The notes below the pieces were generated by a model. That model did no database searches, was not told the origin of the DNA, and saw only the letters and a program-made list of their open reading frames with translations. The position numbers and the translations under genes are program-made. Source: Candidatus Omnitrophota bacterium (lineage in GTDB: Bacteria > Omnitrophota > Gorgyraeia > Zapsychrales > Zapsychraceae). From it: a stretch of DNA of 56,366 nucleotides. The DNA is taken from the NCBI GenBank assembly GCA_029261065.1, contig JAJDCB010000004.1, positions 1 through 56,366 of the forward strand, given 5' to 3'. Numbering within the stretch: the stretch's first letter is position 1; every line of letters begins with the position of its first letter. Positions 1-56,366 of this stretch are shown one piece after another.

Positions 1-1977
1 ACCCGTTTCCGTAATGAGATCAATGTCTGTCCAATTAATGCCAGCCGTTGTTAAAACATTTAAATCTGTCCAATTGACACCAGTATCACTTAAGACATCG
101 ATATCATTCCAATTAACTCCCGCTTCTGTCAGGACTTTAAAATCTTCCCAATTTATTCCTGCATCAGAGAGCACATCAATATCTGTCCAATTAACTCCCG
201 CATCACCAAGAACACGCATGTCATCCCAATTAATACCAGTGTCTGAAAGAACATCTAAATCGTTCCAATTGATGCCAGCTTCTGATAACACTTGAAGGTC
301 ATTCCAATTGACACCTGCATCGGATAACACATTGATGTCACTCCAATTAATTCCCGTTTCACTCAACGAACGTATGTCATTCCAATTCACGCCAGCATCA
401 CTTAAGACATCAATGTCATTCCAGTTGACACCGGCTTCAGTTAAAACTTGGAGATCATTCCAATTCACACCCGCATCACTTAATACATCAATATCATTCC
501 AATTGACGCCTGCTTGAGAAAGGACTGTAAAATCGTTCCAATTGATACCCGCACTACTAAGAACATCTATGTCTGTCCAATTAATACCTGCAGTAGATAA
601 AGAGGTTAAATCCGTCCAGTTAACACCCGCGGCACTTAAAACATCAATTTCAGTCCAATTGATTCCGGCATCGCCAAGGACTTGAAGATCATTCCAATTC
701 ACACCCGCATCACTTAAGACATCAATGTCTCCCCAGTTAATTCCGGACTCTGTCATCACTTTTAAATCTGTCCAATTCACACCCGCCTCAGCTAAAGTAT
801 TAAGGTCTTCCCAGTTAACACCAGCTAAAGATAATTCACCAATGTTTGCCCAATTAACACCAGCAGAACTTAACACATCTACATCAACCCAATTAATGCC
901 TGTCTCACTTAATGCTTTAAGGTCAGACCAATTCACACCCGCATCACTTAAGACATCTATATCAGACCAATTGATTCCGGCATCACTCATCGAACGAATG
1001 TCATCCCAATTTATACCTGTGTCACTGATAACATCTATATCTGACCAATTAATACCAGCTTCACTCAATACTCTAAAATCATCCCAGTTAACACCTGCAT
1101 CAGAAAAAACATCTATGTCTGTCCAGTTAATGCCCGCCGCGGTTAAAACACGTAAATCATCCCAATTAATTCCTGCACCACTTAGGATATCGATGTCTGA
1201 CCAATTGATACCTGCTTGAGTTAAAACACTCATGTCGCTCCAATTAATACCGGCATCACTCCATACATCTATATCAGACCAATTAATTCCTGCCTCACTT
1301 AAAACTTTCCAATCCGTCCAGTTAACACCGATATCACTCATGACCTGAATATCATCCCAATTCACACCCGCATTCGATAAGGTTGCCAAGTTATCCCAAT
1401 TAATCGTTTCAGCCCAATTAATTTTAGCTCCACTCATAACAGCGATGTCCGACCAATTAACACTTGATGTGCTCATAAATTGGATGTCAGCCCAATTAAC
1501 ACCAGCATCACTTAAAACATCAATGTCTGACCAATTAATGCCAGACTCAGACATGACCGTTAGGTTATCCCAATTAACTCCTGCCGAGGCAAGAACATCA
1601 AGGTCATTCCAGTTAATTCCACTTGAAGCAAGAATTCCAACATCTGTCCAGTTAACTCCCGAATCACTTAAGACATCAATGTCATCCCAATTGATACCTT
1701 TATTCGTTAAGCTAAATAAATCATCCCAGTTAACTCCTTTATCAGTTAAGACATCAAGATCCGTCCAATTTATACCTGCCTCACTCAAAGCTCGAATATC
1801 CGTCCAGTTAACACTTGTATCAATGGTGTCCGTTACACTCTTTATACTTGTGACATCCGTTCGAAGAAGATCAACATCGTCCCAATTGATCGTATCCGTA
1901 CTCTGTTTAATAACACCAATGTCATCCCAGTTGATAAGATCTGTCTTGGCTTTTATACCAGTGATATCATCCCAGTT
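1..1977 (-). repeat. Coding tandem repeat, 39 bp/13 aa, consensus G[IV]NWxD[IL]xVL[ST]xA
   Basis: Repeat Trp codons (cca on +) at 31, 70, 109 ... 1804: 47 units at 39-bp spacing except one 18-bp unit (INWAET, 1396-1414). Three more divergent NWDD units have Trp at 1882, 1927 and 1972. Confidence 0.97.
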
Positions 1978-2886
1978 GCTTATAACTCGTCGTCGCGTGT
2001 CAACGATGGTTGGTTTAATAACATCAAGAGAAACAAAGGCATTGTATTCGTTGGCTGTTCCAGATTCTAAGACAGTTATGTCTGCAAAGTACGTATCTTC
2101 AAAATCAGAAGGTGTCCAATTGGTGGAAGAAGTAAAAAGTTCTCGTGTTGTATTGAGTGAAAAATCCGTTGTGGCCAGACTCAATTCCGTTGTCGTTCCG
2201 TCGTTTTGATAAATCACAACAGCAGAAGTGTCACCCGTTTCTAAATCAAACTTATCATCACTTGATGCCACCCACGTTAAAATAGTGTAAGCATCATCGG
2301 ATTCATCCCAAACGGCTAAAATTTTAGGACCCGTACCTGTCTCAACATCAAACGAATTAGAAACAGTTGAAGGAAGACCGGGGGCTGTTGCAACAAGAGT
2401 AAAAAACAAACCAGACTTTGATATTCTTAACCCCTCAAAGCTGGCCACACCATTAGCAGCAACTAGTGTAGTTTCACCCTCTAAATTACCATTGCCAGGA
2501 TTGTTAAAAATATCAAGAGTAATGGGCGTTGTGTTATCAGTTTTTACAAGGTTGCCATAGGAGTCATGAATTTCAATCTCTGGTTGTCTTTCAAAAATCA
2601 AACCATGACGTTCTGAGGAAGGAACTTGTGTGAAAATTAATTTTGCAGCGGCTCCATGCTCAAGAGATTCACTTTGAGAAGAGTCTCCCGTCGTTAATCC
2701 TTCAGAGGACCCACCCGAGAATATATTATCACCAAGCGATGACTCTTCATCTCCTGCAAAACTTCCCCCCGTAAATTGCGCATAGACGACGGCGGGAGTT
2801 TGCGCAAAGACAAACATGAATATCACAAAACAAGAGATTGTTTTGTGAATGACTTGTTGAATTTTAGATTTTTTTCTGTGTTTCAT
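1..2886 (-). CDS. Giant exported repeat protein (3'-truncated by the window edge; at least 962 aa): signal peptide, FxGGSxxG motifs, Ig-like domain, 13-aa NW repeats
   Basis: Not in the ORF track because it has no stop in the window. Manual translation from ATG 2886 (upstream in-frame stop at 2917-2919) is open to base 1: MKHRKKSKIQQVIHKTISCFVIFMFVFAQTPAVVYA|QFTGGSFAG...IFSGGSSEG...AAKLIFTQVP...QPEIEIHDSYGNLV...GVASFEGLRISKSG..FTLVATAPGL...SNSFDV (Ig-like), then NW repeats. Confidence 0.93.
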   Translation of the reverse strand, partial: MKHRKKSKIQQVIHKTISCFVIFMFVFAQTPAVVYAQFTGGSFAGDEESSLGDNIFSGGSSEGLTTGDSSQSESLEHGAAAKLIFTQVPSSERHGLIFERQPEIEIHDSYGNLVKTDNTTPITLDIFNNPGNGNLEGETTLVAANGVASFEGLRISKSGLFFTLVATAPGLPSTVSNSFDVETGTGPKILAVWDESDDAYTILTWVASSDDKFDLETGDTSAVVIYQNDGTTTELSLATTDFSLNTTRELFTSSTNWTPSDFEDTYFADITVLESGTANEYNAFVSLDVIKPTIVDTRRRVISNWDDITGIKAKTDLINWDDIGVIKQSTDTINWDDVDLLRTDVTSIKSVTDTIDTSVNWTDIRALSEAGINWTDLDVLTDKGVNWDDLFSLTNKGINWDDIDVLSDSGVNWTDVGILASSGINWNDLDVLASAGVNWDNLTVMSESGINWSDIDVLSDAGVNWADIQFMSTSSVNWSDIAVMSGAKINWAETINWDNLATLSNAGVNWDDIQVMSDIGVNWTDWKVLSEAGINWSDIDVWSDAGINWSDMSVLTQAGINWSDIDILSGAGINWDDLRVLTAAGINWTDIDVFSDAGVNWDDFRVLSEAGINWSDIDVISDTGINWDDIRSMSDAGINWSDIDVLSDAGVNWSDLKALSETGINWVDVDVLSSAGVNWANIGELSLAGVNWEDLNTLAEAGVNWTDLKVMTESGINWGDIDVLSDAGVNWNDLQVLGDAGINWTEIDVLSAAGVNWTDLTSLSTAGINWTDIDVLSSAGINWNDFTVLSQAGVNWNDIDVLSDAGVNWNDLQVLTEAGVNWNDIDVLSDAGVNWNDIRSLSETGINWSDINVLSDAGVNWNDLQVLSEAGINWNDLDVLSDTGINWDDMRVLGDAGVNWTDIDVLSDAGINWEDFKVLTEAGVNWNDIDVLSDTGVNWTDLNVLTTAGINWTDIDLITETG

Positions 2887-2940
2887 GCAAAACTGTTTGT
2901 GTCGATGATAGGATATTTATCAAAAAATCATTACTGCAAA

Positions 2941-4593
2941 CTATGGTGCCGTTCGGCCCAATCGTCCACCTGCAAAAATTCCTAATGACGAATCATATCT
3001 TTGGTTATATCCGTGACTATCTGGATCTTTAACAGCATACTTTCGCGTGGAGGTTTGAAAGTCTGACATATTAGATGATTGAAAATCACCTCCACGAAAA
3101 CCTGAACCAATTGTGCCTATGACACCACGAGAAGAATCAGTAGTGTCAATACCAGGCCAATCATTGTTGGTTGCGTTTCCTTCAAAACTTGTTAACACAC
3201 TTAACTCCCCATCACCATGGGTTCCTAAAAATTCTCGACCTTCTAAACGGCCAATCGTGACAACCATTTCATTTAAATTTCCGGATAACTCAAGAGCGCC
3301 GTAATAACCGGAGCCACTTGTCACACGGTTAGTTGAACTTTCTGCAAAAACACCAACGCGCAAAGCTCCTGGTTGTCCCTCAGCAATACCACCGACCCGA
3401 CCATCACCCGAACTCCAACCTAAACTGTTTCGATTAATATTGGCACTCCCATCAAAAATTTGCTCTGTTCCAATTTCATCTGTGTCTGGAAAAATTTCAC
3501 CAGCCTCACCTTGGTTGTACGAAGTGGTTCCCCAAACATATTCATTAGCTAATGGCGAAATATCAATACCGCGAGCCGTTTTTTCATATTCCAATTCTGT
3601 TAAAGGCCGTAAGCCCGCCCAGTCAGCATAAGCTAATAAATCAGGCCAAGAAACAAACGACATCGCTCGATCTGGACGCAACGTGGTCGCATCTGACTTT
3701 GGATCATTTACATCCCAACTCACGGTGTTTCGATTAACAACCCCATCAGAATTTTTTCCACCCTGAAAAGAATGGGTAACATCACGCGTCAGCTTCGCGG
3801 CATTAGAAAGCGTATTAAAAAACGCAACCCATTGGCCTTCTGTTAATTCATATTTCATGTGATAAAAGTCACCATAACCCTTAGGAAAGGATGAGGGAAT
3901 TAAGAAAATGGATCCTGTCGAACCTTCACCTGAGGCGCCTGTACTCGTATAATAATATCCATTTGTTGATGTATTTGTCGTCGTGATCGCACCTTCATTT
4001 TGAATATACCAAGGATCATTGTCGCTCGTTCCTTGTTTCAACTTATAATCTGAAGAACTATTTCCGTCTCCCGCATAAAAAGCGCCTTGTGGGACATAAA
4101 TCATTTCGATAGCAAACGCTCGATTAATCGTGTTAGCAGCCATAGCTTGATTGTCTGAAAGTCCATCTTGATTGTAATCCCAAACAAATTGAACATTTTG
4201 TGCTGAAATATTTCCAGTTGCCAAATCTGTTTTTTGCAAGAAAAAACCTTTTTCATCATTTGGAACAATCATTTCAAAACCGACGGGTGGTTGAAAGCCA
4301 GGAGGATTAGTTCCATTACTAGCCATACTGGCATGATGCCAGGTAACACCTGCATCTGTGGAATATTTAAGAAACACCCAAACAGCATCGTAATTATTGG
4401 TATCTCTCCAAGAATTTTCCCAAGTCAAATCACCTTGAAAAGTAATGGTATTAACAGCTTCATTCGTATCAACCACTTCAAAATTATCTATAGTTAGGTT
4501 ATTAGCCACAGCACCTTGAGCAGCAAACAAAACAATAAGTGCTACCAAACAATTCGTGATAAACTTTCTCAATTTTAAATTCTTTTTGGTCAT
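2941..4593 (-). CDS. Exported SUMF1/FGE-sulfatase-fold (C-type-lectin-fold) protein, paralog 1
   Basis: Signal peptide ending AVA|NNLTIDN; motifs WENSWR..NYDAVWVF, EMIYVPQGAF, MKYELTEGQWVAF, SWPDLLAYADWAGLRPLTELEYEK, ELSGNLNE, RGG, GGRLGR. Start moved from 4644 to ATG 4593 (GGAG upstream, 4 nt after the previous stop). Confidence 0.88.
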   Translation of the reverse strand: MTKKNLKLRKFITNCLVALIVLFAAQGAVANNLTIDNFEVVDTNEAVNTITFQGDLTWENSWRDTNNYDAVWVFLKYSTDAGVTWHHASMASNGTNPPGFQPPVGFEMIVPNDEKGFFLQKTDLATGNISAQNVQFVWDYNQDGLSDNQAMAANTINRAFAIEMIYVPQGAFYAGDGNSSSDYKLKQGTSDNDPWYIQNEGAITTTNTSTNGYYYTSTGASGEGSTGSIFLIPSSFPKGYGDFYHMKYELTEGQWVAFFNTLSNAAKLTRDVTHSFQGGKNSDGVVNRNTVSWDVNDPKSDATTLRPDRAMSFVSWPDLLAYADWAGLRPLTELEYEKTARGIDISPLANEYVWGTTSYNQGEAGEIFPDTDEIGTEQIFDGSANINRNSLGWSSGDGRVGGIAEGQPGALRVGVFAESSTNRVTSGSGYYGALELSGNLNEMVVTIGRLEGREFLGTHGDGELSVLTSFEGNATNNDWPGIDTTDSSRGVIGTIGSGFRGGDFQSSNMSDFQTSTRKYAVKDPDSHGYNQRYDSSLGIFAGGRLGRTAP

Positions 4594-4597
4594 AATG

Positions 4598-6187
4598 TTA
4601 TAAACTCCCATCATACGTTCTTGCCCCACGTCCGCCCACATCACTAAAAGATGATGCTTGGCCGTTTGCGGCTTGGCTACGATCAGAAATTCTTAAAGCT
4701 GTGCTCGCATCAATAAAAGAACCGCCTCTGAGACCAGACCCTATAGCCGATGTCACGCCACGGCTTGTAACAGCATCAATCCCTGGCCAATCTAATTCAT
4801 TGGCATTGCCTTCAAATCCGCTCGCTGAACTTAAAACACCATCGCCGTGCGTTCCAGCAAACCCGCGACCAGTTGCATTACCAATTGTTACAAGCTGCTC
4901 CATTAAATTCCCAGAAAGTTCCATAACACCGTAATATCCTGCACCCGCTAAAACACGTGTAGAATTTTCTTGAGCAAAAATTCCAGATCTCAACGGACCA
5001 AGACTATAATCAGCTCCACTACTACTGTCTCCACCTGTAAAAGAAATATTGTTATAATTCGCATTTGCATTTGCTGTTAAAATCGTTTCTGTTCCCGTTT
5101 CATCGGCTCCAGAGATTGAAGTGGCCGCGGTAATGGCTATATCTCCCCAAGCAAACTCTCCTTCTGTCGGTACCAAAGGACCACGACTAATTTTTTCAAA
5201 TTCTAACTCTGTCAACGGCCTTAAAGCGGCCCAATCAAGAAAGGCAGCTAGATCCATCCAACTTAAAAAACCAACAGCTCTTGAAGGGCGATCGGTAGAA
5301 CAAGCTAAAGAAGCCCCGCTACAATTAAGAGTGTTTCTTGATTGAACTGTATCCGTTGACTTATGACCTGAGTTTGTTAAATCGCGATTTGATCTTGCAT
5401 TATTAGAAGCTAAGGCATTAAAAAAATCACTCCATTGCCCTTCTGTAATTTCATATTTCATAACATAAAAGTCTCCATACCCTTTCGGATAACTAGCCGA
5501 AATAGAAAAGGAAGAACCTGTAGGATCCTCTGTTGCATTGCCAGCTGAAGAATATAAATAACCATCGTTAGTCGCATTAGAAACACTAATCGAAGAATCG
5601 CTTGAGATGTACCAAGGATCCGTATCGGCATTTCCTTCCATTAAAGAAGCGCTACTCGTTCCATAATCTCCAACATAAAACTCACCCTCAGGGATATAAA
5701 CCATCTCTAGAGCAAAAACGTTTAATTTAACCTCACTCTCATCAGTAAATCCGCAACTAGCGTAATCAATTTTGAATTGAACTTCATTTGAAGCAAGTGA
5801 TTCAACAACACCAAAATTTTTAGGTCTGATAAATGCACCTTTTTTGTCACTTGGCACATAAATATCAATATTTGTTGAATCCCCAGCAGTAAAACCTGCA
5901 GGATTGAGGCCAACACCTGAAAGTTCACAGATATTTTTACTTATCGGAGTTACTGCTGGGTCATATAAACGAACCGTCACCCACACAGCATCATGATTAC
6001 TTTTCGTTTTCCAAGAATTTTCCCAGGAAACATCAAATTGAACCATGACAGTATCGTTAGACGGGTTTCTTTCTTCGAGTGATACATTATCGATTGACAA
6101 ATTGTTGGCAAATAGGGCAGGAACAGAAATAAAAGCTATACTGAGGATTGTCAGGAAGGAAAGGGTTATTTTAAAAACCTTTGTCAT
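4598..6187 (-). CDS. Exported SUMF1/FGE-sulfatase-fold protein, paralog 2
   Basis: Signal peptide ending LFA|NNLSIDN; same motifs (WENSWK..NHDAVWV, MKYEITEGQW, WAALRPLTELEFEK, MELSGNLME, RGGSF, GGRGAR); RBS GAGGTG before the ATG. Confidence 0.88.
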   Translation of the reverse strand: MTKVFKITLSFLTILSIAFISVPALFANNLSIDNVSLEERNPSNDTVMVQFDVSWENSWKTKSNHDAVWVTVRLYDPAVTPISKNICELSGVGLNPAGFTAGDSTNIDIYVPSDKKGAFIRPKNFGVVESLASNEVQFKIDYASCGFTDESEVKLNVFALEMVYIPEGEFYVGDYGTSSASLMEGNADTDPWYISSDSSISVSNATNDGYLYSSAGNATEDPTGSSFSISASYPKGYGDFYVMKYEITEGQWSDFFNALASNNARSNRDLTNSGHKSTDTVQSRNTLNCSGASLACSTDRPSRAVGFLSWMDLAAFLDWAALRPLTELEFEKISRGPLVPTEGEFAWGDIAITAATSISGADETGTETILTANANANYNNISFTGGDSSSGADYSLGPLRSGIFAQENSTRVLAGAGYYGVMELSGNLMEQLVTIGNATGRGFAGTHGDGVLSSASGFEGNANELDWPGIDAVTSRGVTSAIGSGLRGGSFIDASTALRISDRSQAANGQASSFSDVGGRGARTYDGSL

Positions 6188-6376
6188 ATCACCTCTTTAT
6201 TTTTATCTCACTGTCTTTTATATATACTTATATATTATATATAAAGAGACATAGAGTACCCCGCGAGATAAATGATTAATTTACTACAAACTATTAGGAT
6301 ACTTAAAGTTATGCCAACCGATACTGCTTTATGTTATGACGCGCGCTTCGTCAAAAAGCCTACTTTATACTACCTT

Positions 6377-7174
6377 TTACCTCTCTAACGGTGAATCCAC
6401 TAATCCACGAATGAATAATTCTGCTTTTACGATTTTTTCTTTTACAAAATCAGAATCTTTCGCTGTTGGATTCAAATACAAATACATCTTGTAATGCTTT
6501 AATGCTGTTTTCTGATCATTTAACTGCTCCCCACTAACAAAAGCCAAATTAAAATGGGAATCTGGATCATCTGGCATTAAAGTAACAGCTTGATAATATT
6601 CTCGAACAGCAATTTCATATTCACCTTTTTGGAAATAGATATTTCCCATATTGTAATGAGCTTTGGCCGCATCTTCTCTTAGTCTCTCATCACCTTCAGT
6701 AAAAGCATCAATGCGTGATAACAAATCTGTTGTTTCATTTTCACGCCCCTTTACTTCCTCAGTGCTTTTTGATTTATTTGCTGCCAATAAAAACACACCA
6801 TCTGTTATTGACTTAGAATCTTGATTAGATTTTTGAATACTATTTCTCGTCGCTGTTTTACTTTTTAAAGAAGCTAATTGCATCGTATCATGAACAACTG
6901 GCATCTCGTTTTTTGTAACTTTCGCGTTCATTCTTAATTTACTAATTTGAGTTTCTAACCTTTGATTTTTCGTGGCCAAACTATGATTTTGTTCGATAAC
7001 ATTTTTTAGCGTTTCACTCATTGCTGCAACTTGCTTTTCTTTGATGGTTAGATCGGCACTTGCAAATGTTGCGCTAAGAACAAACATTACTGTCAGTGAA
7101 AGAGTTAAAGCTGTGAGACTTTTTTTCATCTTTCTTTGATTTTCATATTTTGTGGCCATAATTTTTATCCTCAC
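6377..7174 (-). CDS. Exported coiled-coil + TPR protein
   Basis: Signal peptide (ASA|D); coiled coil; TPR units AKAHYNMGNIYFQKGEYEIAVREYYQAVTLMP and DSHFNLA...ALKHYKMYLYLNP. The true start may be a downstream Met. Confidence 0.85.
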   Translation of the reverse strand: MRIKIMATKYENQRKMKKSLTALTLSLTVMFVLSATFASADLTIKEKQVAAMSETLKNVIEQNHSLATKNQRLETQISKLRMNAKVTKNEMPVVHDTMQLASLKSKTATRNSIQKSNQDSKSITDGVFLLAANKSKSTEEVKGRENETTDLLSRIDAFTEGDERLREDAAKAHYNMGNIYFQKGEYEIAVREYYQAVTLMPDDPDSHFNLAFVSGEQLNDQKTALKHYKMYLYLNPTAKDSDFVKEKIVKAELFIRGLVDSPLER

Positions 7175-7197
7175 TTGATTAAATTTATCTTCTATTT

Positions 7198-8802
7198 TTA
7201 GTCTGTACTATATGACTTAAACGGCTTAATTGTGCCTTGAACTTTCATGTAATCATCTTTACCCGTAACAATCCTAGGTGTAATAAATATGACAATTTCT
7301 GTTTTAGCAAAATCATCATTTGTTCGACCAAACATAGGGCCAAAAAGTGGAAGATCCATAAGCACAGGAAAACCTTTCTTTGTGTGAACCTTATCATTCT
7401 TCTTTAAACCACCCATAATAATTGTGTGAGCATCTTTAACAAGAACTGTCGTTTCAACTTCAGTTTTATTGACTTGAGGAATTCCGCCCCCTTGAGAGGA
7501 AACCTCTCCAACAACAGATGAGATTTCTGGTCTTAATCGCATTGTGACGTAACCATCATCATTAATGGTCGGTGTCACGTTTAGTTTTAAACCAACGTCC
7601 ACAAACCGAACATCTTCACTAGTAATGGCATTATCACCTGTTCCGGAAGTCGTTGAGATAATATAGGGAACAGTATCACCGACATGAATCTTTGCTTCTT
7701 CATTATTGGTAATTAAGACCGTTGGATTCGATAAGATTTTTGTATCACTAACCTGCTCTAATGATCGAACCGTTGTCTCAAAAGCATCTTCACTAAAATC
7801 ACCTACAGCAAATTGACCATAATGACTAGCCAGTTCGTCACTAGCAGAAATTTTAGCGTTTTGGCTACCCAGATAGAAGTTTGAAAAACTTAATTTTTTT
7901 ATTTGACTATTGCTGCTGTCCCTAAAATCAAGTTGCCAGTCAATACCGACATCATATTTTGGTTTCATTACGATTTGTAAAATACGGGCGCTTATTAATA
8001 CTTCTTTTGTAGGAGAATCTAATTTAGCTAATATTTTCTCGATTTCCTTTTTGCGATCTGGAAATACACGAACAATGAGCTTATTGGAACGCTCATCAGC
8101 CATAATTGATCCAACACTCTTAGCATCAATTCGCGATCTTAGCTTATCTGCCACAACATCAGCACTAGCATACTGCAATGTGTAAACAATTGTCTCAAGC
8201 GGCTTCTCTATTTCTTTAATAGCAGCCTTCATAAGTGCAATCCCCTCAGCAGTATCAATCATAACAACAGATCCCGTGTCTTCATCTATAATAATCTTAC
8301 CGACATTGCTTTTAATACTGTCCAAAGCAGCCAAAACATAACTTGGTTTGGAATATTTAAGATGAATAATCTCAACCATTGTTTTATCACTAAAACTTTT
8401 TCCAAACATCGCTTCATACTCTTGCTCGGTCAAAACTTGTACAATATTACCCTGAACTTTGTAGGCCAAACGATTGGAGATAATGACAATATCTAGAACA
8501 TCTTTGACCGATACGTTTTCTAAGAAAACAGTAGCACGCCCTTCGACACTTGGACTTATAACGACATTAAATTCACCCTCGTCAGCAAGGAACTTAATTA
8601 TGTCGACAATATTCATATCCCGTATTTCAAGCCTTATCTTTCGTTTCATTCTTTCAGAAAGAGCGCCTTTGACATCGGAAATCTTAATGGGCTTCCCATC
8701 AGCAAACAAATCTGTTGCTTGACCTATCATGCCCGCAAAAGCACAGGTAAAGACAACCAAAGGAATACACCATTTTAAAGATTTATTATTTTGAGTTATC
8801 AT
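7198..8802 (-). CDS. Type II secretion / type IV pilus secretin (GspD/PilQ family)
   Basis: N-domains (ADERSNKLIV, LDSPTKEVLISARILQ) and secretin domain (ILSNPTVLITNNEEAKIHVGD, DVGLKLNVTPTIN, PVLMDLPLFGPMF, TEIVIFITPRIV). Confidence 0.95.
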   Translation of the reverse strand: MITQNNKSLKWCIPLVVFTCAFAGMIGQATDLFADGKPIKISDVKGALSERMKRKIRLEIRDMNIVDIIKFLADEGEFNVVISPSVEGRATVFLENVSVKDVLDIVIISNRLAYKVQGNIVQVLTEQEYEAMFGKSFSDKTMVEIIHLKYSKPSYVLAALDSIKSNVGKIIIDEDTGSVVMIDTAEGIALMKAAIKEIEKPLETIVYTLQYASADVVADKLRSRIDAKSVGSIMADERSNKLIVRVFPDRKKEIEKILAKLDSPTKEVLISARILQIVMKPKYDVGIDWQLDFRDSSNSQIKKLSFSNFYLGSQNAKISASDELASHYGQFAVGDFSEDAFETTVRSLEQVSDTKILSNPTVLITNNEEAKIHVGDTVPYIISTTSGTGDNAITSEDVRFVDVGLKLNVTPTINDDGYVTMRLRPEISSVVGEVSSQGGGIPQVNKTEVETTVLVKDAHTIIMGGLKKNDKVHTKKGFPVLMDLPLFGPMFGRTNDDFAKTEIVIFITPRIVTGKDDYMKVQGTIKPFKSYSTD

Positions 8803-9412
8803 AGCGTATTATTATCTCCTCATCTTCATAGCCTAGTTTGATACTATCGGCATAAATGGTTTTTACAAGTATATCGCCCAATTTGTCTCCAACTTTCTTA
8901 AAATGGGTTTCACTTTTCACGGTATCCTCAATCATCGCCGCAGCACTTTCAACACGGTCAAACCAAGATATACCGACAAGCTTTAAGTGTTGGGTTTTCT
9001 CAACGATCCGCCTATTCTCATCAGAAACATCAACATCTGCTCTTAAATTTTGTTCTTCGGTAAATGGGTAAAAAATGTTGCGGGCTGAAAACTTCATTCT
9101 GTAGAGTGGCAATGGTCTCTTGTCTGGTTCAAAATTATCGTTCTTATTTCCGCTAACCGGCCCACCTAATTTTGTGGCAATGTTTACAGGTTTCCCCATC
9201 TTCTTTTTACCTTTCACAAATTCATTAACAGCAAATCCCGCACCCGCAACAATCAAAAGTAACAATACTAAATTAAGAACTTTTATCAAGCCAATAACAT
9301 CAACAGATTTTTTTGGCTTCTTTTCTTCAGCTTTATTTTGCACAGCACCACTTGCTTCTAACATCTTTAAAAGCTTTTGGTCTGCCGTTTCTTTTTTTGC
9401 TTTAGCTGTCAT
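8786..9412 (-). CDS. Bitopic GspC/PilP-like secretion accessory protein
   Basis: One TM segment, RNIFYPF, then LKLVGISW...AAAMIED...KVGD.LG.ILVKTI.ADSIKL (HR-domain-like). Overlaps the secretin start. Confidence 0.7.
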   Translation of the reverse strand: MTAKAKKETADQKLLKMLEASGAVQNKAEEKKPKKSVDVIGLIKVLNLVLLLLIVAGAGFAVNEFVKGKKKMGKPVNIATKLGGPVSGNKNDNFEPDKRPLPLYRMKFSARNIFYPFTEEQNLRADVDVSDENRRIVEKTQHLKLVGISWFDRVESAAAMIEDTVKSETHFKKVGDKLGDILVKTIYADSIKLGYEDEEIIIRYDNSK

Positions 9413-9466
9413 ATATTAACAATCTTATCTTATTGAAGTCTAACTTCAAGATAAAATTCACTTTTT

Positions 9467-10366
9467 TTATACTTGATTAATAACTTCAACACCCTCATTT
9501 TTCTCCGCCGAGAAAAACTGTTTTTCTTTTTCAATGACATCCCTAACAAACGTGTTATCAACAATTTTCTGATCTTCCATAACTAATTCTTTCATAATTT
9601 TATGACACAACATGGTAATTTTTCTTGGGTAACCTTTTGTGTAATTATAGACCTCACTAATCGCATCATCTAAAAAAATCTTAGCACCACCTTTGTATCC
9701 CGCTTTATTAATTCGAAAATTTATTAGCTCTTTAGTTTCATTGACATCCAAAGGATTTAATGTGAATTTAAAACTTATGCGATCTAAAAAATTACTCATA
9801 TGCACAATTTTGGAATAAAGTTCAAGCTGACCTAACAAAACAAGTTGGATTAATTTATGCTCATTCGTTTCGAAATTTAACAAAATACGTAATGATTCCA
9901 AAGTGGCCAAATCCAACTTTTGAGCCTCATCCACAATCAAAACTATAGTGCGATTCTCCTTAAGCGTTTTTTGAATCAAAAACGTCTCAATCACATCTCT
10001 AAGCTCCAATAAATCACAATTTTTCACATCTAGATTATCAGGCAAATCAATATCCATGTTTTTCACAAGTGACAGTAAGAATTGATCTTGTGTACTAAAA
10101 GAAGGATCAAGAATCATATGAAAGATGATATCTCCGCGTTTATTAAGCTCATGTAGAAGTTTTCTAGAAAGCGTGGTTTTTCCCGTTCCAACATCGCCTA
10201 AAATGACGGATAAGCCCCTTCTTAGGCGTAATTCTATCAATAAGTTCGTTAAAGCGAGATCATGTTCGCGGGTATGATAAAAAAATTCGGGATTAGGACT
10301 GGTAGAAAAAGGCTCCCTTTGGAAACCAAGAATGGAATAATAACCTAATGTATTATCTGCGGGCAT
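9467..10366 (-). CDS. ExeA/GspA-family AAA ATPase
   Basis: GFQREPFSTSPNPEFFY, Walker A GDVGTGKT, Walker B LIVDEAQ, QLVLLGQLEL, GYPRKI. No C-terminal peptidoglycan-binding domain. Confidence 0.92.
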   Translation of the reverse strand: MPADNTLGYYSILGFQREPFSTSPNPEFFYHTREHDLALTNLLIELRLRRGLSVILGDVGTGKTTLSRKLLHELNKRGDIIFHMILDPSFSTQDQFLLSLVKNMDIDLPDNLDVKNCDLLELRDVIETFLIQKTLKENRTIVLIVDEAQKLDLATLESLRILLNFETNEHKLIQLVLLGQLELYSKIVHMSNFLDRISFKFTLNPLDVNETKELINFRINKAGYKGGAKIFLDDAISEVYNYTKGYPRKITMLCHKIMKELVMEDQKIVDNTFVRDVIEKEKQFFSAEKNEGVEVINQV

Positions 10367-10443
10367 ATATATTATTTATAGTTAGTTACTAGTTACTTAC
10401 TAATAATAATTTATAATAACATACGTCAAGACCCGCGCAACAT

Positions 10444-11436
10444 TTATTTGGCTTTTTTTAATAGGTTTTTAGCAAAAACATTTATAATCCCCGTCGAGAA
10501 ACCAAATGTTCTTGCAAAAGCTCTCATAAACATAACAAAACCATAAAAAAAAAGTTTTCTTTTCTTTTTTTGCATGATCCAGCTGTAGTAAAGCTCTATC
10601 ATTAATAAACACAAAGAGATTGATGCGCCGCCGATAAAACCTAAAGAAGAATTTACAAAGATGCCATAAATAATACTCATGCAAATCAACAAAGAAAACG
10701 GAACCTCTAACATATCCTTCCAAAATGTGTACTGATCCCCACCAACCATGTTTGGATGCGTTTTATAAAGCCAAGCTCGCCAAAATCCATGTCGAAATTG
10801 CTCCTGAAGATACTTTTTAACACTAGAAGGGTGGTTATGACGCACAATAGCATCTAAGCAAAAATACATTTCATACCCCTTTTTAGTGATTTTATAACTT
10901 AGATCATTATCTTCTCCACTGGCATGGAGATAGGACTCATCAAAACCACCAACCTGCTTAAAAATGGACTTACGCATCCCCACGTTATAACTACCAAAAA
11001 CAACCGTTTTTTCACCCATCAAATACTGATGACGATAAATTATCTCCTGATGTACGCATAAGGCCAATGTGCTTTCTGGATTAGCAATACCATAGCTGCC
11101 CGCCACGACATCTGCTTTTTTATGATTAAAATAAATCATCGCATTTTTAATCCAGTCTTGATCGGCAAAGCAATCGGAGTCCGTAAAAAAAATAACATCT
11201 CCCTTGGCCATTGCAGCCCCTTTATTCCGAGCCTTGGCTGGACCAGCATTAGTTTGATGAAAATATCTCACTTGGTTATATCGTTTTATTAGCTCAGCAG
11301 ATTTATCGCTAGAACCATCATCAACAACAATAACCTCGATAGGTTGATAACTTTGTTGAAAAACACAATCAAGCACTTGGCTTATCGTTTGTTCACAATT
11401 GTAAGCAGGAATAATTATACTGACGAGAGAAGACAT
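10444..11436 (-). CDS. Glycosyltransferase family 2 with C-terminal TM helices
   Basis: VSIIIPAYN, VVDDGSSD, NAGPAKARN, FTDSD, GEDNDL. Start adjusted to ATG 11436 to avoid overlap. Confidence 0.92.
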   Translation of the reverse strand: MSSLVSIIIPAYNCEQTISQVLDCVFQQSYQPIEVIVVDDGSSDKSAELIKRYNQVRYFHQTNAGPAKARNKGAAMAKGDVIFFTDSDCFADQDWIKNAMIYFNHKKADVVAGSYGIANPESTLALCVHQEIIYRHQYLMGEKTVVFGSYNVGMRKSIFKQVGGFDESYLHASGEDNDLSYKITKKGYEMYFCLDAIVRHNHPSSVKKYLQEQFRHGFWRAWLYKTHPNMVGGDQYTFWKDMLEVPFSLLICMSIIYGIFVNSSLGFIGGASISLCLLMIELYYSWIMQKKKRKLFFYGFVMFMRAFARTFGFSTGIINVFAKNLLKKAK

Positions 11437-11440
11437 GGAT

Positions 11441-12106
11441 TTAAGGTTTTCGGGCCACTGTGAATAACAGCATTCCAAATAGACGTCCTACCCATTTATC
11501 TGGAGAGAAGGCAAAAGGAAACGTATTAAGACCTCCTTGATTAACAACAAACGCCCCATTTCTTTGATTTAAATCAAGCAGTTGTTTAAATACAAAAGGC
11601 GTTTCTTCAATGCCTGGCATATACAAAGGACGAATGATTTCCCACGGAGAAAATCGATTAGGCACAACTGTAACAATGACACCATCTGTTGTTAGAAGAC
11701 TAAACAAATTTGTAAAAATAACATCTTGCTCTGCTGCTGTAAAATGTTCAAATAATCCGTCTGTAAAAATAATATCAAAACGATTATCAATATCTCCCGC
11801 CAAATTCGCTCTTAAAAGATCTTTTTGTAATAATGTCGTTTGACCCTGTGTCATGGTTCGCGCTATGTCTAATGCTTCTTGTGAATAGTCTAAAGATGAG
11901 GTTTTCATCCCGCTATCACAAAAGTATTTTGAAAAAAATCCACTCCCACATCCCGCATCTAATGCACACCCACCGGGCTTTACATATTCTTGCAAGACCG
12001 ACATAATTCTTTTTTTAGACCAACTGATCTTTGTAAATTTCTTTGTTTGATCTAAACTCCAAAAATGATTCCAATCTTGCGATTGAGGCATTGCTGTTTT
12101 ATTCAT
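11441..12106 (-). CDS. Class I SAM-dependent methyltransferase
   Basis: ALDAGCGSG motif I; FDIIFTDGLFEHF. Confidence 0.9.
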   Translation of the reverse strand: MNKTAMPQSQDWNHFWSLDQTKKFTKISWSKKRIMSVLQEYVKPGGCALDAGCGSGFFSKYFCDSGMKTSSLDYSQEALDIARTMTQGQTTLLQKDLLRANLAGDIDNRFDIIFTDGLFEHFTAAEQDVIFTNLFSLLTTDGVIVTVVPNRFSPWEIIRPLYMPGIEETPFVFKQLLDLNQRNGAFVVNQGGLNTFPFAFSPDKWVGRLFGMLLFTVARKP

Positions 12107-12465
12107 TAACTATTACCCTTATCTTCTTTTTTTAATTTTTCAATCTCGTATTCTAACACACCAATTTTTTGTGCCACCGAATCATTACGATTGTTTTGTT
12201 GGCATAAAAATATCGTCATTAATAAACTTAAAAATACAAACACTGCTAACAAAACAAAGAAAATAAAATTACTCGCTAATTCAAAACCAAAAAAATCAGC
12301 CAAAGAAAATAACAACTGATCAAAGATCGAAAATACAATAGATAATAACGAAACAAACAGCCAACCAGCTGCATATTTAAATGTCAATTTTTCTTTTCGA
12401 ATCAATTCAATAATTAACAAAAAGATAATTGAGGAAAGAAAAATCGCAAGATACTTAATATTCAT
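12106..12465 (-). CDS. DUF2304-family small membrane protein (GacJ/Rv3632-like partner of a polyprenyl-phosphate sugar synthase)
   Basis: Three TM segments, IELIRKEKL..KYA..W pattern, C-terminal coiled coil (SVAQKIGVLE); directly follows a DPM1-like GT2. Confidence 0.85.
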   Translation of the reverse strand: MNIKYLAIFLSSIIFLLIIELIRKEKLTFKYAAGWLFVSLLSIVFSIFDQLLFSLADFFGFELASNFIFFVLLAVFVFLSLLMTIFLCQQNNRNDSVAQKIGVLEYEIEKLKKEDKGNS

Positions 12466-12473
12466 AAATCGCT

Positions 12474-13235
12474 TTAAATTTCTTTAGCTTTAAGTTTATC
12501 CAATAAAATGGCAACCGTAACCTTTATCATGTAATAAAGTGTTTTTAGATATCGTATAGAGCTGTGTCCTGCGACACGCTTGCGCATCGTAACAGGAACC
12601 TCGATTATTTTCGCATTATATCGTCGGGCAACAACAATGGCCTCAGGCTCAGGAAAGTCTTGTGGATAATAGCGAGCAAATACATCAATACACTTTCGAT
12701 CAAAGGCCCTAAAGCCCGAAGTTGGATCAGATATTTTACATCCCGTTAAAAAACTAATGAGGCGTGCAAAAAAATTAATACCAATACGCCTTACAAAAGC
12801 AGAACGATAACTAAGAAATGGTGGAATAAAACGACTACCTATTGTCATATTCATACCATTATTAAAAATGGGTTCTAAAATATTTGCTAAAAACTTTACA
12901 TCATGTTGTCCATCGGCATCAACTTGAACAGCAATGTCAAAATTGTTATCGCGCGCAAACTGAAAGCCTGTTTGAACAGCACCACCTATTCCTAAATTAA
13001 AAGGTAAAGAAACAACATCAACACCCATCGCTTTTGCTTCTTGAGCAGTCTTATCCTTAGAACCATCATTGATCACTAAAATTTGAAGAGGGTACGATAA
13101 TGAAAGTATATCTTGGATTGTTGAGCGAATACTTCCCTCTTCGTTGTAAGCTGGAATTATAATTAATGTTTTATGCGTTAATAACTGATGAGAAATCGAT
13201 TCTGCAGATATATTTGGATTAAGTGTATGAGACAT
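12474..13235 (-). CDS. DPM1-like GT2 (polyprenyl-phosphate sugar synthase-like)
   Basis: IIIPAYNEE, INDGSKD, NLGIGGAVQTG, VDADGQHD, IGSRF, DPTSGFRA, R..GHSSI. Confidence 0.92.
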   Translation of the reverse strand: MSHTLNPNISAESISHQLLTHKTLIIIPAYNEEGSIRSTIQDILSLSYPLQILVINDGSKDKTAQEAKAMGVDVVSLPFNLGIGGAVQTGFQFARDNNFDIAVQVDADGQHDVKFLANILEPIFNNGMNMTIGSRFIPPFLSYRSAFVRRIGINFFARLISFLTGCKISDPTSGFRAFDRKCIDVFARYYPQDFPEPEAIVVARRYNAKIIEVPVTMRKRVAGHSSIRYLKTLYYMIKVTVAILLDKLKAKEI

Positions 13236-13262
13236 GCGTTTAATAAAAAAACATTTTTACCG

Positions 13263-14608
13263 TTACTTAGTATTATCTTGCATTTTTAAAACGTCTTTAG
13301 TATCAAGATTCATTTCTTTAAGATTAATATAAACGAGATATTTAGCGGCATACGTAACAATATCAGATTCTTCTTCCTTTTCAAAACGCTTATCTGGAAT
13401 TAAGCCCTCAAAACTAAACACGCTGCCATCAGGATGATGCCCTCTAGCGGTAATTAATAATACATAGATTCATCATCAAAGTGAAACATACTTTTAAGCA
13501 TTACTTGGCCGGCCGAATTTTGCCCCATTAAGACAGCCCTCCTCCTTCTTTGCAAAACACCAGAGAACAATTCTGAAGCACTTCCGCTCTTTTCATTGAC
13601 TAATATCACCATAGGACCATCATAATGAAAATTATCAGGGATTGTAGGCACATCTAAATTCGCTTTTGGTTGGCCTTTCTTTTGAAAGTATGCAAAATCT
13701 TCTCCGGGGGGAAGAAAAAACGATGAAATTTCACGCGCAGCAAGCGGTGGACCACCAGGATTGTTCCTTAAATCCAAGATCAAGCCCTTAAAATGCTCTT
13801 TTGTCTTAAAAAACTTGATAAAACGAAACAAATCTTCCGCCGTCTTTCGATTAAAACGTCTTATCTCTAAACAATAGATACCTTGGAAATTAACATCAAC
13901 CATAAACACAGTTTGTTTAAAATATTCTTTGGTTGTTACATCTATTTTTTTTAAAACATCACTCAACACAGTTAAATACTGCAACTTTACAAAAGAGTTT
14001 TCCAAAGGAGTCAATAACTCCGCTATCTCCTCTTGCGATAATGTTTGAACATCTTTATCATCAATCTGTAAAAGGATGTCACCTTTTCTTAATCCCTTAC
14101 CATAAGCATCCGAACGAGGCTCAACCTGTGTCGTTTCATATCCTTCTTCTGTTAAACTCCCATCTATGCCTAAATCCATTCTTTTACCTAAAGAGGTTTG
14201 TTCGTATTCTTTTGCAGGTTCTGGAGGATAAAAGGCTGAGAACACATCTTCCGATGTTTTTAACGTGTCAATCATTTTAGCAGCTGAACGCCACCGAATA
14301 TAATCACTAGATTTATTTTGATTTTTAAGTTGTGGATAAATTTTTGTATTAAATTGATGAATAAAACGATCAAATTTCTCAGGAAGAACATCCTTGTAGT
14401 AATTTTTAGTAACTACGTCATACACTTCTTTAAAAAAATCAACATACTCTTGATAGACATCCCATTCTTGTTGCATACTCGCATCTTTCTCGTCCTTATT
14501 ATTAGCTGTATCACTATATGAAACATTCGCACAACATAAAAAAACCATAGACATACAAATCGCTAAACAAAATCGGTCTTTCAATCTATAAAGGGATATA
14601 TTTTTCAT
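13263..14608 (-). pseudogene. S41 (CtpA-like) carboxy-terminal protease with PDZ domain, interrupted by a one-base frameshift at about 13463
   Basis: ILDLRNNPGG, ILVNEKSGSASE. The ORF stops at 13454 (DESMYY*), but the adjacent frame from 13463 continues VLLITARGHHPDGSVFSFEGLIPD..., matching the S41 C-terminal motif, to TAA at 13263. Pseudogene or sequencing error. ATG 14608 is preferred because GTG 14629 lies inside a terminator stem. Confidence 0.85.
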
Positions 14609-14617
14609 TGATAAAAT

Positions 14618-14653
14618 AAAAAACCTCACGCACTTTTATACGTGAGGTTTTTT
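14618..14653. terminator. Intrinsic terminator (potentially bidirectional) downstream of the EF-hand gene
   Basis: Perfect 13-bp inverted repeat aaaaaacctcacg / cgtgaggtttttt with a 10-nt loop and A/T tracts on both sides. Confidence 0.8.
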
Positions 14654-14686
14654 TTGGGGATCTACGGGAATATACATCAATATTTA

Positions 14687-15151
14687 TTATTTAAATTGCT
14701 TTTTTATTCCAGGAATTTCTGCGCGACTAATTAAACCATCTTCATCATTATCAAACTTTTTTAATAATTCAGAACGCGCGGAGAACTCACCTCTTCTTTC
14801 AACAGAAGATACAACATCTTTTAAAAACTCAGATACTTCATCTCGTTGTAACGAACCATCTTGATTCACATCATAAATACGTTCAATACGGCTTGATACT
14901 TTAGGATTAGCATCTAATACATTGATGGTTTGTTTCGTCTTTTTTTCAACCTTTGCCGTACGACCATATCTTGCCTTTTTTTCTTTACGCTGAACTTTTT
15001 TAACTTTCACTGGAGCCGGAGCAGTTTTTTCTTGAGCAGGAGTAACGGCTTCTTTGCTGCGACGATTATAATTGATGAGCTGAGCATCGGCTAAGGATGT
15101 TAAAAATATGACACCTAAAACAAACGATAATAAAAAAATTGTTTTTCTCAT
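14687..15151 (-). CDS. Exported EF-hand calcium-binding protein
   Basis: Signal peptide (ADA|Q), basic linker, two EF loops DVNQDGSLQRDE and DNDEDGLISRAE; RBS GGAGGG. Confidence 0.85.
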   Translation of the reverse strand: MRKTIFLLSFVLGVIFLTSLADAQLINYNRRSKEAVTPAQEKTAPAPVKVKKVQRKEKKARYGRTAKVEKKTKQTINVLDANPKVSSRIERIYDVNQDGSLQRDEVSEFLKDVVSSVERRGEFSARSELLKKFDNDEDGLISRAEIPGIKKQFK

Positions 15152-15247
15152 CTAACACCCTCCTTAAAAATATTTTTAATAATTTTTTACGCTCTCAGCG
15201 CTCTTTGCAAAACTATAAATGATACTCTTTCTAATTGAATTCGCTTT

Positions 15248-15275
15248 ATTATATTACAACTTCATATCGTGTCAA
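15248..15275 (-). promoter_or_regulatory. Sigma70-type promoter for the EF-hand gene
   Basis: TTGACA-N16-TATAAT on the minus strand. Confidence 0.7.
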
Positions 15276-15294
15276 TCACCCATTAGCATTAGAT

Positions 15295-16014
15295 TTATGG
15301 AGCAACTAACACTTCTTTTTCCGCTAAATATTTTTGCAACAATTCTTCTTCTCTATTACTTAATACATTGGTTGCTTCCTTAATATCAAACTCATCTTTG
15401 ATATTATTTTTTAATTTTTTTGGATCAACATCTAAATTGGAAACAAAATTTAAATGTGGCCTCTTCTTTCGATAATCTGGTACAGATTTAGGATACTTTA
15501 AATAGCTTTCAATATGCTTTAAAGAAAAAGTGTTAAGTAATGTCCCATGATGCAAAATATAATGACGTGATCGTTTTTGCGCATTACCAGAAATTTTCTG
15601 ATGCGTTTGTGTTAATGCGATATCAGATATAGGTAAATACTGCGCATGCACATTTAGTTTTTCTAAGGCATGGACGATCTTAGATAAAACGTAACTATAC
15701 GCTTGATGCAGTTGATTAATACTTGGATGTTTTTCTTTTGATAAAATTAAAGAATAATTTAAACAACCTGGTCCTTGTAAAACGGTCCCTCCCCCAGAAG
15801 ATCTTCGACAGATAGGGATACTATCCTTTATAGCCTGATCCACATTAACATCATCTTCCATCTTTGAAATTCGCCCTAACACCACAAAAAGAGATGATGA
15901 CTCCCAAAAACGTAAAGCATCACTTGATTCTCCTTTTTCAGCAAGTTCAAGTAAAACCTCATCGTATAGTATGTTTTCTTCTGGCGTGGCTAAAGAAATA
16001 TCTTTTAAAATCAT
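15295..16014 (-). CDS. lplA: Lipoate-protein ligase family protein
   Basis: RRSSGGGTV, KISGNAQ, HHGTLL; directly follows the gcv operon. Confidence 0.9.
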   Translation of the reverse strand: MILKDISLATPEENILYDEVLLELAEKGESSDALRFWESSSLFVVLGRISKMEDDVNVDQAIKDSIPICRRSSGGGTVLQGPGCLNYSLILSKEKHPSINQLHQAYSYVLSKIVHALEKLNVHAQYLPISDIALTQTHQKISGNAQKRSRHYILHHGTLLNTFSLKHIESYLKYPKSVPDYRKKRPHLNFVSNLDVDPKKLKNNIKDEFDIKEATNVLSNREEELLQKYLAEKEVLVAP

Positions 16015-16056
16015 CGCTTTTTTTCAAGACTTAAAGGTTAGGTATTTGGGCACACA

Positions 16057-17514
16057 CTACGACTTCTTGCTAAAATAATTCGTATTGAGTTCTCGGGCTG
16101 CTTTGACTTCATCTGGACGGGAAACGGGTGTTGTTTGTGGAAATTCTGCAAATTTCTCAGGCTGCGTTTTACTGAGTTGATCAGCCTCTTTCATCGCCTC
16201 AATAAAAACATCGATCATTTGTTTCGATTCTGTTTCCGTTGGCTCGATCATAATCGATTCTTTAACTGTTAATGGAAAATAAACAGTAGGAGGATGGATC
16301 TTTTGATCAATTAAAAATTTAGCGATATCGATAGCATGCACATTACGCTCAGCTTGATTTTTGGCAGAGAACACACATTCATGCATGCATAAACGATCAA
16401 AAGGTAAATCATAAACACTTTTAAGTTGTTCTTTAATATAATTTGCATTTAAGACCGCATGATTACTAACGGCTCTTAAGCCTTCTTCTCCCAACAAAAG
16501 AATATAGGCATACGCTCTTAATAAAAGACTAAAGTTACCATAAAACGGAGCAATGTAACCAATGGATTTTGGATGATCATAGCTTAATCGATAGGACCCA
16601 TCATCTGCTTTAATAATACGTGAAATGGGTAAAAAAGGTTCTAATTTTTTTGTCACCCCAACAGGACCAGCTCCAGGCCCCCCGCCTCCATGAGGTGTCG
16701 TAAATGTTTTATGCGTATTAATGTGCATGACATCAAAACCAACATCTCCGGGTCGACAACGTCCTAACACAGCATTTAAATTTGCACCATCATAATACAT
16801 GATTCCATCCACGGAATGGATGATCTCAGATATTTTATCAATTTGACTATTAAAAAGACCATGTGTATTTGGAGACGTTATCATTAATCCAGCAACCTCA
16901 TCCGTCACTTTTTCTTTTAATAATTCGATATCCATAACACCATCTTCATTTGATGGAATCGAAATTATCTCATACCCGGCAATGGAAACAGTAGCAGGAT
17001 TTGTCCCATGCGAAGAATCGGGGACAATGACATATTTTTTCTTATTCCCTCGCGCTTTATGATAAGCGGCCATCATCATAACACCTGTTAACTCACCATG
17101 CGCACCAGCAAGAGGTTGCATAGTAAAATGATCCAATCCTGTCATCTCAGCCATCAAGCGTTCCATTTCATATAAAACTTCCAAAGCCCCTTGAGTTAGC
17201 GTTTCCCCTTGTTTTAACTGCGGTAACAAAGGATGTAATTGAGAAAAACCCGTCATACGGGCAGCTACCTCGGTAAATTTCGGATTGTACTTCATGGTAC
17301 AAGAGCCTAAAGGATAAAAATTGGTATCTATCGAGAAATTTAATTGCGAAAGCTGCGTAAAATGACGAACGACATCCAACTCTGAAAGTTCTGGCCACTG
17401 ACAATCATCCTCGCGTTTAAACTGTTGTGGCACCTCAGCTGTAAGACCAACATCAGAGCTTGGACTAAAATAACCACGCCTATTGTTAACACTTTTATCA
17501 AATATTGTTTTCAT
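16057..17514 (-). CDS. gcvPB: Glycine dehydrogenase (decarboxylating) subunit 2
   Basis: PLGSCTMKYNP, QPLAGAHGE, HINTHKTFTTPHGGGGPG, IEPTETES. Confidence 0.97.
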   Translation of the reverse strand: MKTIFDKSVNNRRGYFSPSSDVGLTAEVPQQFKREDDCQWPELSELDVVRHFTQLSQLNFSIDTNFYPLGSCTMKYNPKFTEVAARMTGFSQLHPLLPQLKQGETLTQGALEVLYEMERLMAEMTGLDHFTMQPLAGAHGELTGVMMMAAYHKARGNKKKYVIVPDSSHGTNPATVSIAGYEIISIPSNEDGVMDIELLKEKVTDEVAGLMITSPNTHGLFNSQIDKISEIIHSVDGIMYYDGANLNAVLGRCRPGDVGFDVMHINTHKTFTTPHGGGGPGAGPVGVTKKLEPFLPISRIIKADDGSYRLSYDHPKSIGYIAPFYGNFSLLLRAYAYILLLGEEGLRAVSNHAVLNANYIKEQLKSVYDLPFDRLCMHECVFSAKNQAERNVHAIDIAKFLIDQKIHPPTVYFPLTVKESIMIEPTETESKQMIDVFIEAMKEADQLSKTQPEKFAEFPQTTPVSRPDEVKAARELNTNYFSKKS

Positions 17515-17529
17515 AGATTTTAATGTATT

Positions 17530-17553
17530 GATTCCCGATGCCTCGGGAATGAC
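17530..17553 (-). repeat. REP/RS3-like palindrome (GTCATTCCCGAGGCATCGGGAATC)
   Basis: ATTCCC-N8-GGGAAT hairpin with GTC head; near-identical copy at 36901-36924. Confidence 0.8.
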
Positions 17554-17612
17554 AGAATGGTAAGAAGCTTATACCAAACCATTATTAAATCAACGGGATA
17601 TTACACCAACCT

Positions 17613-17694
17613 GGAATTTCGTTAAAGCTTCGAAATTCCTAGCATTTCGTTAAAGCTTCGAAATTCCTAGCATTTCGTTAAAGCTTCGAAATTC
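17613..17694. repeat. Three tandem 28-bp units, each with an internal hairpin
   Basis: atttcgttaaagcttcgaaattcctagc starting at 17616, 17644 and 17672 (last copy partial); ATTTCG/CGAAAT inverted arms; no spacers. Confidence 0.93.
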
Positions 17695-19056
17695 TTAAAC
17701 AGATGACGATAATTTTTCTAATACGCTTTTTAAACTTTGCGCATAATCAAGAATCTCTTTTTTGGAACGCTTCTCTGTCACAGCAATAATCATATAACGT
17801 TCCATACCTTGATAATATTGACCTAAAGGAAAACCAGCAGCAAAACCATCAGCGATCATCGCTTCCACCACTAAAGAGGCATCCATAGGTAACTCAACGG
17901 TAAATTCATTAAAGGTAGGAGCGCTCCTTTTAACATTTACGCCTTCAATCTTTTCTAATTCTAAACGTGTAAATTCAGCCTTATTAAGATTCGTTTGAGC
18001 CAACTCTTTAAATCCTTGTTTACCAATCAAAGACATATAAACCAAAGATTGCAAAGCGCACAATGATACGTTCGTACAAATATTTGATGTTGCCTTCTCT
18101 CGTCGAATATGTTGCTCACGTGCTTGCAAAGTATTAACAAAACAATCGCGCCCTTTTTTATCTGTTGTCTTCCCTATAATACGACCTGGCATTTTTCGAA
18201 CCAATTGTTTGCGTGTTGCCATAAATCCTAAATAAGGTCCTCCAAAATTAAGAGGCAATCCCAACGACTGGCCTTCTCCTGTTACAATGTCTGCCCCCAT
18301 CTCCCCAGGCGTTTTTAATAACCCTAAAGAAATAGGATAAACGCTTTCGATGACTAAAACTCCATGTTTTTTAGCCTCGGCAATAATGTCAGAATGATCA
18401 TCAATGGCACCAAAGAAATTTGGATTTTGTAAAATTATGGCAGATGTTTTATCATCTAATACATTTTTAATGTGTGCACGATCACTTTGACCATGGGCAA
18501 CGGGTAGCTCCTGAAAGTCAATAGACAAATTGTGCGTATAACTACGAAGCATCTTTCGATAAATCGGATTTAAGCCACCATCCATCACAATTTTTTTTCG
18601 TTTATTAATCCTCATCGCCATCATAACCGCTTCATAAATAGCCGTACCCCCATCATATAAAGAGGCATTAGAAACTTCCATTCCTGTTAAAGTACAAATG
18701 GCACTTTGATATTCGTAAAGTGCTTGAAGTGTGCCCTGGGAACATTCTGGTTGATAAGGTGTGTAGGCGGTATAAAATTCGCCTCGAGAAATAATAGATG
18801 AAACGGCCGCGGGGATATAGTGATCGTAGTATCCGCCTCCAATAAATGGAATCAAGGCCGTCGAGTTTTTTAGAGCTAATTGTTCAATGCGTTTAAGACA
18901 ATCATATTCGCTTAAGCCTTTGGGTAAATTAAAAGACTTAGGGACTTGGTGGGGTTGAATGTCTACAAAAAGATCATCAATGGAGTTAACTCCAATAACC
19001 TTAAGCATTTCTTCAACATCATGATCTGTATTAGCAATATAAGGGATCAACAACAA
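17695..19056 (-). CDS. gcvPA: Glycine dehydrogenase (decarboxylating) subunit 1
   Basis: YTAYTPYQPECSQG, NASLYDG, GGPYLG, REQHIRREKATSNICTN. TTG start; which of three consecutive TTG codons is used is uncertain. Confidence 0.97.
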   Translation of the reverse strand: MLLIPYIANTDHDVEEMLKVIGVNSIDDLFVDIQPHQVPKSFNLPKGLSEYDCLKRIEQLALKNSTALIPFIGGGYYDHYIPAAVSSIISRGEFYTAYTPYQPECSQGTLQALYEYQSAICTLTGMEVSNASLYDGGTAIYEAVMMAMRINKRKKIVMDGGLNPIYRKMLRSYTHNLSIDFQELPVAHGQSDRAHIKNVLDDKTSAIILQNPNFFGAIDDHSDIIAEAKKHGVLVIESVYPISLGLLKTPGEMGADIVTGEGQSLGLPLNFGGPYLGFMATRKQLVRKMPGRIIGKTTDKKGRDCFVNTLQAREQHIRREKATSNICTNVSLCALQSLVYMSLIGKQGFKELAQTNLNKAEFTRLELEKIEGVNVKRSAPTFNEFTVELPMDASLVVEAMIADGFAAGFPLGQYYQGMERYMIIAVTEKRSKKEILDYAQSLKSVLEKLSSSV

Positions 19057-19114
19057 TATCCTTACAGGTGGTTTTAAATATAAAGGGAATTAAGTTTTCG
19101 AAAAGAATTATTTT

Positions 19115-19501
19115 TTATTCGACACTTCGCAAATAATTAGTATATTCTTCGGCTGTCAAAAGATTAGAAGATTCTTCCATCTCAGCAATTTGAATCTTAA
19201 CCATCCATCCCTTTTCATAACACGATTTATTGATTAAACCTGGCGTCTCTTCTAACTCTGTATTAACTTCCAAAATCTTTCCAGCCATGGGTAAAAAAAT
19301 ATCGCTAGCCGCTTTAACGGATTCAATAGAGGCAAATTGTTCAAACTGATCAAATTCATCATCTGCACTAGGCAACTCTATAAATGTAATATCTCCCAAA
19401 GCAGACTGCGCATATTCGGATATACCGATTGTCGCTTCATTACCATCAATATTTATCCATTCATGTTCTTTGGTATAAAGAAAATCTGCTTCTACGTCCA
19501 T
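19115..19501 (-). CDS. gcvH: Glycine cleavage system H protein
   Basis: YTKEHEW, ESVKAASD (lipoyl-Lys). Confidence 0.97.
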   Translation of the reverse strand: MDVEADFLYTKEHEWINIDGNEATIGISEYAQSALGDITFIELPSADDEFDQFEQFASIESVKAASDIFLPMAGKILEVNTELEETPGLINKSCYEKGWMVKIQIAEMEESSNLLTAEEYTNYLRSVE

Positions 19502-19552
19502 GCTCCTCTCCTTTTATTTTTTTAATCGTTCAATAAATTTATATTAAATACT

Positions 19553-20653
19553 TTAAGATTTCAATGAATCACTTTTAAAAAATATCTTTCCTGTGATAGT
19601 GGCTTTAAATTGATTTTTTTCATTGCCTATCAATATTCCAGCATCTTTTTCATATTGATCTGTTTGAATATATCCAAGACCTATCCCCGCATTTAACGAA
19701 GGGGAAAATGTACCACTGGTGACACTACCAATTTCTTTTTTTTCTGCATTATATATTTTGTGATCAACTCTTGGTGAACGTCTCGAGCCTGACTTAAATC
19801 CAATTAACTTCTTCTCGACACCATTCTCTTTTTGTTTTACTACAGCCTCTTTACCAATAAAATCTTTTGAAAAGTCTATAAATCGCGTTAATCCCGCCTC
19901 CATGGGAGAAATATCCTCGGTAATTTCATGACCGTACAAACTATAACCAACCTCTATTCTTAAGACGTCTCTCGCCCCTAAACCGGCAGCCTTGACTCTA
20001 TCATTTTCTAATAATTTTTGCCATAAATCTTTTGTTTTTTCCCACGGATAAAATATTTCGTAACCTAACTCTCCAGTGTAACCCGTACGGCTAATAAGCA
20101 CATTCTCACCCAAAAGGTCAAATTGATCAAATTCAAAATAGTTTAATTTCTCAATACCTTCAACAAAACTTTTTAATATATCTCTGGAGGCTGGTCCTTG
20201 AATATCTATTTTTCCCAAATCTTGACTAACATTCTTAAAGCAAACAGGACTTGTTAAATTATTCTTAAAATGTTGGGCATCTTTCTCAGTCGTAGCACCA
20301 TTAACCACAACAAACCACTTCTCCTCTTCCAATCGAAAAACAATAAGATCATCTATCACATGACCATTATCATTTAAAATCATTCCATAACGGCTTGATT
20401 TAAGAGGCATGTCACCAATGGCTTGCGTTAGGATACGATCCAAACCCGTTTCTTTATAATGACCTTCAACTAAAAATTCTCCCATATGAGAAATATCGAA
20501 TAATGCGGCTTCTTGACGTGTAGATTGATGTTCAGAAAGAATGCCTTCGTATTGCACAGGCATTAGCCAACCACCAAATGGAATCATGCGAGCTTTTAAA
20601 GCAATGTGCTCTTCATAGAGAGGAGTTTTTTTAAGAACTTCTGTAGCAGACAT
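19553..20653 (-). CDS. gcvT: Aminomethyltransferase, glycine cleavage T protein
   Basis: FGGWLMPVQY, LFDISHMGE, SRTGYTGELGYE, GLGARD.LR.E.G..LYG. Confidence 0.97.
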   Translation of the reverse strand: MSATEVLKKTPLYEEHIALKARMIPFGGWLMPVQYEGILSEHQSTRQEAALFDISHMGEFLVEGHYKETGLDRILTQAIGDMPLKSSRYGMILNDNGHVIDDLIVFRLEEEKWFVVVNGATTEKDAQHFKNNLTSPVCFKNVSQDLGKIDIQGPASRDILKSFVEGIEKLNYFEFDQFDLLGENVLISRTGYTGELGYEIFYPWEKTKDLWQKLLENDRVKAAGLGARDVLRIEVGYSLYGHEITEDISPMEAGLTRFIDFSKDFIGKEAVVKQKENGVEKKLIGFKSGSRRSPRVDHKIYNAEKKEIGSVTSGTFSPSLNAGIGLGYIQTDQYEKDAGILIGNEKNQFKATITGKIFFKSDSLKS

Positions 20654-20817
20654 AAGAATGATAGAAAGCTAATCGCCATTGGCGAAAAATGTGTATTTTT
20701 CTATTCAGCGAAAAATATTTTTTCAATTAAAGTTGCCCTATCTTATTAAATTCTTTTATCTTTGTAAAGGACATTTCTATCAATCCAAGAGGCTTCCAAT
20801 AAATCAAAGAAAAAAGA

Positions 20818-21372
20818 TTATGTCTTTTTTTTGTTAATTAAGGCGGAAAGTAAATCTGCGGCCGCATCGGTGGAACTAACTTGTGGGGTTTCCTCAACGG
20901 CTTGGGCTTTCTTATACTGATAGGAGACAACCACCTGAAAGATAACTTTGTCACATCGATAAAATCTTTGAACATATTCTTTTTTTTGAGAGGCCTCTAT
21001 AGAAACAGCAACACCAATTCGACTCCCGGGAATGCTAATATCAAATTTACAACCATCGGCATAAAACAAAGTCTTTACGCCACCAGCAATCATATTAGCT
21101 ATTTCACCAAAACCATCTAAAACATCTTCGGACCCTTCATCAACGTCATTTCCTAACATCTTTGAGACAACAGAAACAGCAGAAGAATGATCAGAAAAAA
21201 CTGTTAATTTTCCCGTCAAATCTCCTTTAATTAAAATATTACTACGAATCCCCTCTCCCAAAAGAGCAGAACCATCACTGACAATTTCTGGCTCTAAAGA
21301 GAACATGGAAAAGGCATCAGAAACAGATTTATCTAAATGCGCTAAAACTTTTTGTTTGATATCATCAGGCAT
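20818..21372 (-). CDS. cheX: CheX-family phosphatase-like protein
   Basis: DGFGEIANMIAGGVKT (ExxN motif), FDISIP. Confidence 0.8.
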   Translation of the reverse strand: MPDDIKQKVLAHLDKSVSDAFSMFSLEPEIVSDGSALLGEGIRSNILIKGDLTGKLTVFSDHSSAVSVVSKMLGNDVDEGSEDVLDGFGEIANMIAGGVKTLFYADGCKFDISIPGSRIGVAVSIEASQKKEYVQRFYRCDKVIFQVVVSYQYKKAQAVEETPQVSSTDAAADLLSALINKKKT

Positions 21373-21465
21373 AATTTTTATCGATTTTATAAAAATATAC
21401 TACTAAAAAAAAATTTGCCCGTAAATCATTTTATTAGAAAATTAATAACACACCTCATTCAACAA

Positions 21466-23259
21466 TTAGTTAGAATCTAATAGCTGAAAAATATATTTCT
21501 CAAATTCATCTTTAATTACTGGTTTTAGCATGTACAAATCAGCATTTTGTGAATGTTCTTTACTCTTATTTAGGCTTAGCCTCTGAGAGGTGATCGCCAT
21601 AATCTTTAAACAACTGCACTTCTCATGTGAACGCAGCTTATCAATAAACGCAGAAAAAACCTTTCCTTCCTCAGAGTTACAAATGATCGCATCTGGCACA
21701 CCTTTATGATTATCTAAATATGTACTCATATGTTGTAAAGCAGCCTCTTTGGAATTTAAAGAAGTAATAACGTTTAATCCCATATCTTGACAAAATTCAT
21801 TCATCATATTTAATGATCTAACATTAGAATCAATAAGTATCACTTTTTTATTCCTTATATTAGCATGATCACAAGCCACATCGACTTCATTAGATTTCAT
21901 CAGTTTAATATTAAAGATAAAATCACTCCCTTTTCCAATTTCAGAATGAACTCTTATATTTCCTTTCATCGCTTCAATAAGTCTTCGACAAATCGCTAAT
22001 CCTAACCCTGTTCCTCCAAACTGACGTGTCGTTGAACTATCAGCTTGTGAAAAAGATTCAAATATGACACCCTCCTTATTCTCACTAATACCGATTCCTG
22101 TATCTTTCACAGTAAGAATAAGACTTAGTTCTTCACCTTCACTATTATTATGATCAACAACAACAGCGACACCTATCTCTCCATCTTCTGTAAATTTAAA
22201 AGCATTACTGATTAAATTTAAAAATATCTGTTTTAATCGCGTTGGATCACCTTTCAATTGTTGAGGAACATCTCGAGCTATGTCGATATAGACATCGATA
22301 GGCTTATTTGAAAACTCAGCTTGCACCATTTTAAAGATGTCAAGAATCAGATAAGATAAATTAAAATCGATATGTTCCAATTCGACTTTTCCAGCCTCTA
22401 ACTTACTCAAATCTAAAATGTCATTGATGAGGTTCAATAACATATCACCGCTACTTGATATGGTATAAACATATTCTTTTTGATCCGCATCCAATCCTGT
22501 CGATTTCAATAATTCTGTAAAACCATTAATGGCATTTAAAGGCGTCCTTAATTCATGGCTCATACTAGCTAAAAATAAACTCTTTGCCTGATTCGCTAAA
22601 TTTGCTTCATTCGCCAGCTTTAATACAGTATCCCGTTCTTTTCTTAAATCATGATTGCGCTGTCTTAGATCCTCTTCTCGCCCCTGAAGCAACAAATGCA
22701 AATAACAAATAAAAAAACCAAAAACGTTATAGATTAATACGTTAACAATAAAATCAAACTCTTTTATGGCAATAACATTAACACCTTGCATTCCAACAAT
22801 ATGTACTAAACCCATTGATTGGAGGAAGACGAAAGAGATATAAGAAACGAAGGCTATGTTTGAAAAAAAGAAGGCAGCAAACGGTGAAAAAACAATTCCA
22901 GAATAAATAAACATAATAGGATAAATCAAGAGTATGTAAAAAATATCATGATTTCCCACTATATGAATAGATCCAACCGTTAAGAGAACATCTATTAGTT
23001 GATTAAAGATAAAAAAACGTTGAGGATCCTTTAAACGTTTTAATATAAAATTGTAAGGTTGATTCAACAACATTTGGAGACAAAGAAAAAAAACTAATGT
23101 TGCTGAATGATAGTCAAACCAACCAAATGCTTGACCAAAAAAATATACAACCAGAATAATAAGTGAAGTTAAATAACGAACTTTAACGATCCAATTAAAC
23201 TGATCAAATAGATTTTTACGATTAGATATACGATGCTGGAAAATTGAAAAAAATCTCAT
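21466..23259 (-). CDS. Membrane-bound hybrid sensor histidine kinase with a degenerate receiver domain
   Basis: About six TM segments; H-box FLASMSHELRTPLN; N, G1, F and G2 boxes (DTGIG, GGTGLGL). C-terminal receiver has DAIICN where D..L.D is expected. Confidence 0.93.
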   Translation of the reverse strand: MRFFSIFQHRISNRKNLFDQFNWIVKVRYLTSLIILVVYFFGQAFGWFDYHSATLVFFLCLQMLLNQPYNFILKRLKDPQRFFIFNQLIDVLLTVGSIHIVGNHDIFYILLIYPIMFIYSGIVFSPFAAFFFSNIAFVSYISFVFLQSMGLVHIVGMQGVNVIAIKEFDFIVNVLIYNVFGFFICYLHLLLQGREEDLRQRNHDLRKERDTVLKLANEANLANQAKSLFLASMSHELRTPLNAINGFTELLKSTGLDADQKEYVYTISSSGDMLLNLINDILDLSKLEAGKVELEHIDFNLSYLILDIFKMVQAEFSNKPIDVYIDIARDVPQQLKGDPTRLKQIFLNLISNAFKFTEDGEIGVAVVVDHNNSEGEELSLILTVKDTGIGISENKEGVIFESFSQADSSTTRQFGGTGLGLAICRRLIEAMKGNIRVHSEIGKGSDFIFNIKLMKSNEVDVACDHANIRNKKVILIDSNVRSLNMMNEFCQDMGLNVITSLNSKEAALQHMSTYLDNHKGVPDAIICNSEEGKVFSAFIDKLRSHEKCSCLKIMAITSQRLSLNKSKEHSQNADLYMLKPVIKDEFEKYIFQLLDSN

Positions 23260-24416
23260 GCGTTATTTTGGTAATATCGATCAACGACTGAAGGAATGTC
23301 GACTGTAACATCGCCTAAAGGAAAACAAAAAACGAAATTTGCACCATTTCCGGGAGTAGATCTTACAAGTAAATCACCTTGATGCATTCGAACTATTTTT
23401 TTGGCAATCGATAAACTCAAACCCTGACCAGAATGATGATGCTCGATATCTCCAATAGAAAACTCCTCAAAGATATAATTAAATCTTGAACTATCTAAAC
23501 CTTCCCCCATATCTTTAATACTGAGTAAACAACAATCATCTACTTCCAATAAAGTCAGAGTAATAACTCCATTCACCGGAGAGTATTTAATAGCATTTTC
23601 TAATACAAACCTAAAGGCATTTTCCATAAGATGGAAATCGATCATTAATTTTTGATGGGTTTCTTTAACAAAATTAAACTCAACAGTAGCCTCTAAGGCT
23701 TTGACTTGCAACTTACGAAGAATACTCCCGAGCAAATCACCAATTGAAACAGGTTCCTTGTAAAGCTTAAAATCCTGTTTGAGTTCGCAAAGTAATATAG
23801 CCTTTTGTGAAAATTCCAAAAGCTGTCGACCAGATTCTAAAATAACGTTAATATGAGCTTTTTCACATTCAGATAAAGATTTACTTTGGTTTAAGATTGA
23901 AGCGAAACCAAGAATACCATTTAATGGTGTACGCAATTCATGTGAAATAAGATGAAGCAAAAAACCCTTTAATGAGTTTACTTCTTCTGAAGACTTAAAT
24001 TTAAGAAAAACATTAACCTTGGCACGTAGCTCCTGTTCATCAAAAGGTTTAGTAATATAATCATCAGCTCCCATGTCATAGCCCATTAGGCGTTCATTTA
24101 ACATCGCCTTTGCCGAAACGATAATAGTTTTTATAAATCGAAACTCCTTGTGAGCGCGTATCTTTTTGCAGACTTCATAACCATTCATGTTCGGCATCAT
24201 AATATCAAGGAGAATCACATCTGGCAGAAAAGAAGGAATAACATCCAAAGCCCTTTCTCCAGATTCAACAGTCATTAACTTAACAGAAGGATCTTCATCA
24301 AAAATATTTTCTATAATCCTCAAATTGACTGGTTCATCATCAACGACTAAAACTTTTTTTACAGCTTCATTCATTTTGATACGTTCAAATTTTTGAATAT
24401 TCTCATTATTGTTCAT
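23256..24416 (-). CDS. Cytoplasmic hybrid kinase (receiver + HisKA + HATPase)
   Basis: VLVVDDE, DVILLDIMMP, KPF; SHELRTPLN; NAIKYS; GQGLSL. Confidence 0.93.
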   Translation of the reverse strand: MNNNENIQKFERIKMNEAVKKVLVVDDEPVNLRIIENIFDEDPSVKLMTVESGERALDVIPSFLPDVILLDIMMPNMNGYEVCKKIRAHKEFRFIKTIIVSAKAMLNERLMGYDMGADDYITKPFDEQELRAKVNVFLKFKSSEEVNSLKGFLLHLISHELRTPLNGILGFASILNQSKSLSECEKAHINVILESGRQLLEFSQKAILLCELKQDFKLYKEPVSIGDLLGSILRKLQVKALEATVEFNFVKETHQKLMIDFHLMENAFRFVLENAIKYSPVNGVITLTLLEVDDCCLLSIKDMGEGLDSSRFNYIFEEFSIGDIEHHHSGQGLSLSIAKKIVRMHQGDLLVRSTPGNGANFVFCFPLGDVTVDIPSVVDRYYQNNA

Positions 24417-25620
24417 AGACTATTGAACCTTCTCTTTCTTTGTTTTTCTTTGCTAAAGAGACAAAAAATGTTGCCCCTCCCTCAACATTACTTTCTGCCC
24501 ATATATGCCCGCCATGATCCTCTACAATTCTCTTAGAAATAGCTAACCCTAAACCTACCCCACCGGCGCCGCTATCGGTTTGACTACTTTGTTTAAATTT
24601 CTCAAAAATAACATCTAACTCATCTTGAGGAATTCCCATGCCATTATCTTTAATTTTTAAAACACAATTATTTTCTTTCTCCAATATATCAATTGAAATA
24701 CAACATTCTTCTTTTGTAAATTTAATGGCATTGGAAAGGATATTAATAACAACTTGAATAATCTTATCTTTATCGATATACACATCATTTAAAAATGGAG
24801 GCTGAAGAAGATTAAGTTTAATATTTTTATTCTCTAAAAGCGATTGCATCTCAGCAACCGCTAAGACAACCGTTTCATACAAACTTCTCTGTTGATAATT
24901 ATAAATAACCTTATCAGATTCTAACTGAGAGAAATTCAGAAGATCATTTAACAATCTAAGCAATCTTTCTCCACATGAGTGAATTTCTTGAAAATAACTT
25001 TGTAGTTTTTTCTGATCAACTCTATCAATACGCTCTATGCCAAATTTAGCAAAACTCAAAATGCCATGCATAGGTGTTCGTAATTCATGGCTCATATTGG
25101 CTAAAAACTCCGACTTAGCTTTGTTGGCAGCTTCAGCTTGTAACTTGGATTTTATAGCATCATCCGTACGTTGAAAAACCAATTCTTCTAGATGATCCTT
25201 ATAATGATGTAGTTCATCTAACGCTTTTGCTCTTTCTTTTAGTACAGCAACATAATCCAACGCTTTTTTAACCGTGTGTTGAAAAACAAAAATATCAAAA
25301 GGCTTTTGTATAAAATCAATGGCCCCCTTCTTTAAGGATTCAACGGCTAATTGAACTGTACCTTCAGCGGTCACCATGACGCATTGATAGCCAGAATCCA
25401 ACTTATTAATCTCTTCAAGCGTCATCATCCCATCCATATCCGGCATACGCTGATCCAAAAGAATCAAATCTGGAACATATGTTTTCAATACCTCAAGGGC
25501 TTCAACACCATTAACGGCTTCTTCAATATCATAGCCCTTTAACGCATGTCTCATCAAATTTCGTGTATTTTTATCATCATCTACAATTAGAATTTTTTTC
25601 TCAGACATTGCTTTATTCAC
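24406..25620 (-). CDS. Cytoplasmic hybrid kinase (receiver + HisKA + HATPase)
   Basis: ILIVDDD, DLILLDQRMP, KPF; FLANMSHELRTPMH; NAIKFT; DNGMG; GVGLGL. Confidence 0.93.
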   Translation of the reverse strand: MNKAMSEKKILIVDDDKNTRNLMRHALKGYDIEEAVNGVEALEVLKTYVPDLILLDQRMPDMDGMMTLEEINKLDSGYQCVMVTAEGTVQLAVESLKKGAIDFIQKPFDIFVFQHTVKKALDYVAVLKERAKALDELHHYKDHLEELVFQRTDDAIKSKLQAEAANKAKSEFLANMSHELRTPMHGILSFAKFGIERIDRVDQKKLQSYFQEIHSCGERLLRLLNDLLNFSQLESDKVIYNYQQRSLYETVVLAVAEMQSLLENKNIKLNLLQPPFLNDVYIDKDKIIQVVINILSNAIKFTKEECCISIDILEKENNCVLKIKDNGMGIPQDELDVIFEKFKQSSQTDSGAGGVGLGLAISKRIVEDHGGHIWAESNVEGGATFFVSLAKKNKEREGSIVYEQ

Positions 25621-25858
25621 CCATTTTTTGTTAAAAAACTACAACTATCTTTTTTCTTCCTATATATGACATTTTTCTATCTATATTATTTTCAATGACT
25701 TACAGCAATTTTATGTTTATTATGCCATTAAATATGTGTTTTGCAAAATCTTTTTAATATATTTAATGTAATGATTGAAAATTTCAGTAGATTATGAATA
25801 ACTAAAGGGTGGACCTTGATCTTAGAACGTACATACTAAAAAAAATCAAGATAAGAAA

Positions 25859-25951
25859 TGGCGCGCCTGAGAGGATTCTCCCGCCCTTCTAATCAATTTT
25901 GTTGGCGGGATCCCGCCTTCATTATCTCTTTCAAGATTGGCGGGAGAACCT
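25859..25951 (-). mobile_element. Displaced duplicate of the tRNA-Arg 3' end (att-like), interrupted by a 67-bp palindromic insert
   Basis: Minus strand reads AGGTTC-[67 bp]-GAATCCTCTCAGGCGCG-CCA, identical to the tRNA 3' end. The insert (25879-25945) is two TCCCGCC...GGCGGGA units. Confidence 0.7.
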
Positions 25952-25982
25952 TTTGTTCTCTTCTTTGAATTTGGTTCAAAAA

Positions 25983-26056
25983 CGCGCCTGAGAGGATTCG
26001 AACCTCTGACCCTTGGTTCCGAAGACCAATGCTCTATCCAGCTGAGCTACAGGCGC
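25983..26056 (-). tRNA. tRNA-Arg (anticodon UCG), CCA not encoded
   Basis: GCGCCTG-TAGCTCAGCTGGATAGAGCA-TTGGT-CTTCGGA-ACCAA-GGGTC-AGAGG-TTCGAAT-CCTCT-CAGGCGC-G folds as a canonical cloverleaf. Confidence 0.96.
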
Positions 26057-26076
26057 ATAAGTAGATAAGGACACAA

Positions 26077-26104
26077 ACTATACCATTTTTCCTTTTTTGT
26101 GCAA
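26077..26104 (-). promoter_or_regulatory. Putative sigma70 promoter of the tRNA
   Basis: TTGCAC-N16-TATAGT with an extended -10 TG, 20 nt upstream of the tRNA. Confidence 0.55.
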
Positions 26105-26174
26105 AGTGTTTTCTTTTTTTGAAAAATAACTTATAATATATTTTTAATAACGCAACACCCTCTACCCCTAAACC

Positions 26175-27152
26175 ATGAATACTTTTTTTCAGAATAACAT
26201 CAAACTCTCCGTTATTGTTCCGACCTTTAATGAAGAAAATAACATTAAACCCTTTCTAAACCGCATCATTCCTATCCTTGACAATATCGGCTCCTATGAA
26301 ATTATTTTTTGTCTTGATCCTTGTACCGATCAAACGGAAACCTTGATTGAACGTGAGATTCATCTCAACGATCGCATTGGAATGATCACCTTTAGTCGTC
26401 GATTTGGTCAAGCGGCAGCAACGATTGCTGGAATTTTAAATTGTCGCGGCAACCATTGCGTGGTCATTGATATTGATTTGCAAGATCCTCCCGAATTAAT
26501 ATTAAAGATGTACTCAAAGATTGAAGAAGGCTTTGATGTGGTAGCGGCCAGGCGAAGAACTCGCAAAGGAGAAACCCTCCTTAAACGGATAACCGCATCT
26601 CTTGGTTACAAACTCATAAACAAATTAGCTGAAACACCTGTTCCCAAAAATACCGGAGACTTTCGTATCATCTCAAGACGTGTCATTGAAGAGATGCGTC
26701 ATCTTAAAGAAACTCACGGCTTTCTTCGTGGCCTCGTCCCTCTCATCGGATTTAAACAAACCTTTATTGATTTTGATCGTGACGCAAGAGCGTCGGGAGA
26801 TGGTAATTACAATCGTTTTTTCGGGTCCATCAAAGTAGGGGTTAATGGCCTTGTCTGCTTTTCTAACAAACTTCTCACAATCGCTTCTCTAACGGGATTT
26901 CTAATCACGGGTCTATCACTCTGTTTAACACTCGCTCTCATCGTGACAAAAATATTTTTTAAACAAGCTTACCCCATAGATTTCCCGCTCACAGCAATAC
27001 TCATTTTATTTATAGGCGGCATTCAACTCATAACCATTGGAATTCTAGGGGAATACATCGGACGCATTTATGATGAAGTAAAGGCAAGACCTCAATATAT
27101 CATTGATCGAAAAGTCAATGTCGATGCCGTCTCCTCAAAAATCACCGTTTAA
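26175..27152 (+). CDS. GtrB/ArnC-like GT2 (polyprenyl-phosphate glycosyltransferase)
   Basis: VIVPTFNEE, FSRRFGQ, IDIDLQDPP, TGDFR, two C-terminal TM segments, GILGEYIGRIYDEVKARPQY. Confidence 0.93.
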   Translation: MNTFFQNNIKLSVIVPTFNEENNIKPFLNRIIPILDNIGSYEIIFCLDPCTDQTETLIEREIHLNDRIGMITFSRRFGQAAATIAGILNCRGNHCVVIDIDLQDPPELILKMYSKIEEGFDVVAARRRTRKGETLLKRITASLGYKLINKLAETPVPKNTGDFRIISRRVIEEMRHLKETHGFLRGLVPLIGFKQTFIDFDRDARASGDGNYNRFFGSIKVGVNGLVCFSNKLLTIASLTGFLITGLSLCLTLALIVTKIFFKQAYPIDFPLTAILILFIGGIQLITIGILGEYIGRIYDEVKARPQYIIDRKVNVDAVSSKITV

Positions 27153-27168
27153 TCTCTAATATATTATT

Positions 27169-28125
27169 ATGTCAAAATTTTTCATTACAGGTGGTGCCGG
27201 TTTTATTGGAAGCAATCTTTGTACCCAATTACTTAACGAAAATCATGCCGTTACCGTATATGATAATCTTAGCTTGGGAGAAAAGAAATTCATTGAAATT
27301 CACTTAAACAACCCAAACTTTCAATTCATCCAAAACGATCTTCTTGATTTAGAATCACTTAAAAAATCCATAAAAGATCATGACATTGTTTTTCATTTAG
27401 CGGCCAATTCAGATATTTCGCTGGGACGTGAAGTAACAGACCATGATTTGAAACAAGGAACCCTTTGCACTTACAATGTATTAGAAGCCATGCGTCATTG
27501 TGGTCTTTCAAAAATTATCTTTGCCTCAACCTCAGCCATTTATGGTGAGGCTAAAACATTACCCATCAAAGAAAACTACGGACCTCTCCTTCCTATTTCT
27601 CTTTATGGGGCCAGCAAATTGGCAAGTGAAGGCTTAATCAGCGCCTTTTGTCACAATTATAAGATGCAGTCCTGGATTTATCGATTTGCCAATGTCGTTG
27701 GTCTCAATGGCACACACGGCGCCCTTTTTGATTTTATTAAAAAATTACAACGTGATTCCTCTACTCTTGAAATTTTAGGCGACGGCAAACAAATCAAACC
27801 CTACATTTATGTTGATGATTGTGTGGATGGAATGTTATTTGGTTTAAACAATGCAGAAGAAGAAGTTAATGTTTATAACCTAACATCTCAGGGAAGAACA
27901 TCTGCCCAAGAAATTGCTGATAGCGCCGTCCAAGCGATGAATTTAATTGATGTCACTTATTTTTTTACAGGTGGATCGAGAGGTTGGATGGGTGATGTTG
28001 TGAAAGTGGACTTATGCGGAGAGAAGATGAAACAATTAGGTTGGCAAGCCCAATTTAACTCAGCTGAAGCTATGAGCAAAGCGGCTAAAGTTCTATCAAA
28101 ACAATTAGAAGTGATAAACTCTTAA
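27169..28125 (+). CDS. NAD-dependent epimerase/dehydratase (extended SDR)
   Basis: TGGAGFIG, HLAAN, ASTSAIYG, YGASK. Confidence 0.93.
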   Translation: MSKFFITGGAGFIGSNLCTQLLNENHAVTVYDNLSLGEKKFIEIHLNNPNFQFIQNDLLDLESLKKSIKDHDIVFHLAANSDISLGREVTDHDLKQGTLCTYNVLEAMRHCGLSKIIFASTSAIYGEAKTLPIKENYGPLLPISLYGASKLASEGLISAFCHNYKMQSWIYRFANVVGLNGTHGALFDFIKKLQRDSSTLEILGDGKQIKPYIYVDDCVDGMLFGLNNAEEEVNVYNLTSQGRTSAQEIADSAVQAMNLIDVTYFFTGGSRGWMGDVVKVDLCGEKMKQLGWQAQFNSAEAMSKAAKVLSKQLEVINS

Positions 28126-28129
28126 TATT

Positions 28130-28852
28130 ATGCAAGCAATCATATTAGCCGGTGGTCTAGGAACACGCTTAGGATCCCTCACAAAAAACACTCCCAAACC
28201 TATCGTTTCTGTTTGCAATAAACCTTATCTGTACTATCAACTCACTTATCTTAAACGATTTCAAATCCATAATATTCTTATCCTCACGGGATATTTAGGA
28301 GAACAAATTCAAAACGAATTTAAAGATGGCCGCGCCCTGGATTTAAATATTTCGTATTCCCACGAGAAAGAACCACTTGGAACCGGTGGAGCCCTGATCT
28401 TCGCCCAAGAAAAAATTGAAAATCAATTTTTACTTATTAATGGCGATTCTTTTCTACCCATCGATTATATGGATTTTATCACCACATTTAAGGAATCTCA
28501 AAAATCAGGATTATTATGCGTTTATCAAAATCAAAAAGATAAAGTGATCGTTCCAAGCAATATTAGTTTAGAACCCACAAACCAAATCATCACGGATTAC
28601 TGTAAAAAAACACGAGACGAACACATGCAACATGTTGATGCCGGTGTAGGTTTGTTTGAAAAAAAAGTTCTTAATCTCATTAATGATCAAGAAAAATTTT
28701 CATTTGAAAACGACATCTATCCTTTATTAATAAAAGACAAACAACTAAAAGCCTATCCAACTCAACAACGTTTTTATGATATTGGAACCCCCCAACGTTT
28801 AAAAGAATTTGTAGAATATTTAAAAAATGATTATCTCAAAGACACCATTTAG
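28130..28852 (+). CDS. hddC: Sugar-1-phosphate nucleotidyltransferase, probably heptose-1-phosphate guanylyltransferase
   Basis: ILAGGLGTRL, PKP, EPLGTGGAL, NGDS, FYDIGTP; adjacent to an HddA-like kinase. Confidence 0.75.
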   Translation: MQAIILAGGLGTRLGSLTKNTPKPIVSVCNKPYLYYQLTYLKRFQIHNILILTGYLGEQIQNEFKDGRALDLNISYSHEKEPLGTGGALIFAQEKIENQFLLINGDSFLPIDYMDFITTFKESQKSGLLCVYQNQKDKVIVPSNISLEPTNQIITDYCKKTRDEHMQHVDAGVGLFEKKVLNLINDQEKFSFENDIYPLLIKDKQLKAYPTQQRFYDIGTPQRLKEFVEYLKNDYLKDTI

Positions 28853-29798
28853 AATCAGCTTTACCGGCGGTGGCACTGATTTCAAAGACTTCTATGAACA
28901 AACTCCTGGTCTTATTATTAGCACCACTATTGATAAGTACATGTTTATTACTGTTAATAAACGCTTTGACCATACCCTTCGTGTGAGTTACTCCAAAACA
29001 GAAATTGTTGAGCGTGTTGAGGAGATAAAACATCCCATTATTCGCGAATGCCTTAAATGGGTTGGTATTAAAAATGGTATCGAAATCACATCGATCGCCG
29101 ATATCCCCTCTGGAACAGGATTAGGCTCTTCAAGCAGCTTTACAGTTGGTTTGCTCCATGCCCTCTACGCGTATTTAGGTCAACATAAATCAGCCAATGA
29201 TCTGGCACTGGCCGCCTGTCAAATAGAAATAGACATTTTAGGAGAACCCATTGGCAAACAAGACCAATACGCAGCAGCGTACGGTGGATTGTTACGTATG
29301 GAATTTAATAATGATGAGAATGTGTTTGTTGATCCCATCATTTGTTCAAAGCAAACGAAAGACATCCTAAATAACAATCTTCTACTGTTTTATACCGGCA
29401 TGACACGTTCAGCCAGCAATATTCTTAAGCATCATCAAAATAAAATTAAAAAGAACTTCTCTCAATTAACAGAAATACGCGACTTCTCAAATATCCTAAA
29501 AGAGACTCTACAAAATGGAAAAAAATTTGATTCGATAGGAGAAATCCTTGATAAATCTTGGAAAATTAAAAAGCAACTGACTAACAACATCACCAACGAT
29601 ACTGTTGAAGATATCTATCAGACAGCGATAAAAGGTGGTGCCGTGGGTGGAAAATTATTGGGGGCTGGAGGGGGTGGATTTTTGCTACTCTATTGTCCCT
29701 CTCATAAACAAAAAGCTCTGCGCAGCAAACTTAAACATCTAAGGGAATTACCATTTCAACTAGAATCTCAAGGAAGCAAAATAATCTACGTCGACTAA
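28827..29798 (+). CDS. hddA: GHMP kinase, D-glycero-alpha-D-manno-heptose-7-phosphate kinase-like
   Basis: TPFRISFTGGGTD, PSGTGLGSSS, GKQDQYAAAYGG, GGKLLGAGGGGF. Confidence 0.85.
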   Translation: MIISKTPFRISFTGGGTDFKDFYEQTPGLIISTTIDKYMFITVNKRFDHTLRVSYSKTEIVERVEEIKHPIIRECLKWVGIKNGIEITSIADIPSGTGLGSSSSFTVGLLHALYAYLGQHKSANDLALAACQIEIDILGEPIGKQDQYAAAYGGLLRMEFNNDENVFVDPIICSKQTKDILNNNLLLFYTGMTRSASNILKHHQNKIKKNFSQLTEIRDFSNILKETLQNGKKFDSIGEILDKSWKIKKQLTNNITNDTVEDIYQTAIKGGAVGGKLLGAGGGGFLLLYCPSHKQKALRSKLKHLRELPFQLESQGSKIIYVD

Positions 29799-29822
29799 AA
29801 ATCAGTTGCCTATAAACTCACG

Positions 29823-31628
29823 ATGAATAACCATAAAAACCTTACCCATGCCTTTCTTTTTATTCTCATCATTTTTTATATTTTCATCAAATTTTTTAGC
29901 CCAGCGATTATCCAAAACCTCTACGACAATCAATCTTATGAAATTTTAAATAAATTTTCAAACATTGATACCCATCACTCCATCAATTTTTATTTAGGTG
30001 TTATCGAAGAAAACATCACAGGCCCCTTAAGCTCCGCTTTGGCAGGTAGCATTCTCATCATCCTCTCTCTTCTTTATTTCAAAAATTCTAGTCGCCTGAC
30101 CTTTACGCTTTTATTAACATCCTATTTATTTATAACGAAATGGGACGTTTTGTTCTTTCCTCCTTATGGTGATCCTCTCGGGGGTCCATGGGTAGAATCC
30201 ATATGGCTTTTACATCATAACTTTGATTATGGCGGACTTCTCGCGCAACCTGCTTACGCCTCAGGAGGGCCAAAAACCTATATGTTCTCCCTTTTTCCTG
30301 GAGCTATGGCAGTCCTTATGAAAATATGCCCAACACCCGCCTTCTTTTTATTTGTAACACACAGTCTATTTTTTATGCTCGCAGCCTCTTTGATTGCCCT
30401 TTTGCGTGACTGTTTATTAATCATTTTTGACAAATCCACAGCACTTTTAACAGCCTTGATTGTCCTCTCTCTGCCTATTTTTCAATCTATGACTGAGATC
30501 TTAAATATGGAAATGCCCTGCGCCTACTTTGCTATGCTCACCGTTTATTTTCTAATCCATAAAAACTTGGTCTTAGCAAGTGTCGCAAGCATTCTATCTA
30601 CCAGCATTAAAACACCCGGCATCATCACCTGTGTCTTAGTCGTCCTCATAGGGAGCTACCTTCTGACACAGCCTTCTCAAAAACAAAATCACAGAAAAAT
30701 TATTCTAGCCCTTCTATTAACCTTTTTTTTCAGCTTACTTCAAGTCTATCTACGTCAATTTACTCATGATGTCATCGTCTCGCATAATAAATTTGGTTTT
30801 TTAATTGGATGGCCTAATGTTGTGCGCGGCATTTCACAAACAAATTTCATCCTTTTTAGTCTAAGCACCCTAGTTCTTATCATTGCCTTTCTCACACCAT
30901 ATTTTAGAAAGAAAAAGCAGATATGGCCTTTATCAAAAAAACATCTTACAGCTAGCGTCATCTTAATTATGACAGCCCTTTGGTTTGCTCTCTACATTCA
31001 TTTCTCCGTCATGGGACATCGTTACAAGATGCTACTTATCCCTTTTCTTGTACCGATTATTGTCCTTGCTGCAAAAACCATTTGTCCTTCTAAAAAATTA
31101 TTACATATTGGACTTAACCTAAGCATCATCCTTTCATGTTATGGATCTTACGGGGCTTATTTTGGTCCTAGAATTGAGAGTAAAGATTATGCGTATGGAA
31201 AATTAGAGCGGAGTCTTGAGTATCGTAATGATCTTCGACTTTATATGAAAACGGCCCAAGAACTAGAAAAAGATTATTCTAAATTTGCTATCGGCGCTCC
31301 ATTTATTATGGCTCAGGCCTTAGCCTACCCGGAGCTAGGTTATGTAACGAAACCCTTGGATATTATGGTCTATGGCATAGACTTAACGTATGAAGGCATT
31401 CGTAATTTTCCCGGGCTAAGACATTTAAGTTTTCCAAATACCATTTGGCTAGGATTTAAAAGCGCTCTTCCTGAAAAAATGATTTTTCCTATTGATCCAA
31501 GGGATACAATTGTTAAGGACATCTATTACGGGGATAAAAAGATCACCTTTTTTCAAGGCGGGTATGCCATAGAACGCATACGCAATATCATGCTTTATGT
31601 AGAACTACAAAATGCAGTAAACCTTTAA
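29823..31628 (+). CDS. Polytopic membrane protein, putative GT-C-fold glycosyltransferase; paralog of 32925-34700
   Basis: About 12 TM segments, acidic residue in an early loop (PYGD), NMEMP, soluble C-terminal domain. Last gene of a sugar-nucleotide/GT2 operon. Confidence 0.6.
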   Translation: MNNHKNLTHAFLFILIIFYIFIKFFSPAIIQNLYDNQSYEILNKFSNIDTHHSINFYLGVIEENITGPLSSALAGSILIILSLLYFKNSSRLTFTLLLTSYLFITKWDVLFFPPYGDPLGGPWVESIWLLHHNFDYGGLLAQPAYASGGPKTYMFSLFPGAMAVLMKICPTPAFFLFVTHSLFFMLAASLIALLRDCLLIIFDKSTALLTALIVLSLPIFQSMTEILNMEMPCAYFAMLTVYFLIHKNLVLASVASILSTSIKTPGIITCVLVVLIGSYLLTQPSQKQNHRKIILALLLTFFFSLLQVYLRQFTHDVIVSHNKFGFLIGWPNVVRGISQTNFILFSLSTLVLIIAFLTPYFRKKKQIWPLSKKHLTASVILIMTALWFALYIHFSVMGHRYKMLLIPFLVPIIVLAAKTICPSKKLLHIGLNLSIILSCYGSYGAYFGPRIESKDYAYGKLERSLEYRNDLRLYMKTAQELEKDYSKFAIGAPFIMAQALAYPELGYVTKPLDIMVYGIDLTYEGIRNFPGLRHLSFPNTIWLGFKSALPEKMIFPIDPRDTIVKDIYYGDKKITFFQGGYAIERIRNIMLYVELQNAVNL

Positions 31629-32923
31629 GGAAAGATTCCTCTTATTTCATACACTTCATCAATATGTTTTAAGGCCACACAATAGGCTGCTGTTCGTAGG
31701 TCACATTTCAGTTCTTGTGACATGCGTTTAACACGATGGGTAGCCTTATTCATCAACCTTTTTAACTTTTTATCAACCACATCCAATTCCCACGTCTCAG
31801 CCTGTCTATTCTGCTTCCATTCAAAATAACTCACCGTAACCCCACCCGCATTACATAATACAGCAGGAAAAATTTCGACGCCCTTACTCGTTAAGAGTTG
31901 ATCTGCCTCAGGTGTAACAGGCATGTTCGCCGCTTCCACTAAAACCTTACAATTAATCATTTTTGCCTTTTTCACATCAATCATTTGCTCAAGGGCCGCG
32001 GGGATAAATAATTCTACTTCCGTTTTATAAAAATGTTCCTCCGAGATCTTATCAGCCCCTGAAAATCCTGCAACGCCTCCTTGCTGCTCAACATACCGGG
32101 CAAGTTCAAAAGGATTTATCCCATGCTCATTTTTAACAAACCCCGTATGATCTCCCACGGCTATCATGCACGCCCCTTTTTCACACAATAATCGCCCTAC
32201 CCAAGATCCAACATTTCCATAACCCACCAAACTAAAACGACAATTTTCTAATGACATAGATTTTTCAGGTAATAATTCTTCTACAACATAAACAAGCCCC
32301 TGACCTGTTGCTTTCTCTCGCCCATGGGAACCGCCATAACACAAAGGCTTACCTGTCACAACACCGATACCTCCAACACTTTTTCGATTATCCAAATTGA
32401 TATAGGTATCAGCAATCCAGGCCATAATTTGCGAGTTTGTTCCCACATCAGGTGCCGGCATATCATAATCAGGTCCTATATTATTTCCCATAGCACTTGT
32501 ATAACGACGCGTTAAACGCATTAATTCATCAGCAGAGAATGTCCGAGGATCCATCTGAACCCCACCTTTTGCTCCTCCCAAAGGAAGCTCTAATAAAGCA
32601 CACTTAATCGTCATAATGGCAGCCAAAGATTTGATATGATCAAGATGGACCGTGTTATCAAAACGTAATCCCCCCTTATAGGGACCTAAAACATTATTAT
32701 GTTGCACACGATACCCTTTAAATAATTTAAAATTACCATCATCCATCCGTACTGGAAAATGAACAATCAACTCATTCTTAGGTTGTGCCAGGATTAACTG
32801 AAGACGTTTAGGGATAGAAAGTTTTTCCGCAGCGTTTAACATCGTATCAATGGTATGAAAATAAAGATTATCTTTATTGTATGTAAAACCTAATTCCTTA
32901 AAAACGGATTCTGTATTGTTCAT
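31625..32923 (-). CDS. gdhA: Glu/Leu/Phe/Val dehydrogenase (glutamate dehydrogenase)
   Basis: GYRVQHN..LGPYKGGLRF, GGAKGG, PAPDVGT, VTGKP, ATGQG, GYGNVG, NAGGVTVSYFEW. Confidence 0.93.
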   Translation of the reverse strand: MNNTESVFKELGFTYNKDNLYFHTIDTMLNAAEKLSIPKRLQLILAQPKNELIVHFPVRMDDGNFKLFKGYRVQHNNVLGPYKGGLRFDNTVHLDHIKSLAAIMTIKCALLELPLGGAKGGVQMDPRTFSADELMRLTRRYTSAMGNNIGPDYDMPAPDVGTNSQIMAWIADTYINLDNRKSVGGIGVVTGKPLCYGGSHGREKATGQGLVYVVEELLPEKSMSLENCRFSLVGYGNVGSWVGRLLCEKGACMIAVGDHTGFVKNEHGINPFELARYVEQQGGVAGFSGADKISEEHFYKTEVELFIPAALEQMIDVKKAKMINCKVLVEAANMPVTPEADQLLTSKGVEIFPAVLCNAGGVTVSYFEWKQNRQAETWELDVVDKKLKRLMNKATHRVKRMSQELKCDLRTAAYCVALKHIDEVYEIRGIFP

Positions 32924-32924
32924 A

Positions 32925-34700
32925 TTATCCTTTATTTTTTTGTATCTCTCTCATCAAGAGTCGCATGTGCTCAATTGCAAAGCCCCCGACAAATAAATTC
33001 ACACGATTCTCACCTAATTGAAGTTTCTCAACAACCTTATCGTGTGAACTTATTGGATACTCAAAAGCCCCATAAGATTTTTGCTGCGCTGGCAAACCCA
33101 CCCAAATCGTATTTCTAATATTCATCTCATTGACCCCTCTAAATGGTTTAATGGGGCCATATGTAATCGGCATGCCATATAAAACAACATCAAACTTTTT
33201 ATCAACATAACCTAATTGCGGTATCGTTAACATTTGTGCGGTCAAAAAAGGAGCGCCAATAGTAAAAGAAGGATATTTCTCCTTAAGGACATTGACCATT
33301 TGAACATTCAATTTCAAATCATTGCGATACTCAAGGCTTCTTTCCATAAGAACGTGATAGTTCGCTTGCAATTTATGAAAAAAGAGTCCGTAAGATGCCA
33401 GAGCGCTAGTTAAAATTACTACTATCAATATATATGAGGAAAATTTATAAATAAAGCGGAAGTTAAGAAAAGCGAAGACTAGACTCATCACCATAAAGGG
33501 AACTAACTCTGTTTTATACCGAGGAGAAACGGCTGTAAAATTAAGAAAAAGTCCAAACCACATCGTCATGACAAGAAAAATAACAAATTGAATGTAATAT
33601 TTATCACTTAATGATATAAAAAATGATTTCAGCCCCCCCGCCTGCCCTATCCAATACATTAAAAGTAAAATGACACAAAACAAATAAACCTTTGGTATCG
33701 TCATTGATAAAAACGAGGGCCAACCATAAAAAAGGCCTATTAAATTTCCTAAAGCAGATGGGATTAATAAAACTTTAAGCAAAACAAAAACAACAGGAAT
33801 ACTCGCCCACACAAAAAGTGACATCTTATGTTTCAAATCTTTATCGAAAATAAAAAGATACAGGCACACAAAAGCCACAGAGGCCCCAATAATGACACCA
33901 AGCCCTTTAACCAACATCGCCAATATAGACAACGCACTGGCCAATCCTAAACGTTTATGACATAACGCGTAAATCGCGTACATAGAGACAAACAAACAAG
34001 GAATCTCCATATTAATCGCCTCTGTTTGACTTTGATACAATGGTAAGGCCAACACCACAATTGATGCTAATATCGAACTCTTAGAAGACAACGACTTTTG
34101 CAACAAACTTCTTACCAGCGCAACAATGACGCTCGACATAAAAAAGACAAGTAGATGATTAACGACTAAAAATGTCTTGGGATGCGAAATTAATTTTATC
34201 ATCATAGCCATACCTGCTGGATAAAGAGATAAAAAATAAACCCGGGGGCCCCCCTCATTGTATCCTGCCTGCGCGGCTAAGCCTTTATAGTCAAAATTGT
34301 TTGTAGCCAACCACCACCCTTCTGCAAAAGGCCCACCGATGGCATCCCCATAAATGGGATAAAACAAGACATTAAATTTTGATATCACAAGAAAAAAGAA
34401 AATACTGAGAGCAAAGATTCGCGTAGAAGACTGTTGTAAATAAAGAAAAGAAAAGACAACAAGAATAGCGAAAGAAAACATATTGGTGAGAGGTCCAAGG
34501 CTTGCATCATCAATCTTGCCAATATAATAACCTAAAGAGTGTTTCCCCTCTACTTTGGCGAGTGCATTTAGGAAATCAAACTGTGATTGTTGATAAATAT
34601 TTTCAATGAGGGAGGAACTATTATAATTAACATAGAATAAAAGAAGAGTTAAGGGAATGGCAAGGCAGAAGAAGAGTATTGATTTCTTAGGGAAGGCCAT
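32925..34700 (-). CDS. Polytopic membrane protein, putative GT-C-fold glycosyltransferase; paralog of 29823-31628
   Basis: Shares YGD..GGP, NFDY.GL.AQ..Y..GGP, NME.PC, ERSLEYRNDL.L, IGAPF..AQ.L..P.LGYV and NTIW.G with its paralog. Confidence 0.6.
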   Translation of the reverse strand: MAFPKKSILFFCLAIPLTLLLFYVNYNSSSLIENIYQQSQFDFLNALAKVEGKHSLGYYIGKIDDASLGPLTNMFSFAILVVFSFLYLQQSSTRIFALSIFFFLVISKFNVLFYPIYGDAIGGPFAEGWWLATNNFDYKGLAAQAGYNEGGPRVYFLSLYPAGMAMMIKLISHPKTFLVVNHLLVFFMSSVIVALVRSLLQKSLSSKSSILASIVVLALPLYQSQTEAINMEIPCLFVSMYAIYALCHKRLGLASALSILAMLVKGLGVIIGASVAFVCLYLFIFDKDLKHKMSLFVWASIPVVFVLLKVLLIPSALGNLIGLFYGWPSFLSMTIPKVYLFCVILLLMYWIGQAGGLKSFFISLSDKYYIQFVIFLVMTMWFGLFLNFTAVSPRYKTELVPFMVMSLVFAFLNFRFIYKFSSYILIVVILTSALASYGLFFHKLQANYHVLMERSLEYRNDLKLNVQMVNVLKEKYPSFTIGAPFLTAQMLTIPQLGYVDKKFDVVLYGMPITYGPIKPFRGVNEMNIRNTIWVGLPAQQKSYGAFEYPISSHDKVVEKLQLGENRVNLFVGGFAIEHMRLLMREIQKNKG

Positions 34701-34710
34701 GGTTTGAATA

Positions 34711-35661
34711 TTAGCGACTTACTGCCTCTGTGATTGTATTGTTCTCTAGAACATATTCCAAAACATACATCGGTCGCCGACGGGATTCGTCATATGTTCT
34801 CCAAAGGTATTCACCCAAAACACCTAACATCATCATCTGCACACCACCAATCACTAAGATGACAACCATTAATGAAGCCCATCCTTCAACCGGCGTTCCC
34901 ATTAGAAAAGCACCAAAAACAACCAACGCATAAAGAAAACCTAAAATAGCAATAAAGAATCCCACAATACTCATATAACGAATCGGAATATCACTAAAGG
35001 ACAACAAAGAATCAACAGCGAGTTTAATTTTTTTAGTCAACGTCCATTTAGATTCTCCTTGGTGCCTTGCCTCTTTAACGTAACCGACACTACTCTGTTT
35101 AAAACCTAACCAGGCTAACGTCATAAATAACGAACTATTTTTTTCAGGAACTTTTTTAAAGGCATCAATAACAGCACGATCAGCTAAAAATACATCAGCG
35201 CCTTTTGGCGGCATTTTGACATTGGTAAAACGATTCATGATCGCGTAATAAACTTTGGAGAAAAAATTCGTTGAAGCTCTCTCACCTTCTCGCTCTAAGC
35301 GTACAGCCCAAACCAAGTTCACACCTTTCTGCCACTCCTCGATCAGTTTTGTCATTATGGAAGGCGGATCTTGAAGATCGGCGGCCAGGACACTTACCGC
35401 ATCGCCCTGACAATGATGCAATCCACACGCAACAGCTGCATGCGAACCACTATTGCGCGCAAACCGAAATACCTTAACCCTCTTGTCTTTAAGATGAAGA
35501 TCTTTTAAAATATCAGAAGATTCATCTTGTGAACAATCATCCACAAAAATTAATTCGAACCTATAATCTTTGATCGCATCAACCACTTCGGTCACACGCT
35601 CATAAAGCTCGTTAAGATTGTCTTTTTCGTTATAAACGGGAAATATAATTGATATCAACAT
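34711..35661 (-). CDS. GtrB/ArnC-like GT2 (polyprenyl-phosphate glycosyltransferase)
   Basis: IIFPVYNE, VDDCSQD, FARNSGSH, AADLQDPP, two TM segments, LGVLGEYLWR.YDE..RRP.Y. Confidence 0.93.
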   Translation of the reverse strand: MLISIIFPVYNEKDNLNELYERVTEVVDAIKDYRFELIFVDDCSQDESSDILKDLHLKDKRVKVFRFARNSGSHAAVACGLHHCQGDAVSVLAADLQDPPSIMTKLIEEWQKGVNLVWAVRLEREGERASTNFFSKVYYAIMNRFTNVKMPPKGADVFLADRAVIDAFKKVPEKNSSLFMTLAWLGFKQSSVGYVKEARHQGESKWTLTKKIKLAVDSLLSFSDIPIRYMSIVGFFIAILGFLYALVVFGAFLMGTPVEGWASLMVVILVIGGVQMMMLGVLGEYLWRTYDESRRRPMYVLEYVLENNTITEAVSR

Positions 35662-35727
35662 ATTTTTAATCTTAATTGCCGTTAACTAAATTATTGAAGC
35701 GCAGGCTCATCTCGCTAGTTCTACTTC

Positions 35728-35843
35728 GGTAGTTAAATCGGTATGTCCCGTGCTCAAATAAATTGCATTCAGCTATTTTTTTGAGTGCTCAAACAACTTC
35801 GCTGCGCTCAGAACTGCGCGCGGGACATACCGATTTGACTGCC
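35728..35843. repeat. Long intergenic hairpin element with a GCTCAAACAACTTCGCTGCGCTC loop motif
   Basis: 23-bp arms 35728-35750 and 35821-35843 (two G.T mismatches); the loop motif resembles that of the 56130-56219 element. Confidence 0.8.
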
Positions 35844-35860
35844 TACGTAACTATAAGCCT

Positions 35861-35885
35861 GTCATTCCCGCGAAAGCGGGAACCT
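35861..35885 (+). repeat. REP/RS3-like palindrome GTCATTCCCGCGAAAGCGGGAAACC
   Basis: One mismatch to the reverse complement of 45478-45502. Confidence 0.85.
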
Positions 35886-35887
35886 TT

Positions 35888-36820
35888 TTAACGTCCCAAC
35901 GTCATCATATGCGACGTCAAATATTGTGACGCATTCATCTCTTCACCCGAGGAATCTATAATCCGTTCAATCAATAATTGCCCCTCTCCACATAAAACAG
36001 CGACATGCTCAGGTTTTACCGAAACAATACGTCCTGGAATATTACCTACATATGATAACGCGTTTTCAGGTAATGAAACTTTTGTAATATATATTTTTTT
36101 ATCGTTTAACGTAGTCCAAGCACACGGATACGGTGGCGCTAACGCTCTGATTAAATTAAAGATGTCCTTTGAAGATTTCGACCAATCAACTTCTCCATCA
36201 TCAGGAATACGCTTACATGTGTAAGTCGCTTCTTTATCATTTTGATCAATTCCTTTTAAAGAATCCGATTTTAATTCTTTAAGATAATCCCTATAAAGTA
36301 CAACCGTGGCCTCAATAATTTTCTGATAAACCTCAAACGCCGTCTCTTTAGATCCAATCTCTACAATCCTTTGTCCATAAATCGGACCGGAATCGATCGG
36401 ACCATCCTCTATCTTAAATAACGTAACCCCTGTTGTCTTCTCGCCATTAATGATTGCCCAATTAACAGGCGCACAGCCTCTATATTTCGGCAACAAAGAG
36501 TCATGTGCCGCCATATAACCAAATTTTGCTTCTTTAAACAAAGCCGGAGGAATTATCGTTCGCCATCCACAAACAAAAGCCACATCAGCTTGAAGTTTTA
36601 ATATCCGAGCAATCTGATCGACTTTAATTCTTTTACACACCACTGCTGGTATCTGGTGTTCTTGACAAAAAGCAACCATCTCATGAGAAATCTTTACCTT
36701 TTCATTTTCATCTTCTTTTAAAATGAACGCCGAAACAACATCTTCTTTCTGCTCAACCAACAACTTTAAAACTTCAAAGCCTCTTGGGGTTCCGCCAATA
36801 AATAAAATCTTTGGTTTCAT
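35888..36820 (-). CDS. Formyltransferase (Fmt/ArnA-N-like; probable sugar N-formyltransferase)
   Basis: HDSLLPKYRGCAPVNWAIINGE..TGVT, IDSG, NLIRAL.PPYP.A; sugar-operon context. Start adjusted to ATG 36820. Confidence 0.88.
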   Translation of the reverse strand: MKPKILFIGGTPRGFEVLKLLVEQKEDVVSAFILKEDENEKVKISHEMVAFCQEHQIPAVVCKRIKVDQIARILKLQADVAFVCGWRTIIPPALFKEAKFGYMAAHDSLLPKYRGCAPVNWAIINGEKTTGVTLFKIEDGPIDSGPIYGQRIVEIGSKETAFEVYQKIIEATVVLYRDYLKELKSDSLKGIDQNDKEATYTCKRIPDDGEVDWSKSSKDIFNLIRALAPPYPCAWTTLNDKKIYITKVSLPENALSYVGNIPGRIVSVKPEHVAVLCGEGQLLIERIIDSSGEEMNASQYLTSHMMTLGR

Positions 36821-36897
36821 AAATACTTTGATACTTAAATGTTTAACATTGTTGCCTGTCAACGACAGTGCTATTCCAACCGAAGAGCCAGAATCTA

Positions 36898-37560
36898 CTA
36901 GATTCCCGATGTCTCAGGAATGACAAAATCAGATAGATTCTGAGATTTTCGAGATCTTTTAATCATATGAAACCCCAAAGCTTCATGCCCTAAATAGGAA
37001 TACGTAAAACGTTTAATCGTCCAATCAACTGGAGAAGCCTTGGCCACAAGATCTTTTAACGTTTGTTCATCGCGAACCCAATCACCCCGATCTAATCGAC
37101 GTAACAACCATGCCAATGGCCTAAGCCACGCCCTTTTAGGCCAAACATTATCTAAGACGACAACCAATCCCTCTTCTTTTGTACAGCGAACCATTTCTTG
37201 AACAATTTTAATTGCCGTTTCTTCTGGAAGATGATGAAGCAAACCAAAACATCTCACTTCATCAAAACTTTTTGATTGAAATGGAATTTTTTCGGCTGCA
37301 GCCACAACACCACAAGCTTTTATCTTTTTCACATACTTCTTTACATAATCTTCATGAATATCTAAACCAAAAATATTTGCTTGCGGAATCAACGTATACA
37401 TCTGAGGACCACACCCAACATCTAATACGCGCCCCTTCAAAGGTGTCGGAAGCGATCGAAAATAACGATTCAAAAAAACCTGTTCACCCGGAGCTAAAAC
37501 ACATTGGGATATTTTATAAATTGTAGGATTATTAAGTAAGCGATAAAACAGACGAGTCAT
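36898..37560 (-). CDS. Class I SAM-dependent methyltransferase
   Basis: VLDVGCG, IPFQSKSFD, LLHHL. The last 8 residues (VIPETSGI) are encoded by a REP-like palindrome. Confidence 0.88.
   Translation of the reverse strand: MTRLFYRLLNNPTIYKISQCVLAPGEQVFLNRYFRSLPTPLKGRVLDVGCGPQMYTLIPQANIFGLDIHEDYVKKYVKKIKACGVVAAAEKIPFQSKSFDEVRCFGLLHHLPEETAIKIVQEMVRCTKEEGLVVVLDNVWPKRAWLRPLAWLLRRLDRGDWVRDEQTLKDLVAKASPVDWTIKRFTYSYLGHEALGFHMIKRSRKSQNLSDFVIPETSGI
36901..36924 (-). repeat. REP/RS3-like palindrome inside the 3' end of a CDS
   Basis: GTCATTCCTGAGACATCGGGAATC, two mismatches to the copy at 17530-17553. Confidence 0.8.
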
Positions 37561-38602
37561 GAGAAGAGCTCATTGATGATTCGTTATCTTTAAACTTTAT
37601 TAATCGACCTTCGTTTTTTAACGATTCGTTAGCCATCTCTAACATCTTAACCACACGCAATCCAGACTGACCATCATTAATAGGAGTCGTCTTCGTTTTG
37701 ATGCAATCAATAAAGTATTGCAACTCTGTTTTCAGAGCCTCTTGGTAATCCACGCGCGGCGACCACATATCACCAGAACGATAATCAACGAGTAATTTGT
37801 TAATAGCCTCTTTGCTTTCCACATTCACACCACGATCATAAATTTTTATTTTTTCATCAGCCTTCAAATCATCCCAGACAAGCATCTTCTTTTGCCCACC
37901 AATAAGAGTCGTTCGAATTTTCACAGGCGAAAGCCAATTAACATTGATGTGCACAATTAAACTATTATCATAATACAATGTGATGTAGGCAATATTCTCA
38001 TGCCCAGAACCAATATGATCAACACCTTGAGCAATGAGGGCTTGAGGTTTATTTTTAATAATATAATCAATAATGGCTAGATCATGAGGAGCTAAATCCC
38101 AAATAACATTTGTATCTTGCTGAAATAATCCCAGACTTACTCTCGTTGAATCATAATAATACAAATCGCCTAGTTCATTACTATCAATCAACTCCTTAAT
38201 CTTTCGCACTGCCCCTGTAAAAATAAAAGTATGATCCACCATAATAAGGACCTTATTCTTCTTGGCGATGTCTATAAGCTCCTGGGCTTCCTTTGAGTTT
38301 GATGTGAAAGGTTTTTCGATAAAGATATGTTTGCCTGCCTGAAGGGCCGCTTTCGCCAAGGCATAATGTGTTGATACAGGTGTTACAATAGCAACAACAT
38401 CAATGTCTGGTGAATTAATAATATCAAGATAGTCTGAAGTGACAGAATGGTGGGGATATAAATCTTTAATACGCGTAATAATATCGGGATTGACATCGCA
38501 AATCATCTTTATTTCTGCATCTTTCACAGAAATAAGATTGCGAACGATATTGGGGCCCCAATAACCAAAGCCGATAACGCCAAAATTGAGCATAGTGTGC
38601 AA
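37532..38602 (-). CDS. Gfo/Idh/MocA oxidoreductase (nucleotide-sugar dehydrogenase-like)
   Basis: GVIGFGYWG, GKHIFIEKP, WDLAPHD, WLSPVKIR. Confidence 0.92.
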   Translation of the reverse strand: MHTMLNFGVIGFGYWGPNIVRNLISVKDAEIKMICDVNPDIITRIKDLYPHHSVTSDYLDIINSPDIDVVAIVTPVSTHYALAKAALQAGKHIFIEKPFTSNSKEAQELIDIAKKNKVLIMVDHTFIFTGAVRKIKELIDSNELGDLYYYDSTRVSLGLFQQDTNVIWDLAPHDLAIIDYIIKNKPQALIAQGVDHIGSGHENIAYITLYYDNSLIVHINVNWLSPVKIRTTLIGGQKKMLVWDDLKADEKIKIYDRGVNVESKEAINKLLVDYRSGDMWSPRVDYQEALKTELQYFIDCIKTKTTPINDGQSGLRVVKMLEMANESLKNEGRLIKFKDNESSMSSSHDSSVLSLT

Positions 38603-38726
38603 TGTTTAAGGATTGGAAAACACGTTTGAACGACCTTCTAAAGTCGCCTTGATTTGTGAAATTATTATAACAATATCATAAAAAATAACAATAAAGATCT
38701 TTAAGAGTTCTCATACCTCCCTTATA

Positions 38727-40397
38727 ATGCTGACAATCGTGAAAAACAAGCCACCCAAACACCACCTGCTATGTTTAGCCCTCATCGTAAGTCTTTCTCT
38801 GGCCATAGGTTTCATTTTGGTGAAATTGACTTATCAGATAAATTATTGGCCCACAGACTCACGCCATCTCTATATTCCAGCTGCAAAATCCTTGGGCCAA
38901 CTCCCTTATATCTCAAGCATTCATGAGCACAATCGTTTCAATTCGCTTCATGGCAAAGAAGTATTAGTCATAGGAATACAATACTTTCAGCTTTTGCTTA
39001 ATGATGATCTTACGTTATTTCCCAATGTCTTACTTTTAATTTTCTGCGTTTGTTTCTCCGGAGTCCTTATCTATCTTATCTCCCAACATTTTCATGGTCC
39101 ACCCATTGCTTTCATAACAGCCCTAATTTTCTTAAGCTGCTTTTGGCCTTATCAATATGTATTGCAAGGAGCTCATCAACCTTTAGTATTATTGGTCTTT
39201 CTTTTAGCCACAGCCTGTTTAATCCTTATCACGAACTCTCTTGTTGCCATATGTTTATCTGGACTCTTTTTAGGGAGCATGTTTTTCTGCTCACCGACCT
39301 CTCCTGTTTATTTGCCGTATTATTTAGGGGCCTTACTTTATTTTCTCAAACAAAGACCTATCAAGAACCCCCTTCTTACATTTATATTCTTCTTCATAGG
39401 TTTTATAACAATACCCATCGTCATCAACTTTCCTAATCCGCTTGAAAATCTCTCTAACTACTATTCGTTTATTCGTGATAGCCAACAAAATAATAATTTT
39501 ACAAAACCTCAAATCGATTTTGGAGCGAAATTCCCTTCTCTCTCATCTCGTGGGGCAGGATTAGATTGGGTCCTACAATATATGTTTCTTATCATGCCTA
39601 TATTATTTACCTCCTTCATCGTATCTATTGTTTATCTCACCAAACACTCCTTAAAGAAACCAACATATCTCATCATTATTTTCTTAGGGCTATCAACGCT
39701 TCTTGCCGTCGAGACGATACAAGTTGCGCAATTTGGACGAAACTATTTTTCATGGATTATTGGAATTCTCATTGCCATTAGCTTTGCCATGGCTCATTTT
39801 AAAAATACAACCTATTCTCAACTTCTGTCACAGAATAAAAAAACACTATTTTCGTTATGCATAATTTTACTAGCTACACATATTGCCTTTAATATTAATC
39901 TTTTTAAAAAAGATGTTTACCCCTCACGTATGACAACAAACAGCCTTTATGATTGGATGAAGAATAATCCATCTCACAAATTTTACACATACGCCAATCA
40001 CCCATACAATATCAATATTATTGAACACTTAAACAATCCGCGTGATCAAAAGCCCATTAATATTGAATTTGTTTCCTCCCTTAAGGATGTAGAAGACGGC
40101 TATTTCATCATGCCACCTGTTACCGGAAAAACCATATGGGTCAATTGCCAGTTACCTGGATTTTTTGCTGATATGGAACTATTTAAACTTGTTAGTTCAG
40201 GTTCCTTTCTCGATTATGTATTAAGTGACTTTCCGACTCTAGCCTCAAGTCGTATTTGGCCCCAAGAAGAGGAATACTGTAGTTATCTTGATCTTCATCT
40301 GCATAACATTACCCCTCGTGATCGTTTATTAGGTAAAGTTTACATCTTAGATGCTAAAAAACTTCAAGATCAATGGTTTTCAAAAAATGTTCAGTAA
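38727..40397 (+). CDS. Polytopic membrane protein, possible GT-C-fold glycosyltransferase
   Basis: TM1 followed by WPTDS..Y loop, about 11 TM segments, soluble C-terminal domain; glycosylation context. Confidence 0.5.
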   Translation: MLTIVKNKPPKHHLLCLALIVSLSLAIGFILVKLTYQINYWPTDSRHLYIPAAKSLGQLPYISSIHEHNRFNSLHGKEVLVIGIQYFQLLLNDDLTLFPNVLLLIFCVCFSGVLIYLISQHFHGPPIAFITALIFLSCFWPYQYVLQGAHQPLVLLVFLLATACLILITNSLVAICLSGLFLGSMFFCSPTSPVYLPYYLGALLYFLKQRPIKNPLLTFIFFFIGFITIPIVINFPNPLENLSNYYSFIRDSQQNNNFTKPQIDFGAKFPSLSSRGAGLDWVLQYMFLIMPILFTSFIVSIVYLTKHSLKKPTYLIIIFLGLSTLLAVETIQVAQFGRNYFSWIIGILIAISFAMAHFKNTTYSQLLSQNKKTLFSLCIILLATHIAFNINLFKKDVYPSRMTTNSLYDWMKNNPSHKFYTYANHPYNINIIEHLNNPRDQKPINIEFVSSLKDVEDGYFIMPPVTGKTIWVNCQLPGFFADMELFKLVSSGSFLDYVLSDFPTLASSRIWPQEEEYCSYLDLHLHNITPRDRLLGKVYILDAKKLQDQWFSKNVQ

Positions 40398-42774
40398 GGA
40401 AAGAAAAACTCAAATATTTATCTGGGCGACGCTTACCTTTTTCTTAATCGCCCCCACATTATATATTATCCTCCAATCACGAATCGTTACCGGCCACGAT
40501 GCCTTTGTTTACTTTGCTCTTCAGTATTTCTTTTTAAACAACGTTGTTACCGCGTATGAAATCCCACAATGGATTCCTTTTATGACGCATGGATCTATCG
40601 CAAACTGGATGCATGTGATTCAAGCAGGATTTTTACAAAACATCCTGTGTCTTACTGGAAGCTTATTTAAAGATGTCAACTTTCTTACCCTTTTTAATCT
40701 TGGATTTATCATTGATGAAACAATTTTCGTTATAGGTACATGGTATTTTGCAAAACGCTTTTTAAAACATCGTTTAAGTTTGTTATTGTTATCCATCACG
40801 ATACTTGGATCCTCCATTTGGATGAGCCAACCCTGGTATAACCTGCACTTTATTTATTGTTTGCCATTAATTCTTCATCTCCTGCACTCCTTTCTTGAAA
40901 CAGGCAAGTGGCGTTTTGTTTTATTAGCTGGCCTTCTCACCGCTTTTCAAATGTTAGGCAACCTCCCCTATTTTTTACCCGTAATCACGTTTGTTGTTTT
41001 TCTATATTTTCTTTTATTTATTCTATGTGACAAAAAAACAGTTAAACAAACATTTAAACAATTATCATTTGGTCTTTCAGCAATCCTAACTCTCTTTTTT
41101 ATTGCCCTCTCTTTTATCTGCATTCACTTAGCCCTTACTATTGGGACTGATGAGATAGTCAATTACAATTTTGGTCGTAAAGTCGATGGCACGATTACCA
41201 TGGAACATTTCAAAGGATACGCAGGAAATCTCGGGTTAGAAAAATGGATGGAACTGTTTATTGGCCTTTCCCCTTGTTTGGATTACACCTTATATATCGG
41301 CATTCTTCCAATCATTTGTGCAGGCTACGGCATTAAACATAGCTTTGAAAGGAAACGGGGACACTTCCTCTTATTACTCATCATCTTATTGCTTATCAGC
41401 GGCGGAACACTTCTCTCCAATGCCTTATATTATATATGGCCTTTTATGCAATATTTTCGTCATCTTGCATTGATGAGTGTCTTTATCAAATTCTTCTTAT
41501 GTGTGATAGCCGCCATTGGTTTTGATACGTTTCTTCAAAAAGCTTTGTCAGATGAAAAGAACTCAAAGATTAAAACCGCATCAACACTATTTGCTTTGAC
41601 GTTATTGGCTATAGCAACAACATTGTTTGTATTTTCTCTTCAACCCCTAAAGACATCCCAAAAAATCGATAATATTGTCAAAGATGGCTTAGTAAAATCA
41701 GGCCAATACGAACATGATCATAACAAAATGTATGGATGGGCCTATCACGACATCATAATCAACAATATTTTTTCACCCACAGCCATTAAAAACATATTCC
41801 AGAAAAACGCCATCATTGCTAGCCTCTTAGCATTAATTTTTCTATTCTTTTCTCATCAGAAATCGATTCCTAAACGCTATCAACTTATTCTCTTTCTACT
41901 TTGCTTACATATCTTCGATATCTTCTCATATAAATTTTTAAACATTCAAACAAAAACTGTCCGCATCAATCATATAAAAGATGATCTCACACGCTTTCAA
42001 AATACTTCTTATCCAAAAAGACGTTCAACATCCTTTTGGAGAGGAAACTCACGCGCCAAACTAATTCATCCAGCCATACCAGTTGTAGGGATTTTTCACT
42101 GGACAAGCAACCTCTTCTTCTTTCACGATGAATTTGATCAACACATCCGTACAGATTACTGGATGAAACCATTCGATCAGTATATTCGTGCATATGCCGG
42201 TCAAGATATTGACGATTTAACTGTTTGGCCTAAGGGATTACAATTTTATTTTGGGTGGGAAATTCCGACGACAAATGTGTCTGCTCAAAAAATATCTGGC
42301 GTGCTTGAGGATAAAATTCAATTCTTTTCTGAAGTGTTATGGTTTGATACCGATAAAAAAATTGCTAAAACTCTTAATGATCCTCAATACCAAGGGGACC
42401 TTCTTCTCTTACACCAAAAAAATCCTCCCCACGCATCCCAAATGACAAAACAATCCAATACGCGCATACACCTTGATTATGACATCCAACAATTTGACGC
42501 CAATAATCTTAAAGTATCTATCAACAACACAACAAACAAAAAAATATGGATGCACTACAGTGATGTATGGCATCCATTTTGGAAAGCTTACCTAGATGGC
42601 AAAGAAATTCCACTATATAAATCTAACTTAGCTTACAAAGCCATTGAAGTTCCTACTGGAAACCATCAGCTTCATATGCAATTTTTAAACCCATTTCTTA
42701 ATACATTAACAATCTTATTCGGTCTTATCTCGACCATAGGACTTTGTTGTTTCATTTTTCTTTTTAAACATTAA
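40387..42774 (+). CDS. YfhO-like polytopic membrane protein (GT-C-like)
   Basis: HD loop, IPQWIPFMTHG, many TM segments, C-terminal YSDVWHPFWKAYLDGKE..YKSNLAYKAIEVPTGNHQLHMQF typical of YfhO. Start adjusted to ATG 40387. Confidence 0.75.
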   Translation: MFSKERKTQIFIWATLTFFLIAPTLYIILQSRIVTGHDAFVYFALQYFFLNNVVTAYEIPQWIPFMTHGSIANWMHVIQAGFLQNILCLTGSLFKDVNFLTLFNLGFIIDETIFVIGTWYFAKRFLKHRLSLLLLSITILGSSIWMSQPWYNLHFIYCLPLILHLLHSFLETGKWRFVLLAGLLTAFQMLGNLPYFLPVITFVVFLYFLLFILCDKKTVKQTFKQLSFGLSAILTLFFIALSFICIHLALTIGTDEIVNYNFGRKVDGTITMEHFKGYAGNLGLEKWMELFIGLSPCLDYTLYIGILPIICAGYGIKHSFERKRGHFLLLLIILLLISGGTLLSNALYYIWPFMQYFRHLALMSVFIKFFLCVIAAIGFDTFLQKALSDEKNSKIKTASTLFALTLLAIATTLFVFSLQPLKTSQKIDNIVKDGLVKSGQYEHDHNKMYGWAYHDIIINNIFSPTAIKNIFQKNAIIASLLALIFLFFSHQKSIPKRYQLILFLLCLHIFDIFSYKFLNIQTKTVRINHIKDDLTRFQNTSYPKRRSTSFWRGNSRAKLIHPAIPVVGIFHWTSNLFFFHDEFDQHIRTDYWMKPFDQYIRAYAGQDIDDLTVWPKGLQFYFGWEIPTTNVSAQKISGVLEDKIQFFSEVLWFDTDKKIAKTLNDPQYQGDLLLLHQKNPPHASQMTKQSNTRIHLDYDIQQFDANNLKVSINNTTNKKIWMHYSDVWHPFWKAYLDGKEIPLYKSNLAYKAIEVPTGNHQLHMQFLNPFLNTLTILFGLISTIGLCCFIFLFKH

Positions 42775-42991
42775 TTTCATACCTTCGCGATAAGAGATCT
42801 CCATTGACCATTGTCAGAAACCCTTTTACCTTATCACTAGGAATATTAATTTCCGTAACCTTATCATGATTCACATCCTCAAATATAAGCTGAATACAAA
42901 CCTTTTCATTTTCATCCAAGTGATGTCTAGAATACATCTTATAAGAGCTACCAAATTCATCCCATTCCAAAATTTCATTAATTTTAGGCAT
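42764..42991 (-). CDS. Hypothetical protein (75 aa)
   Basis: Strong RBS AAGGAG; follows the transporter gene; no recognisable motif. Confidence 0.6.
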   Translation of the reverse strand: MPKINEILEWDEFGSSYKMYSRHHLDENEKVCIQLIFEDVNHDKVTEINIPSDKVKGFLTMVNGDLLSRRYEINV

Positions 42992-43003
42992 TACTTTCTC
43001 CTT

Positions 43004-44275
43004 TTAAAAAAAACATTTCCATATTAAAAACAGAATTCCGAATCCTGTTAAGTAAATCATTCCTATCCATGAAAAAACAAGCAACCAACCCTTTGGCTTA
43101 TCAGCCTCAGGCATATGATCACCCGTGACGGTACGAATATTGATATAAGCAAAAATTGGGGCTGCTAGAAAAGCAAGAATCGTGGCAAAATCGATGAGCA
43201 TTTTCATCCTATGAATAAACATTCCAATAATCACCAACGAAACTAATGCAATTGTAATAATCGAGATAGCATAAATATAATCACCTTTTTCCCTCCATTG
43301 AGGCTTAATCATTATTAAAGCCTCACGGATAACTCTTGGGAAGGCATCTAAGCAGCACAGCGTTGTACTAAACATCGTTGTTGTTGCGGCAATAACAATA
43401 ATCCAATAACTCCAGGGGCCTAATGCTTTTGTGTAAAGAGAAATGACTTGTCCCGTAAACTTTGGTGCCGAATTTTCAAAATTCTCCCCCGTCCCATACA
43501 TAACAAGCGCGCCTAAACTCAAGAAAAAAATCGCCATTACCATAGTTCCCCAATAACCTAGATGAAAATCAAATAAGGCTTCATGCATGGATGGTTTATG
43601 TTGTGTTTGTTTCATGCGCTCCGCACTCCAAAACGAATGCCATACCCCAATCTCAAGGGTTGTTGGCATCCAACCCATAAGGGCAACAAGAAATGTGATT
43701 CCAGCTAAATCCCATTTAAATGGTGTTAGAAATTCCGCCTGGGCTTGAGAACCTTTGGTAACCGCAGCTCCAAACGCAAACACTGTTGAGATCCCTAATA
43801 ATACAATCATGACTTTCATGGATTTATCTAAAAGAGGATATTTCCCTAATAATAGAATCACACAACACAGTAATAATAAAATTGCGCTTAAGACAACAGC
43901 TGGTCCAGTCCAATGAAGAAGATTAACTAATAATCCGGTAGTGACAAGGGTTACAGCAGATTGGATAGGAAACATGGTACACAAGGACAAGAAAAGAAAT
44001 AAATAGAACGCCCATTTTCCTACGCGACGGTAACCATGCAGAAGATGTTCGCCGGTGGCGACTACATAACGGGGGGCAAATTCAAAGAAAGGAAATTTAA
44101 AGATATTAGCGATGAGTACGGCCCATAAAAGCGCAAAACCGTAATCAGCCCCTGCGCGGGTAGACTGAACTAAATGAGAAACACCAATACTGGTGCCAGC
44201 GAAAATAATTCCGGGACCTAAACTTTTAAGAAGTCCTGAAAATGAAAATTTAACTCTTGGTGTATTGTCTTGCAT
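43004..44275 (-). CDS. NRAMP/MntH-related (APC-fold) transporter
   Basis: LGPGIIFAGTSIGVSHLVQSTRAGADYG, LMGWMP, TMFSTT...DAFPR. Lacks the canonical DPGN motif, so the substrate is uncertain. Start adjusted to ATG 44275. Confidence 0.8.
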   Translation of the reverse strand: MQDNTPRVKFSFSGLLKSLGPGIIFAGTSIGVSHLVQSTRAGADYGFALLWAVLIANIFKFPFFEFAPRYVVATGEHLLHGYRRVGKWAFYLFLFLSLCTMFPIQSAVTLVTTGLLVNLLHWTGPAVVLSAILLLLCCVILLLGKYPLLDKSMKVMIVLLGISTVFAFGAAVTKGSQAQAEFLTPFKWDLAGITFLVALMGWMPTTLEIGVWHSFWSAERMKQTQHKPSMHEALFDFHLGYWGTMVMAIFFLSLGALVMYGTGENFENSAPKFTGQVISLYTKALGPWSYWIIVIAATTTMFSTTLCCLDAFPRVIREALIMIKPQWREKGDYIYAISIITIALVSLVIIGMFIHRMKMLIDFATILAFLAAPIFAYINIRTVTGDHMPEADKPKGWLLVFSWIGMIYLTGFGILFLIWKCFF

Positions 44276-44507
44276 TGAGAACTTTGGTCGAAACCCTAAA
44301 AATGATAAGCCCAAAAATAGTACCGACTAATGCAAATAAAGGAACAAAGACTAACAAATTATTTAAAAACATATCCAAATCGAATCGGACAGCATCGGCC
44401 ACTAGCTTTGACTGCTTTAACGTCGTTATAAGTGCCGCCAAAACACCTGTTGGAACACCCCACAAAAAAATACCCACTAACATCCACGTTTTTTTATCGA
44501 TTTGCAT
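44250..44507 (-). CDS. Small two-TM membrane protein
   Basis: RBS AAGGAGGAG; two hydrophobic segments. Confidence 0.7.
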   Translation of the reverse strand: MQIDKKTWMLVGIFLWGVPTGVLAALITTLKQSKLVADAVRFDLDMFLNNLLVFVPLFALVGTIFGLIIFRVSTKVLNARQYTKS

Positions 44508-44528
44508 AATCTCCTCCTTGTGTCTCCT

Positions 44529-45431
44529 TTAAGACAACTTCGCAACAATAGACTTTATCTCATCATAACTAGCAAACGGTTTTGATTCAACAACGCGAAT
44601 AACATCTTTGTGAAAATAAGGTAATAATTTCTTTAAATTCATATCGCCCTCAAAAGGAGCCAGATGATCGCGTCGTCCTTTCATACCGTGAATGTGGACA
44701 CCGATTAATTGTTTTTTATATGTTTCGAGAAAGTCTTTATGCGCACGTATTCCTAAACGACTATTCATCTCCGCATGACCCACATCATGCCAATAACCTA
44801 TGGGCTTATCTTGAAAACGGGTTAAAAAGTAGCGAATCTCATCAAAGTCTGGCATCTCTAAGGGATAATAACGCGTTTCTAAACCAATCGTAACCTCATG
44901 CTCCTCGGCATAATCTAAAACATCTTCTAAACTTTGTTCTAAAGAGCGTAAATAAAAAAGTTTTCTTTCTCGACGTAACGTTAAAATTCTTTTACGCTCA
45001 TTTTCAAATTGCTTGGAAGCCACCCGTCCATTGGTGTAAAGTTTAAATAATTGAGGAGAACGATTATCTTCTTCATCAACCACGCCAGCATGAATCACAA
45101 CTACCTTAGCTCTTACACGTTTAGCGGTATCAATAGCAATCTTCGTCCATTTAACAGCTTGTTTACGTTCGTGCTCATCTAATGCGGACAAACGAAAATA
45201 ATTGGAGACATGACGATCGGAGGGTTCGTCGTTGGGGGTGGGGCAAAAGTTGTGGATACTTGAGACTTGAAGTTCAAGCTCGTCTAACACCTCTTCGGCT
45301 TCCTTGAGTTGTTCATGATCGACTTTATAACTAAGTTCGACAGCTGTAAAACCAATTTTCTTAATTTGTTCTAACCAATGCGTTATCCCCTTCTCGGGTT
45401 CGGGCATCCAGGATGTTGATATTGAAAGCAT
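44529..45431 (-). CDS. Sugar-phosphate isomerase/epimerase family (xylose-isomerase-like TIM barrel)
   Basis: GFTAVEL, SIHN, VVIHAG, LETR, WHDVGH, VHIHG, DHLAP..G. Confidence 0.85.
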   Translation of the reverse strand: MLSISTSWMPEPEKGITHWLEQIKKIGFTAVELSYKVDHEQLKEAEEVLDELELQVSSIHNFCPTPNDEPSDRHVSNYFRLSALDEHERKQAVKWTKIAIDTAKRVRAKVVVIHAGVVDEEDNRSPQLFKLYTNGRVASKQFENERKRILTLRRERKLFYLRSLEQSLEDVLDYAEEHEVTIGLETRYYPLEMPDFDEIRYFLTRFQDKPIGYWHDVGHAEMNSRLGIRAHKDFLETYKKQLIGVHIHGMKGRRDHLAPFEGDMNLKKLLPYFHKDVIRVVESKPFASYDEIKSIVAKLS

Positions 45432-45477
45432 AGTCTCCTTTTAAGTAATAGTATCGTATCAAATAATAAACAAGCAC

Positions 45478-45555
45478 GGTTTCCCGCTTCCGCGGGAATG
45501 ACAAGTAAAGCGAGAATCACAAGTTAGAGGAAAATGACAAGTTTAGCGGGATTAA
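45478..45555 (-). repeat. REP/RS3-like palindrome adjoining degenerate 18-bp tandem half-units
   Basis: 45478-45502 reverse complement is GTCATTCCCGCGGAAGCGGGAAACC. Units gcgggaatgacaagtaaa / gcgagaatcacaagttag / aggaaaatgacaagttta / gcgggattaa start at 45492, 45510, 45528 and 45546. Confidence 0.8.
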
Positions 45556-45564
45556 TAATCATAC

Positions 45565-45759
45565 TTATTCATCAAACCCATCAACAACCTTTTTCACCTG
45601 AAGCTCAGCCTTTTCAATCTTTTCCTTACACGTCTTAATAAGCGTAACAGCTTCCTTCACTTTATCAGATAACTCATCAACATCAATTTCTTCTTTTTCA
45701 ATTTTATCAATGATTTCTTCTAATTTTTGAATTGATTTACTATATTTAACTTCAGCCAC
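45565..45759 (-). CDS. xseB: Exodeoxyribonuclease VII small subunit
   Basis: Y..SIQKLEEII.KIE....DVDEL...VKEA..LIK.CKEKI..AE; follows xseA. GTG 45759 chosen from RBS GGAGGAG. Confidence 0.92.
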   Translation of the reverse strand: MAEVKYSKSIQKLEEIIDKIEKEEIDVDELSDKVKEAVTLIKTCKEKIEKAELQVKKVVDGFDE

Positions 45760-45780
45760 CGTGACTCCTCCCATCTTAAT

Positions 45781-47100
45781 CTATAATTTATTCTTTTTTT
45801 GTACTAAACTTATCACATTCCCTCCAACCAATTCCGTTTGCAATTGATCTTCTAAATCAATATCCTCAAGCCGTCTTATGATTTTACCTTGGGCATTTCG
45901 TGTAATACTAAAACCTCGTTTTAAGGTGTTAACAGGATGAAGGATATCAATAATCTTGGTAAAATTATTAAGTTTAACATGTTCCTCTTGAAATCTTTGT
46001 TTCACAATCTTTCCTAGAGCCTCTTCTTTGCTTAAAATATAGCGTCGAGAATCGTTAATAAAAACTTGAGGCCGCTGGGTCAAAGATTCTTCTAAACGTG
46101 TGACCCTCTCATTATGAGATTTTAGAAAGCGATGCGTGGTGTTATGCAAATTCATGGCGACATCTTTTAGGCGTTGTTGCTCTCCTTGAATTTTTGATTG
46201 AACCTCTTCGATCACCACCTTCATTTTCTCATCTAACGTATCTAAATAAGCTGTAACCATCTTAACTAAGCCTTGTGCAAGCGCTGTTGGTGTCTTTGCA
46301 AAGGTATGTGCGGCTAAATCTGTAATCGTTGTGTTAATTTCATGACCAATGCCTGAAAGAATAGGTAATCGGCTCCCTGCAATGGCCTCAACAATATCTT
46401 TATTATCAAAACAACTTAAATCAGCAATCGAACCCCCACCACGTGTAATGAGAATAACATCTAAATCCTTAATACCCTCAAGCTCTTTGATCGCAGCACA
46501 CACATCAGCAGGCGTATTCTTGCCTTGCATTATGGTATTACGCACATAAATCTTAAATCCAAAACCACTTTTTTGTAACTCTGATAAAAAATCATTGTAA
46601 GCGGCTGAATCATCGGATGTGATCAGACCAAGGGAAAGTGGTACGAGGGGTAAACTTAGTGTTTTATTTTTATCTAAAACACCTTTTTGTTTTAACTCGG
46701 CAATAAGCTGTTGCCGATCTTGTGCTAGTTTTCCAAGAGTATAGACAGGATCAATGCTTTCAACGACAAGTCGAACCGCACCATGAGGGGCATAGTAATC
46801 AATCTTGCAAGCAAACTTAACTTCTATGTCATCTTTTAAACTAAACGCATTTTCACTTTTCTTAAGAATATTTTGAATCTGTAATTTTCGATTCGCAAAA
46901 ATAACTAAACCAATACGAGACTTAACATTCCTTGAGTTCTTTTCCTTTTCTATTAGTTCAAAGAACACATGACTCTTATCTTTATTGCGATTAAACCCTT
47001 GAATTTCCCCACAAACCCAAAGGGTCTGAGGAAATCCAGAATTAATCACATCTTTAATATACTGATTTAACTCAGAGACTGTTAGGAATTCTTGACTCAT
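45781..47100 (-). CDS. xseA: Exodeoxyribonuclease VII large subunit
   Basis: LTVSELNQYIK, WVCGEI, RGGGS..DL..FD, SGIGHE.N.TI.DL.A.....TPTA, P..TLKRGFS. Confidence 0.96.
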   Translation of the reverse strand: MSQEFLTVSELNQYIKDVINSGFPQTLWVCGEIQGFNRNKDKSHVFFELIEKEKNSRNVKSRIGLVIFANRKLQIQNILKKSENAFSLKDDIEVKFACKIDYYAPHGAVRLVVESIDPVYTLGKLAQDRQQLIAELKQKGVLDKNKTLSLPLVPLSLGLITSDDSAAYNDFLSELQKSGFGFKIYVRNTIMQGKNTPADVCAAIKELEGIKDLDVILITRGGGSIADLSCFDNKDIVEAIAGSRLPILSGIGHEINTTITDLAAHTFAKTPTALAQGLVKMVTAYLDTLDEKMKVVIEEVQSKIQGEQQRLKDVAMNLHNTTHRFLKSHNERVTRLEESLTQRPQVFINDSRRYILSKEEALGKIVKQRFQEEHVKLNNFTKIIDILHPVNTLKRGFSITRNAQGKIIRRLEDIDLEDQLQTELVGGNVISLVQKKNKL

Positions 47101-47113
47101 AGGTAAGGCTTAT

Positions 47114-48103
47114 TTAAAAAACGGATTTAAGAGCGCTTCCAAAAAGCTTCTTCATCCCTTTTCTTGTTTTTTCACGAACCTCTTCCTCAACGACATCCGA
47201 AGCTTCTTCCTTAGCTCCCGCAACAGCTCTGTCTCCAAGGGTACTACTATCTGCGGCAACTGATGAAGATTTTGATTTTTTCTGATAAGCTCCTGGATTT
47301 TGTTGCATGTCTTTAAACTTCCTTAAATTTTCCTGCATCTCTGGACTATTAGCCATCTGTTCTTGCAGCTGCTGCATTTGGATCATGGCTTCCTGCATTT
47401 CAGGTGAATTTTGCATCGCATTCATCGCATTCATCGCGGCTTCCATATCTTCAGGATTGACCGGCTCACCATCGCGTCCAACATACTCAGACAGATCTTG
47501 CTCCACAATCTCTACATCGGAAGGCACTCTAAATTTCGATTTCGCGATAGAGACATTTTCCTTAAAGCTTTTTGCTACCATATTAAAAGTCATCCCCATA
47601 ATATTGGTTTCTGTCTTTAAAGGGATGTCTTTATAAATCCAAACTTTCGAATTTCCTAACTTTCTCATTTCATAAACGTCACACAACTTTCCTAATATAC
47701 GCTCTTGACCAACCTTAACAGCATCATAAGCTTCAAGCATCGCCTTACCAAACTCTCGAGGTGACTGCTGACCTGTCACCATTTCCAGCGTATCTTCATA
47801 ATTAATAACGGATCCTGTCTTTTTGATTGGATCATAATTGTACATTAACTCTTCATCAAGAATACTGACATCATTCACCGTATTTTTTATTCCAAACACC
47901 TTCGTTGTTGTATTCTGATATCGGGCTTCCCGCCGACCATAATCCGTCCAATAAAGCGTCTCTGTTCCTTGAACTTGCGCACTATTTTGCTCATACTCAA
48001 TAATCCCAGATCTAATCCTATATCTTTTTTCAGCAGCAAAACCCTGTGTGGCGCTAACACATAACATAAGCCCTACCCATAACACCAATTTCCAATTCTT
48101 CAT
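47114..48103 (-). CDS. Exported hypothetical protein with a Met/Gln-rich C-terminal region
   Basis: Signal peptide (GFA|A); G.E.ILGK.CDVY and KVWIYKDIPLK beta-rich domain; duplicated NSPEMQE. Start adjusted to ATG 48103 (GGAG RBS). Confidence 0.75.
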   Translation of the reverse strand: MKNWKLVLWVGLMLCVSATQGFAAEKRYRIRSGIIEYEQNSAQVQGTETLYWTDYGRREARYQNTTTKVFGIKNTVNDVSILDEELMYNYDPIKKTGSVINYEDTLEMVTGQQSPREFGKAMLEAYDAVKVGQERILGKLCDVYEMRKLGNSKVWIYKDIPLKTETNIMGMTFNMVAKSFKENVSIAKSKFRVPSDVEIVEQDLSEYVGRDGEPVNPEDMEAAMNAMNAMQNSPEMQEAMIQMQQLQEQMANSPEMQENLRKFKDMQQNPGAYQKKSKSSSVAADSSTLGDRAVAGAKEEASDVVEEEVREKTRKGMKKLFGSALKSVF

Positions 48104-48162
48104 TTTCTCCTCCATTATCATTTTTTGGTTACACGATTCTCCAGAGCCCAAAAAACATTCAT

Positions 48163-48414
48163 TTAATTATTGGCAACTCTGTGAAGTAATTCTGAAATAA
48201 AAGTTTGATATTTTACTCCAAATTGTTGCGCCTTCTTTTTTAATAACTTTAGATCATCGCTGTTAATTCGTATATTGAGTACAGAATCTTTTTTTCGTGA
48301 AGCAATGGCTTGAGCTATCTGTTGAAATTCATTATCATTAATTTCAATATATTTACCCTCAATTAAAGTATTTTCAATCTCTTTTTCAGTTTTAGTCAAT
48401 TTAACTTTTCTCAT
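48163..48414 (-). CDS. Putative antitoxin (BrnA/CopG-like ribbon-helix-helix)
   Basis: LNIRINSDDL.LLK.KA...GVKYQTFISELLH; ATGA overlap with the toxin stop. Confidence 0.8.
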   Translation of the reverse strand: MRKVKLTKTEKEIENTLIEGKYIEINDNEFQQIAQAIASRKKDSVLNIRINSDDLKLLKKKAQQFGVKYQTFISELLHRVANN

Positions 48415-48671
48415 AATTCTCCCTCCTCATATATCTTTGTATATTTCCGAGATGGAAATAATGTTTTCAAAAATATATCTTTATTTTCTTCAACAACATA
48501 TGGTACTACCCAAACATAACGTTTATACAAGAAAAGCATAATATTCTGATTTTTCTTTTTCGGATGCTTCTTGACCGATATTAGCTTTCCTTTAAGAATG
48601 TCCTCAAAAGAGACTCCACGCACTTTTTTTAATCGTTCATTTTTTAACAAATTCCAACGAATATCAGACAT
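48411..48671 (-). CDS. Putative BrnT-like (RelE-fold) toxin
   Basis: WNLLKNERLKKVRGVSFEDI, YVWVVPYV, FLKTLFPSRKYTK; toxin-first gene order. Confidence 0.8.
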   Translation of the reverse strand: MSDIRWNLLKNERLKKVRGVSFEDILKGKLISVKKHPKKKNQNIMLFLYKRYVWVVPYVVEENKDIFLKTLFPSRKYTKIYEEGEL

Positions 48672-48677
48672 AACTTA

Positions 48678-48706
48678 AGTATAACACAATACTTTTGTGT
48701 ATACAA
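48678..48706 (-). promoter_or_regulatory. TA promoter with a palindromic operator in the spacer
   Basis: TTGTAT-N17-TATACT; the spacer is ACACAA-AAGTA-TTGTGT; the ATG lies 6 nt after the -10 box and there is no RBS. Confidence 0.75.
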
Positions 48707-48789
48707 TAGTAATTTGACATACACATTTAAAATTTTAAGTGGATTAATTTATCTCATTATATTACACCATTTCTAAATGTAAAGCTGCA

Positions 48790-49995
48790 TTAAAAATCGA
48801 TAAGAATATTTCTAAGATACCCTAAAAGTCCATCTGCCAACACGTTATGACCCTGTGTTGTTAGGTGGCCATCGATGCTAAAATACAATTTTTGGGAACT
48901 ATTTTGTTGCAACGTCTCTAACATATCCCAAAAAGGAACATCCTCCTTCCTAAAGAATTGCGCCAACTTCTCATTAATGGCTAAACTCGCCCTTTTTCCA
49001 GAATAATATTGGTACGAATTGTCTCCGTAGCTTTCTAAATCGAGCTGTCCTTCCATTGGAATATAAAAATAAATGATAGGGATATTGGCTTGATGCACCG
49101 TCTCTATTAGAGAACTCATATAAAAAAACGACTGAGCCCAAGCTTTTTTGAGATATTCAGGATTTTCATTTAAAGGATTATGTTTTTGAAGAGGAAAAAA
49201 TTGGTATACAGAATTAAATTCGGGCTTATTTTTCATCCTTAAATTTATTTTTGATTTCTTATTTCTTTTAGTCGATACAACAGACATATATTCATAAAAT
49301 CGACTTAACTCCATAAGAGAACTATTAAACTTTTGCCGCCAACCCCTAACAAAATGCCGCGCATCAGAAGGTCCTGAGCGCTGTTCATACTCTTTCATAA
49401 AATAAGGCTGAATCTTAATTGGCAGCCCATCATCAGCGATAATACTCATCTCTCGCACATAATTATCTTCAAAAATGTCATTGGCAAAGAGTTGAACCAT
49501 GATTAAATCGGCGTCAAGTGGCGCTATGCGATGTTTATAAAGCACATAATGTGTAATCGGTGAGAATCTAGACATACCCGCATTAATAACTTCATATTTT
49601 TTTCCATGAGATGCTAATTGATTGAGTTGACTTTCCAGAAGCATGCTAAAATTCTTTTGATAATCGACTTGTAACGCTTCGGTAAATGAATCTCCCATGA
49701 TAACAATGCGAAAAACATCTCTCTTCTTTTTTAGAGCAATATCTTCTCCTATAAATCCGAGTTGATTTGTTTTTTGTTGGGCTCGAAATTCTTTGGACTC
49801 GCGGTTTTGAGAGATAAATTCATTATTCTTAGCATGAAACGAACCCAAATAATAATCAGGAACCCATACCTTTCTTAGCTTCTCACTTGAGGCGTTATGA
49901 ATGCGGATAACAACCTCGGCGATAACAAGACTAATAAAAAGACTACCAAGAATCATTATTCCGGTAAAAAGATAAGTTTTAGCTGTTTTGCCCAA
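48790..49995 (-). CDS. Membrane-anchored SGNH/GDSL hydrolase-family protein
   Basis: N-terminal TM, GDSFT, VINAG, ND, DGHLT..GH. Confidence 0.88.
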   Translation of the reverse strand: MGKTAKTYLFTGIMILGSLFISLVIAEVVIRIHNASSEKLRKVWVPDYYLGSFHAKNNEFISQNRESKEFRAQQKTNQLGFIGEDIALKKKRDVFRIVIMGDSFTEALQVDYQKNFSMLLESQLNQLASHGKKYEVINAGMSRFSPITHYVLYKHRIAPLDADLIMVQLFANDIFEDNYVREMSIIADDGLPIKIQPYFMKEYEQRSGPSDARHFVRGWRQKFNSSLMELSRFYEYMSVVSTKRNKKSKINLRMKNKPEFNSVYQFFPLQKHNPLNENPEYLKKAWAQSFFYMSSLIETVHQANIPIIYFYIPMEGQLDLESYGDNSYQYYSGKRASLAINEKLAQFFRKEDVPFWDMLETLQQNSSQKLYFSIDGHLTTQGHNVLADGLLGYLRNILIDF

Positions 49996-50674
49996 TGTTT
50001 TTCTCTAAAGCAAAGAGTTGATAATAAAGTCCGACTTGTGTCAAAACGATGTAGGGCATAATAAATATGATACAAACCATATAAAGCGTTTGCCCTAATT
50101 GAGGATTTGTTTGAAGAAATGATCGTAATACCATGGTAGGAATAAGAAAAATACAAGTAATCAGTAAAGAAAATTGTAATACTTTTACAAATTGAGATTT
50201 AACGAGACGTGCACTCCTTTGGAAAGCCGCCATAAATTGTCTTCTCTCTAGAATAACTAAAACATCAGCCAATAAAAATATTGTTCCAACATAAATACCT
50301 GGAATGACAAAAAGCAATATCCCCATTAAAAAAACCATCATAAAGGTAAGATTAACGGCCAAATAAAGCCAATATTTATCAAAGGATTTCACCATCACAT
50401 CTTTTAAATCAAAGCTCTTCCCCTTATAAACCTTGATGCTCGCATAAACTAATCCCATCGAAACCCAATTAGAACCTAACATGCTTAACATAAATGATAA
50501 ACTTCCAAACGTTGAATTCTTTTGACCAAATAACACCCCTGGAATAAGCTGAGATAATCCAAATAAAAGCCCCAAACTTATAAGGGGACGGAAATGCTGC
50601 TTATACAAATCCATGGCGTTAGTCAGTATTGGAGCAATAGCAAAAGTATCATCGTGATTAAAATTACTGTTCAT
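49979..50674 (-). CDS. Integral membrane protein of unknown function
   Basis: About five TM segments; LFVIPGIY and AFQRSARLVK patterns. Confidence 0.75.
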   Translation of the reverse strand: MNSNFNHDDTFAIAPILTNAMDLYKQHFRPLISLGLLFGLSQLIPGVLFGQKNSTFGSLSFMLSMLGSNWVSMGLVYASIKVYKGKSFDLKDVMVKSFDKYWLYLAVNLTFMMVFLMGILLFVIPGIYVGTIFLLADVLVILERRQFMAAFQRSARLVKSQFVKVLQFSLLITCIFLIPTMVLRSFLQTNPQLGQTLYMVCIIFIMPYIVLTQVGLYYQLFALEKNIGQNS

Positions 50675-51167
50675 TTAATAATTCCTTGTACAAAGTCAAA
50701 TCATCGTCAGAAAAACAGACAAAAATTATTTTTTTAAATTGTGCATTCATTTTTGTAAAACTAAATACTGTATTAACAGCAATTTGCGCCGCTTGTTGTT
50801 TTGGAAACTCATAGACTCCTGTACTTATACATGGAAAAGCTATTGATTGCAATTTATAATCTATTGCTAATGCTAAACAGTTTTGATAACACTGTGTTAA
50901 CAACTTCTCTTCATTACATGCACCACCCGACCAAACAGGTCCAACCGTATGAATCACATAAGAGGCTGCTAAACGATAGCCCTTCGTAATCTTAGCCTGA
51001 CCGGTAGGACAACCATTTAACGTTTTACACTCCTCTAATAATTCAGAACCCGCGGCACGATGTATCGCGCCATCAACACCACCACCGCCCAACAATGATT
51101 CATTGGCGGCGTTAACAATCACATCAACATTGAGCGTAGTAATGTCTGCACCAATAGCCTCTATCAT
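50664..51167 (-). CDS. ymdB: Macrodomain protein (O-acetyl-ADP-ribose deacetylase)
   Basis: DIT...VD.IVNAAN.SLLGGGGVDGAIHRAAG, VIHTVGP, AFPCISTGVY.FP. Confidence 0.93.
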   Translation of the reverse strand: MIEAIGADITTLNVDVIVNAANESLLGGGGVDGAIHRAAGSELLEECKTLNGCPTGQAKITKGYRLAASYVIHTVGPVWSGGACNEEKLLTQCYQNCLALAIDYKLQSIAFPCISTGVYEFPKQQAAQIAVNTVFSFTKMNAQFKKIIFVCFSDDDLTLYKELLNEQ

Positions 51168-51817
51168 CTTTGCGTTCCCAATATCATGACACCCCTATCA
51201 AAAAATTCTACAGAACGGTTTAGCCATTCGGCTATCCATTTAAAGGTTTCTTTTTGATAGAACATCACATGAGTGGGTTCCGTGTGATACCACCACTTCG
51301 AAAAATCGATATCCGATTGATACAATTGCGTCATAATCGCCAAATAAGATTTATTGGGCTTTAATAATGCATTAAGCGAGCTCAATTCTTTTCTTGGACT
51401 AAAAAAATGCTCGACTGTTTCTGTGCAAACAATAAAATCATACTGCTTCTTTAATACTTTTTTTTCTGGAAAATAAAAGGGATCATATCGACTCATACCA
51501 AAACCTTGTTTCTCTAACATAAGATCCAGCGTCGGACCCGGGCCGCACCCATAATCAAGCCCCACATCTCCCTTCGTTAGTTTAGGAATTAAGGGTTTAA
51601 CTAAACGATTTAAAAAATTGGTATAATTCTCATCATCTGGGTTATTGTCATGCAAATCATATCTCTTTTTTTCTTCTTCTTTTGATAAAAAAAACTTAGG
51701 TAATAAAAAAATCAGATGACAATTTTGACAACAATCATAACGTTTCAATCCAAACGTTTTGTCTTCTATCTCGTAAAACAAATCCGTCTTTTCTGATTCG
51801 CACAGCGGACAAAACAT
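51164..51817 (-). CDS. Class I SAM-dependent methyltransferase with N-terminal Zn ribbon
   Basis: CPLC...CQNC; GLDYGCGPGP; ETVEHF; PTHVMFY. Confidence 0.88.
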   Translation of the reverse strand: MFCPLCESEKTDLFYEIEDKTFGLKRYDCCQNCHLIFLLPKFFLSKEEEKKRYDLHDNNPDDENYTNFLNRLVKPLIPKLTKGDVGLDYGCGPGPTLDLMLEKQGFGMSRYDPFYFPEKKVLKKQYDFIVCTETVEHFFSPRKELSSLNALLKPNKSYLAIMTQLYQSDIDFSKWWYHTEPTHVMFYQKETFKWIAEWLNRSVEFFDRGVMILGTQR

Positions 51818-52066
51818 TTAATTAGCCGTTTTCAATTGTTGTTGTAACGTCTCTTGCTTCTTATGCATATCATCTAATTGATCACGCGTATCATCGATAA
51901 CATTAAATAACTCTGACATCCCCAAATCCTCTTCTTCCAAACTCGGCTGTTCTTTAAATGAGGTGGCGTTTAATCTGTTCAACATGAGATACGCAAATAA
52001 TCCAATAATAAACATCGTAATTAATATGCTAATACCTGAAATAAACCCATCATTTCTCTTGAACAT
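51818..52066 (-). CDS. Small protein with a prepilin-like N-terminus
   Basis: ATG 52066 has a GGAGG RBS; MFKRNDG|FISGISILITMFIIGLFAYLML, then an acidic/coiled-coil tail. Confidence 0.6.
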   Translation of the reverse strand: MFKRNDGFISGISILITMFIIGLFAYLMLNRLNATSFKEQPSLEEEDLGMSELFNVIDDTRDQLDDMHKKQETLQQQLKTAN

Positions 52067-53645
52067 GGCCACCTCCTATAGTTTGCAAACATTGAGATAA
52101 ATCATAGATATCAATATCTCCACTATGATCATTAACACTATTTAACATCCTTAACGTGTCTATAAAATTTTTATTATGTTCAAACACGAACCTCTTATGC
52201 GTCTCAGTATTAAAATGTCTTACCTTCGCCTCAAGAGAACAACCCTTTCTAATGGCACTCAGTACAGGAGTTAATTGAGTCTTATTCCAAGCCCCATCAA
52301 CAGTATTCATGACATATTGCTCTGGATCAAGCAAAAGATAGGAATAGCCTTGCCCAAGTAAATCATTTAACGCTTGATAATCTTCACGATAAATTTGGGT
52401 TACCTGTGTATGAGGCATATATAACTTCGTATAATACATACTTGAGGAAACAACTCCTGCCTTAGTATCTTGACTCACAATAAAATCTCCAGCCTCTTTC
52501 ATCCCAGAGCGGAAATTTAAAAGCTTTAAACTGTTGATAACTGATGGAAATAAGACTGCAACTATCATGAAGACCAGTGCGGAGCGATTAAATCTTTTTA
52601 TAGTGAATTGTTGATAAAGATTCCAGATGGTTGTCGCACAAAGAATGGAAAGAAAGGGTAAAATCACCGAAATAGACCGCGCCCCACGTTCATCAGCCAA
52701 TGAGGCACCTATAATCTGAACGGCACAAATCAAAATAGGAAGTAAAGTTGAACGTTTATGTTTAATAAACATAAAACTTAGTGCAAGTAAAACATAATAA
52801 CTCGCCCCCTCAATTTGCCCTAAAAAGAAAGGGTACGAGAAAAACCCTAAAAAATCGATTCCTTCAAATTGATGCAAACTTAAATGCCGTCTTAAACCTT
52901 CCCCATAATCCGGAGTAGCAACTCCTAGCGTATTTAAGAGTTGATATAACAAAAAAGCACCAACCATAACACTTAAGATCATATTAAAACCATAGAATAA
53001 AATATTTTTTAAACTATCAATAAACTTTCTCTTTTCAAAACGAATTTCAAAAACCTCAATCAACATCATAAAAACAGGCACTAATCCCACTCTAAAGCGA
53101 TCCAATAAAAACCCCATCCCCGTCGACATCCCAGCTAAGCCCACAAGAAAATAAAGTTTTTGTGACTTAGCGCCCAGATATAAATAGACACTTAACACAG
53201 CAAAGAATATCGTTGCAGATTCAGAAACAGCTAAACGACTATAAAAGATATGATAGGAAGAAAATGATAAAAAAAGAGCGCTAAGAAGGCCAATCATATG
53301 AGATTGATACATTCTTTTGGCTAAAAGATATGTTAAAGAAATCGTTGCTAACGCAAAGATTGCAGATAAAGATTGAATGATAAAAATACTTTGATCAAAA
53401 ACAACCTGTGCCAAAAGAATAAAGGCTAACCAAAGAATTTTGGAATCAACATAAAGATATGAAGAGGAATAACTATGCTCCGAAGATATGACCTTATGAA
53501 TTTCTAAGGCTCTTGTTTGAAAAGAAGCCTCATCAAACAAAACTATGCCTTGATTGGGAAGGCCATAGAAACGAAAGATACTGGCGAGAATTAAAATAAG
53601 AAGAAGCGGCGCATATTTAAGAAAGATATTTGTTTTCAATGCCAC
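52050..53645 (-). CDS. ArnT/PMT-like (GT-C fold) glycosyltransferase
   Basis: FRFYGL......FDEA after TM1; HIFYSRLAVSE; about 11 TM segments; soluble C-terminal domain. Confidence 0.85.
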   Translation of the reverse strand: MALKTNIFLKYAPLLLILILASIFRFYGLPNQGIVLFDEASFQTRALEIHKVISSEHSYSSSYLYVDSKILWLAFILLAQVVFDQSIFIIQSLSAIFALATISLTYLLAKRMYQSHMIGLLSALFLSFSSYHIFYSRLAVSESATIFFAVLSVYLYLGAKSQKLYFLVGLAGMSTGMGFLLDRFRVGLVPVFMMLIEVFEIRFEKRKFIDSLKNILFYGFNMILSVMVGAFLLYQLLNTLGVATPDYGEGLRRHLSLHQFEGIDFLGFFSYPFFLGQIEGASYYVLLALSFMFIKHKRSTLLPILICAVQIIGASLADERGARSISVILPFLSILCATTIWNLYQQFTIKRFNRSALVFMIVAVLFPSVINSLKLLNFRSGMKEAGDFIVSQDTKAGVVSSSMYYTKLYMPHTQVTQIYREDYQALNDLLGQGYSYLLLDPEQYVMNTVDGAWNKTQLTPVLSAIRKGCSLEAKVRHFNTETHKRFVFEHNKNFIDTLRMLNSVNDHSGDIDIYDLSQCLQTIGGGHVQEK

Positions 53646-53665
53646 AAGCTCTTAGATCCTCTCCA

Positions 53666-54229
53666 TTACTCGGTTTTATCAAATGTTAGTGATGCCGAGT
53701 TTATACAATAGCGTTTACCCGTTGGTTCTGGGCCATCATCGAAGATATGACCAAGATGAGATTCACACCGCGCGCAATGCACCTCAACACGTTTCATAAA
53801 AAAACTCGTATCAACCTCTACCTCTACATTCTCCTCAGCAACCGGCTGCCAATAACTAGGCCATCCTGTTCCCGACTTAAACTTCGTATCAGAACTAAAA
53901 AGATCTGTACCACAGCCCACACATTTATAAACCCCTTTTTCTTTATTGTCCCACAACTCTCCTGTAAAGGCTCGCTCCGTCCCCTTCTCCCTTGCCACAC
54001 GAAATTGTTCACGATCCAATTGTGTTTGCCATTCTTTTTTAGTTCTCACGACACGATCAACGTTTTCGAATTTATCTAACAACACGTTATAGATTTTAAT
54101 ACTCTCAGAACCACTTTCTGTATTTTCCTGTGCTGATGTTATCTCAGAATCTTTATCCTTCATTTTCGCCTCCAAAGTTACAAACGTTACTATAAGAAAA
54201 ATGCTTAAAAACAATATGACAAGTTTCAT
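53666..54229 (-). CDS. msrB: Peptide-methionine (R)-S-oxide reductase with an N-terminal export signal
   Basis: GTERAF, CVGC, KF.SGTGWPS, CARC.SHLGHIF.DGP.PTG.RYCINS; hydrophobic N-terminus. Confidence 0.96.
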   Translation of the reverse strand: MKLVILFLSIFLIVTFVTLEAKMKDKDSEITSAQENTESGSESIKIYNVLLDKFENVDRVVRTKKEWQTQLDREQFRVAREKGTERAFTGELWDNKEKGVYKCVGCGTDLFSSDTKFKSGTGWPSYWQPVAEENVEVEVDTSFFMKRVEVHCARCESHLGHIFDDGPEPTGKRYCINSASLTFDKTE

Positions 54230-54262
54230 GCCCCCTCCATTTCCTTTAAAAAAGACGTAACT

Positions 54263-55582
54263 TTAAGATTTTTTTGCTAGCGGATACTTATTCATAAACT
54301 CAACAACACGCGTATCAAGCAAGATATGCCTTTTTAAAATAGGACGACGTAAGATAAGTCCCTCAAAGCTTGTACAACGGCTTAAAGCCACATAAAGCTG
54401 ACCATGCGAAAACGTTCCTCGCCCTATATCTAAAACAACTTTAGAAAATGTTTTACCTTGCGATTTATGAATCGTCATCGCCCAAGCCAGTTTCAAAGGA
54501 TACTGCTTAAATGATCCCACCGATTCTGACTCAATGCTTTCGGTGTCTTCATTAAAAGAGAAATTAAACATCTCCCAAGTAAAAGGTGTCACCTCAACAC
54601 TTCTGCCATCATCAAGCTCAACTTCAATAATATCTGCCCCATAGCCTTCTATATTTAAATACGTAACCTTGCCAATACTGCCATTCACCCACCGACCTTG
54701 TGGGTCATTATTTAATAACATCACCTGAGCGCCTAATTTTAACTCCAAATTTGGAAGCGTGGGAAATTGATTTTTTTGAAAATTTCCTACGATATCAGAT
54801 TCGCAAAACAAAGACGGCTCATCAATCAAATCTAGCTGTTCCTGATTAATACCTTCAGCTAACGCATTGGTTGTTGTTAGATACACATAAAAATCATCCT
54901 CATCGGGTTTAAATCCCGATTTAAAGCGCGTGTTTAGGCGATTGATGGGTTCAATAATTTCAGAATTATTCCGTATGGCACCTAATAGAGAAATGAAGTC
55001 TTTTTCTTTTTGGCGATATATTTTCTTTAACTCAACAACCCTTAATTTCAAACTTGAGAAAGCATTTGAATCAAAAAAATAAGCACTCTTATAAACATCG
55101 GTAAAAATACTTTTCTCAACATTTGTCACAACAGGAGGCAATTGATACATATCACCAAATAAAACTATCTGAACACCTCCAAAAGGCTTCCCCTCATCCT
55201 TACCATATATTCTTAAAAACGTATCAATGCAATCAAGCAAATCTGAACGCACCATAGAAATTTCATCAATAACAATGACATCCAAGTTTCTATAAAGCTT
55301 GGATTGACTACGCCGCATCAGTATCGAATAAACACTATCAACTGTTACATCCGGCTTAAAACGAAAAAATGAATGAATCGTCTGTCCCTTGATATTAACA
55401 GCGGCAACACCCGTAGGCGCTAACACAACCATCTTCTTCGTTGAATGCTCACGAAAATAATGTAGTAGTGTTGATTTGCCTGTCCCAGCTTTACCTGTAA
55501 TAAACAAATTCTCACGTCCATTTTCCAAAAGGTCATAGGCATGAGCAAACTGTTCGTTAAAATCTATATCTTTTGTGATCAC
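54263..55582 (-). CDS. PIF1/RecD-like SF1B helicase
   Basis: TGKAGTGKS, APTGVAA, IDEISM, GDMYQLPP, YRQ, VNGSIG, QYPLKLAWAMTIHKSQG, YVALSR. Confidence 0.93.
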   Translation of the reverse strand: MITKDIDFNEQFAHAYDLLENGRENLFITGKAGTGKSTLLHYFREHSTKKMVVLAPTGVAAVNIKGQTIHSFFRFKPDVTVDSVYSILMRRSQSKLYRNLDVIVIDEISMVRSDLLDCIDTFLRIYGKDEGKPFGGVQIVLFGDMYQLPPVVTNVEKSIFTDVYKSAYFFDSNAFSSLKLRVVELKKIYRQKEKDFISLLGAIRNNSEIIEPINRLNTRFKSGFKPDEDDFYVYLTTTNALAEGINQEQLDLIDEPSLFCESDIVGNFQKNQFPTLPNLELKLGAQVMLLNNDPQGRWVNGSIGKVTYLNIEGYGADIIEVELDDGRSVEVTPFTWEMFNFSFNEDTESIESESVGSFKQYPLKLAWAMTIHKSQGKTFSKVVLDIGRGTFSHGQLYVALSRCTSFEGLILRRPILKRHILLDTRVVEFMNKYPLAKKS

Positions 55583-56070
55583 TTTAAATCTTTCAAAATC
55601 AAAGATGCCGTAAAAGTAACAATCTCTTGATCTGTAATAACACCACTAATGAATTTATTCTTTTTTAGAATAGGAATACAACTTATTTTTTTCTGAGCCA
55701 TCAAGACAGTTGCCTGAGCAAGATTGTCATCAGGCCCCAAGGTAGGAGCACTTTTATACATAATATTTCTTAAAATATAACTATCAAGGACATCTTTACT
55801 ATAAAAACTATCACCATCAATGAGCAAATCTGGATCATAGGAAGGCGATTCATATACAATTTTTCTAGGAGATTGTGTTTTGTAAACATATTTCTGACTA
55901 ATAAGCCCAACATACTTACCGGCTCTGTTTGTAACCAACAAGTGACTTAATCGATGCGTCTGAAACTTACTTTGCGCTTCACTAAAGTTGTCATCTTCAA
56001 AAACCGTAATAGCTGGAGATTTCATTACTTTCCTAATAGGAACTTCATCGAACAGTTTTTTAACATTCAT
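55579..56070 (-). CDS. CBS-domain pair protein
   Basis: Two CBS repeats (VMKSPAITV.EDD...GLIS; IM....TLGPDDNL..A..LM....ISCIPI....GVITDQE); RBS GAGGAG. Confidence 0.9.
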   Translation of the reverse strand: MNVKKLFDEVPIRKVMKSPAITVFEDDNFSEAQSKFQTHRLSHLLVTNRAGKYVGLISQKYVYKTQSPRKIVYESPSYDPDLLIDGDSFYSKDVLDSYILRNIMYKSAPTLGPDDNLAQATVLMAQKKISCIPILKKNKFISGVITDQEIVTFTASLILKDLK

Positions 56071-56103
56071 ACTTTTCTCCTCATGGCTTTGTGTATCGTG
56101 GAA

Positions 56104-56248
56104 GTATTCAACATTTGTGATTTAATCCTCTTGAGCTCTTTTGGGGATGGTATCCATAGCTCAGACAACTCGCTTGCGCTCGTAACTCGCTCTGGATACC
56201 ATCCCCAAAAGAGCTCAAGCTAACAGACGATCCACAAATGTTTAATGC
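56104..56248. repeat. Long hairpin element: perfect 27-bp inverted repeat around a conserved 34-nt core, with an imperfect outer stem
   Basis: Arms 56130-56156 and 56193-56219 are exact reverse complements. Core GCTCAGACAACTCGCTTGCGCTCGTAACTCGCTC at 56159-56192. Outer arms gtattcaacatttgtg / cacaaatgtttaatgc. Confidence 0.9.
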
Positions 56249-56332
56249 CTATATAATTATTGATCGTATAGCTACTATATTTTTATTTCCTAAATTTATA
56301 CTTCCCTATACGCAGTTGTCATAAGGTATCAT

Positions 56333-56366
56333 GAGCGAGTTACGAGCGCAAGCGAGTTGTCTGAGC
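56333..56366 (-). repeat. Second, inverted exact copy of the 34-nt core (ends at the window edge)
   Basis: Exact reverse complement of 56159-56192, but with unrelated flanking sequence. Confidence 0.9.

Follow-up and report, generated by a model that had tools for sequence, protein, structure and literature searches.

Seven genes lie side by side in the first part of the window, by which we mean the whole 56,366-nt stretch analysed (contig JAJDCB010000004.1 of assembly GCA_029261065.1, positions 1 to 56,366, forward-strand numbering). They are all encoded on the minus strand, at the positions given by a sequence-only reading of this DNA. The outermost encodes an ExeA/GspA/MshM-like AAA+ ATPase of 299 residues (9467..10366; Pfam AAA_22, E 1.5e-21), which has no peptidoglycan-binding domain and scores 184 bits against a cut-off of 324 with NCBIfam TIGR03015. 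Next to it, in the GspC/GspB/PilP position, is a 208-aa bitopic protein (8786..9412), whose Lys-rich N-terminus is followed by a single TM helix and then a periplasmic domain. Its earlier label, GspC/PilP-like, fits the gene position but finds no Pfam support at E<=0.01 (T2SSC reaches E 0.07 over residues 138-193, below its cut-off) and was a weak point of that reading; in other genomes, homologues with 29-45% identity likewise separate the ExeA gene from that of the secretin. The 534-aa secretin itself, an outer-membrane channel (7198..8802; Pfam Secretin, E 3.1e-48; Secretin_N, E 5.2e-21), contains Secretin_N twice, along with a weak STN domain, and reaches none of the NCBIfam cut-offs for PilQ (257 bits, cut-off 284), GspD (246, 351) or MshL (175, 250); the genome has seven secretin-like loci in all, this one included. 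The secreted TPR protein that follows (6377..7174; TPR_11, E 1.6e-13) matches PilW, Tgl and GltE in NCBIfam, all far under cut-off; it occupies the place of MshN/PilW/Tgl-type secretin-assembly factors, and its gene is kept between the secretin and FGE-like genes in full loci. Upstream of the seven, Pfam identifies genes for a GT2 glycosyltransferase, a methyltransferase, a DUF2304 protein, a second GT2 and an S41 peptidase (10444..14629, minus strand). These genes travel with the cluster: they also flank it in three other genomes (G129, G091, G169), and in a fourth (G062) they lie at its opposite end, adjoining an STT3 homologue.

[quoted passage not shown] FGE-like protein 1 (2941..4644, minus strand, likely true start 4593; Pfam PF03781, FGE-sulfatase, E 2.1e-11) starts with a signal peptide and an N-terminal beta-sandwich bearing the motif NNLxIxN...SWENSWR; the fold that follows is FGE/C-type-lectin-like and contains a large insert. 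Its AF2 model (pLDDT 89.6, pTM 0.88) finds FGEs as its best Foldseek matches in the PDB (top E 7.4e-07). FGE-like protein 2, also secreted (4598..6187, minus strand; PF03781, E 1.1e-08), is 42.5% identical to it by tblastn, and for both NCBIfam gives only SenA, at E 5e-4. The sole cysteine of FGE-like 1 is residue 15, within the signal peptide, leaving the mature protein Cys-free, and an alignment of 50 family members contains no conserved cysteine; the catalytic cysteines of FGE are absent from these proteins. Non-enzymatic use of the fold, which the earlier reading had raised from other proteins that share it, is supported by this: the FGE-like proteins look non-enzymatic.

The last gene encodes the N-terminal 962 residues of a giant protein (1..2886, minus strand), which runs off the contig start and resumes on a second contig, C26 (G000:C26:1-1257). 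Its gene breaks the assembly, and C26 opens in frame with the same repeat. Gaps of 54 and 4 nt had been reported among the giant, FGE-like 1 and FGE-like 2 genes; both are correct, the latter when the MTKK start is used, and the Sec signals proposed for all three proteins are visible by eye as hydrophobic N-termini followed by A-x-A-like sites. After its signal peptide the giant has one or two [YF]xGG motifs and two beta-sandwich (Ig-like) domains at about residues 80-290, the only part for which its AF2 model is usable. The rest is built from a 13-residue unit, G-[IV]-N-W-x-D-h-x-V-[LM]-[ST]-x-x, encoded with DNA periods of 39 and 78 nt. The NW repeat noted earlier is thus real and very regular, with 51 NW dipeptides in the window part and 45 of the 50 spacings exactly 13 residues. 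Complete homologues of 8,087 aa (573/578 spacings of 13) and 7,170 aa come from two genomes (G129, G062) whose unbroken giant genes lie in identical surrounding synteny. The repeat region is modelled at pLDDT 35-50, so a rod shape and any estimate of fibre length are guesses. As a separate guess, N-glycosylation might occur at NW[ST] sites.

Recurrent linkage of the FGE-like, repeat-protein and secretin genes had been named beforehand as the point on which the interpretation hung, and such linkage was found. The FGE-like family is present in 58 of 201 sampled Omnitrophota genomes, and we fetched 60 loci from 56 of the 57 other than the source. In 29 of these 57 the secretin module, one or more FGE-like genes and the NW-repeat giant are consecutive, and in 7 further genomes a secretin or TPR gene and an FGE-like gene are followed by the contig end. 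By taxonomy, the 29 divide into same order (3 genomes), same class (5) and other classes (21). Twin FGE-like genes, as seen in the window, are not general: a second or further copy occurs in only 9 of the 29 full loci (one copy in 20, two in 8, four in 1). The ExeA-like gene is missing from certain loci that are otherwise complete (G129, G169), the fetched FGE-like gene sits in other contexts in 15 of the 57 genomes, and in two genomes (G054, G020) an FGE-like gene and a giant are present with no secretin within about 9 kb.

The assembly ATPase, platform protein and pseudopilins, which the sequence-only reading had reported missing from the window, are present after all, on the adjoining C26 past the giant gene, and the seven-gene locus is one end of a much larger supercluster, of roughly 50 kb, to which an inner-membrane anchor protein and an F1-like ATPase also belong. 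Read over C24 and C26, the order is ExeA-like, GspC/B-like, secretin, TPR, FGE-like (1 to 4 copies), NW-repeat giant and a protein we call unk443; then F1-like alpha (C26 2637-4178), epsilon, one to three c-like proteins, a b/delta fusion, gamma and beta (6948-8519); then GspE (at 8764, with MshEN and PilZ domains), GspF, an MA peptidase, GspG, two minor pseudopilins and GspK; and finally a PilM-PilN fusion, a GspM-like protein and a second TPR protein, with GT2 and DUF2304 genes, and on C26 an STT3 (oligosaccharyltransferase) gene, nearby. GspC and GspM are weakly recognisable by profile search, and the three c-like ORFs fall under the Pfam cut-off. The C26 ATPase is a spare, non-respiratory one: a canonical F1Fo is encoded on C17 and a V-type ATPase on C19, and the C26 set has no counterpart of the a subunit, the sole PF00119 match in the genome being on C17. 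The flagellar export proteins FliI, FliJ and FliH are related by homology to F1 alpha/beta, gamma and b/delta, respectively.

The inner-membrane anchor protein is unk443, whose signal peptide is followed by a periplasmic domain present twice and which ends in a TM helix with an acidic tail. It is found full-length in 42 other genomes, directly upstream of the ATPase alpha gene in at least 41. The FGE-like family is also present in 34 of the 42; the other 8, with unk443 beside the ATPase, yield no FGE-like match. At all six loci fetched from FGE-less genomes, a giant ORF itself ends in an unk443-like module and TM helix, directly upstream of ATPase, GspE and GspF genes.

Beyond the Omnitrophota, to which the named members among 1,686 homologues of FGE-like 1 belong, the FGE-like family spans several phyla, and the product of the downstream gene begins with a [YF]xGG motif. 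Across loci from Omnitrophota, Bacteroidota, Ignavibacteria, Verrucomicrobiota and others, the motif occurs within the first 120 residues of 45 of the 66 ORFs that lie immediately downstream of an FGE-like gene, as against 12 of 1,063 other ORFs. The likeness between phyla is that of a short motif, the profile comparison alone not being significant (hhalign probability 1.7%). The NNLxIxN...SWENSWR motif at the mature N-terminus of the FGE-like proteins, recognised earlier as NNLxIDN...WENSW, is conserved across phyla as well. Four of the five non-Omnitrophota partner proteins examined carry a T9SS sorting domain, and these are therefore cell-surface proteins.

Based on these observations, we propose, at a probability of about 50%, that the window is the outer-membrane end of a supercluster of some 50 kb that handles one giant protein and builds it into a surface fibre. 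The giant would be exported by Sec, with its C-terminal part held at the inner membrane by unk443, a module that in related clusters is fused to the C-terminus of the giant itself. The T2SS-like pseudopilus machine may then move the 13-residue-repeat rod, N-terminus leading, through the dedicated secretin, so that it becomes a surface fibre of perhaps 0.1-0.5 micrometre. The FGE-like proteins would be non-catalytic lectin-fold partners that recognise [YF]xGG at the fibre's mature N-terminus and act as its tip, cap or adaptor, and the F1-like ATPase could use ATP to exert force on the anchored fibre or to power its export. Both the secretin-mediated export and the binding by FGE-like proteins are inferences, and T2SS substrates are normally folded globular proteins, which counts against the giant as secretin cargo. 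Such a fibre would probably let the cell attach to, or move over, its hosts or prey.

It is possible, though we consider it improbable, that the genes lie together purely for regulatory reasons, the FGE-like proteins and the giant forming an independent adhesin cassette within a pilus- or T2SS-like cluster, both used in host contact, with the giant reaching the surface by another route or staying envelope-bound. The pairs of FGE-like and motif-bearing proteins that occur without a secretin in other phyla, where export is by T9SS, are consistent with this, as are the two secretin-less Omnitrophota loci and the presence in this genome of six other secretin-like loci and many GspE paralogues. Against it, different classes share the order secretin module, FGE-like, giant, unk443, ATPase, GspE/F/G even though their proteins are just 30-60% identical; giants of other kinds, fused to the unk443 module, take the same position beside the same ATPase and Gsp neighbours; and a paralogous GspE-F-G...ExeA-secretin cluster on C16 represents the plain machine without giant, FGE-like or ATPase inserts.

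Somewhat less probable still is that the FGE-like proteins are enzymes of the FGE/EgtB/PvdO fold with another active site, whose role is to modify the giant in the periplasm at [YF]xGG or at repeat residues. Most of this fold family is enzymatic (the top Foldseek matches are FGE, EgtB, OvsA, PvdO, ToxD and CalU17), the proteins are highly conserved (59-70% identity among the 120 homologues listed) with many invariant columns, including His, Glu and Arg, and pairing with a motif-bearing downstream gene is strict. Most of the invariant residues, however, belong to structural motifs of the fold; besides the lack of cysteines, the [CS]xPxR site is absent from both complete giants, and Pfam finds PF03781 alone (residues 259-379), with no EgtB-type DinB-like iron domain. 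Least likely of all, the giant might be an envelope or periplasmic scaffold tethered to the inner membrane by unk443, with the F1-like ATPase exporting or unfolding it as FliI/FliJ/FliH do in flagellar export while secretin and pseudopilins serve an ordinary pilus, a picture that suits the FliI, FliJ and FliH homologies, the anchor and the lack of an a subunit to couple the c-like proteins with ion flow, but not the giant's ordinary Sec-type signal peptide, its N-terminal Ig-like domains, a type that large surface proteins have (matches carry precomputed Big/invasin-type Pfam domains), or the fact that elsewhere the FGE-like family pairs with surface proteins of the T9SS. The periplasm of a cell of about 0.2 micrometre, the size reported for Omnitrophota (PMC10066038), would also offer little room for a rod of over 7,000 residues.

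With the T2SS and MSHA-type type IV pilus, the proposed fibre-building system shares a secretin, GspE with MshEN, GspF, a GspG-type major pseudopilin, GspK, a PilM-PilN (GspL-like) fusion, an ExeA/MshM-like ATPase and an MshN-like TPR protein. It differs in its secretin, which falls below the GspD, PilQ and MshL cut-offs, and in the roughly 30 kb of giant, FGE-like and ATPase genes that separate secretin from GspE; we know of no characterised T2SS that has an F1-like ATPase or exports a single chain of 800 kDa. As the proposed system would, Bacteroidota gliding and T9SS unite in one functional context non-catalytic FGE-fold paralogues of the envelope (the lipoproteins GldJ and GldK/PorK), a giant surface protein built of repeats (the adhesin SprB) and a rotary motor. 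Here, in contrast, the FGE-like proteins have SPase-I type signals (by eye) and not lipoboxes, gldLMN neighbours are lacking, and the putative motor would be ATP-driven and F1-like where GldLM is proton-driven. Mycoplasma mobile glides with an internal F1-like ATPase and the giant membrane-anchored surface proteins Gli349 and Gli521. The likeness lies in an F1-like ATPase that does not make ATP and in membrane-anchored surface proteins of several hundred kDa, whereas the present system has a diderm envelope with secretin and pseudopilins, and c-like, epsilon and b/delta genes. The M. mobile ATPase link is cited by Seymour et al. (PMC10066038).

Within the phylum, giant genes beside T2SS-like loci have been described by West-Roberts et al. 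(2023; 10.1101/2023.11.21.568195), in which, as here, a giant adjoins gspD/E/F-like genes and a role in prey contact is proposed. Those giants exceed 30,000 aa, with many TM regions and SecA or dockerin domains; an rcpC/PPIase-containing locus lies before them and pilZ genes after them. The searched text of that preprint uses none of the words formylglycine, sulfatase or ATP synthase. The closest relatives are the "symbiotic" type-2/3 F-type ATPase/type-4a pilus loci of Seymour et al. (2023, Nat Microbiol, PMC10066038), reported as co-located in every Omnitrophota class, which likewise pair non-respiratory F1 alpha/beta with GspE/F/pilin genes besides a respiratory ATP synthase. The text consulted from that paper treats giant ORFs as a separate trait, unlike the cluster described here, and does not mention the NW-repeat protein, FGE-like proteins, unk443, c-like and epsilon genes or missing a subunit, some of which its supplementary tables may list. 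The earlier interpretation is partly supported. The locus had been called a candidate undescribed system, and the ATPase/pilus loci were already known, while the ties of the NW giant, the FGE-like proteins and unk443 to them are, relative to that text, new. In this variant with giant and FGE-like proteins, the system is one that has been genomically described but is uncharacterised.

The FGE-like genes of the window belong to a locus that recurs across the Omnitrophota. Of 201 Omnitrophota species genomes searched with FGE1, encoded at 2941-4644 on the minus strand, 58 gave a match at E<=1e-20, a count that includes the genome of the window; many of these matches lie within a few kilobases of a contig end. 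Loci of up to 20 kb, 60 in all, were fetched from 56 of the 57 other positive genomes and their ORFs annotated by BLASTP against the window proteins; G167, the one genome left out, offers only a fragment at the start of a contig, and for G060, G141 and G033 one of several matches was taken. A secretin module, the FGE-like gene or genes and a gene for a giant 13-residue-repeat protein (the NW giant) stand in a row in 29 of the 57, of which three share the taxonomic order of the window's genome, five its class and 21 fall in other classes. In the remainder, the contig ends after secretin or TPR and FGE-like genes (seven genomes), FGE-like and giant genes occur with no secretin within about 9 kb upstream (two, G054 and G020), the match has another context, mostly at 27-43% identity (15), or the contig is under 5.2 kb and uninformative (three). 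The linkage of FGE-like, giant and secretin genes on which the sequence-only reading was built is thus recurrent, while its description of the FGE-like genes as twins fits the eight of 29 full loci with two copies, but not the 20 with one or the one with four. G129 and G169 lack ExeA in loci that are complete in other respects. At one locus, on a 1.29-Mb contig (L144), the secretin, FGE-like and giant genes are split into many short frames, which looks like the product of long-read frameshift errors rather than decay.

The names carried by close homologues put the organism in the Omnitrophota, and the sequencing runs listed are DNA runs from one biofilm-metagenome study, which may be its source, with none of RNA. 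In the window's own genome (2.7 Mb in 36 contigs, the window being the first 56,366 bases of contig C24), ORF calls bear out seven head-to-tail genes on the minus strand between 1 and 10,366. They encode an ExeA-type ATPase (Pfam AAA_22, E 1.5e-21), a 208-aa protein, a secretin (Pfam Secretin, E 3.1e-48, with two Secretin_N domains), a TPR-domain protein, the FGE-like proteins FGE2 (4598-6187) and FGE1 (Pfam FGE-sulfatase PF03781, E 1.1e-08 and 2.1e-11, respectively) and, at 1-2886, a fragment of the NW giant whose ORF runs off the contig. Both gaps noted earlier, of 4 and 54 nt, hold, given an FGE1 start at the MTKK methionine. The 208-aa protein between ExeA and the secretin had been called GspC/PilP-like; its position and topology agree, but it has no significant Pfam family and T2SSC appears only at E 0.07, below the cut-off, so that the label rests on position and topology. 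Against NCBIfam the secretin falls below the cut-offs for GspD (246 bits; cut-off 351), PilQ (257; 284) and MshL (175; 250), and MshM-like and MshN-like assignments draw only on generic AAA_22 and TPR domains. A promoter and terminator scan returned sites no more numerous than in shuffled sequence. Genes further upstream, at window positions 14687-19501, are ordinary ones for lipoate-protein ligase, an EF-hand protein and glycine-cleavage P1, P2 and H, and no link between them and the cluster was found.

The window part of the NW giant comprises a signal peptide, about 300 residues and then the repeat, with 51 NW dipeptides spaced by exactly 13 residues in 45 of 50 intervals; the repeat region has DNA periods of 39 and 78 nt, at 62-74% match. 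By tblastn, this fragment matches the genome only at bases 1-510 of the plus strand of contig C26, where 13 more NW repeats continue in frame and lead into a 250-residue non-repeat tail with a stop at 1257. As the ends of C24 and C26 share no exact overlap, a stretch between them is missing. Their join is supported by G129 and G062, in which the gene order of the two contigs combined, starting at ExeA or the GspC-like gene and reaching to a second TPR gene, surrounds an unbroken giant gene. This shows that roughly 27 genes, about 50 kb, form one conserved unit. Genes for STT3, two GT2 proteins, DUF2304 and an S41 peptidase (window 10444-13235 and C26) travel with the cluster in the window's genome, G129 and G062, and in the latter two they sit at one or the other end. 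Short-read assemblies break predictably at the giant gene, and this accounts for many of the contig ends seen in MAGs of Omnitrophota.

The unbroken giants, of 8,087 aa with 579 NW dipeptides (G129) and 7,170 aa with 511 (G062), are almost entirely one 13-residue repeat, with 573 of 578 NW spacings in G129 equal to 13 residues, and contain 0-3 cysteines and 8-11 prolines. In the window part, 22 of the 51 NW positions read N-W-S/T, a possible N-glycosylation sequon, as do 117 of the 579 in G129 and 265 of the 511 in G062. An AF2 model of the first 700 residues has a mean pLDDT of 51 and draws a short helix in each 13-residue repeat (pLDDT 35-50), too weak for deciding between an alpha- and a beta-solenoid; the super-period of 26 residues and the conserved Asn and Trp would also agree with a beta-solenoid. 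Depending on the fold, some 7,500 repeat residues would by our estimate span roughly 0.14-0.55 micrometre, comparable with Omnitrophota cells of roughly 0.2 micrometre as given in the abstract of PMC10066038. A PDB sequence search with 500 aa of repeats gave nothing at E<0.2, and a homologue search with giant residues 30-330 among proteins of 1,685-4,810 aa, a range with full-length giants outside it, returned mostly unrelated large proteins with Ig-like domains in common. The giant's only Pfam match, Ntox33 (bacterial toxin 33; E 3.6e-17 over the whole fragment), was rejected as a summed repeat artefact in which no single stretch passes, and it could mislead automatic annotation; NCBIfam matches, far below cut-off, were likewise set aside. 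Antisense ORFs of 164-254 aa in the repeat region (window 725-1219 and 1445-2209, plus strand; C26:3-494, minus strand) were rejected as genes, being repeat shadows of 'SQLTPA'-type periodic sequence.

Beyond the giant's tail, C26 carries genes for a 443-aa protein that belongs to no known family (unk443), F1 alpha-like, epsilon, three c-like, b/delta fusion, gamma and beta-like subunits, then GspE, GspF, an MA-family peptidase, GspG, two N-methyl pseudopilins, GspK, a PilM-PilN fusion, a 191-aa protein, the second TPR protein and, on the minus strand opposite to the rest, an STT3/PglB-type oligosaccharyltransferase (C26:19465-21984; L058:4465-6984). The assembly ATPase, platform protein and pseudopilins, earlier reported missing, are indeed absent from the window but exist on this adjoining contig just past the assembly break. 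GspE (C26 8764-11007; T2SSE E 9.2e-128) has an MshEN domain (1.1e-15) and a C-terminal PilZ domain, which together point to c-di-GMP control; GspF matches T2SSF at 7.8e-59, GspG T2SSG at 1.9e-30 and GspK T2SSK_1st at 2.1e-16. The PilM_2+PilN fusion occupies the GspL position, and the 191-aa protein has a weak GspM-type match (T2SSM_b, E 0.089, below cut-off). Secretin-like loci number seven in the genome and GspE-like genes about nine, and they include a compact paralogous cluster (C16:29268-39695, L002; GspE, GspF, GspG ... ExeA-like, secretin) that is 35-54% identical to the window and C26 proteins and has no giant, FGE-like or ATPase genes.

The F1-like operon (C26:2637-8519) is unusual in order and lacks an a subunit. 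It runs from the alpha-like (2637-4178) to the beta-like gene (6948-8519) and includes an epsilon subunit (PF02823, 2.3e-12), a b/delta fusion with an OSCP domain and three c-subunit-like hairpins (72, 72 and 77 aa), of which two score 19-23 bits for PF00137 (cut-off 24) and the third has no Pfam match; G129 has two such c-like genes and G062 one. These genes were rejected as the cell's ATP synthase because contig C17 holds a canonical F1Fo operon with the genome's only a subunit (sole PF00119 match), whose alpha and beta are 40% identical to the C26 proteins. A V-type ATPase set lies on C19.

We found full-length matches to unk443 (E<=1.5e-39), which has a signal peptide and a C-terminal TM helix, in 42 other genomes, 34 of which also possess the FGE-like family. 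In at least 41 of these genomes, an alpha-like gene (50-67% identity) lies no more than about 1 kb downstream in the same orientation; in G156 the listed alpha match is on a different contig. Partial matches, to one half of unk443 or the other, are located within open frames of 2,000-12,861 aa, beside alpha genes of a second clade (42-49% identity). In six of six such loci from FGE-less genomes (L179-L184), the giant ORF, with a body other than NW repeats, ends in an unk443-like domain, the conserved sequence HIGxYRxN, a single TM helix and a short tail, with epsilon, c-like, b/delta, alpha, gamma, beta, GspE and GspF genes immediately downstream. Since unk443 shares the TM helix of these giant ends, and the tail of the NW giant has none, we take unk443 to be an anchor in the inner membrane that is detached here but covalently part of other Omnitrophota giants. 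A PDB sequence search with unk443 gave nothing at E<0.2, and in the ESM Atlas it matched only Omnitrophota clusters.

The FGE fold proposed for the two FGE-like proteins is upheld by PF03781, PDB profile matches and Foldseek. An AF2 model of FGE1 (50-sequence alignment; pLDDT 89.6, pTM 0.88) has an N-terminal beta-sandwich at about residues 50-190 followed by an FGE-type domain, and its best Foldseek matches in the PDB are FGEs, then ToxD, OvsA, CalU17, EgtB and PvdO; the profile search reached human and bacterial FGE at about 2e-10, aligning the first half of the fold only. With such a fold, an enzymatic role is a rival to the binding role that we favour below. Arguing against FGE chemistry, mature FGE1 has no cysteine, the copper-binding catalytic pair being absent, no Cys occurs among the invariant or at least 90% conserved columns of 50 aligned sequences, and [CS]xPxR sites, the sulfatase-type substrate, number 0 in the two complete giants; there is also no sulfatase gene at the locus. 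As judged from these alignments, FGE's catalytic residues are shown to have been lost. In NCBIfam, which we take to hold GldJ and GldK models, the only match of FGE1 and FGE2 at E<=0.001 is SenA (5e-4), so that they are not recognisable GldJ or GldK proteins; their signals, read by eye, end A-x-A|NN and lack a lipobox Cys. A predicted complex of FGE1 (47-567) with the giant's N-terminus (30-185) scored 0.39, 0.07 and 0.00, the median below the mark, and, run without controls, speaks neither for nor against binding.

The FGE-like family also occurs in other phyla. A family-alignment scan across one genome per prokaryote species gave 80 loci. A secretin adjoins the FGE-like gene in 25 and an NW giant follows it in 24, in records titled Omnitrophota or Omnitrophica, 'uncultured Planctomycetales/Planctomycetia/bacterium' and one Elusimicrobia, several of them contigs already in the Omnitrophota genome count. 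The MAG records with Planctomycetales, Planctomycetia or Elusimicrobia titles (L100, L102, L104-L107, L109, L110, L112, L114, L122, L124) hold a complete Omnitrophota-type locus, and their submitted taxon labels may be unreliable. About 43 loci lie in Bacteroidota, Ignavibacteria, Verrucomicrobiota, Kiritimatiellia, Calditrichia and others, with FGE-like proteins of 33-39% identity over the full length that share the mature N-terminus NN[IL]xVxN...SWENSWR, and with neither a secretin nor an NW giant. Here the next gene encodes a small secreted protein of [YF]xGGxGDG[FY] repeats (L129-L178; e.g., L173:6001-8322, L134:5944-8280), for which Pfam and NCBIfam have no model; four of five partner proteins tested have a T9SS C-terminal sorting domain.

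NW giants carry one or two similar motifs just past the signal peptide, such as AQ[YF][TS]GGS[YF].G. By one regular expression fixed beforehand, 45 of the 66 ORFs that come immediately after an FGE-like gene contain the motif in their first 120 residues, versus 12 of 1,063 other ORFs from the same loci, shadow ORFs included, and several of the 21 motif-negative downstream ORFs still read AQ[YF]xGG. In an hhalign comparison of a Bacteroidota partner with the giant's N-terminus only the 15-column motif aligned, with a probability of 1.7%, which is not significant; the link is therefore at the level of the motif, not homology of the partners, and our claim rests on the enrichment. This link suggests an action of the FGE-like protein on the N-terminal motif of a surface protein.

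From gene content and order, conservation, topology features and the loss of FGE catalytic residues we infer a mechanism to which we give about even odds (roughly 0.5): a giant fibre delivered by the secretin, bound at its tip by FGE-like proteins and supplied with energy by the F1-like ATPase. The giant would be exported by Sec, retained at the inner membrane via unk443 and passed by a T2SS-like apparatus, with the N-terminus leading, through the secretin of the cluster itself, giving a long surface fibre whose tip motif the FGE-like proteins would bind. GspE would operate under c-di-GMP control, and the F1-like ATPase, with its c-like, epsilon and b/delta but no a subunit, would put ATP energy into the anchored fibre or its export. 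Rival readings of the same conserved unit are that the giant is a periplasmic scaffold accompanied by an export ATPase, and that the genes are co-regulated without a mechanical link; we favour the secretin-delivered fibre over both. A broader proposal, which we consider unlikely, would make the locus one of a general Omnitrophota class of motor-driven single-polypeptide 'pili' for grabbing or moving on prey. Giants of 3,000 to more than 12,000 aa would be anchored in the inner membrane by an unk443-type module, worked mechanically by an F1-like rotary motor (c-like ring, epsilon, b/delta, no a subunit) and threaded through the outer membrane by a T2SS-like secretin/pseudopilus apparatus. The NW/FGE-like version would be one cassette, its FGE-fold proteins a new lectin-like, multi-phylum family that caps surface proteins bearing [YF]xGG(x)GDG motifs.

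Omnitrophota are widespread, uncultured, ultrasmall bacteria thought to be predators or parasites, and the locus may bear on how they hold on to other cells. Giant ORFs and spare F-type ATPase/pilus loci, reported separately so far, are parts of one conserved locus with identifiable components, namely a secretin module, a partner with a lectin fold, a rod of 13-residue repeats and an anchor at the inner membrane. Members of the Bacteroidota that are in culture (Kordia, Algibacter, Winogradskyella, Neolewinella, Jiulongibacter) also have the FGE-like/[YF]xGG pair, so that tests of binding or modification need no Omnitrophota culture. An F1-like ATPase that has c-like subunits, lacks an a subunit and is coupled to a secretion machine would, if confirmed, put the rotary ATPase to a new use. 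The observation in the sequence-only reading is confirmed and its interpretation partly supported.

Literature on Omnitrophota or Omnitrophica with formylglycine, SUMF1 or sulfatase-modifying yielded nothing relevant among the matches listed. The word 'secretin' is absent from the accessible text of Seymour et al. 2023 (PMC10066038), West-Roberts et al. 2023 (bioRxiv 10.1101/2023.11.21.568195) and a 2026 preprint on complete Omnitrophota genomes (bioRxiv 10.64898/2026.06.07.730766), whose supplementary gene lists may overlap with our finding; in the same portions, 'formylglycine' and 'sulfatase' are absent from West-Roberts et al., 'sulfatase' from Seymour et al. and 'formylglycine' from the 2026 preprint. 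The accessible part of that preprint makes no mention of FGE or the NW repeat and reports alpha and beta as common and gamma as rarely called, which fits divergent F1-like sets.

As in the T2SS, GspE, GspF, GspG and GspK occur together on C26; the secretin has a clear Secretin domain, and it and the GspC- and GspM-like proteins score below the T2SS family cut-offs. With respect to MSHA-type and type IVa pili, GspE has an MshEN domain and the secretin scores below the MshL cut-off. With FGE/SUMF1 the fold is common, whereas the catalytic Cys pair and the C/S-x-P-x-R substrate are missing; GldJ, GldK and PorK differ in that FGE1 and FGE2 match no such family model, have no lipobox and neighbour a secretin and a giant, not gldLMN or porLMN. 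The T2SS-like locus that West-Roberts et al. 2023, in its accessible part, places with rcpC and a PPIase upstream of giants of >30,000 aa is different from the NW/FGE-like locus, and its Archaeovorin/dockerin-type giants (at least 30,000 aa, many TM segments, SecA DEAD or dockerin) contrast with NW giants of 7,170-8,087 aa and one repeat. Seymour et al. [quoted passage not shown] The system that the sequence-only reading put forward as a candidate undescribed one is therefore not wholly so: the ATPase/T4aP loci themselves had been described genomically in that work, and our locus is a member of this genomically described but uncharacterised class. What appears new within it is the NW-repeat fibre, the FGE-like partner family with its motif, the unk443 module shared with other giants, and the subunit make-up of the ATPase.

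Follow-up and report, generated by a model that had tools for sequence, protein, structure and literature searches.

A secreted giant protein, here called the NW protein, is encoded at the contig end of an Omnitrophota genome; its array consists of tandem 13-residue units with an invariant Asn-Trp dipeptide, and it probably forms a very long surface fiber. The window investigated here is the whole stretch of 56,366 nucleotides that makes up the entire contig C24 (JAJDCB010000004.1, assembly GCA_029261065.1). The 5′ part of the gene occupies positions 1..2886 on the (-) strand as one open frame of 962 aa with an ATG start (P0001). Because this frame runs off the contig end, it is absent from the ORF track, as the initial annotation had pointed out, and is listed only when open-ended ORFs are allowed. 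The (+) strand ORFs at 2..295, 308..517, 725..1219, and 1445..2209 lie antisense to the 962-aa frame in the ORF listing and are, as had also been stated, shadow ORFs and not genes.

The array had been expected to continue past the window edge, and the remaining part of the gene was indeed located at the 5′ end of contig C26 (G000:C26:1-1257, +), where it continues the C24 frame. Genome-wide, N-W arrays are confined to two places, the end of C24 (-) and the start of C26 (+). The C26 piece terminates like the full-length homologs P0002 and P0003, and the relative G037 carries identical flanking genes around a single uninterrupted ORF. A search for a terminal overlap between the C24 and C26 ends returned none. 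Judged by sequence and gene order, the two arrays are one gene split over two contigs, which encodes a protein of at least 1,380 aa (C24 and C26 parts, with units missing between the contigs not counted). As an independent assembly, Logan contigs from a public run that may be the source sample matched 19-483, 700-1520, and 1491-3000 with 0 differences and no indel listed. Among the sequencing runs listed for this DNA, none was an RNA run. These data confirm that the gene for a secreted NW-repeat protein is real. At 90% likeness, the summed depth of Logan contigs was 9-157 over bases 1-1900 and 8.25 over the unique part, with many joints and loose ends; the summed depth does not represent a copy number. 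The high depth may mean that the assembly lacks units or that related organisms were present in the sample.

Unit parsing of P0001 revealed 51 N-W dipeptides. In units 5-51 (residues 358-962; window 1..1815), N-W is present throughout; 46 of them are full 13-aa units and one is 6 aa long, in agreement with the proposed minimum of 47 tandem repeats. They are preceded by three looser units of 15, 15, and 26 aa (residues 302-357; 1816..1983, -) with the pattern x-I-N-W-D-D-[IV]..IK.KTD, which resemble 15-aa repeats of the distant relatives P0017 and P0024; position 1977, where the initial annotation had ended the array, coincides with the opening base of the codon for N in the first tandem N-W. 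The 13-aa units 5-14 (residues 358-487; 1426..1815, -) are followed by a stutter, the 6-aa unit KINWAE (residues 488-493; 1408..1425, -), which is found at the same place in orthologs, and by units 16-51 (residues 494-962; 1..1407, -), recovered by both unit parsing and TRF. Units 16-51 alternate between an A type (G-I-N-W-x-D-I-D-V-L-S-D-A) and a B type (G-V-N-W-x-D-L-x-V-L-x-E-A) and therefore constitute a 26-aa super-repeat.

The consensus with an invariant Asn-Trp was reproduced in 45 full units (last unit left out), with N and W present in all 45, [IV] in 45, G in 42, D6 in 41, [ST]11 in 40, [IL]7 in 37, L10 in 36, V9 in 33, and A13 in 32; positions 5, 8, and 12 are variable. Residues 358-962 contain 47 N-W dipeptides with 45 spacings of 13, whereas 20,000 shuffles of the same segment averaged 5.3 N-W, never exceeded 15, and produced no more than 2 spacings of 13. 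The DNA units share a mean nucleotide identity of only 62%, with fractions of 0.62, 0.79, and 0.45 identical at codon positions 1, 2, and 3, which supports the earlier view of diverged units in an old, selected array. Identical residues share their codon in 2,892 of 6,298 comparisons, and TRF reported 62-74% matches between DNA units. The array is acidic in this genome, as described initially (D 14.5% and E 2.8% vs K 1.2% and R 1.0% in residues 358-962). This acidity is lineage-specific, with position 12 being K/R in G037. Among pooled units, only 3 Pro and 0 Cys were counted in 39,546 residues.

Outside the array, P0001 begins with a predicted signal peptide (residues 1-36; 2779..2886, -) with a basic n-region, a hydrophobic core, and a probable cleavage site within VYA/QFTGG; AF2 places a helix at residues 5-29, and the mature start AQ[YF][TS]GG is kept across orthologs. 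A Gly/Ser-rich linker (residues 37-75; 2662..2778, -), predicted at low confidence (pLDDT 31-52), leads into two beta-sandwich domains that AF2 modeled confidently (pLDDT 78-94). Structure comparison of the model gives domain 1 (residues about 76-184; 2335..2661, -; pLDDT 78-94) the Ig-like fold known from invasin/intimin and from the C-terminal domains of GH2 proteins; against the latter and intimin D00-D0, Z was 10.9-11.6 and rmsd 2.2-2.7 over 98-101 residues. Matches of the invasin/intimin type were 6tqd (Z 10.9) and 1cwv (Z 10.1). Pfam Big_ families had no match in P0001 at E<=1. Domain 2 (residues about 185-292; 2011..2334, -), likewise delineated in the AF2 model and by structure comparison, resembles an MtrC domain and leptin-receptor FnIII-like domains (Z 7.6-8.8). 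The C26 part adds 13 further units and a conserved helical C-terminal domain of about 250 aa with repeated [ST]xFGxI motifs, for which a PDB sequence search returned a single match, a designed protein at E 4.6. Reading the sequence by eye revealed no transmembrane segments besides the signal peptide. The homolog P0002 additionally carries a LamG domain.

Orthologs were collected from relatives and databases. The largest ortholog seen (G252) measures 10,972 aa with 798 N-W and 792 spacings of exactly 13, followed by ORFs of 8,091 aa in G037 (579 N-W, 573 spacings of exactly 13) and 7,191 aa in G102 (511 N-W, 499 spacings of 13). DNA units within the giant array are still only 64-73% alike, and copy numbers among relatives extend from about 30 to about 800 units. 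The NW protein was found in 28 of 40 close relatives, with no match in the other 12. When a profile was run against a phylum-wide sample of 400 other genomes, orthologs turned up in 88. Among 28 database homologs at E<=1e-3, all six rows naming an organism belong to Candidatus Omnitrophota/Omnitrophica, and a search of 1.84 billion representative proteins gave 344 matches at E<=1e-3. These giant orthologs, the C26 remainder, the N-terminal Ig-like domains, and the secretion-locus context described below went unmentioned in the initial annotation.

The repeat itself was not recognized by Pfam, NCBIfam, or PDB sequence searches (0 PDB matches for P0001 at E<=1). PHROGs gave weak matches with no passing stretch, and for residues 507-844 the best ESM Atlas score of 0.86 fell among unrelated families (YjiS-like 20%, 2-Hacid_dh 11%). 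A literature search for an Asn-Trp or 13-residue repeat found nothing relevant. The NW repeat thus went unrecognized in all libraries and literature searched, in line with the first reading, which had not recognized it either, and appears to be an undescribed repeat family. Lysostaphin_N, a 13-aa repeat (PF25533; test >60 bits), has no match in P0001 and touches only the homologs P0004, P0008, and P0012, at 18.8-27 bits.

Whole-sequence Pfam scores for Ntox33 (PF15533) of 63 bits in P0001 (cut-off 28.4) and 43 bits in P0002 would make the NW protein a polymorphic toxin with Ntox33 domains, a reading we consider hardly credible: 0 stretches of P0001 pass E<=1, the best one spans only profile positions 5-33 of 65, P0003 with its 33 N-W units has no match at E<=0.01, P0008 stays below the cut-off at 20.6 bits, and neither a toxin-like architecture nor an adjacent immunity gene is present at the locus. 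We set the hit aside as a repeat-sum artifact, in which many weak partial matches to an acidic unit variant add up. It is also very improbable that the array is a chain of degenerate, dockerin- or EF-hand-like calcium sites. The pattern V-N-x-x-D-[FIL]-x-[IV]-L recalls loop-helix segments of the dockerins in P0017/P0024, and D6, D8, and D12 are abundant in the units of this genome. A dockerin assignment would call for a profile match and a conserved 12-residue loop D-x-[DN]-x-D-G..D. However, when the NW profile was aligned to two dockerin segments with hhalign, the probability was 0.06%, PF00404 has no match in P0001 at E<=1, D8 and D12 are unconserved (N/G at position 8 and K/R at position 12 in G037), and a 13-residue unit is too short for a 12-residue loop plus helix. 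The dockerin/EF-hand link was rejected on the basis of the hhalign result, the missing PF00404 match, and the non-acidic positions 8 and 12 in G037.

Regarding the structure of the repeat, the initial annotation had proposed a helix of roughly 10 residues plus a turn per unit. Two AF2 runs placed a helix from W4 to x12 and a loop A13-G1-[IV]2-N3 in every unit, and DSSP of both runs gave one 8-9-residue helix and a 4-residue turn per 13-aa unit. Averaged over 3,042 units, the hydrophobic moment calculated for positions 4-13 is highest at 110-120 degrees (3.7-4.0), and the variable positions 5, 8, and 12 coincide with those expected to be exposed. The proposed secondary structure reappears in the models and in the moment, but at a pLDDT of only 42-61. 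This range applies to the first 12 units run with an ortholog alignment, while 16 units gave a mean pLDDT of 46.5 and a pTM of 0.24; the tertiary confidence of the two runs was pTM 0.24 and 0.32, too low to bear out the stacking into a Trp-lined solenoid that the initial annotation had put forward. Taken together, these models weakly suggest a helix-turn unit. Helix-capping rules provide the basis for assigning Asn3 as N-cap, Asp6 as helix position N3, and Gly1 as C′, and with these assignments the unit boundaries would fit a capping box plus a Schellman motif. A Foldseek search with the low-confidence repeat model returned generic designed toroids, TALE, and mTERF at TM 0.2-0.4; given these scores and the quality of the model, we did not treat the alpha-solenoid matches as meaningful. 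The alpha-solenoid Pfam families TPR, HEAT, ARM, Sel1, LRV, PPR, and TALE have no match in P0001 at E<=1, and the NW period of 13 (26 per pair) compares with 24-42 residues and two or three helices per repeat in known alpha-solenoid families. Inter-unit mutual information over 3,042 units (within-genome shuffle null) was weak and diffuse, with a best excess of 0.068 nat between position 12 of unit i and position 5 of unit i+1, along with same-position i/i+2 pairs. Since this signal is too weak and confounded by block duplication, no contacts were derived from it.

An invariant Asn and a conserved Gly per unit are typical of solenoid turns, and beta-branched I/V is frequent at positions 2, 7, and 9. 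Combined with the low AF2 confidence over the array, these features could indicate non-helical units that form a beta-solenoid or other superhelix, for example with 26 residues per coil, an Asn ladder, and a Trp stack. We judge this to be quite unlikely, as neither AF2 run predicted a strand in the array, the hydrophobic moment reaches only 1.8-2.0 at 160-180 degrees vs 3.7-4.0 at 110-120 degrees, and W4/I7/L10/A13 follow an i, i+3 spacing. Beta-solenoid Pfam families (LRR, pentapeptide, hexapeptide, RTX, pectate-lyase-like) likewise have no match in P0001 at E<=1.

A second alternative retains the repeat but alters the assembly. The fiber might be a parallel homo-oligomer, such as a trimer nucleated by the helical C-terminal domain, with a monomer that has no stable fold and hence a low AF2 confidence. 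Such an assembly is possible, albeit doubtful: the monomer pLDDT is low despite a highly regular sequence, the hydrophobic arc is wide with only positions 5, 8, and 12 variable, and the C-terminal domain with its [ST]xFGxI motifs is conserved, whereas N-terminal Ig-like domains of this kind usually occur in monomeric adhesins.

The genomic context connects the NW gene to a secretion machinery. Directly upstream, at a position kept in relatives, lie genes for two paralogous secreted FGE-sulfatase-domain proteins (2941-4644 and 4598-6187, -), followed by genes for a TPR protein (6377-7174, -), a secretin (7198-8802, -), an unknown 208-aa protein (8786-9412, -), and an ExeA-like AAA_22 ATPase (9467-10366, -). 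Downstream, C26 encodes an unknown 443-aa protein, F1-like alpha/delta/gamma/beta subunits, GspE with PilZ, GspF, and GspG. The resulting order of secretin, TPR, FGE-like, NW protein, ~440-aa partner, extra F1-like ATPase, and GspE/F/G is preserved upstream in 5/5 and downstream in 3/3 relatives compared at these ends. The start of the partner gene overlaps the NW stop (TAATG), which indicates that both genes are translationally coupled. A strong partner ortholog was found in 27 of 28 NW-positive close relatives, with no match in the NW-positive genome G035, vs 1 of 12 NW-negative ones. The F1-like set on C26 is an extra one, because C17 and C19 carry other alpha/beta ATPase pairs. Applying the definition of the “symbiotic” F-type ATPase/T4aP locus of Omnitrophota by Seymour et al. 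2023 (T4P/T2SS-type genes plus additional non-respiratory F-type alpha/beta within 10 kb), we found secretin, GspE/PilB, GspF/PilC, and GspG together with the F1 set (C26:2637-13628), and on this basis the neighborhood counts as such a locus. NCBIfam gliding-ATPase models matched only below their cut-offs, and GldJ/GldK models did not match the FGE-like proteins at E<=0.001. According to Seymour et al. 2023 (PMC10066038), non-respiratory F-type ATPase/T4aP loci exist in every Omnitrophota class and have been proposed to serve attachment or motility on host cells.

Building on the observed gene, array, family, spread, and synteny, we propose with moderate confidence, and as the best explanation as a whole, that the NW protein is an exported fiber or adhesin of the Omnitrophota F-ATPase/T4P-T2SS-like apparatus. 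The giant protein, consisting of signal peptide, two Ig-like domains, array, and helical C-terminal domain, would be exported by Sec. Each unit would form a short amphipathic helix (W4 to residue 12) with a tight A-G-[IV]-N turn to the next, in which the helix is capped by the invariant Asn, while I/L7, L10, and A13 form a buried stripe together with the invariant Trp. Packing of the units would yield a thin, stiff, elongated fiber, longer or shorter according to the number of copies (about 30 to about 800). The NW gene is a fixed component of the F-type ATPase/type IV pilus-T2SS-like locus, and its fiber would be the cargo exported by that machine or its appendage on the cell surface, in which the Ig-like domains may serve to bind other cells or surfaces.

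Gene order suggests export through the neighboring secretin. Proteins secreted by a classical T2SS fold in the periplasm, and a fiber measuring hundreds of nm does not easily fit this route. The fixed place inside the machine operon, the strict coupling to the partner gene, and the enormous copy-number variation between genomes would also suit a structural part of the envelope or machine, such as a coat, a sheath, or a length ruler for pilus or secretion, in place of a host-binding fiber. We regard such a role as unlikely in view of the tandem N-terminal Ig-like domains and the LamG domain of P0002, which are typical binding modules, and of the lack of membrane-spanning segments beyond the signal peptide upon reading the sequence. 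More speculatively, and improbable in its full extent, the exported fiber could represent a new structural class with the shortest known helical repeat (13 residues per helix-turn), a single-molecule fiber of up to several hundred nm that exceeds the length of the ultra-small cell. In a machine that combines T2SS- and T4P-like parts and is coupled to an F1-like rotary ATPase, it would be the working appendage, a tether, “leg”, or harpoon line with which Omnitrophota nanobacteria catch and hold host cells, tuned in length by unit number (about 30-800).

The nanobacteria of the Omnitrophota are abundant but uncultured, and a life on other cells is assumed for them. Giant ORFs and F-type ATPase/pilus loci have been described in this phylum separately, and the present finding joins both, as the conserved, readily recognized NW gene and its obligate partner gene in the middle of the locus offer a specific candidate for the protein that the machine exports or moves. 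In the unclassified repeat, a unit length of exactly 13 residues is maintained across up to about 10,000 residues and Asn-Trp is invariant, which makes it an attractive target for structure determination and repeat-protein design. A profile of the repeat would annotate hundreds of “hypothetical” fragments, flag assembly breaks, and clear the false Ntox33 toxin label.

Among known systems, the giant ORFs of Omnitrophota (“Archaeovorins” and “Dockerin-type”; West-Roberts et al. 2023, 10.1101/2023.11.21.568195; Seymour et al. 2023, PMC10066038) come from the same phylum and are likewise very long, poorly annotated, predicted to be extracellular, adjacent to secretin/GspE/GspF-type genes with PilZ nearby, and proposed to function in attachment. 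They are mosaics of at least 30,000 aa with enzymatic, HEAT, dockerin, or TSP3 domains, TM anchors, and SecA-like parts. The accessible text of both sources makes no mention of an NW-type repeat. Assignment to this group was based on at least 30,000 aa, HEAT/GT/GH/peptidase or dockerin/TSP3 domains, and a C-terminal TM anchor plus SecA-like part; we did not assign the NW protein to it, with none of these domains in P0001 or the C26 part and a largest ortholog of 10,972 aa. Instead, it consists of the 13-aa array alone, flanked on either side by a small end module, and its gene sits, unlike those of the other giants, between secretin and F1-like ATPase genes.

SprB of Flavobacterium johnsoniae and Gli349/Gli521 of Mycoplasma mobile, the latter driven by an F1-like ATPase, are giant repetitive surface filaments of gliding machineries, and GldJ/GldK in Bacteroidota are FGE-sulfatase-family proteins beside gliding genes. 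The NW protein shares with SprB and Gli349/Gli521 a very large, repetitive surface protein encoded together with a motor or secretion apparatus, and its locus shares with gliding systems an extra F1-like ATPase and FGE-sulfatase-family neighbors comparable to GldJ/GldK. There is no sequence relationship, and the repeats of SprB and Gli349 are much longer and thought to be beta-rich. A link of the Mycoplasma F1-like ATPase to the gliding machinery is also drawn in PMC10066038.

Alpha/alpha solenoids such as designed helical toroids, TAL effector, and mTERF consist of short successive helices with tight turns, like the NW model, but their units span 24-42 residues vs 13 (26 per helix pair), with TM of 0.2-0.4 and no sequence similarity found. 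Even the leucine-rich variant repeat measures 24 aa. The metagenome proteins P0017, P0024, and P0025, which carry 15-aa “KTDTINWSDVTGIK” repeats along with MG2 and dockerin domains, have the I-N-W-x-D core in common with the NW protein and match its three N-proximal units, but differ in their period of 15, the absence of a long 13-aa array, and their domain context. In overall design, the NW protein resembles giant RTX-type and Ig-repeat adhesins (LapA, MpIBP, SiiE; invasin/intimin), with which it shares end modules and a long extender, its N-terminal domain having the invasin/intimin Ig-like fold. In these adhesins, the extender consists of Ig-like domains of about 100 aa and export relies on a T1SS signal or an autotransporter barrel, whereas the NW protein combines a 13-aa array with a Sec signal peptide.

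The gene for the Asn-Trp (NW) repeat protein P0001 was detected at window 1..2886 on the minus strand once open-ended ORFs were permitted, as a single 962-codon frame with an ATG start that runs off the window. The initial annotation had held that a gene was missed here and that the plus-strand ORFs were its shadows, and these ORFs indeed lie antisense to the repeat. Window 19-483, 700-1520 and 1491-3000 were matched with 0 differences by Logan contigs of one public run, possibly that of the source sample. Because the window is the complete contig C24 of a 2.7 Mb genome in 36 contigs (G000), the gene is truncated by the assembly. A six-frame scan of this genome located N-W arrays at just two sites, the end of C24 (minus) and the start of contig C26 (plus). 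There, a 5'-open frame of 418 aa (C26:1-1257, plus) encodes 13 further NW units and a 250-aa C-terminal domain that terminates in ...KTYFESAN, confirming that the array extends beyond the window edge. This domain, which carries [ST]xFGxI motifs and on visual inspection seems helical, and the ending of the frame recur in the full-length homologues P0002 (1,292 aa) and P0003 (868 aa). No overlap was found between the C24 and C26 contig ends, and some number of NW units is therefore absent from the assembly. Combining the two parts, the NW protein therefore comprises at least 1,380 residues and at least 64 N-W motifs.

P0001 contains 51 N-W dipeptides. From residue 358 onward, the tandem array described initially resolves into 46 full 13-residue units plus one of 6 residues; three looser units (15, 15 and 26 residues) come before it. 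N and W were invariant across the 45 full units analysed, with G1 in 42, [IV]2 in 45, D6 in 41, L10 in 36, [ST]11 in 40 and A13 in 32 (numbering according to the unit G-[IV]-N-W-x-D-[IL]-x-V-L-[ST]-x-A). Two unit types, A and B, alternate to give a 26-residue (78-nt) super-period. When residues 358-962 were shuffled 20,000 times, at most 15 N-W and at most 2 spacings of 13 arose, compared with 47 and 45 observed. The short unit, KINWAE (residues 488-493; window 1408-1425, minus), follows 'MSGAK' and breaks the 13-residue register; it is kept at the same point of the array in orthologues of several genera and may be a kink or docking site. The repeat part is strongly acidic, as noted initially (D 14.5% and E 2.8% versus K 1.2% and R 1.0%). 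At the DNA level, mean identity between units is only 62%, codon position 2 is most conserved (0.79) and position 3 least (0.45), and identical residues shared a codon in 2,892 of 6,298 comparisons. Low DNA identity, second-position conservation and mixed codons therefore indicate, in agreement with the first reading, that the array is old and maintained by selection on the protein.

Searches against described families likewise upheld the view that the repeat belongs to no recognised family. The only Pfam match to P0001 was Ntox33 (PF15533), at 63 bits for the whole sequence and above the gathering cut-off. We rejected membership: no single stretch passes, only profile positions 5-33 of 65 are matched, homologue P0003 has no match, and the score builds up from weak matches along the repeat. 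The score across window 1-1815 (minus) could nevertheless lead automatic pipelines to mislabel family members as toxins. All NCBIfam matches were far under their cut-offs, PDB sequences gave no match at E≤1, and PHROGs and the ESM Atlas yielded no usable match for the repeat. Public names of relatives were 'hypothetical protein', 'LamG domain-containing' and 'carboxypeptidase-like regulatory domain-containing'. No description of an NW-type repeat was found in the literature, including the accessible portions of Omnitrophota papers, whose supplements may list such ORFs.

A word-indexed protein search gave 28 matches at E≤1e-3, and all six organism-named rows were Candidatus Omnitrophota. A HMMER scan of a 208-aa NW fragment against 1.84 billion representative proteins gave 344 matches at E≤1e-3, 103 at ≤1e-10 and 22 at ≤1e-30. 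At least three 13-residue N-W spacings were present in 84 of 141 proteins from the representative search (P0030-P0170). As for taxonomic spread, whole-genome searches placed the NW protein in 28 of 40 close relatives, and a repeat profile in 88 of 400 other genomes sampled phylum-wide (same family 9, same order 34, same class 13, other classes 32). Wherever the assembly was contiguous, the orthologue was giant: 8,091 aa in relative G037 (579 N-W, 573 spacings of exactly 13), 10,972 aa in G252 (798 and 792) and 7,191 aa in G102 (511 and 499). DNA units of these arrays are likewise only 64-73% alike. In four further relatives (G002, G007, G040 and G394), N-W arrays lie on at least two contigs (e.g. 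G002:C34 and C4, G394:C12 and C20), an arrangement that either paralogous fibre genes or an assembly break in a single gene may explain. The distant metagenomic relatives P0017, P0024 and P0025 combine MG2 and dockerin domains with a 15-residue repeat, 'KTDTINWSDVTGIK' ('KTDTINWSDV'), that matches the three looser, N-proximal units of P0001. Judged by these comparisons, the NW repeat represents an undescribed, phylum-wide family with extreme unit-length conservation.

To characterize the unit, we ran AlphaFold2 on 16 NW units (21 alignment rows) and on the first 12 units with orthologues. Every unit in both runs showed, at low confidence, a helix from W4 to residue 12 and a loop A13-G1-[IV]2-N3 (pLDDT 42-61; pTM 0.24 and 0.32). 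When 3,042 units of 14 arrays were pooled, positions 4-13 had a hydrophobic moment that peaked at 110-120 degrees (3.7-4.0) and stood at 1.8-2.0 at 160-180 degrees. These units hold 3 prolines and no cysteine in 39,546 residues and vary most at positions 5, 8 and 12. By classical helix-capping rules, N3 fits the N-cap with D6 as the N3 partner of a capping box, [IV]2 and [IL]7 fit a hydrophobic staple, and G1 fits C' of a Schellman motif whose hydrophobic pair would be L10 and [IV]2. Helix boundaries, moment and capping fit therefore support the proposed helix plus turn per unit, weakly at this pLDDT. Foldseek on the repeat model returned generic alpha-solenoids only (TM 0.2-0.4), and covariation between neighbouring units was weak; a beta-solenoid and a homo-oligomeric fibre are possible rival readings. 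A calcium-binding, dockerin-like reading was rejected because profile comparison with dockerin gave a probability of 0.06% and, in G037, positions 8 and 12 hold N/G and K/R in place of acidic residues.

The signal peptide ends in a conserved A-Q-[YF]-[TS]-G-G. AlphaFold2 modelling of P0001 residues 1-519, aligned with 16 orthologues, gave two beta-sandwiches at residues 80-290 (pLDDT 78-94). Domain 1 resembles Ig-like domains of GH2 enzymes, intimin D00-D0, invasin, the S-layer protein SbsC and filamin (Z 9-11.6), and domain 2 resembles FnIII-like and MtrC domains (Z about 8-9). Homologue P0002 has a LamG domain in addition.

Immediately upstream of the NW gene come two paralogous secreted FGE-sulfatase-domain proteins of 529-567 aa (window 2941-6187, minus), followed by a TPR protein, a secretin, a 208-aa protein and an ExeA-like AAA_22 ATPase. 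At least one FGE-sulfatase-domain copy occupies that position in 5/5 relatives, and the two copies were distinguished in G037, G252 and G394. FGE-family GldJ and GldK belong to the gliding/T9SS machinery of Bacteroidota; their NCBIfam models did not match the FGE-like proteins at E≤0.001. Two family-2 glycosyltransferases and a SAM methyltransferase (window 10444-13235, minus) adjoin the ExeA-like ATPase gene, and a family-2 glycosyltransferase also precedes the NW locus in G037.

Downstream, a secreted 443-aa partner (C26:1257-2588), whose ATG overlaps the NW stop (TAATG), is translationally coupled to the NW gene. It has no family in Pfam or NCBIfam, and the Atlas clusters closest to it (score 0.97) consist of Omnitrophota hypothetical proteins. 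A strong orthologue was present in 27 of 28 NW-positive relatives versus 1 of 12 NW-negative ones (there at a contig start), which we report as co-occurrence, with no statistical test, because the genomes are kin. Between the NW and partner genes on one side and GspE/GspF on the other lies an F1-like alpha, delta, gamma, beta set (C26:2637-8519) that passes atpA/atpD cut-offs and matches Mycoplasma gliding-ATPase models below cut-off; since alpha/beta pairs also occur on contigs C17 and C19, it is supernumerary. The GspE/PilB ATPase (747 aa; C26:8764-11007) carries a PilZ domain at its C-terminus, pointing to regulation by c-di-GMP; this domain is missing from the 581-aa orthologue of G037. 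GspF, an MA-family peptidase and a pseudopilin passing the NCBIfam GspG cut-off follow. Identical gene order flanks the uninterrupted G037 NW gene, and by tblastn the upstream order recurs in 5/5 and the downstream order in 3/3 relatives with ends examined, including one from another class.

This context makes the finding more interesting than the window alone suggested. According to Seymour et al. 2023 (PMC10066038), non-respiratory F-type ATPase/T4aP loci of this kind occur in every Omnitrophota class, are related to Mycoplasma gliding ATPases and have been proposed to serve host attachment or motility. Giant, poorly annotated ORFs near T2SS-like loci are reported there and in West-Roberts et al. 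2023 (10.1101/2023.11.21.568195). On the basis of locus context and these published loci, we read the NW protein as a putative exported fibre or adhesin of the F-type ATPase/T4aP-T2SS-like apparatus, with Ig-like modules (plus LamG in some species) as its putative binders. If a two-layer alpha-solenoid is assumed, in which a helix pair advances the fibre about 1 nm, the assembled G000 parts would reach a length of at least about 30 nm, and the 798-unit orthologue one of about 400 nm. The NW gene is a constant part, not remarked on before, of a locus that was already under suspicion of mediating host interaction. Its product belongs to a known general kind, that of giant repetitive surface proteins whose genes neighbour a secretion or pilus system.

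Follow-up and report, generated by a model that had tools for sequence, protein, structure and literature searches.

The window, that is the whole stretch of DNA analysed here (G000:C24:1-56366; 56,366 nucleotides), starts with a gene for a giant secreted protein, encoded on the minus strand (2886..1) and open at the contig end. Its first 36 residues (2779..2886, minus strand) form a signal peptide with a charged n-region (KHRKKSK), a hydrophobic core and a terminal VVYA, a layout shared by the homologues. Cleavage is predicted between VYA and Q from the shape of the signal peptide and from the A-x-A followed by Q that is common to all close homologues. The mature protein would thus begin with QFTGGSFAGDEESSLGDNIFSGGSSEG (residues 37-63; window 2778-2698, minus strand). 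This stretch consists of Q37 and a first F-x-G-G-S-x-x-G motif (F38-T-G-G-S-F-A-G45; 2752..2778 including Q37, motif at 2752-2775), with a second copy 18 residues further on (F56-S-G-G-S-S-E-G63; 2698..2721); both are seen in the translation and in the alignment of 23 homologues. A Ser/Thr/Gly/acidic linker with variable alignment columns follows (residues 64-78; 2653..2697, minus strand), and behind it lies the conserved N-terminal region by which homologues are found (residues 79-330; 1897..2652, minus strand). This region is probably Ig-like, judging by its sequence pattern; it has matches at E ≤ 0.001 in 31 of 61 genomes (the genome of the window, G000, counted), and no Pfam or NCBIfam model matches it. 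The rest of the reading frame in the window is taken up by arrayed G-[IV]-N-W-x-D-type repeats, each 13 residues (39 nt) long (1..1896, minus strand), again open at the contig end, for which Tandem Repeats Finder gave a period of 39 and in which G[IV]NW occurs 43 times. The C-terminal remainder of the gene likely lies at the start of another contig, G000:C26. In Pfam the giant protein matches Ntox33 (E 3.6e-17), but this was discarded as repeat-driven noise, no single stretch passing on its own, and scattered NCBIfam matches on the repeats were read in the same way.

Next to the giant gene lie two genes for proteins with the fold of the formylglycine-generating enzyme (FGE), both on the minus strand. 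FGE_prox (2941..4644; PF03781, E 2.1e-11) adjoins the giant gene, its true start likely being the methionine of MTKKNL near 4590; FGE_dist (4598..6187; PF03781, E 1.1e-8) is 45% identical to it and falls into a separate clade of the family tree. Both have a signal peptide, followed by the mature N-termini NNLTIDN in FGE_prox and NNLSIDN in FGE_dist. Further along are genes for a TPR protein (6377..7174; Pfam TPR families), a secretin of the GspD/PilQ type (7198..8802; PF00263, E 3e-48; matches to TIGR02515 and TIGR02517, both under the model cut-offs), a conserved, syntenic protein of 208 amino acids termed U208 (8786..9412; no Pfam or NCBIfam match) and an ExeA/GspA-like AAA ATPase (9467..10366; PF13401, E 1.5e-21; TIGR03015, E 3e-54, under the model cut-off). 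The secretin, the adjoining ExeA-like ATPase and the TPR protein make up a type II secretion/type IV pilus secretin module, and a T2SSE-type ATPase is encoded on G000:C26, about 8 kb beyond the point where the giant gene likely ends. The order GT2-MT-GT2-ATPase-U208-secretin-TPR-[FGE,FGE]-giant is common to the loci of 27 relatives. Reverse transcriptases are absent from the Pfam matches of the window's open reading frames.

The two motifs directly behind the signal peptide, which the initial annotation had pointed out, are present in the translation and kept in homologues. Since the leader is biased towards G, S, D and E, short glycine-rich matches are likelier there, and the pair could have been a functionless by-product of low composition complexity. 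A six-frame scan of the 2.7-Mb genome (12,960 stop-to-stop frames of at least 50 amino acids) found [FY].GGS..G in two frames, and only the frame of the giant protein contains it twice. With a looser pattern beside a signal peptide the giant protein was the sole match among 8,204 frames of at least 60 amino acids, so that the genome contains no other such protein. Both motifs stand directly behind the signal peptide in all 11 family-level homologues first fetched. Across 23 aligned mature N-termini from Omnitrophota no column is invariant except Q1 and the two glycine pairs (G4, G5, G22 and G23), amid a Ser/Thr/Gly linker that varies freely, and the spacing is held at 18 residues in 28 twin loci and at 19 in the other three. 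The twin motif is therefore real and conserved; an origin by chance, which would also have to account for the link to gene copy number and for the recurrence of motif and gene family side by side in at least five other phyla, is rejected as extremely improbable.

At least 659 relatives of the FGE-fold subfamily occur in GTDB species genomes, and the best 80 of these matches correspond to 66 distinct loci. In 22 of the 35 loci from outside the Omnitrophota, an adjacent open reading frame carries [FY]xG[GS]xxDG right behind a signal peptide, mostly straight after its 'AQ'; among non-adjacent open reading frames of at least 150 amino acids the motif occurs in 6 of 739. Four of the 13 loci that have no adjacent motif reading frame stop at a contig break. 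The enrichment near this subfamily, proposed as a check by the initial annotation, is thus strong, and the secreted Bacteroidota proteins with [FY]xGGxxDG beside FGE-fold genes, which it had mentioned, do exist: the positive loci belong to Bacteroidota, Ignavibacteria, Verrucomicrobiota, Kiritimatiellia and Lentisphaerae. The cross-phylum consensus is [YF]-x-G-[GS]-x-x-D-G-[FY], with the first copy usually directly behind the cleavage site, and the motif is often arrayed in 3-9 copies with a period of 25-28 amino acids. In the converse direction, array proteins were found in three of 101 Flavobacteriaceae genomes, each time with an FGE gene adjacent, while three of the six FGE-subfamily genes in that family have no adjacent motif protein. 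Searches with the arrays themselves gave three matches for the Jiulongibacter protein (word-indexed homologue search) and 142 at E ≤ 0.001 for that of Algibacter (HMMER search of representatives).

The arrays bear on two other explanations of the motif. It could be the turn of a self-folding, perhaps calcium-binding beta repeat that the FGE-fold protein does not recognize directly; the latter would then belong to the same surface structure or bind something else, such as a glycan, and the Omnitrophota twin would be a two-unit remnant. The regular period, a consensus LYxGGxGDG with a strand-like stretch behind it, and a Gly/Asp-rich core that may resemble calcium-binding turns in general agree with this, as does an all-beta AF2 model of one array with strands between the motifs. 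However, the model of the Flavobacteriaceae array is of low confidence (pLDDT 58, pTM 0.48, from an alignment of 40 rows), so it establishes no fold, and most single-copy motifs are found precisely at the start of the mature protein, with unrelated domains following (Big_12, dockerin, varied T9SS cargo), as would be expected of a portable tag rather than a domain. We therefore consider such a structural role improbable.

The other explanation is that the FGE-fold proteins are enzymes that alter a residue of [FY]xGG...DG in the periplasm before export, by a chemistry other than formylglycine formation. One gene of the subfamily often faces 3-9 motif copies, as would be natural for repeated substrate sites, and a single gene beside arrays of up to nine is explained by an enzyme no less readily than by a binder. 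Both proteins have Sec signal peptides, and in Bacteroidota the T9SS C-terminal sorting domain is found on the motif proteins and not on the FGE-fold proteins, so contact between them would be periplasmic and precede export. The residues of the FGE-fold proteins, described below, speak on both sides of this proposal.

In Omnitrophota the number of motifs could be compared with the number of FGE-fold genes at 43 distinct loci, after four rows had been corrected or dropped by eye. The twin motif is present in 31 of the 32 loci with at least two adjacent FGE-fold genes and in none of the 11 with one or no such gene. Motif 2 is confined to the former, and motif 1 persists where one or no FGE gene adjoins; at the three loci that have just one FGE gene (L027, L083, L095), the motif is likewise single. 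Two genomes (G059, G037) have no match to the FGE subfamily, and their giant proteins are devoid of the motif despite an intact secretin module; it is thus the FGE genes that the motif accompanies, not the secretin. That copy number tracks gene number in this way also argues against a purely structural repeat. Over 60 relatives, the giant protein and FGE genes occur together in 28, the giant protein by itself in 2, FGE genes by themselves in 11 (at least seven of these stop at a contig break) and neither in 19. Related genomes are not independent observations: on a secretin tree the states of twin motif and FGE pair agree in all 28 rows, but each requires no more than three changes, and a single independent pair falls on well-supported branches.

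The match between motif number and paralog number that had been noted for the window thus extends to other Omnitrophota, but the suggestion of one motif per paralog, taken as a strict rule, is contradicted by several loci and is only a trend. Two loci have four FGE genes and two motifs (L086, L094), and another has two FGE genes and one motif (G043/L058); in this last case a masked stretch of four codons begins 15 residues past the motif, which is too short to conceal a second motif at +18 if the length of the mask was kept. One clear motif is present in four relatives, and a degenerate one in two more, whose FGE genes lie elsewhere in the genome only; the relative G057 combines one motif with two unlinked FGE genes. 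The rule fails outside the phylum as well, where one FGE gene is paired with arrays of up to nine motifs. The FGE homologues distant from the secretin locus in G057, G047 and G054 have no motif protein alongside; an FSGGTFLG match in G047 was dismissed, as it falls within a hydrophobic stretch, at position 126 in a 224-residue stop-to-stop frame.

The FGE-fold proteins consist of an Ig-like N-terminal beta-sandwich and an FGE domain, with a mature N-terminus NN[IL]x[VI]xN. The AF2 model of FGE_prox (pLDDT 75, pTM 0.85) superimposes on the FGE structure 5nxl (VIA Z 13.0, rmsd 3.8, 223 residues), and the best Foldseek match is the FGE 6xtp (E 2.8e-4); sequence similarity to solved FGEs is limited to a core of about 65 residues. 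The N-terminal domain matches ClfB (4f24, with MSCRAMM-type Ig-like peptide-binding domains; VIA Z 7.6, rmsd 3.0, 111 residues), a score that, according to the tool's own warning for Z below 8, may mean merely a common arrangement. Mature FGE_prox contains no cysteine at all, and in 112 subfamily sequences no alignment column is cysteine in 40% or more. With no conserved cysteine and no fully conserved histidine, the proteins lack the copper site of FGE and show no obvious iron site either. The missing catalytic cysteine pair argues against FGE chemistry only, and several charged residues, among them K218, E220, R259, D295, R300 and E413, are near-invariant in the 112 sequences, with one histidine kept at 80%, in favour of an enzyme. 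On the other hand, the nearest fold relatives without those residues (PorK, GldK and GldJ) are structural (PMC12421860), and the fixed positions of the motif (Gly, Asp, aromatic) suggest no candidate chemistry. A modifying enzyme therefore seems an unlikely explanation. Sulfatase families had no match in the giant protein or in 15 neighbours from other loci.

Given the absence of catalytic cysteines from the FGE-fold proteins, the motif is interpreted as a tag for recognition, serving most likely in docking. We give about an even chance to the explanation that the twin motif represents two copies of an N-terminal recognition tag coupled to this exported, cysteine-free subfamily, with docking as the likeliest mode. 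The initial annotation had described the motif as a portable docking or modification site for the subfamily; what stands of this is the enrichment and the association in copy number, which do not extend to docking or modification itself. A complex prediction for mature FGE_prox with the 64-residue mature N-terminus of the giant protein, run without controls, scored 0.00 and speaks neither for nor against binding. According to the docking model, the periplasm would be where the FGE-fold proteins, once exported by Sec, attach to the exposed tag. In this Omnitrophota lineage the FGE gene has been duplicated, and so has the tag, at a fixed spacing of 18 residues; with both duplicated, the dist/prox pair could grip the giant fibre by its N-terminus. 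Such a clamp might hold or anchor the fibre at the adjoining secretin, with the repeat region reaching outward.

A wider reading, to which we attach a clearly smaller probability, is that the tag serves across phyla as an N-terminal address label for sorting or anchoring, with the cysteine-free periplasmic FGE-fold protein as its receptor, whatever the export route. By gripping the N-terminus, the receptor would then hold, order or anchor surface proteins, and would serve both T9SS cargo in Bacteroidota and Ignavibacteria and the secretin-exported giant fibres of Omnitrophota, where twin tag and duplicated receptor would act as a two-point clamp on a fibre of several thousand residues.

Taken together, the sequence data point to tag and cysteine-free FGE relative as a previously undescribed recognition pair for surface proteins. 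A testable partner is thereby proposed for a large family known in databases only as "formylglycine-generating enzyme family protein", and a short N-terminal motif is defined on surface proteins from six or more phyla for which there is no Pfam or NCBIfam model and for which no paper was found; literature searches with the strings GGxGDG, GGNGDG, GGSYDG, GGXGDGF and YxGGxGDG returned nothing relevant. Searches combining formylglycine-generating enzyme, Omnitrophota and secretin, or Omnitrophota giant genes and type II secretion, likewise gave no paper on the motif, and the terms formylglycine, sulfatase, secretin and FGE are absent from the main text of two preprints on Omnitrophota giant genes. 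For Omnitrophota, the pair suggests a means of holding a secretin-adjacent giant repeat fibre on the cell. Omnitrophota themselves are uncultured, but cultured Bacteroidota carry the pair (Algibacter pectinivorans, Neotamlana nanhaiensis, Jiulongibacter sediminis), so gene deletion offers a way to test its function.

Several known systems resemble parts of this arrangement. PorK, GldK and GldJ, which in Bacteroidota belong to the type IX secretion ring and the gliding tracks, are lipoproteins anchored in the outer membrane, whereas the window's two FGE-fold proteins have signals of the signal peptidase I type and a cysteine-free NN[IL] mature N-terminus. A lipobox cysteine before the conserved N-terminal domain is likewise absent from these two and from all 37 N-termini inspected outside the Omnitrophota, and most of these have NN[IL] directly after the A of the cleavage site. 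The resemblance lies in a cysteine-free FGE-like fold in the envelope beside a secretion machine, and in PMC12421860 PorK, GldK and GldJ are described as having an FGE-like fold without the active-site cysteines and as forming a docking hub for envelope partners. The proteins studied here differ from them in an additional N-terminal Ig-like domain, in their apparent partner, which is a short N-terminal motif instead of PorN/GldN, and in their occurrence also in phyla without a T9SS. The curated GldK and GldJ models gave no match at E < 0.01 in either window protein, one Verrucomicrobia homologue reached E 0.0059 with TIGR03525 (16 bits; cut-off 350), and PorK was not among the Foldseek or VIA matches displayed, although a family outside those displayed may still match.

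FGE itself (SUMF1) acts on CxPxR in unfolded sulfatases. It shares with the proteins described here the fold and the pairing of an exported protein and a secreted client that carries a short linear motif, but its catalytic, copper-binding cysteine pair near the C-terminus is absent from them, and the neighbour carries [FY]xGG...DG instead of CxPxR and matches no sulfatase family. In giant repeat adhesins of the LapA type, which use type I secretion, an N-terminal element stays at the outer-membrane pore and keeps the adhesin on the cell. The tag and the FGE-fold pair may have a comparable role at the secretin; the route here would be Sec plus secretin, and there is no sequence relation.

The motif is also similar to the T9SS C-terminal domain, LPXTG and PEP-CTERM in being a short, portable, positional signal on unrelated proteins with a dedicated partner family. 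In contrast to these, it is N-terminal and can be repeated in arrays, and its partner has the FGE fold and is not a sortase-like peptidase; many Bacteroidota carriers combine the tag with a T9SS C-terminal domain. The calcium-binding nonapeptide of RTX beta-rolls has the consensus GGxGxDxUx, and differs from the motif, which recurs every 18-19 residues in Omnitrophota and every 25-28 elsewhere instead of every nine and whose core is G-[GS]-x-x-D-G instead of GGxGxD.

The host genome (G000) comprises 2.7 Mb in 36 contigs, and the window covers bases 1-56,366 of contig C24. The minus-strand ORF of the giant secreted repeat protein runs from 2886 to base 1, where it leaves the contig, and encodes at least 962 residues. 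In translation, a signal peptide ending in VVYA is found at the N-terminus, and residues 37-63 (2778-2698, minus strand) read QFTGGSFAGDEESSLGDNIFSGGSSEG. This tag contains two F-x-G-G-S-x-x-G motifs with a Phe-to-Phe distance of 18 residues and is followed on the same strand by a variable Ser/Thr/Gly linker, a conserved region of ~250 residues and 13-residue repeats. The initial annotation had placed two FxGGSxxG copies right after the signal peptide, which is confirmed by translation, rarity in the genome and conservation in homologues. When the whole genome is translated in six frames (12,960 frames of at least 50 aa), two frames contain [FY].GGS..G, with a double occurrence in the giant protein only; this protein is also the sole match when a looser pattern has to adjoin a signal peptide. 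Both copies lie directly behind the signal peptide in all 11 family-level homologues first fetched, and exactly Q1, G4, G5, G22 and G23 are invariant in 23 aligned mature N-termini. A chance origin of the motifs is excluded.

The 13-residue (39-nt) repeat, G-[IV]-N-W-x-D, is present in at least 43 copies in the giant protein (window 1-1896, minus strand), and the assembly is broken by these 39-nt repeats. Since the same repeats open contig C26, where a 238-residue terminal domain closes the frame, the start of this contig (G000:C26:1-1254, 418 residues) is likely the C-terminal remainder of the gene. The relative G049 carries the tagged N-terminus and the 238-residue domain in a single open frame of 8,091 residues; whole frames in relatives span 4,000-8,091 residues. 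On the plus strand, the ORFs at 2-2209 are repeat shadows. The giant protein (window 1-2886) was rejected as a carrier of Ntox33 ('Bacterial toxin 33'): the Pfam match (E 3.6e-17) contains no single stretch that passes and looks like a sum of weak repeat matches and unlike a toxin domain. A second very long frame of 6,147 residues is located on the minus strand of contig C21; the tag motif was looked for at its N-terminus and not found. A T2SSE-type ATPase gene (G000:C26:9343-10503), one of eight full-length ones in the genome, lies ~8 kb beyond the likely C-terminal end of the giant gene, and an F-type ATP synthase alpha-like frame comes after the gene adjoining that end.

Upstream of the giant gene and on the same strand follow two paralogous FGE-fold genes (FGE_prox, 2941-4644, and FGE_dist, 4598-6187, both minus strand, PF03781), then the genes for a TPR protein, for a secretin and for a 208-aa protein and, beyond these, an ExeA-like ATPase gene and a GT2-methyltransferase-GT2 set. 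This order is kept in the loci of 27 relatives. The 208-aa protein belongs to no family in Pfam or NCBIfam. The GT2, methyltransferase and GT2 genes (10444-13235) keep their synteny with the secretin module in almost every relative. Glycosylation of the Ser/Thr-rich linker that follows the tag is conceivable.

Sequence similarity to solved FGEs is confined to a core of ~65 residues. AF2 models FGE_prox (pLDDT 75, pTM 0.85) as an N-terminal beta-sandwich (~residues 1-140) plus an FGE domain that aligns to FGE (Z 13.0), PvdO (12.5) and EgtB (12.1); the beta-sandwich aligns to Ig-like peptide-binding domains of staphylococcal adhesins at Z 6-7.6, a range that may reflect no more than a common arrangement. 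Formylglycine chemistry by this subfamily is excluded on sequence grounds, since mature FGE_prox contains no cysteine and no alignment column of 112 subfamily sequences from all phyla is Cys in at least 40%; His reaches 75-80% at only two columns. FGE_prox and FGE_dist both have signal peptides, and their mature N-termini start with NNL-x-I-D-N. Every subfamily protein inspected across phyla (window 2941-6187, loci L097-L134) starts with an ordinary signal peptide that lacks a lipobox Cys; the mature N-terminus reads NN[IL]x[VI]xN in most of them, in several phyla, so that together with the tag both partners of the proposed pair have conserved mature N-termini.

In one deltaproteobacterial and two Bacteroidales records (L115:7893-10043, L131:7794-11012, L133:7917-10076), the subfamily protein is fused to C-terminal extensions, which are either a repeat tail rich in Pro, Thr and Tyr or different domains. 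Directly upstream of an unlinked subfamily gene in G014 (contig C37), a 399-aa secreted protein (L056:2710-3906), for which no Pfam family was found, has three [FY]SGG[PT]G motifs at intervals of 157-158 residues; each stands at the head of a repeated domain, the first just behind the signal peptide. A long-branched divergent clade resides in another conserved cluster (L042, L044, L050 and L051, in G026, G041, G001 and G042, respectively), with upstream proteins of ~550 (692 in L044), 200 and 475 aa and three to four downstream genes.

In some relatives the number of FGE genes differs while giant gene and secretin module are both present, which allowed a comparison with motif number. The 44 giant N-termini correspond to 43 Omnitrophota loci (a second L077 row, an internal fragment, was left out); L024 and L074, where the pattern match fell inside the signal peptide, were scored by eye, and L062 and L099, whose FGE genes are fragmented in assemblies of poor quality, were counted as pairs. 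The twin motif is present in 31 of 32 loci with at least two adjacent FGE genes and in 0 of 11 with one or none; the two copies are spaced by 18 residues in 28 of these loci and by 19 in three. All three single-FGE loci (L027, L083, L095) have one motif. A single copy, degenerate in G040/L061, is present in five loci that lack an adjacent FGE gene, and the genomes of these five contain subfamily matches elsewhere. G048/L060 retains only a degenerate remnant lacking the GG, and G059 and G037, with zero subfamily matches in the genome, have a different giant N-terminus without the motif. Pair and twin also coincide in the window itself and in G018 (L010), beyond the 43 loci. The proposal of one motif per FGE paralog holds only as a trend, with exceptions to a strict rule: G043 has two FGE genes and one motif, L086 and L094 four genes and two motifs.

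On the secretin tree, twin and pair states agree in 28 of 28 rows with three changes needed for each; well-supported branches carry just one independent contrast, and the Omnitrophota cases are not very independent. In the FGE-family tree (FastTree), the two window paralogs fall into two starred sister clades within Omnitrophota. Repeated FGE duplication is hinted at, with weak deep nodes, because the twin-motif lineages L084, L086/L094 and L091 apparently use other paralog combinations.

The subfamily alignment was searched against one genome per GTDB species, giving at least 659 relatives; of these, the 80 best matches were retained and represent 66 distinct loci, 35 of them non-Omnitrophota (Bacteroidota, Ignavibacteria, Verrucomicrobiota, Kiritimatiellia, Lentisphaerae, Bdellovibrionota, Pseudomonadota and one Elusimicrobia record), with subfamily proteins of 33-41% identity over nearly full length. 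An adjacent same-strand ORF with [FYW].GG..[DEAGRS]G was detected in 18 of the 35, and four loci (L105, L116, L121, L130) in which the second Gly is replaced by Ser or otherwise slightly altered raise this to 22; L132, where the motif protein is 2.9 kb away, is outside this count. Thirteen loci have no adjacent motif ORF, four of which stop at a contig break. The background is 6 of 739 other ORFs of at least 150 aa from all 66 loci, somewhat lowered by the non-coding frames included. Among 101 Flavobacteriaceae genomes, the subfamily occurs in six and an array protein in three, each time directly adjoining a subfamily gene; no motif ORF was found alongside the other three, more divergent subfamily genes. 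The enrichment named beforehand as a check was thus observed, and the statement of the initial annotation that similar exported FGE-fold proteins in Bacteroidota adjoin secreted [FY]xGGxxDG proteins is borne out by these adjacencies. Together with the copy-number trend in Omnitrophota, they tie the motif strongly to the neighbouring FGE subfamily, as originally suggested.

Outside Omnitrophota the motif is mostly the first element after the signal peptide (AQ|Y-x-G-G...), with the consensus [AV]-[LKQ]-[YF]-x-G-[GS]-[NS]-[GYF]-D-G-[FY] in 77 instances. Apart from the motif, the carriers are unrelated to one another, with T9SS C-terminal sorting domains, Big_12, dockerin or a 'coathanger' domain; no Pfam or NCBIfam model matched their motif region, and public names refer to the T9SS domain only. 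The FGE-fold family accompanies the tag through at least six phyla, and a recognition pair of a portable, exposed N-terminal tag and an exported FGE-fold family fits best. Arrays of 3-9 copies with a 25-28 residue period are frequent. Up to nine motifs opposite one FGE gene favour an enzyme modifying the tag by chemistry other than formylglycine, which we nevertheless consider unlikely. That the motif is a self-folding structural repeat, read by the FGE protein indirectly if at all, is similarly improbable and is retained because the AF2 array model is poor.

As mechanism of the recognition pair we favour docking, with about an even chance of being correct, because catalytic residues are gone and because tag number and fixed spacing track FGE gene number in Omnitrophota. 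The FGE pair of the window could then clamp the N-terminus of the giant fibre near the secretin. No literature on the motif or the gene pair was found, and the main text of two preprints on Omnitrophota giant genes does not mention FGE, sulfatase or secretin; the N-terminal tag is previously undescribed, and cultured Bacteroidota offer a way to test the tag/FGE-fold pair. Docking by FGE folds that lack catalytic function is already known. PorK, GldK and GldJ, the closest Cys-less FGE folds to have been characterised, are described in PMC12421860 as docking hubs of a secretion machine, which also favours docking here, and they share the Cys-less FGE fold with the FGE-fold proteins of the window.
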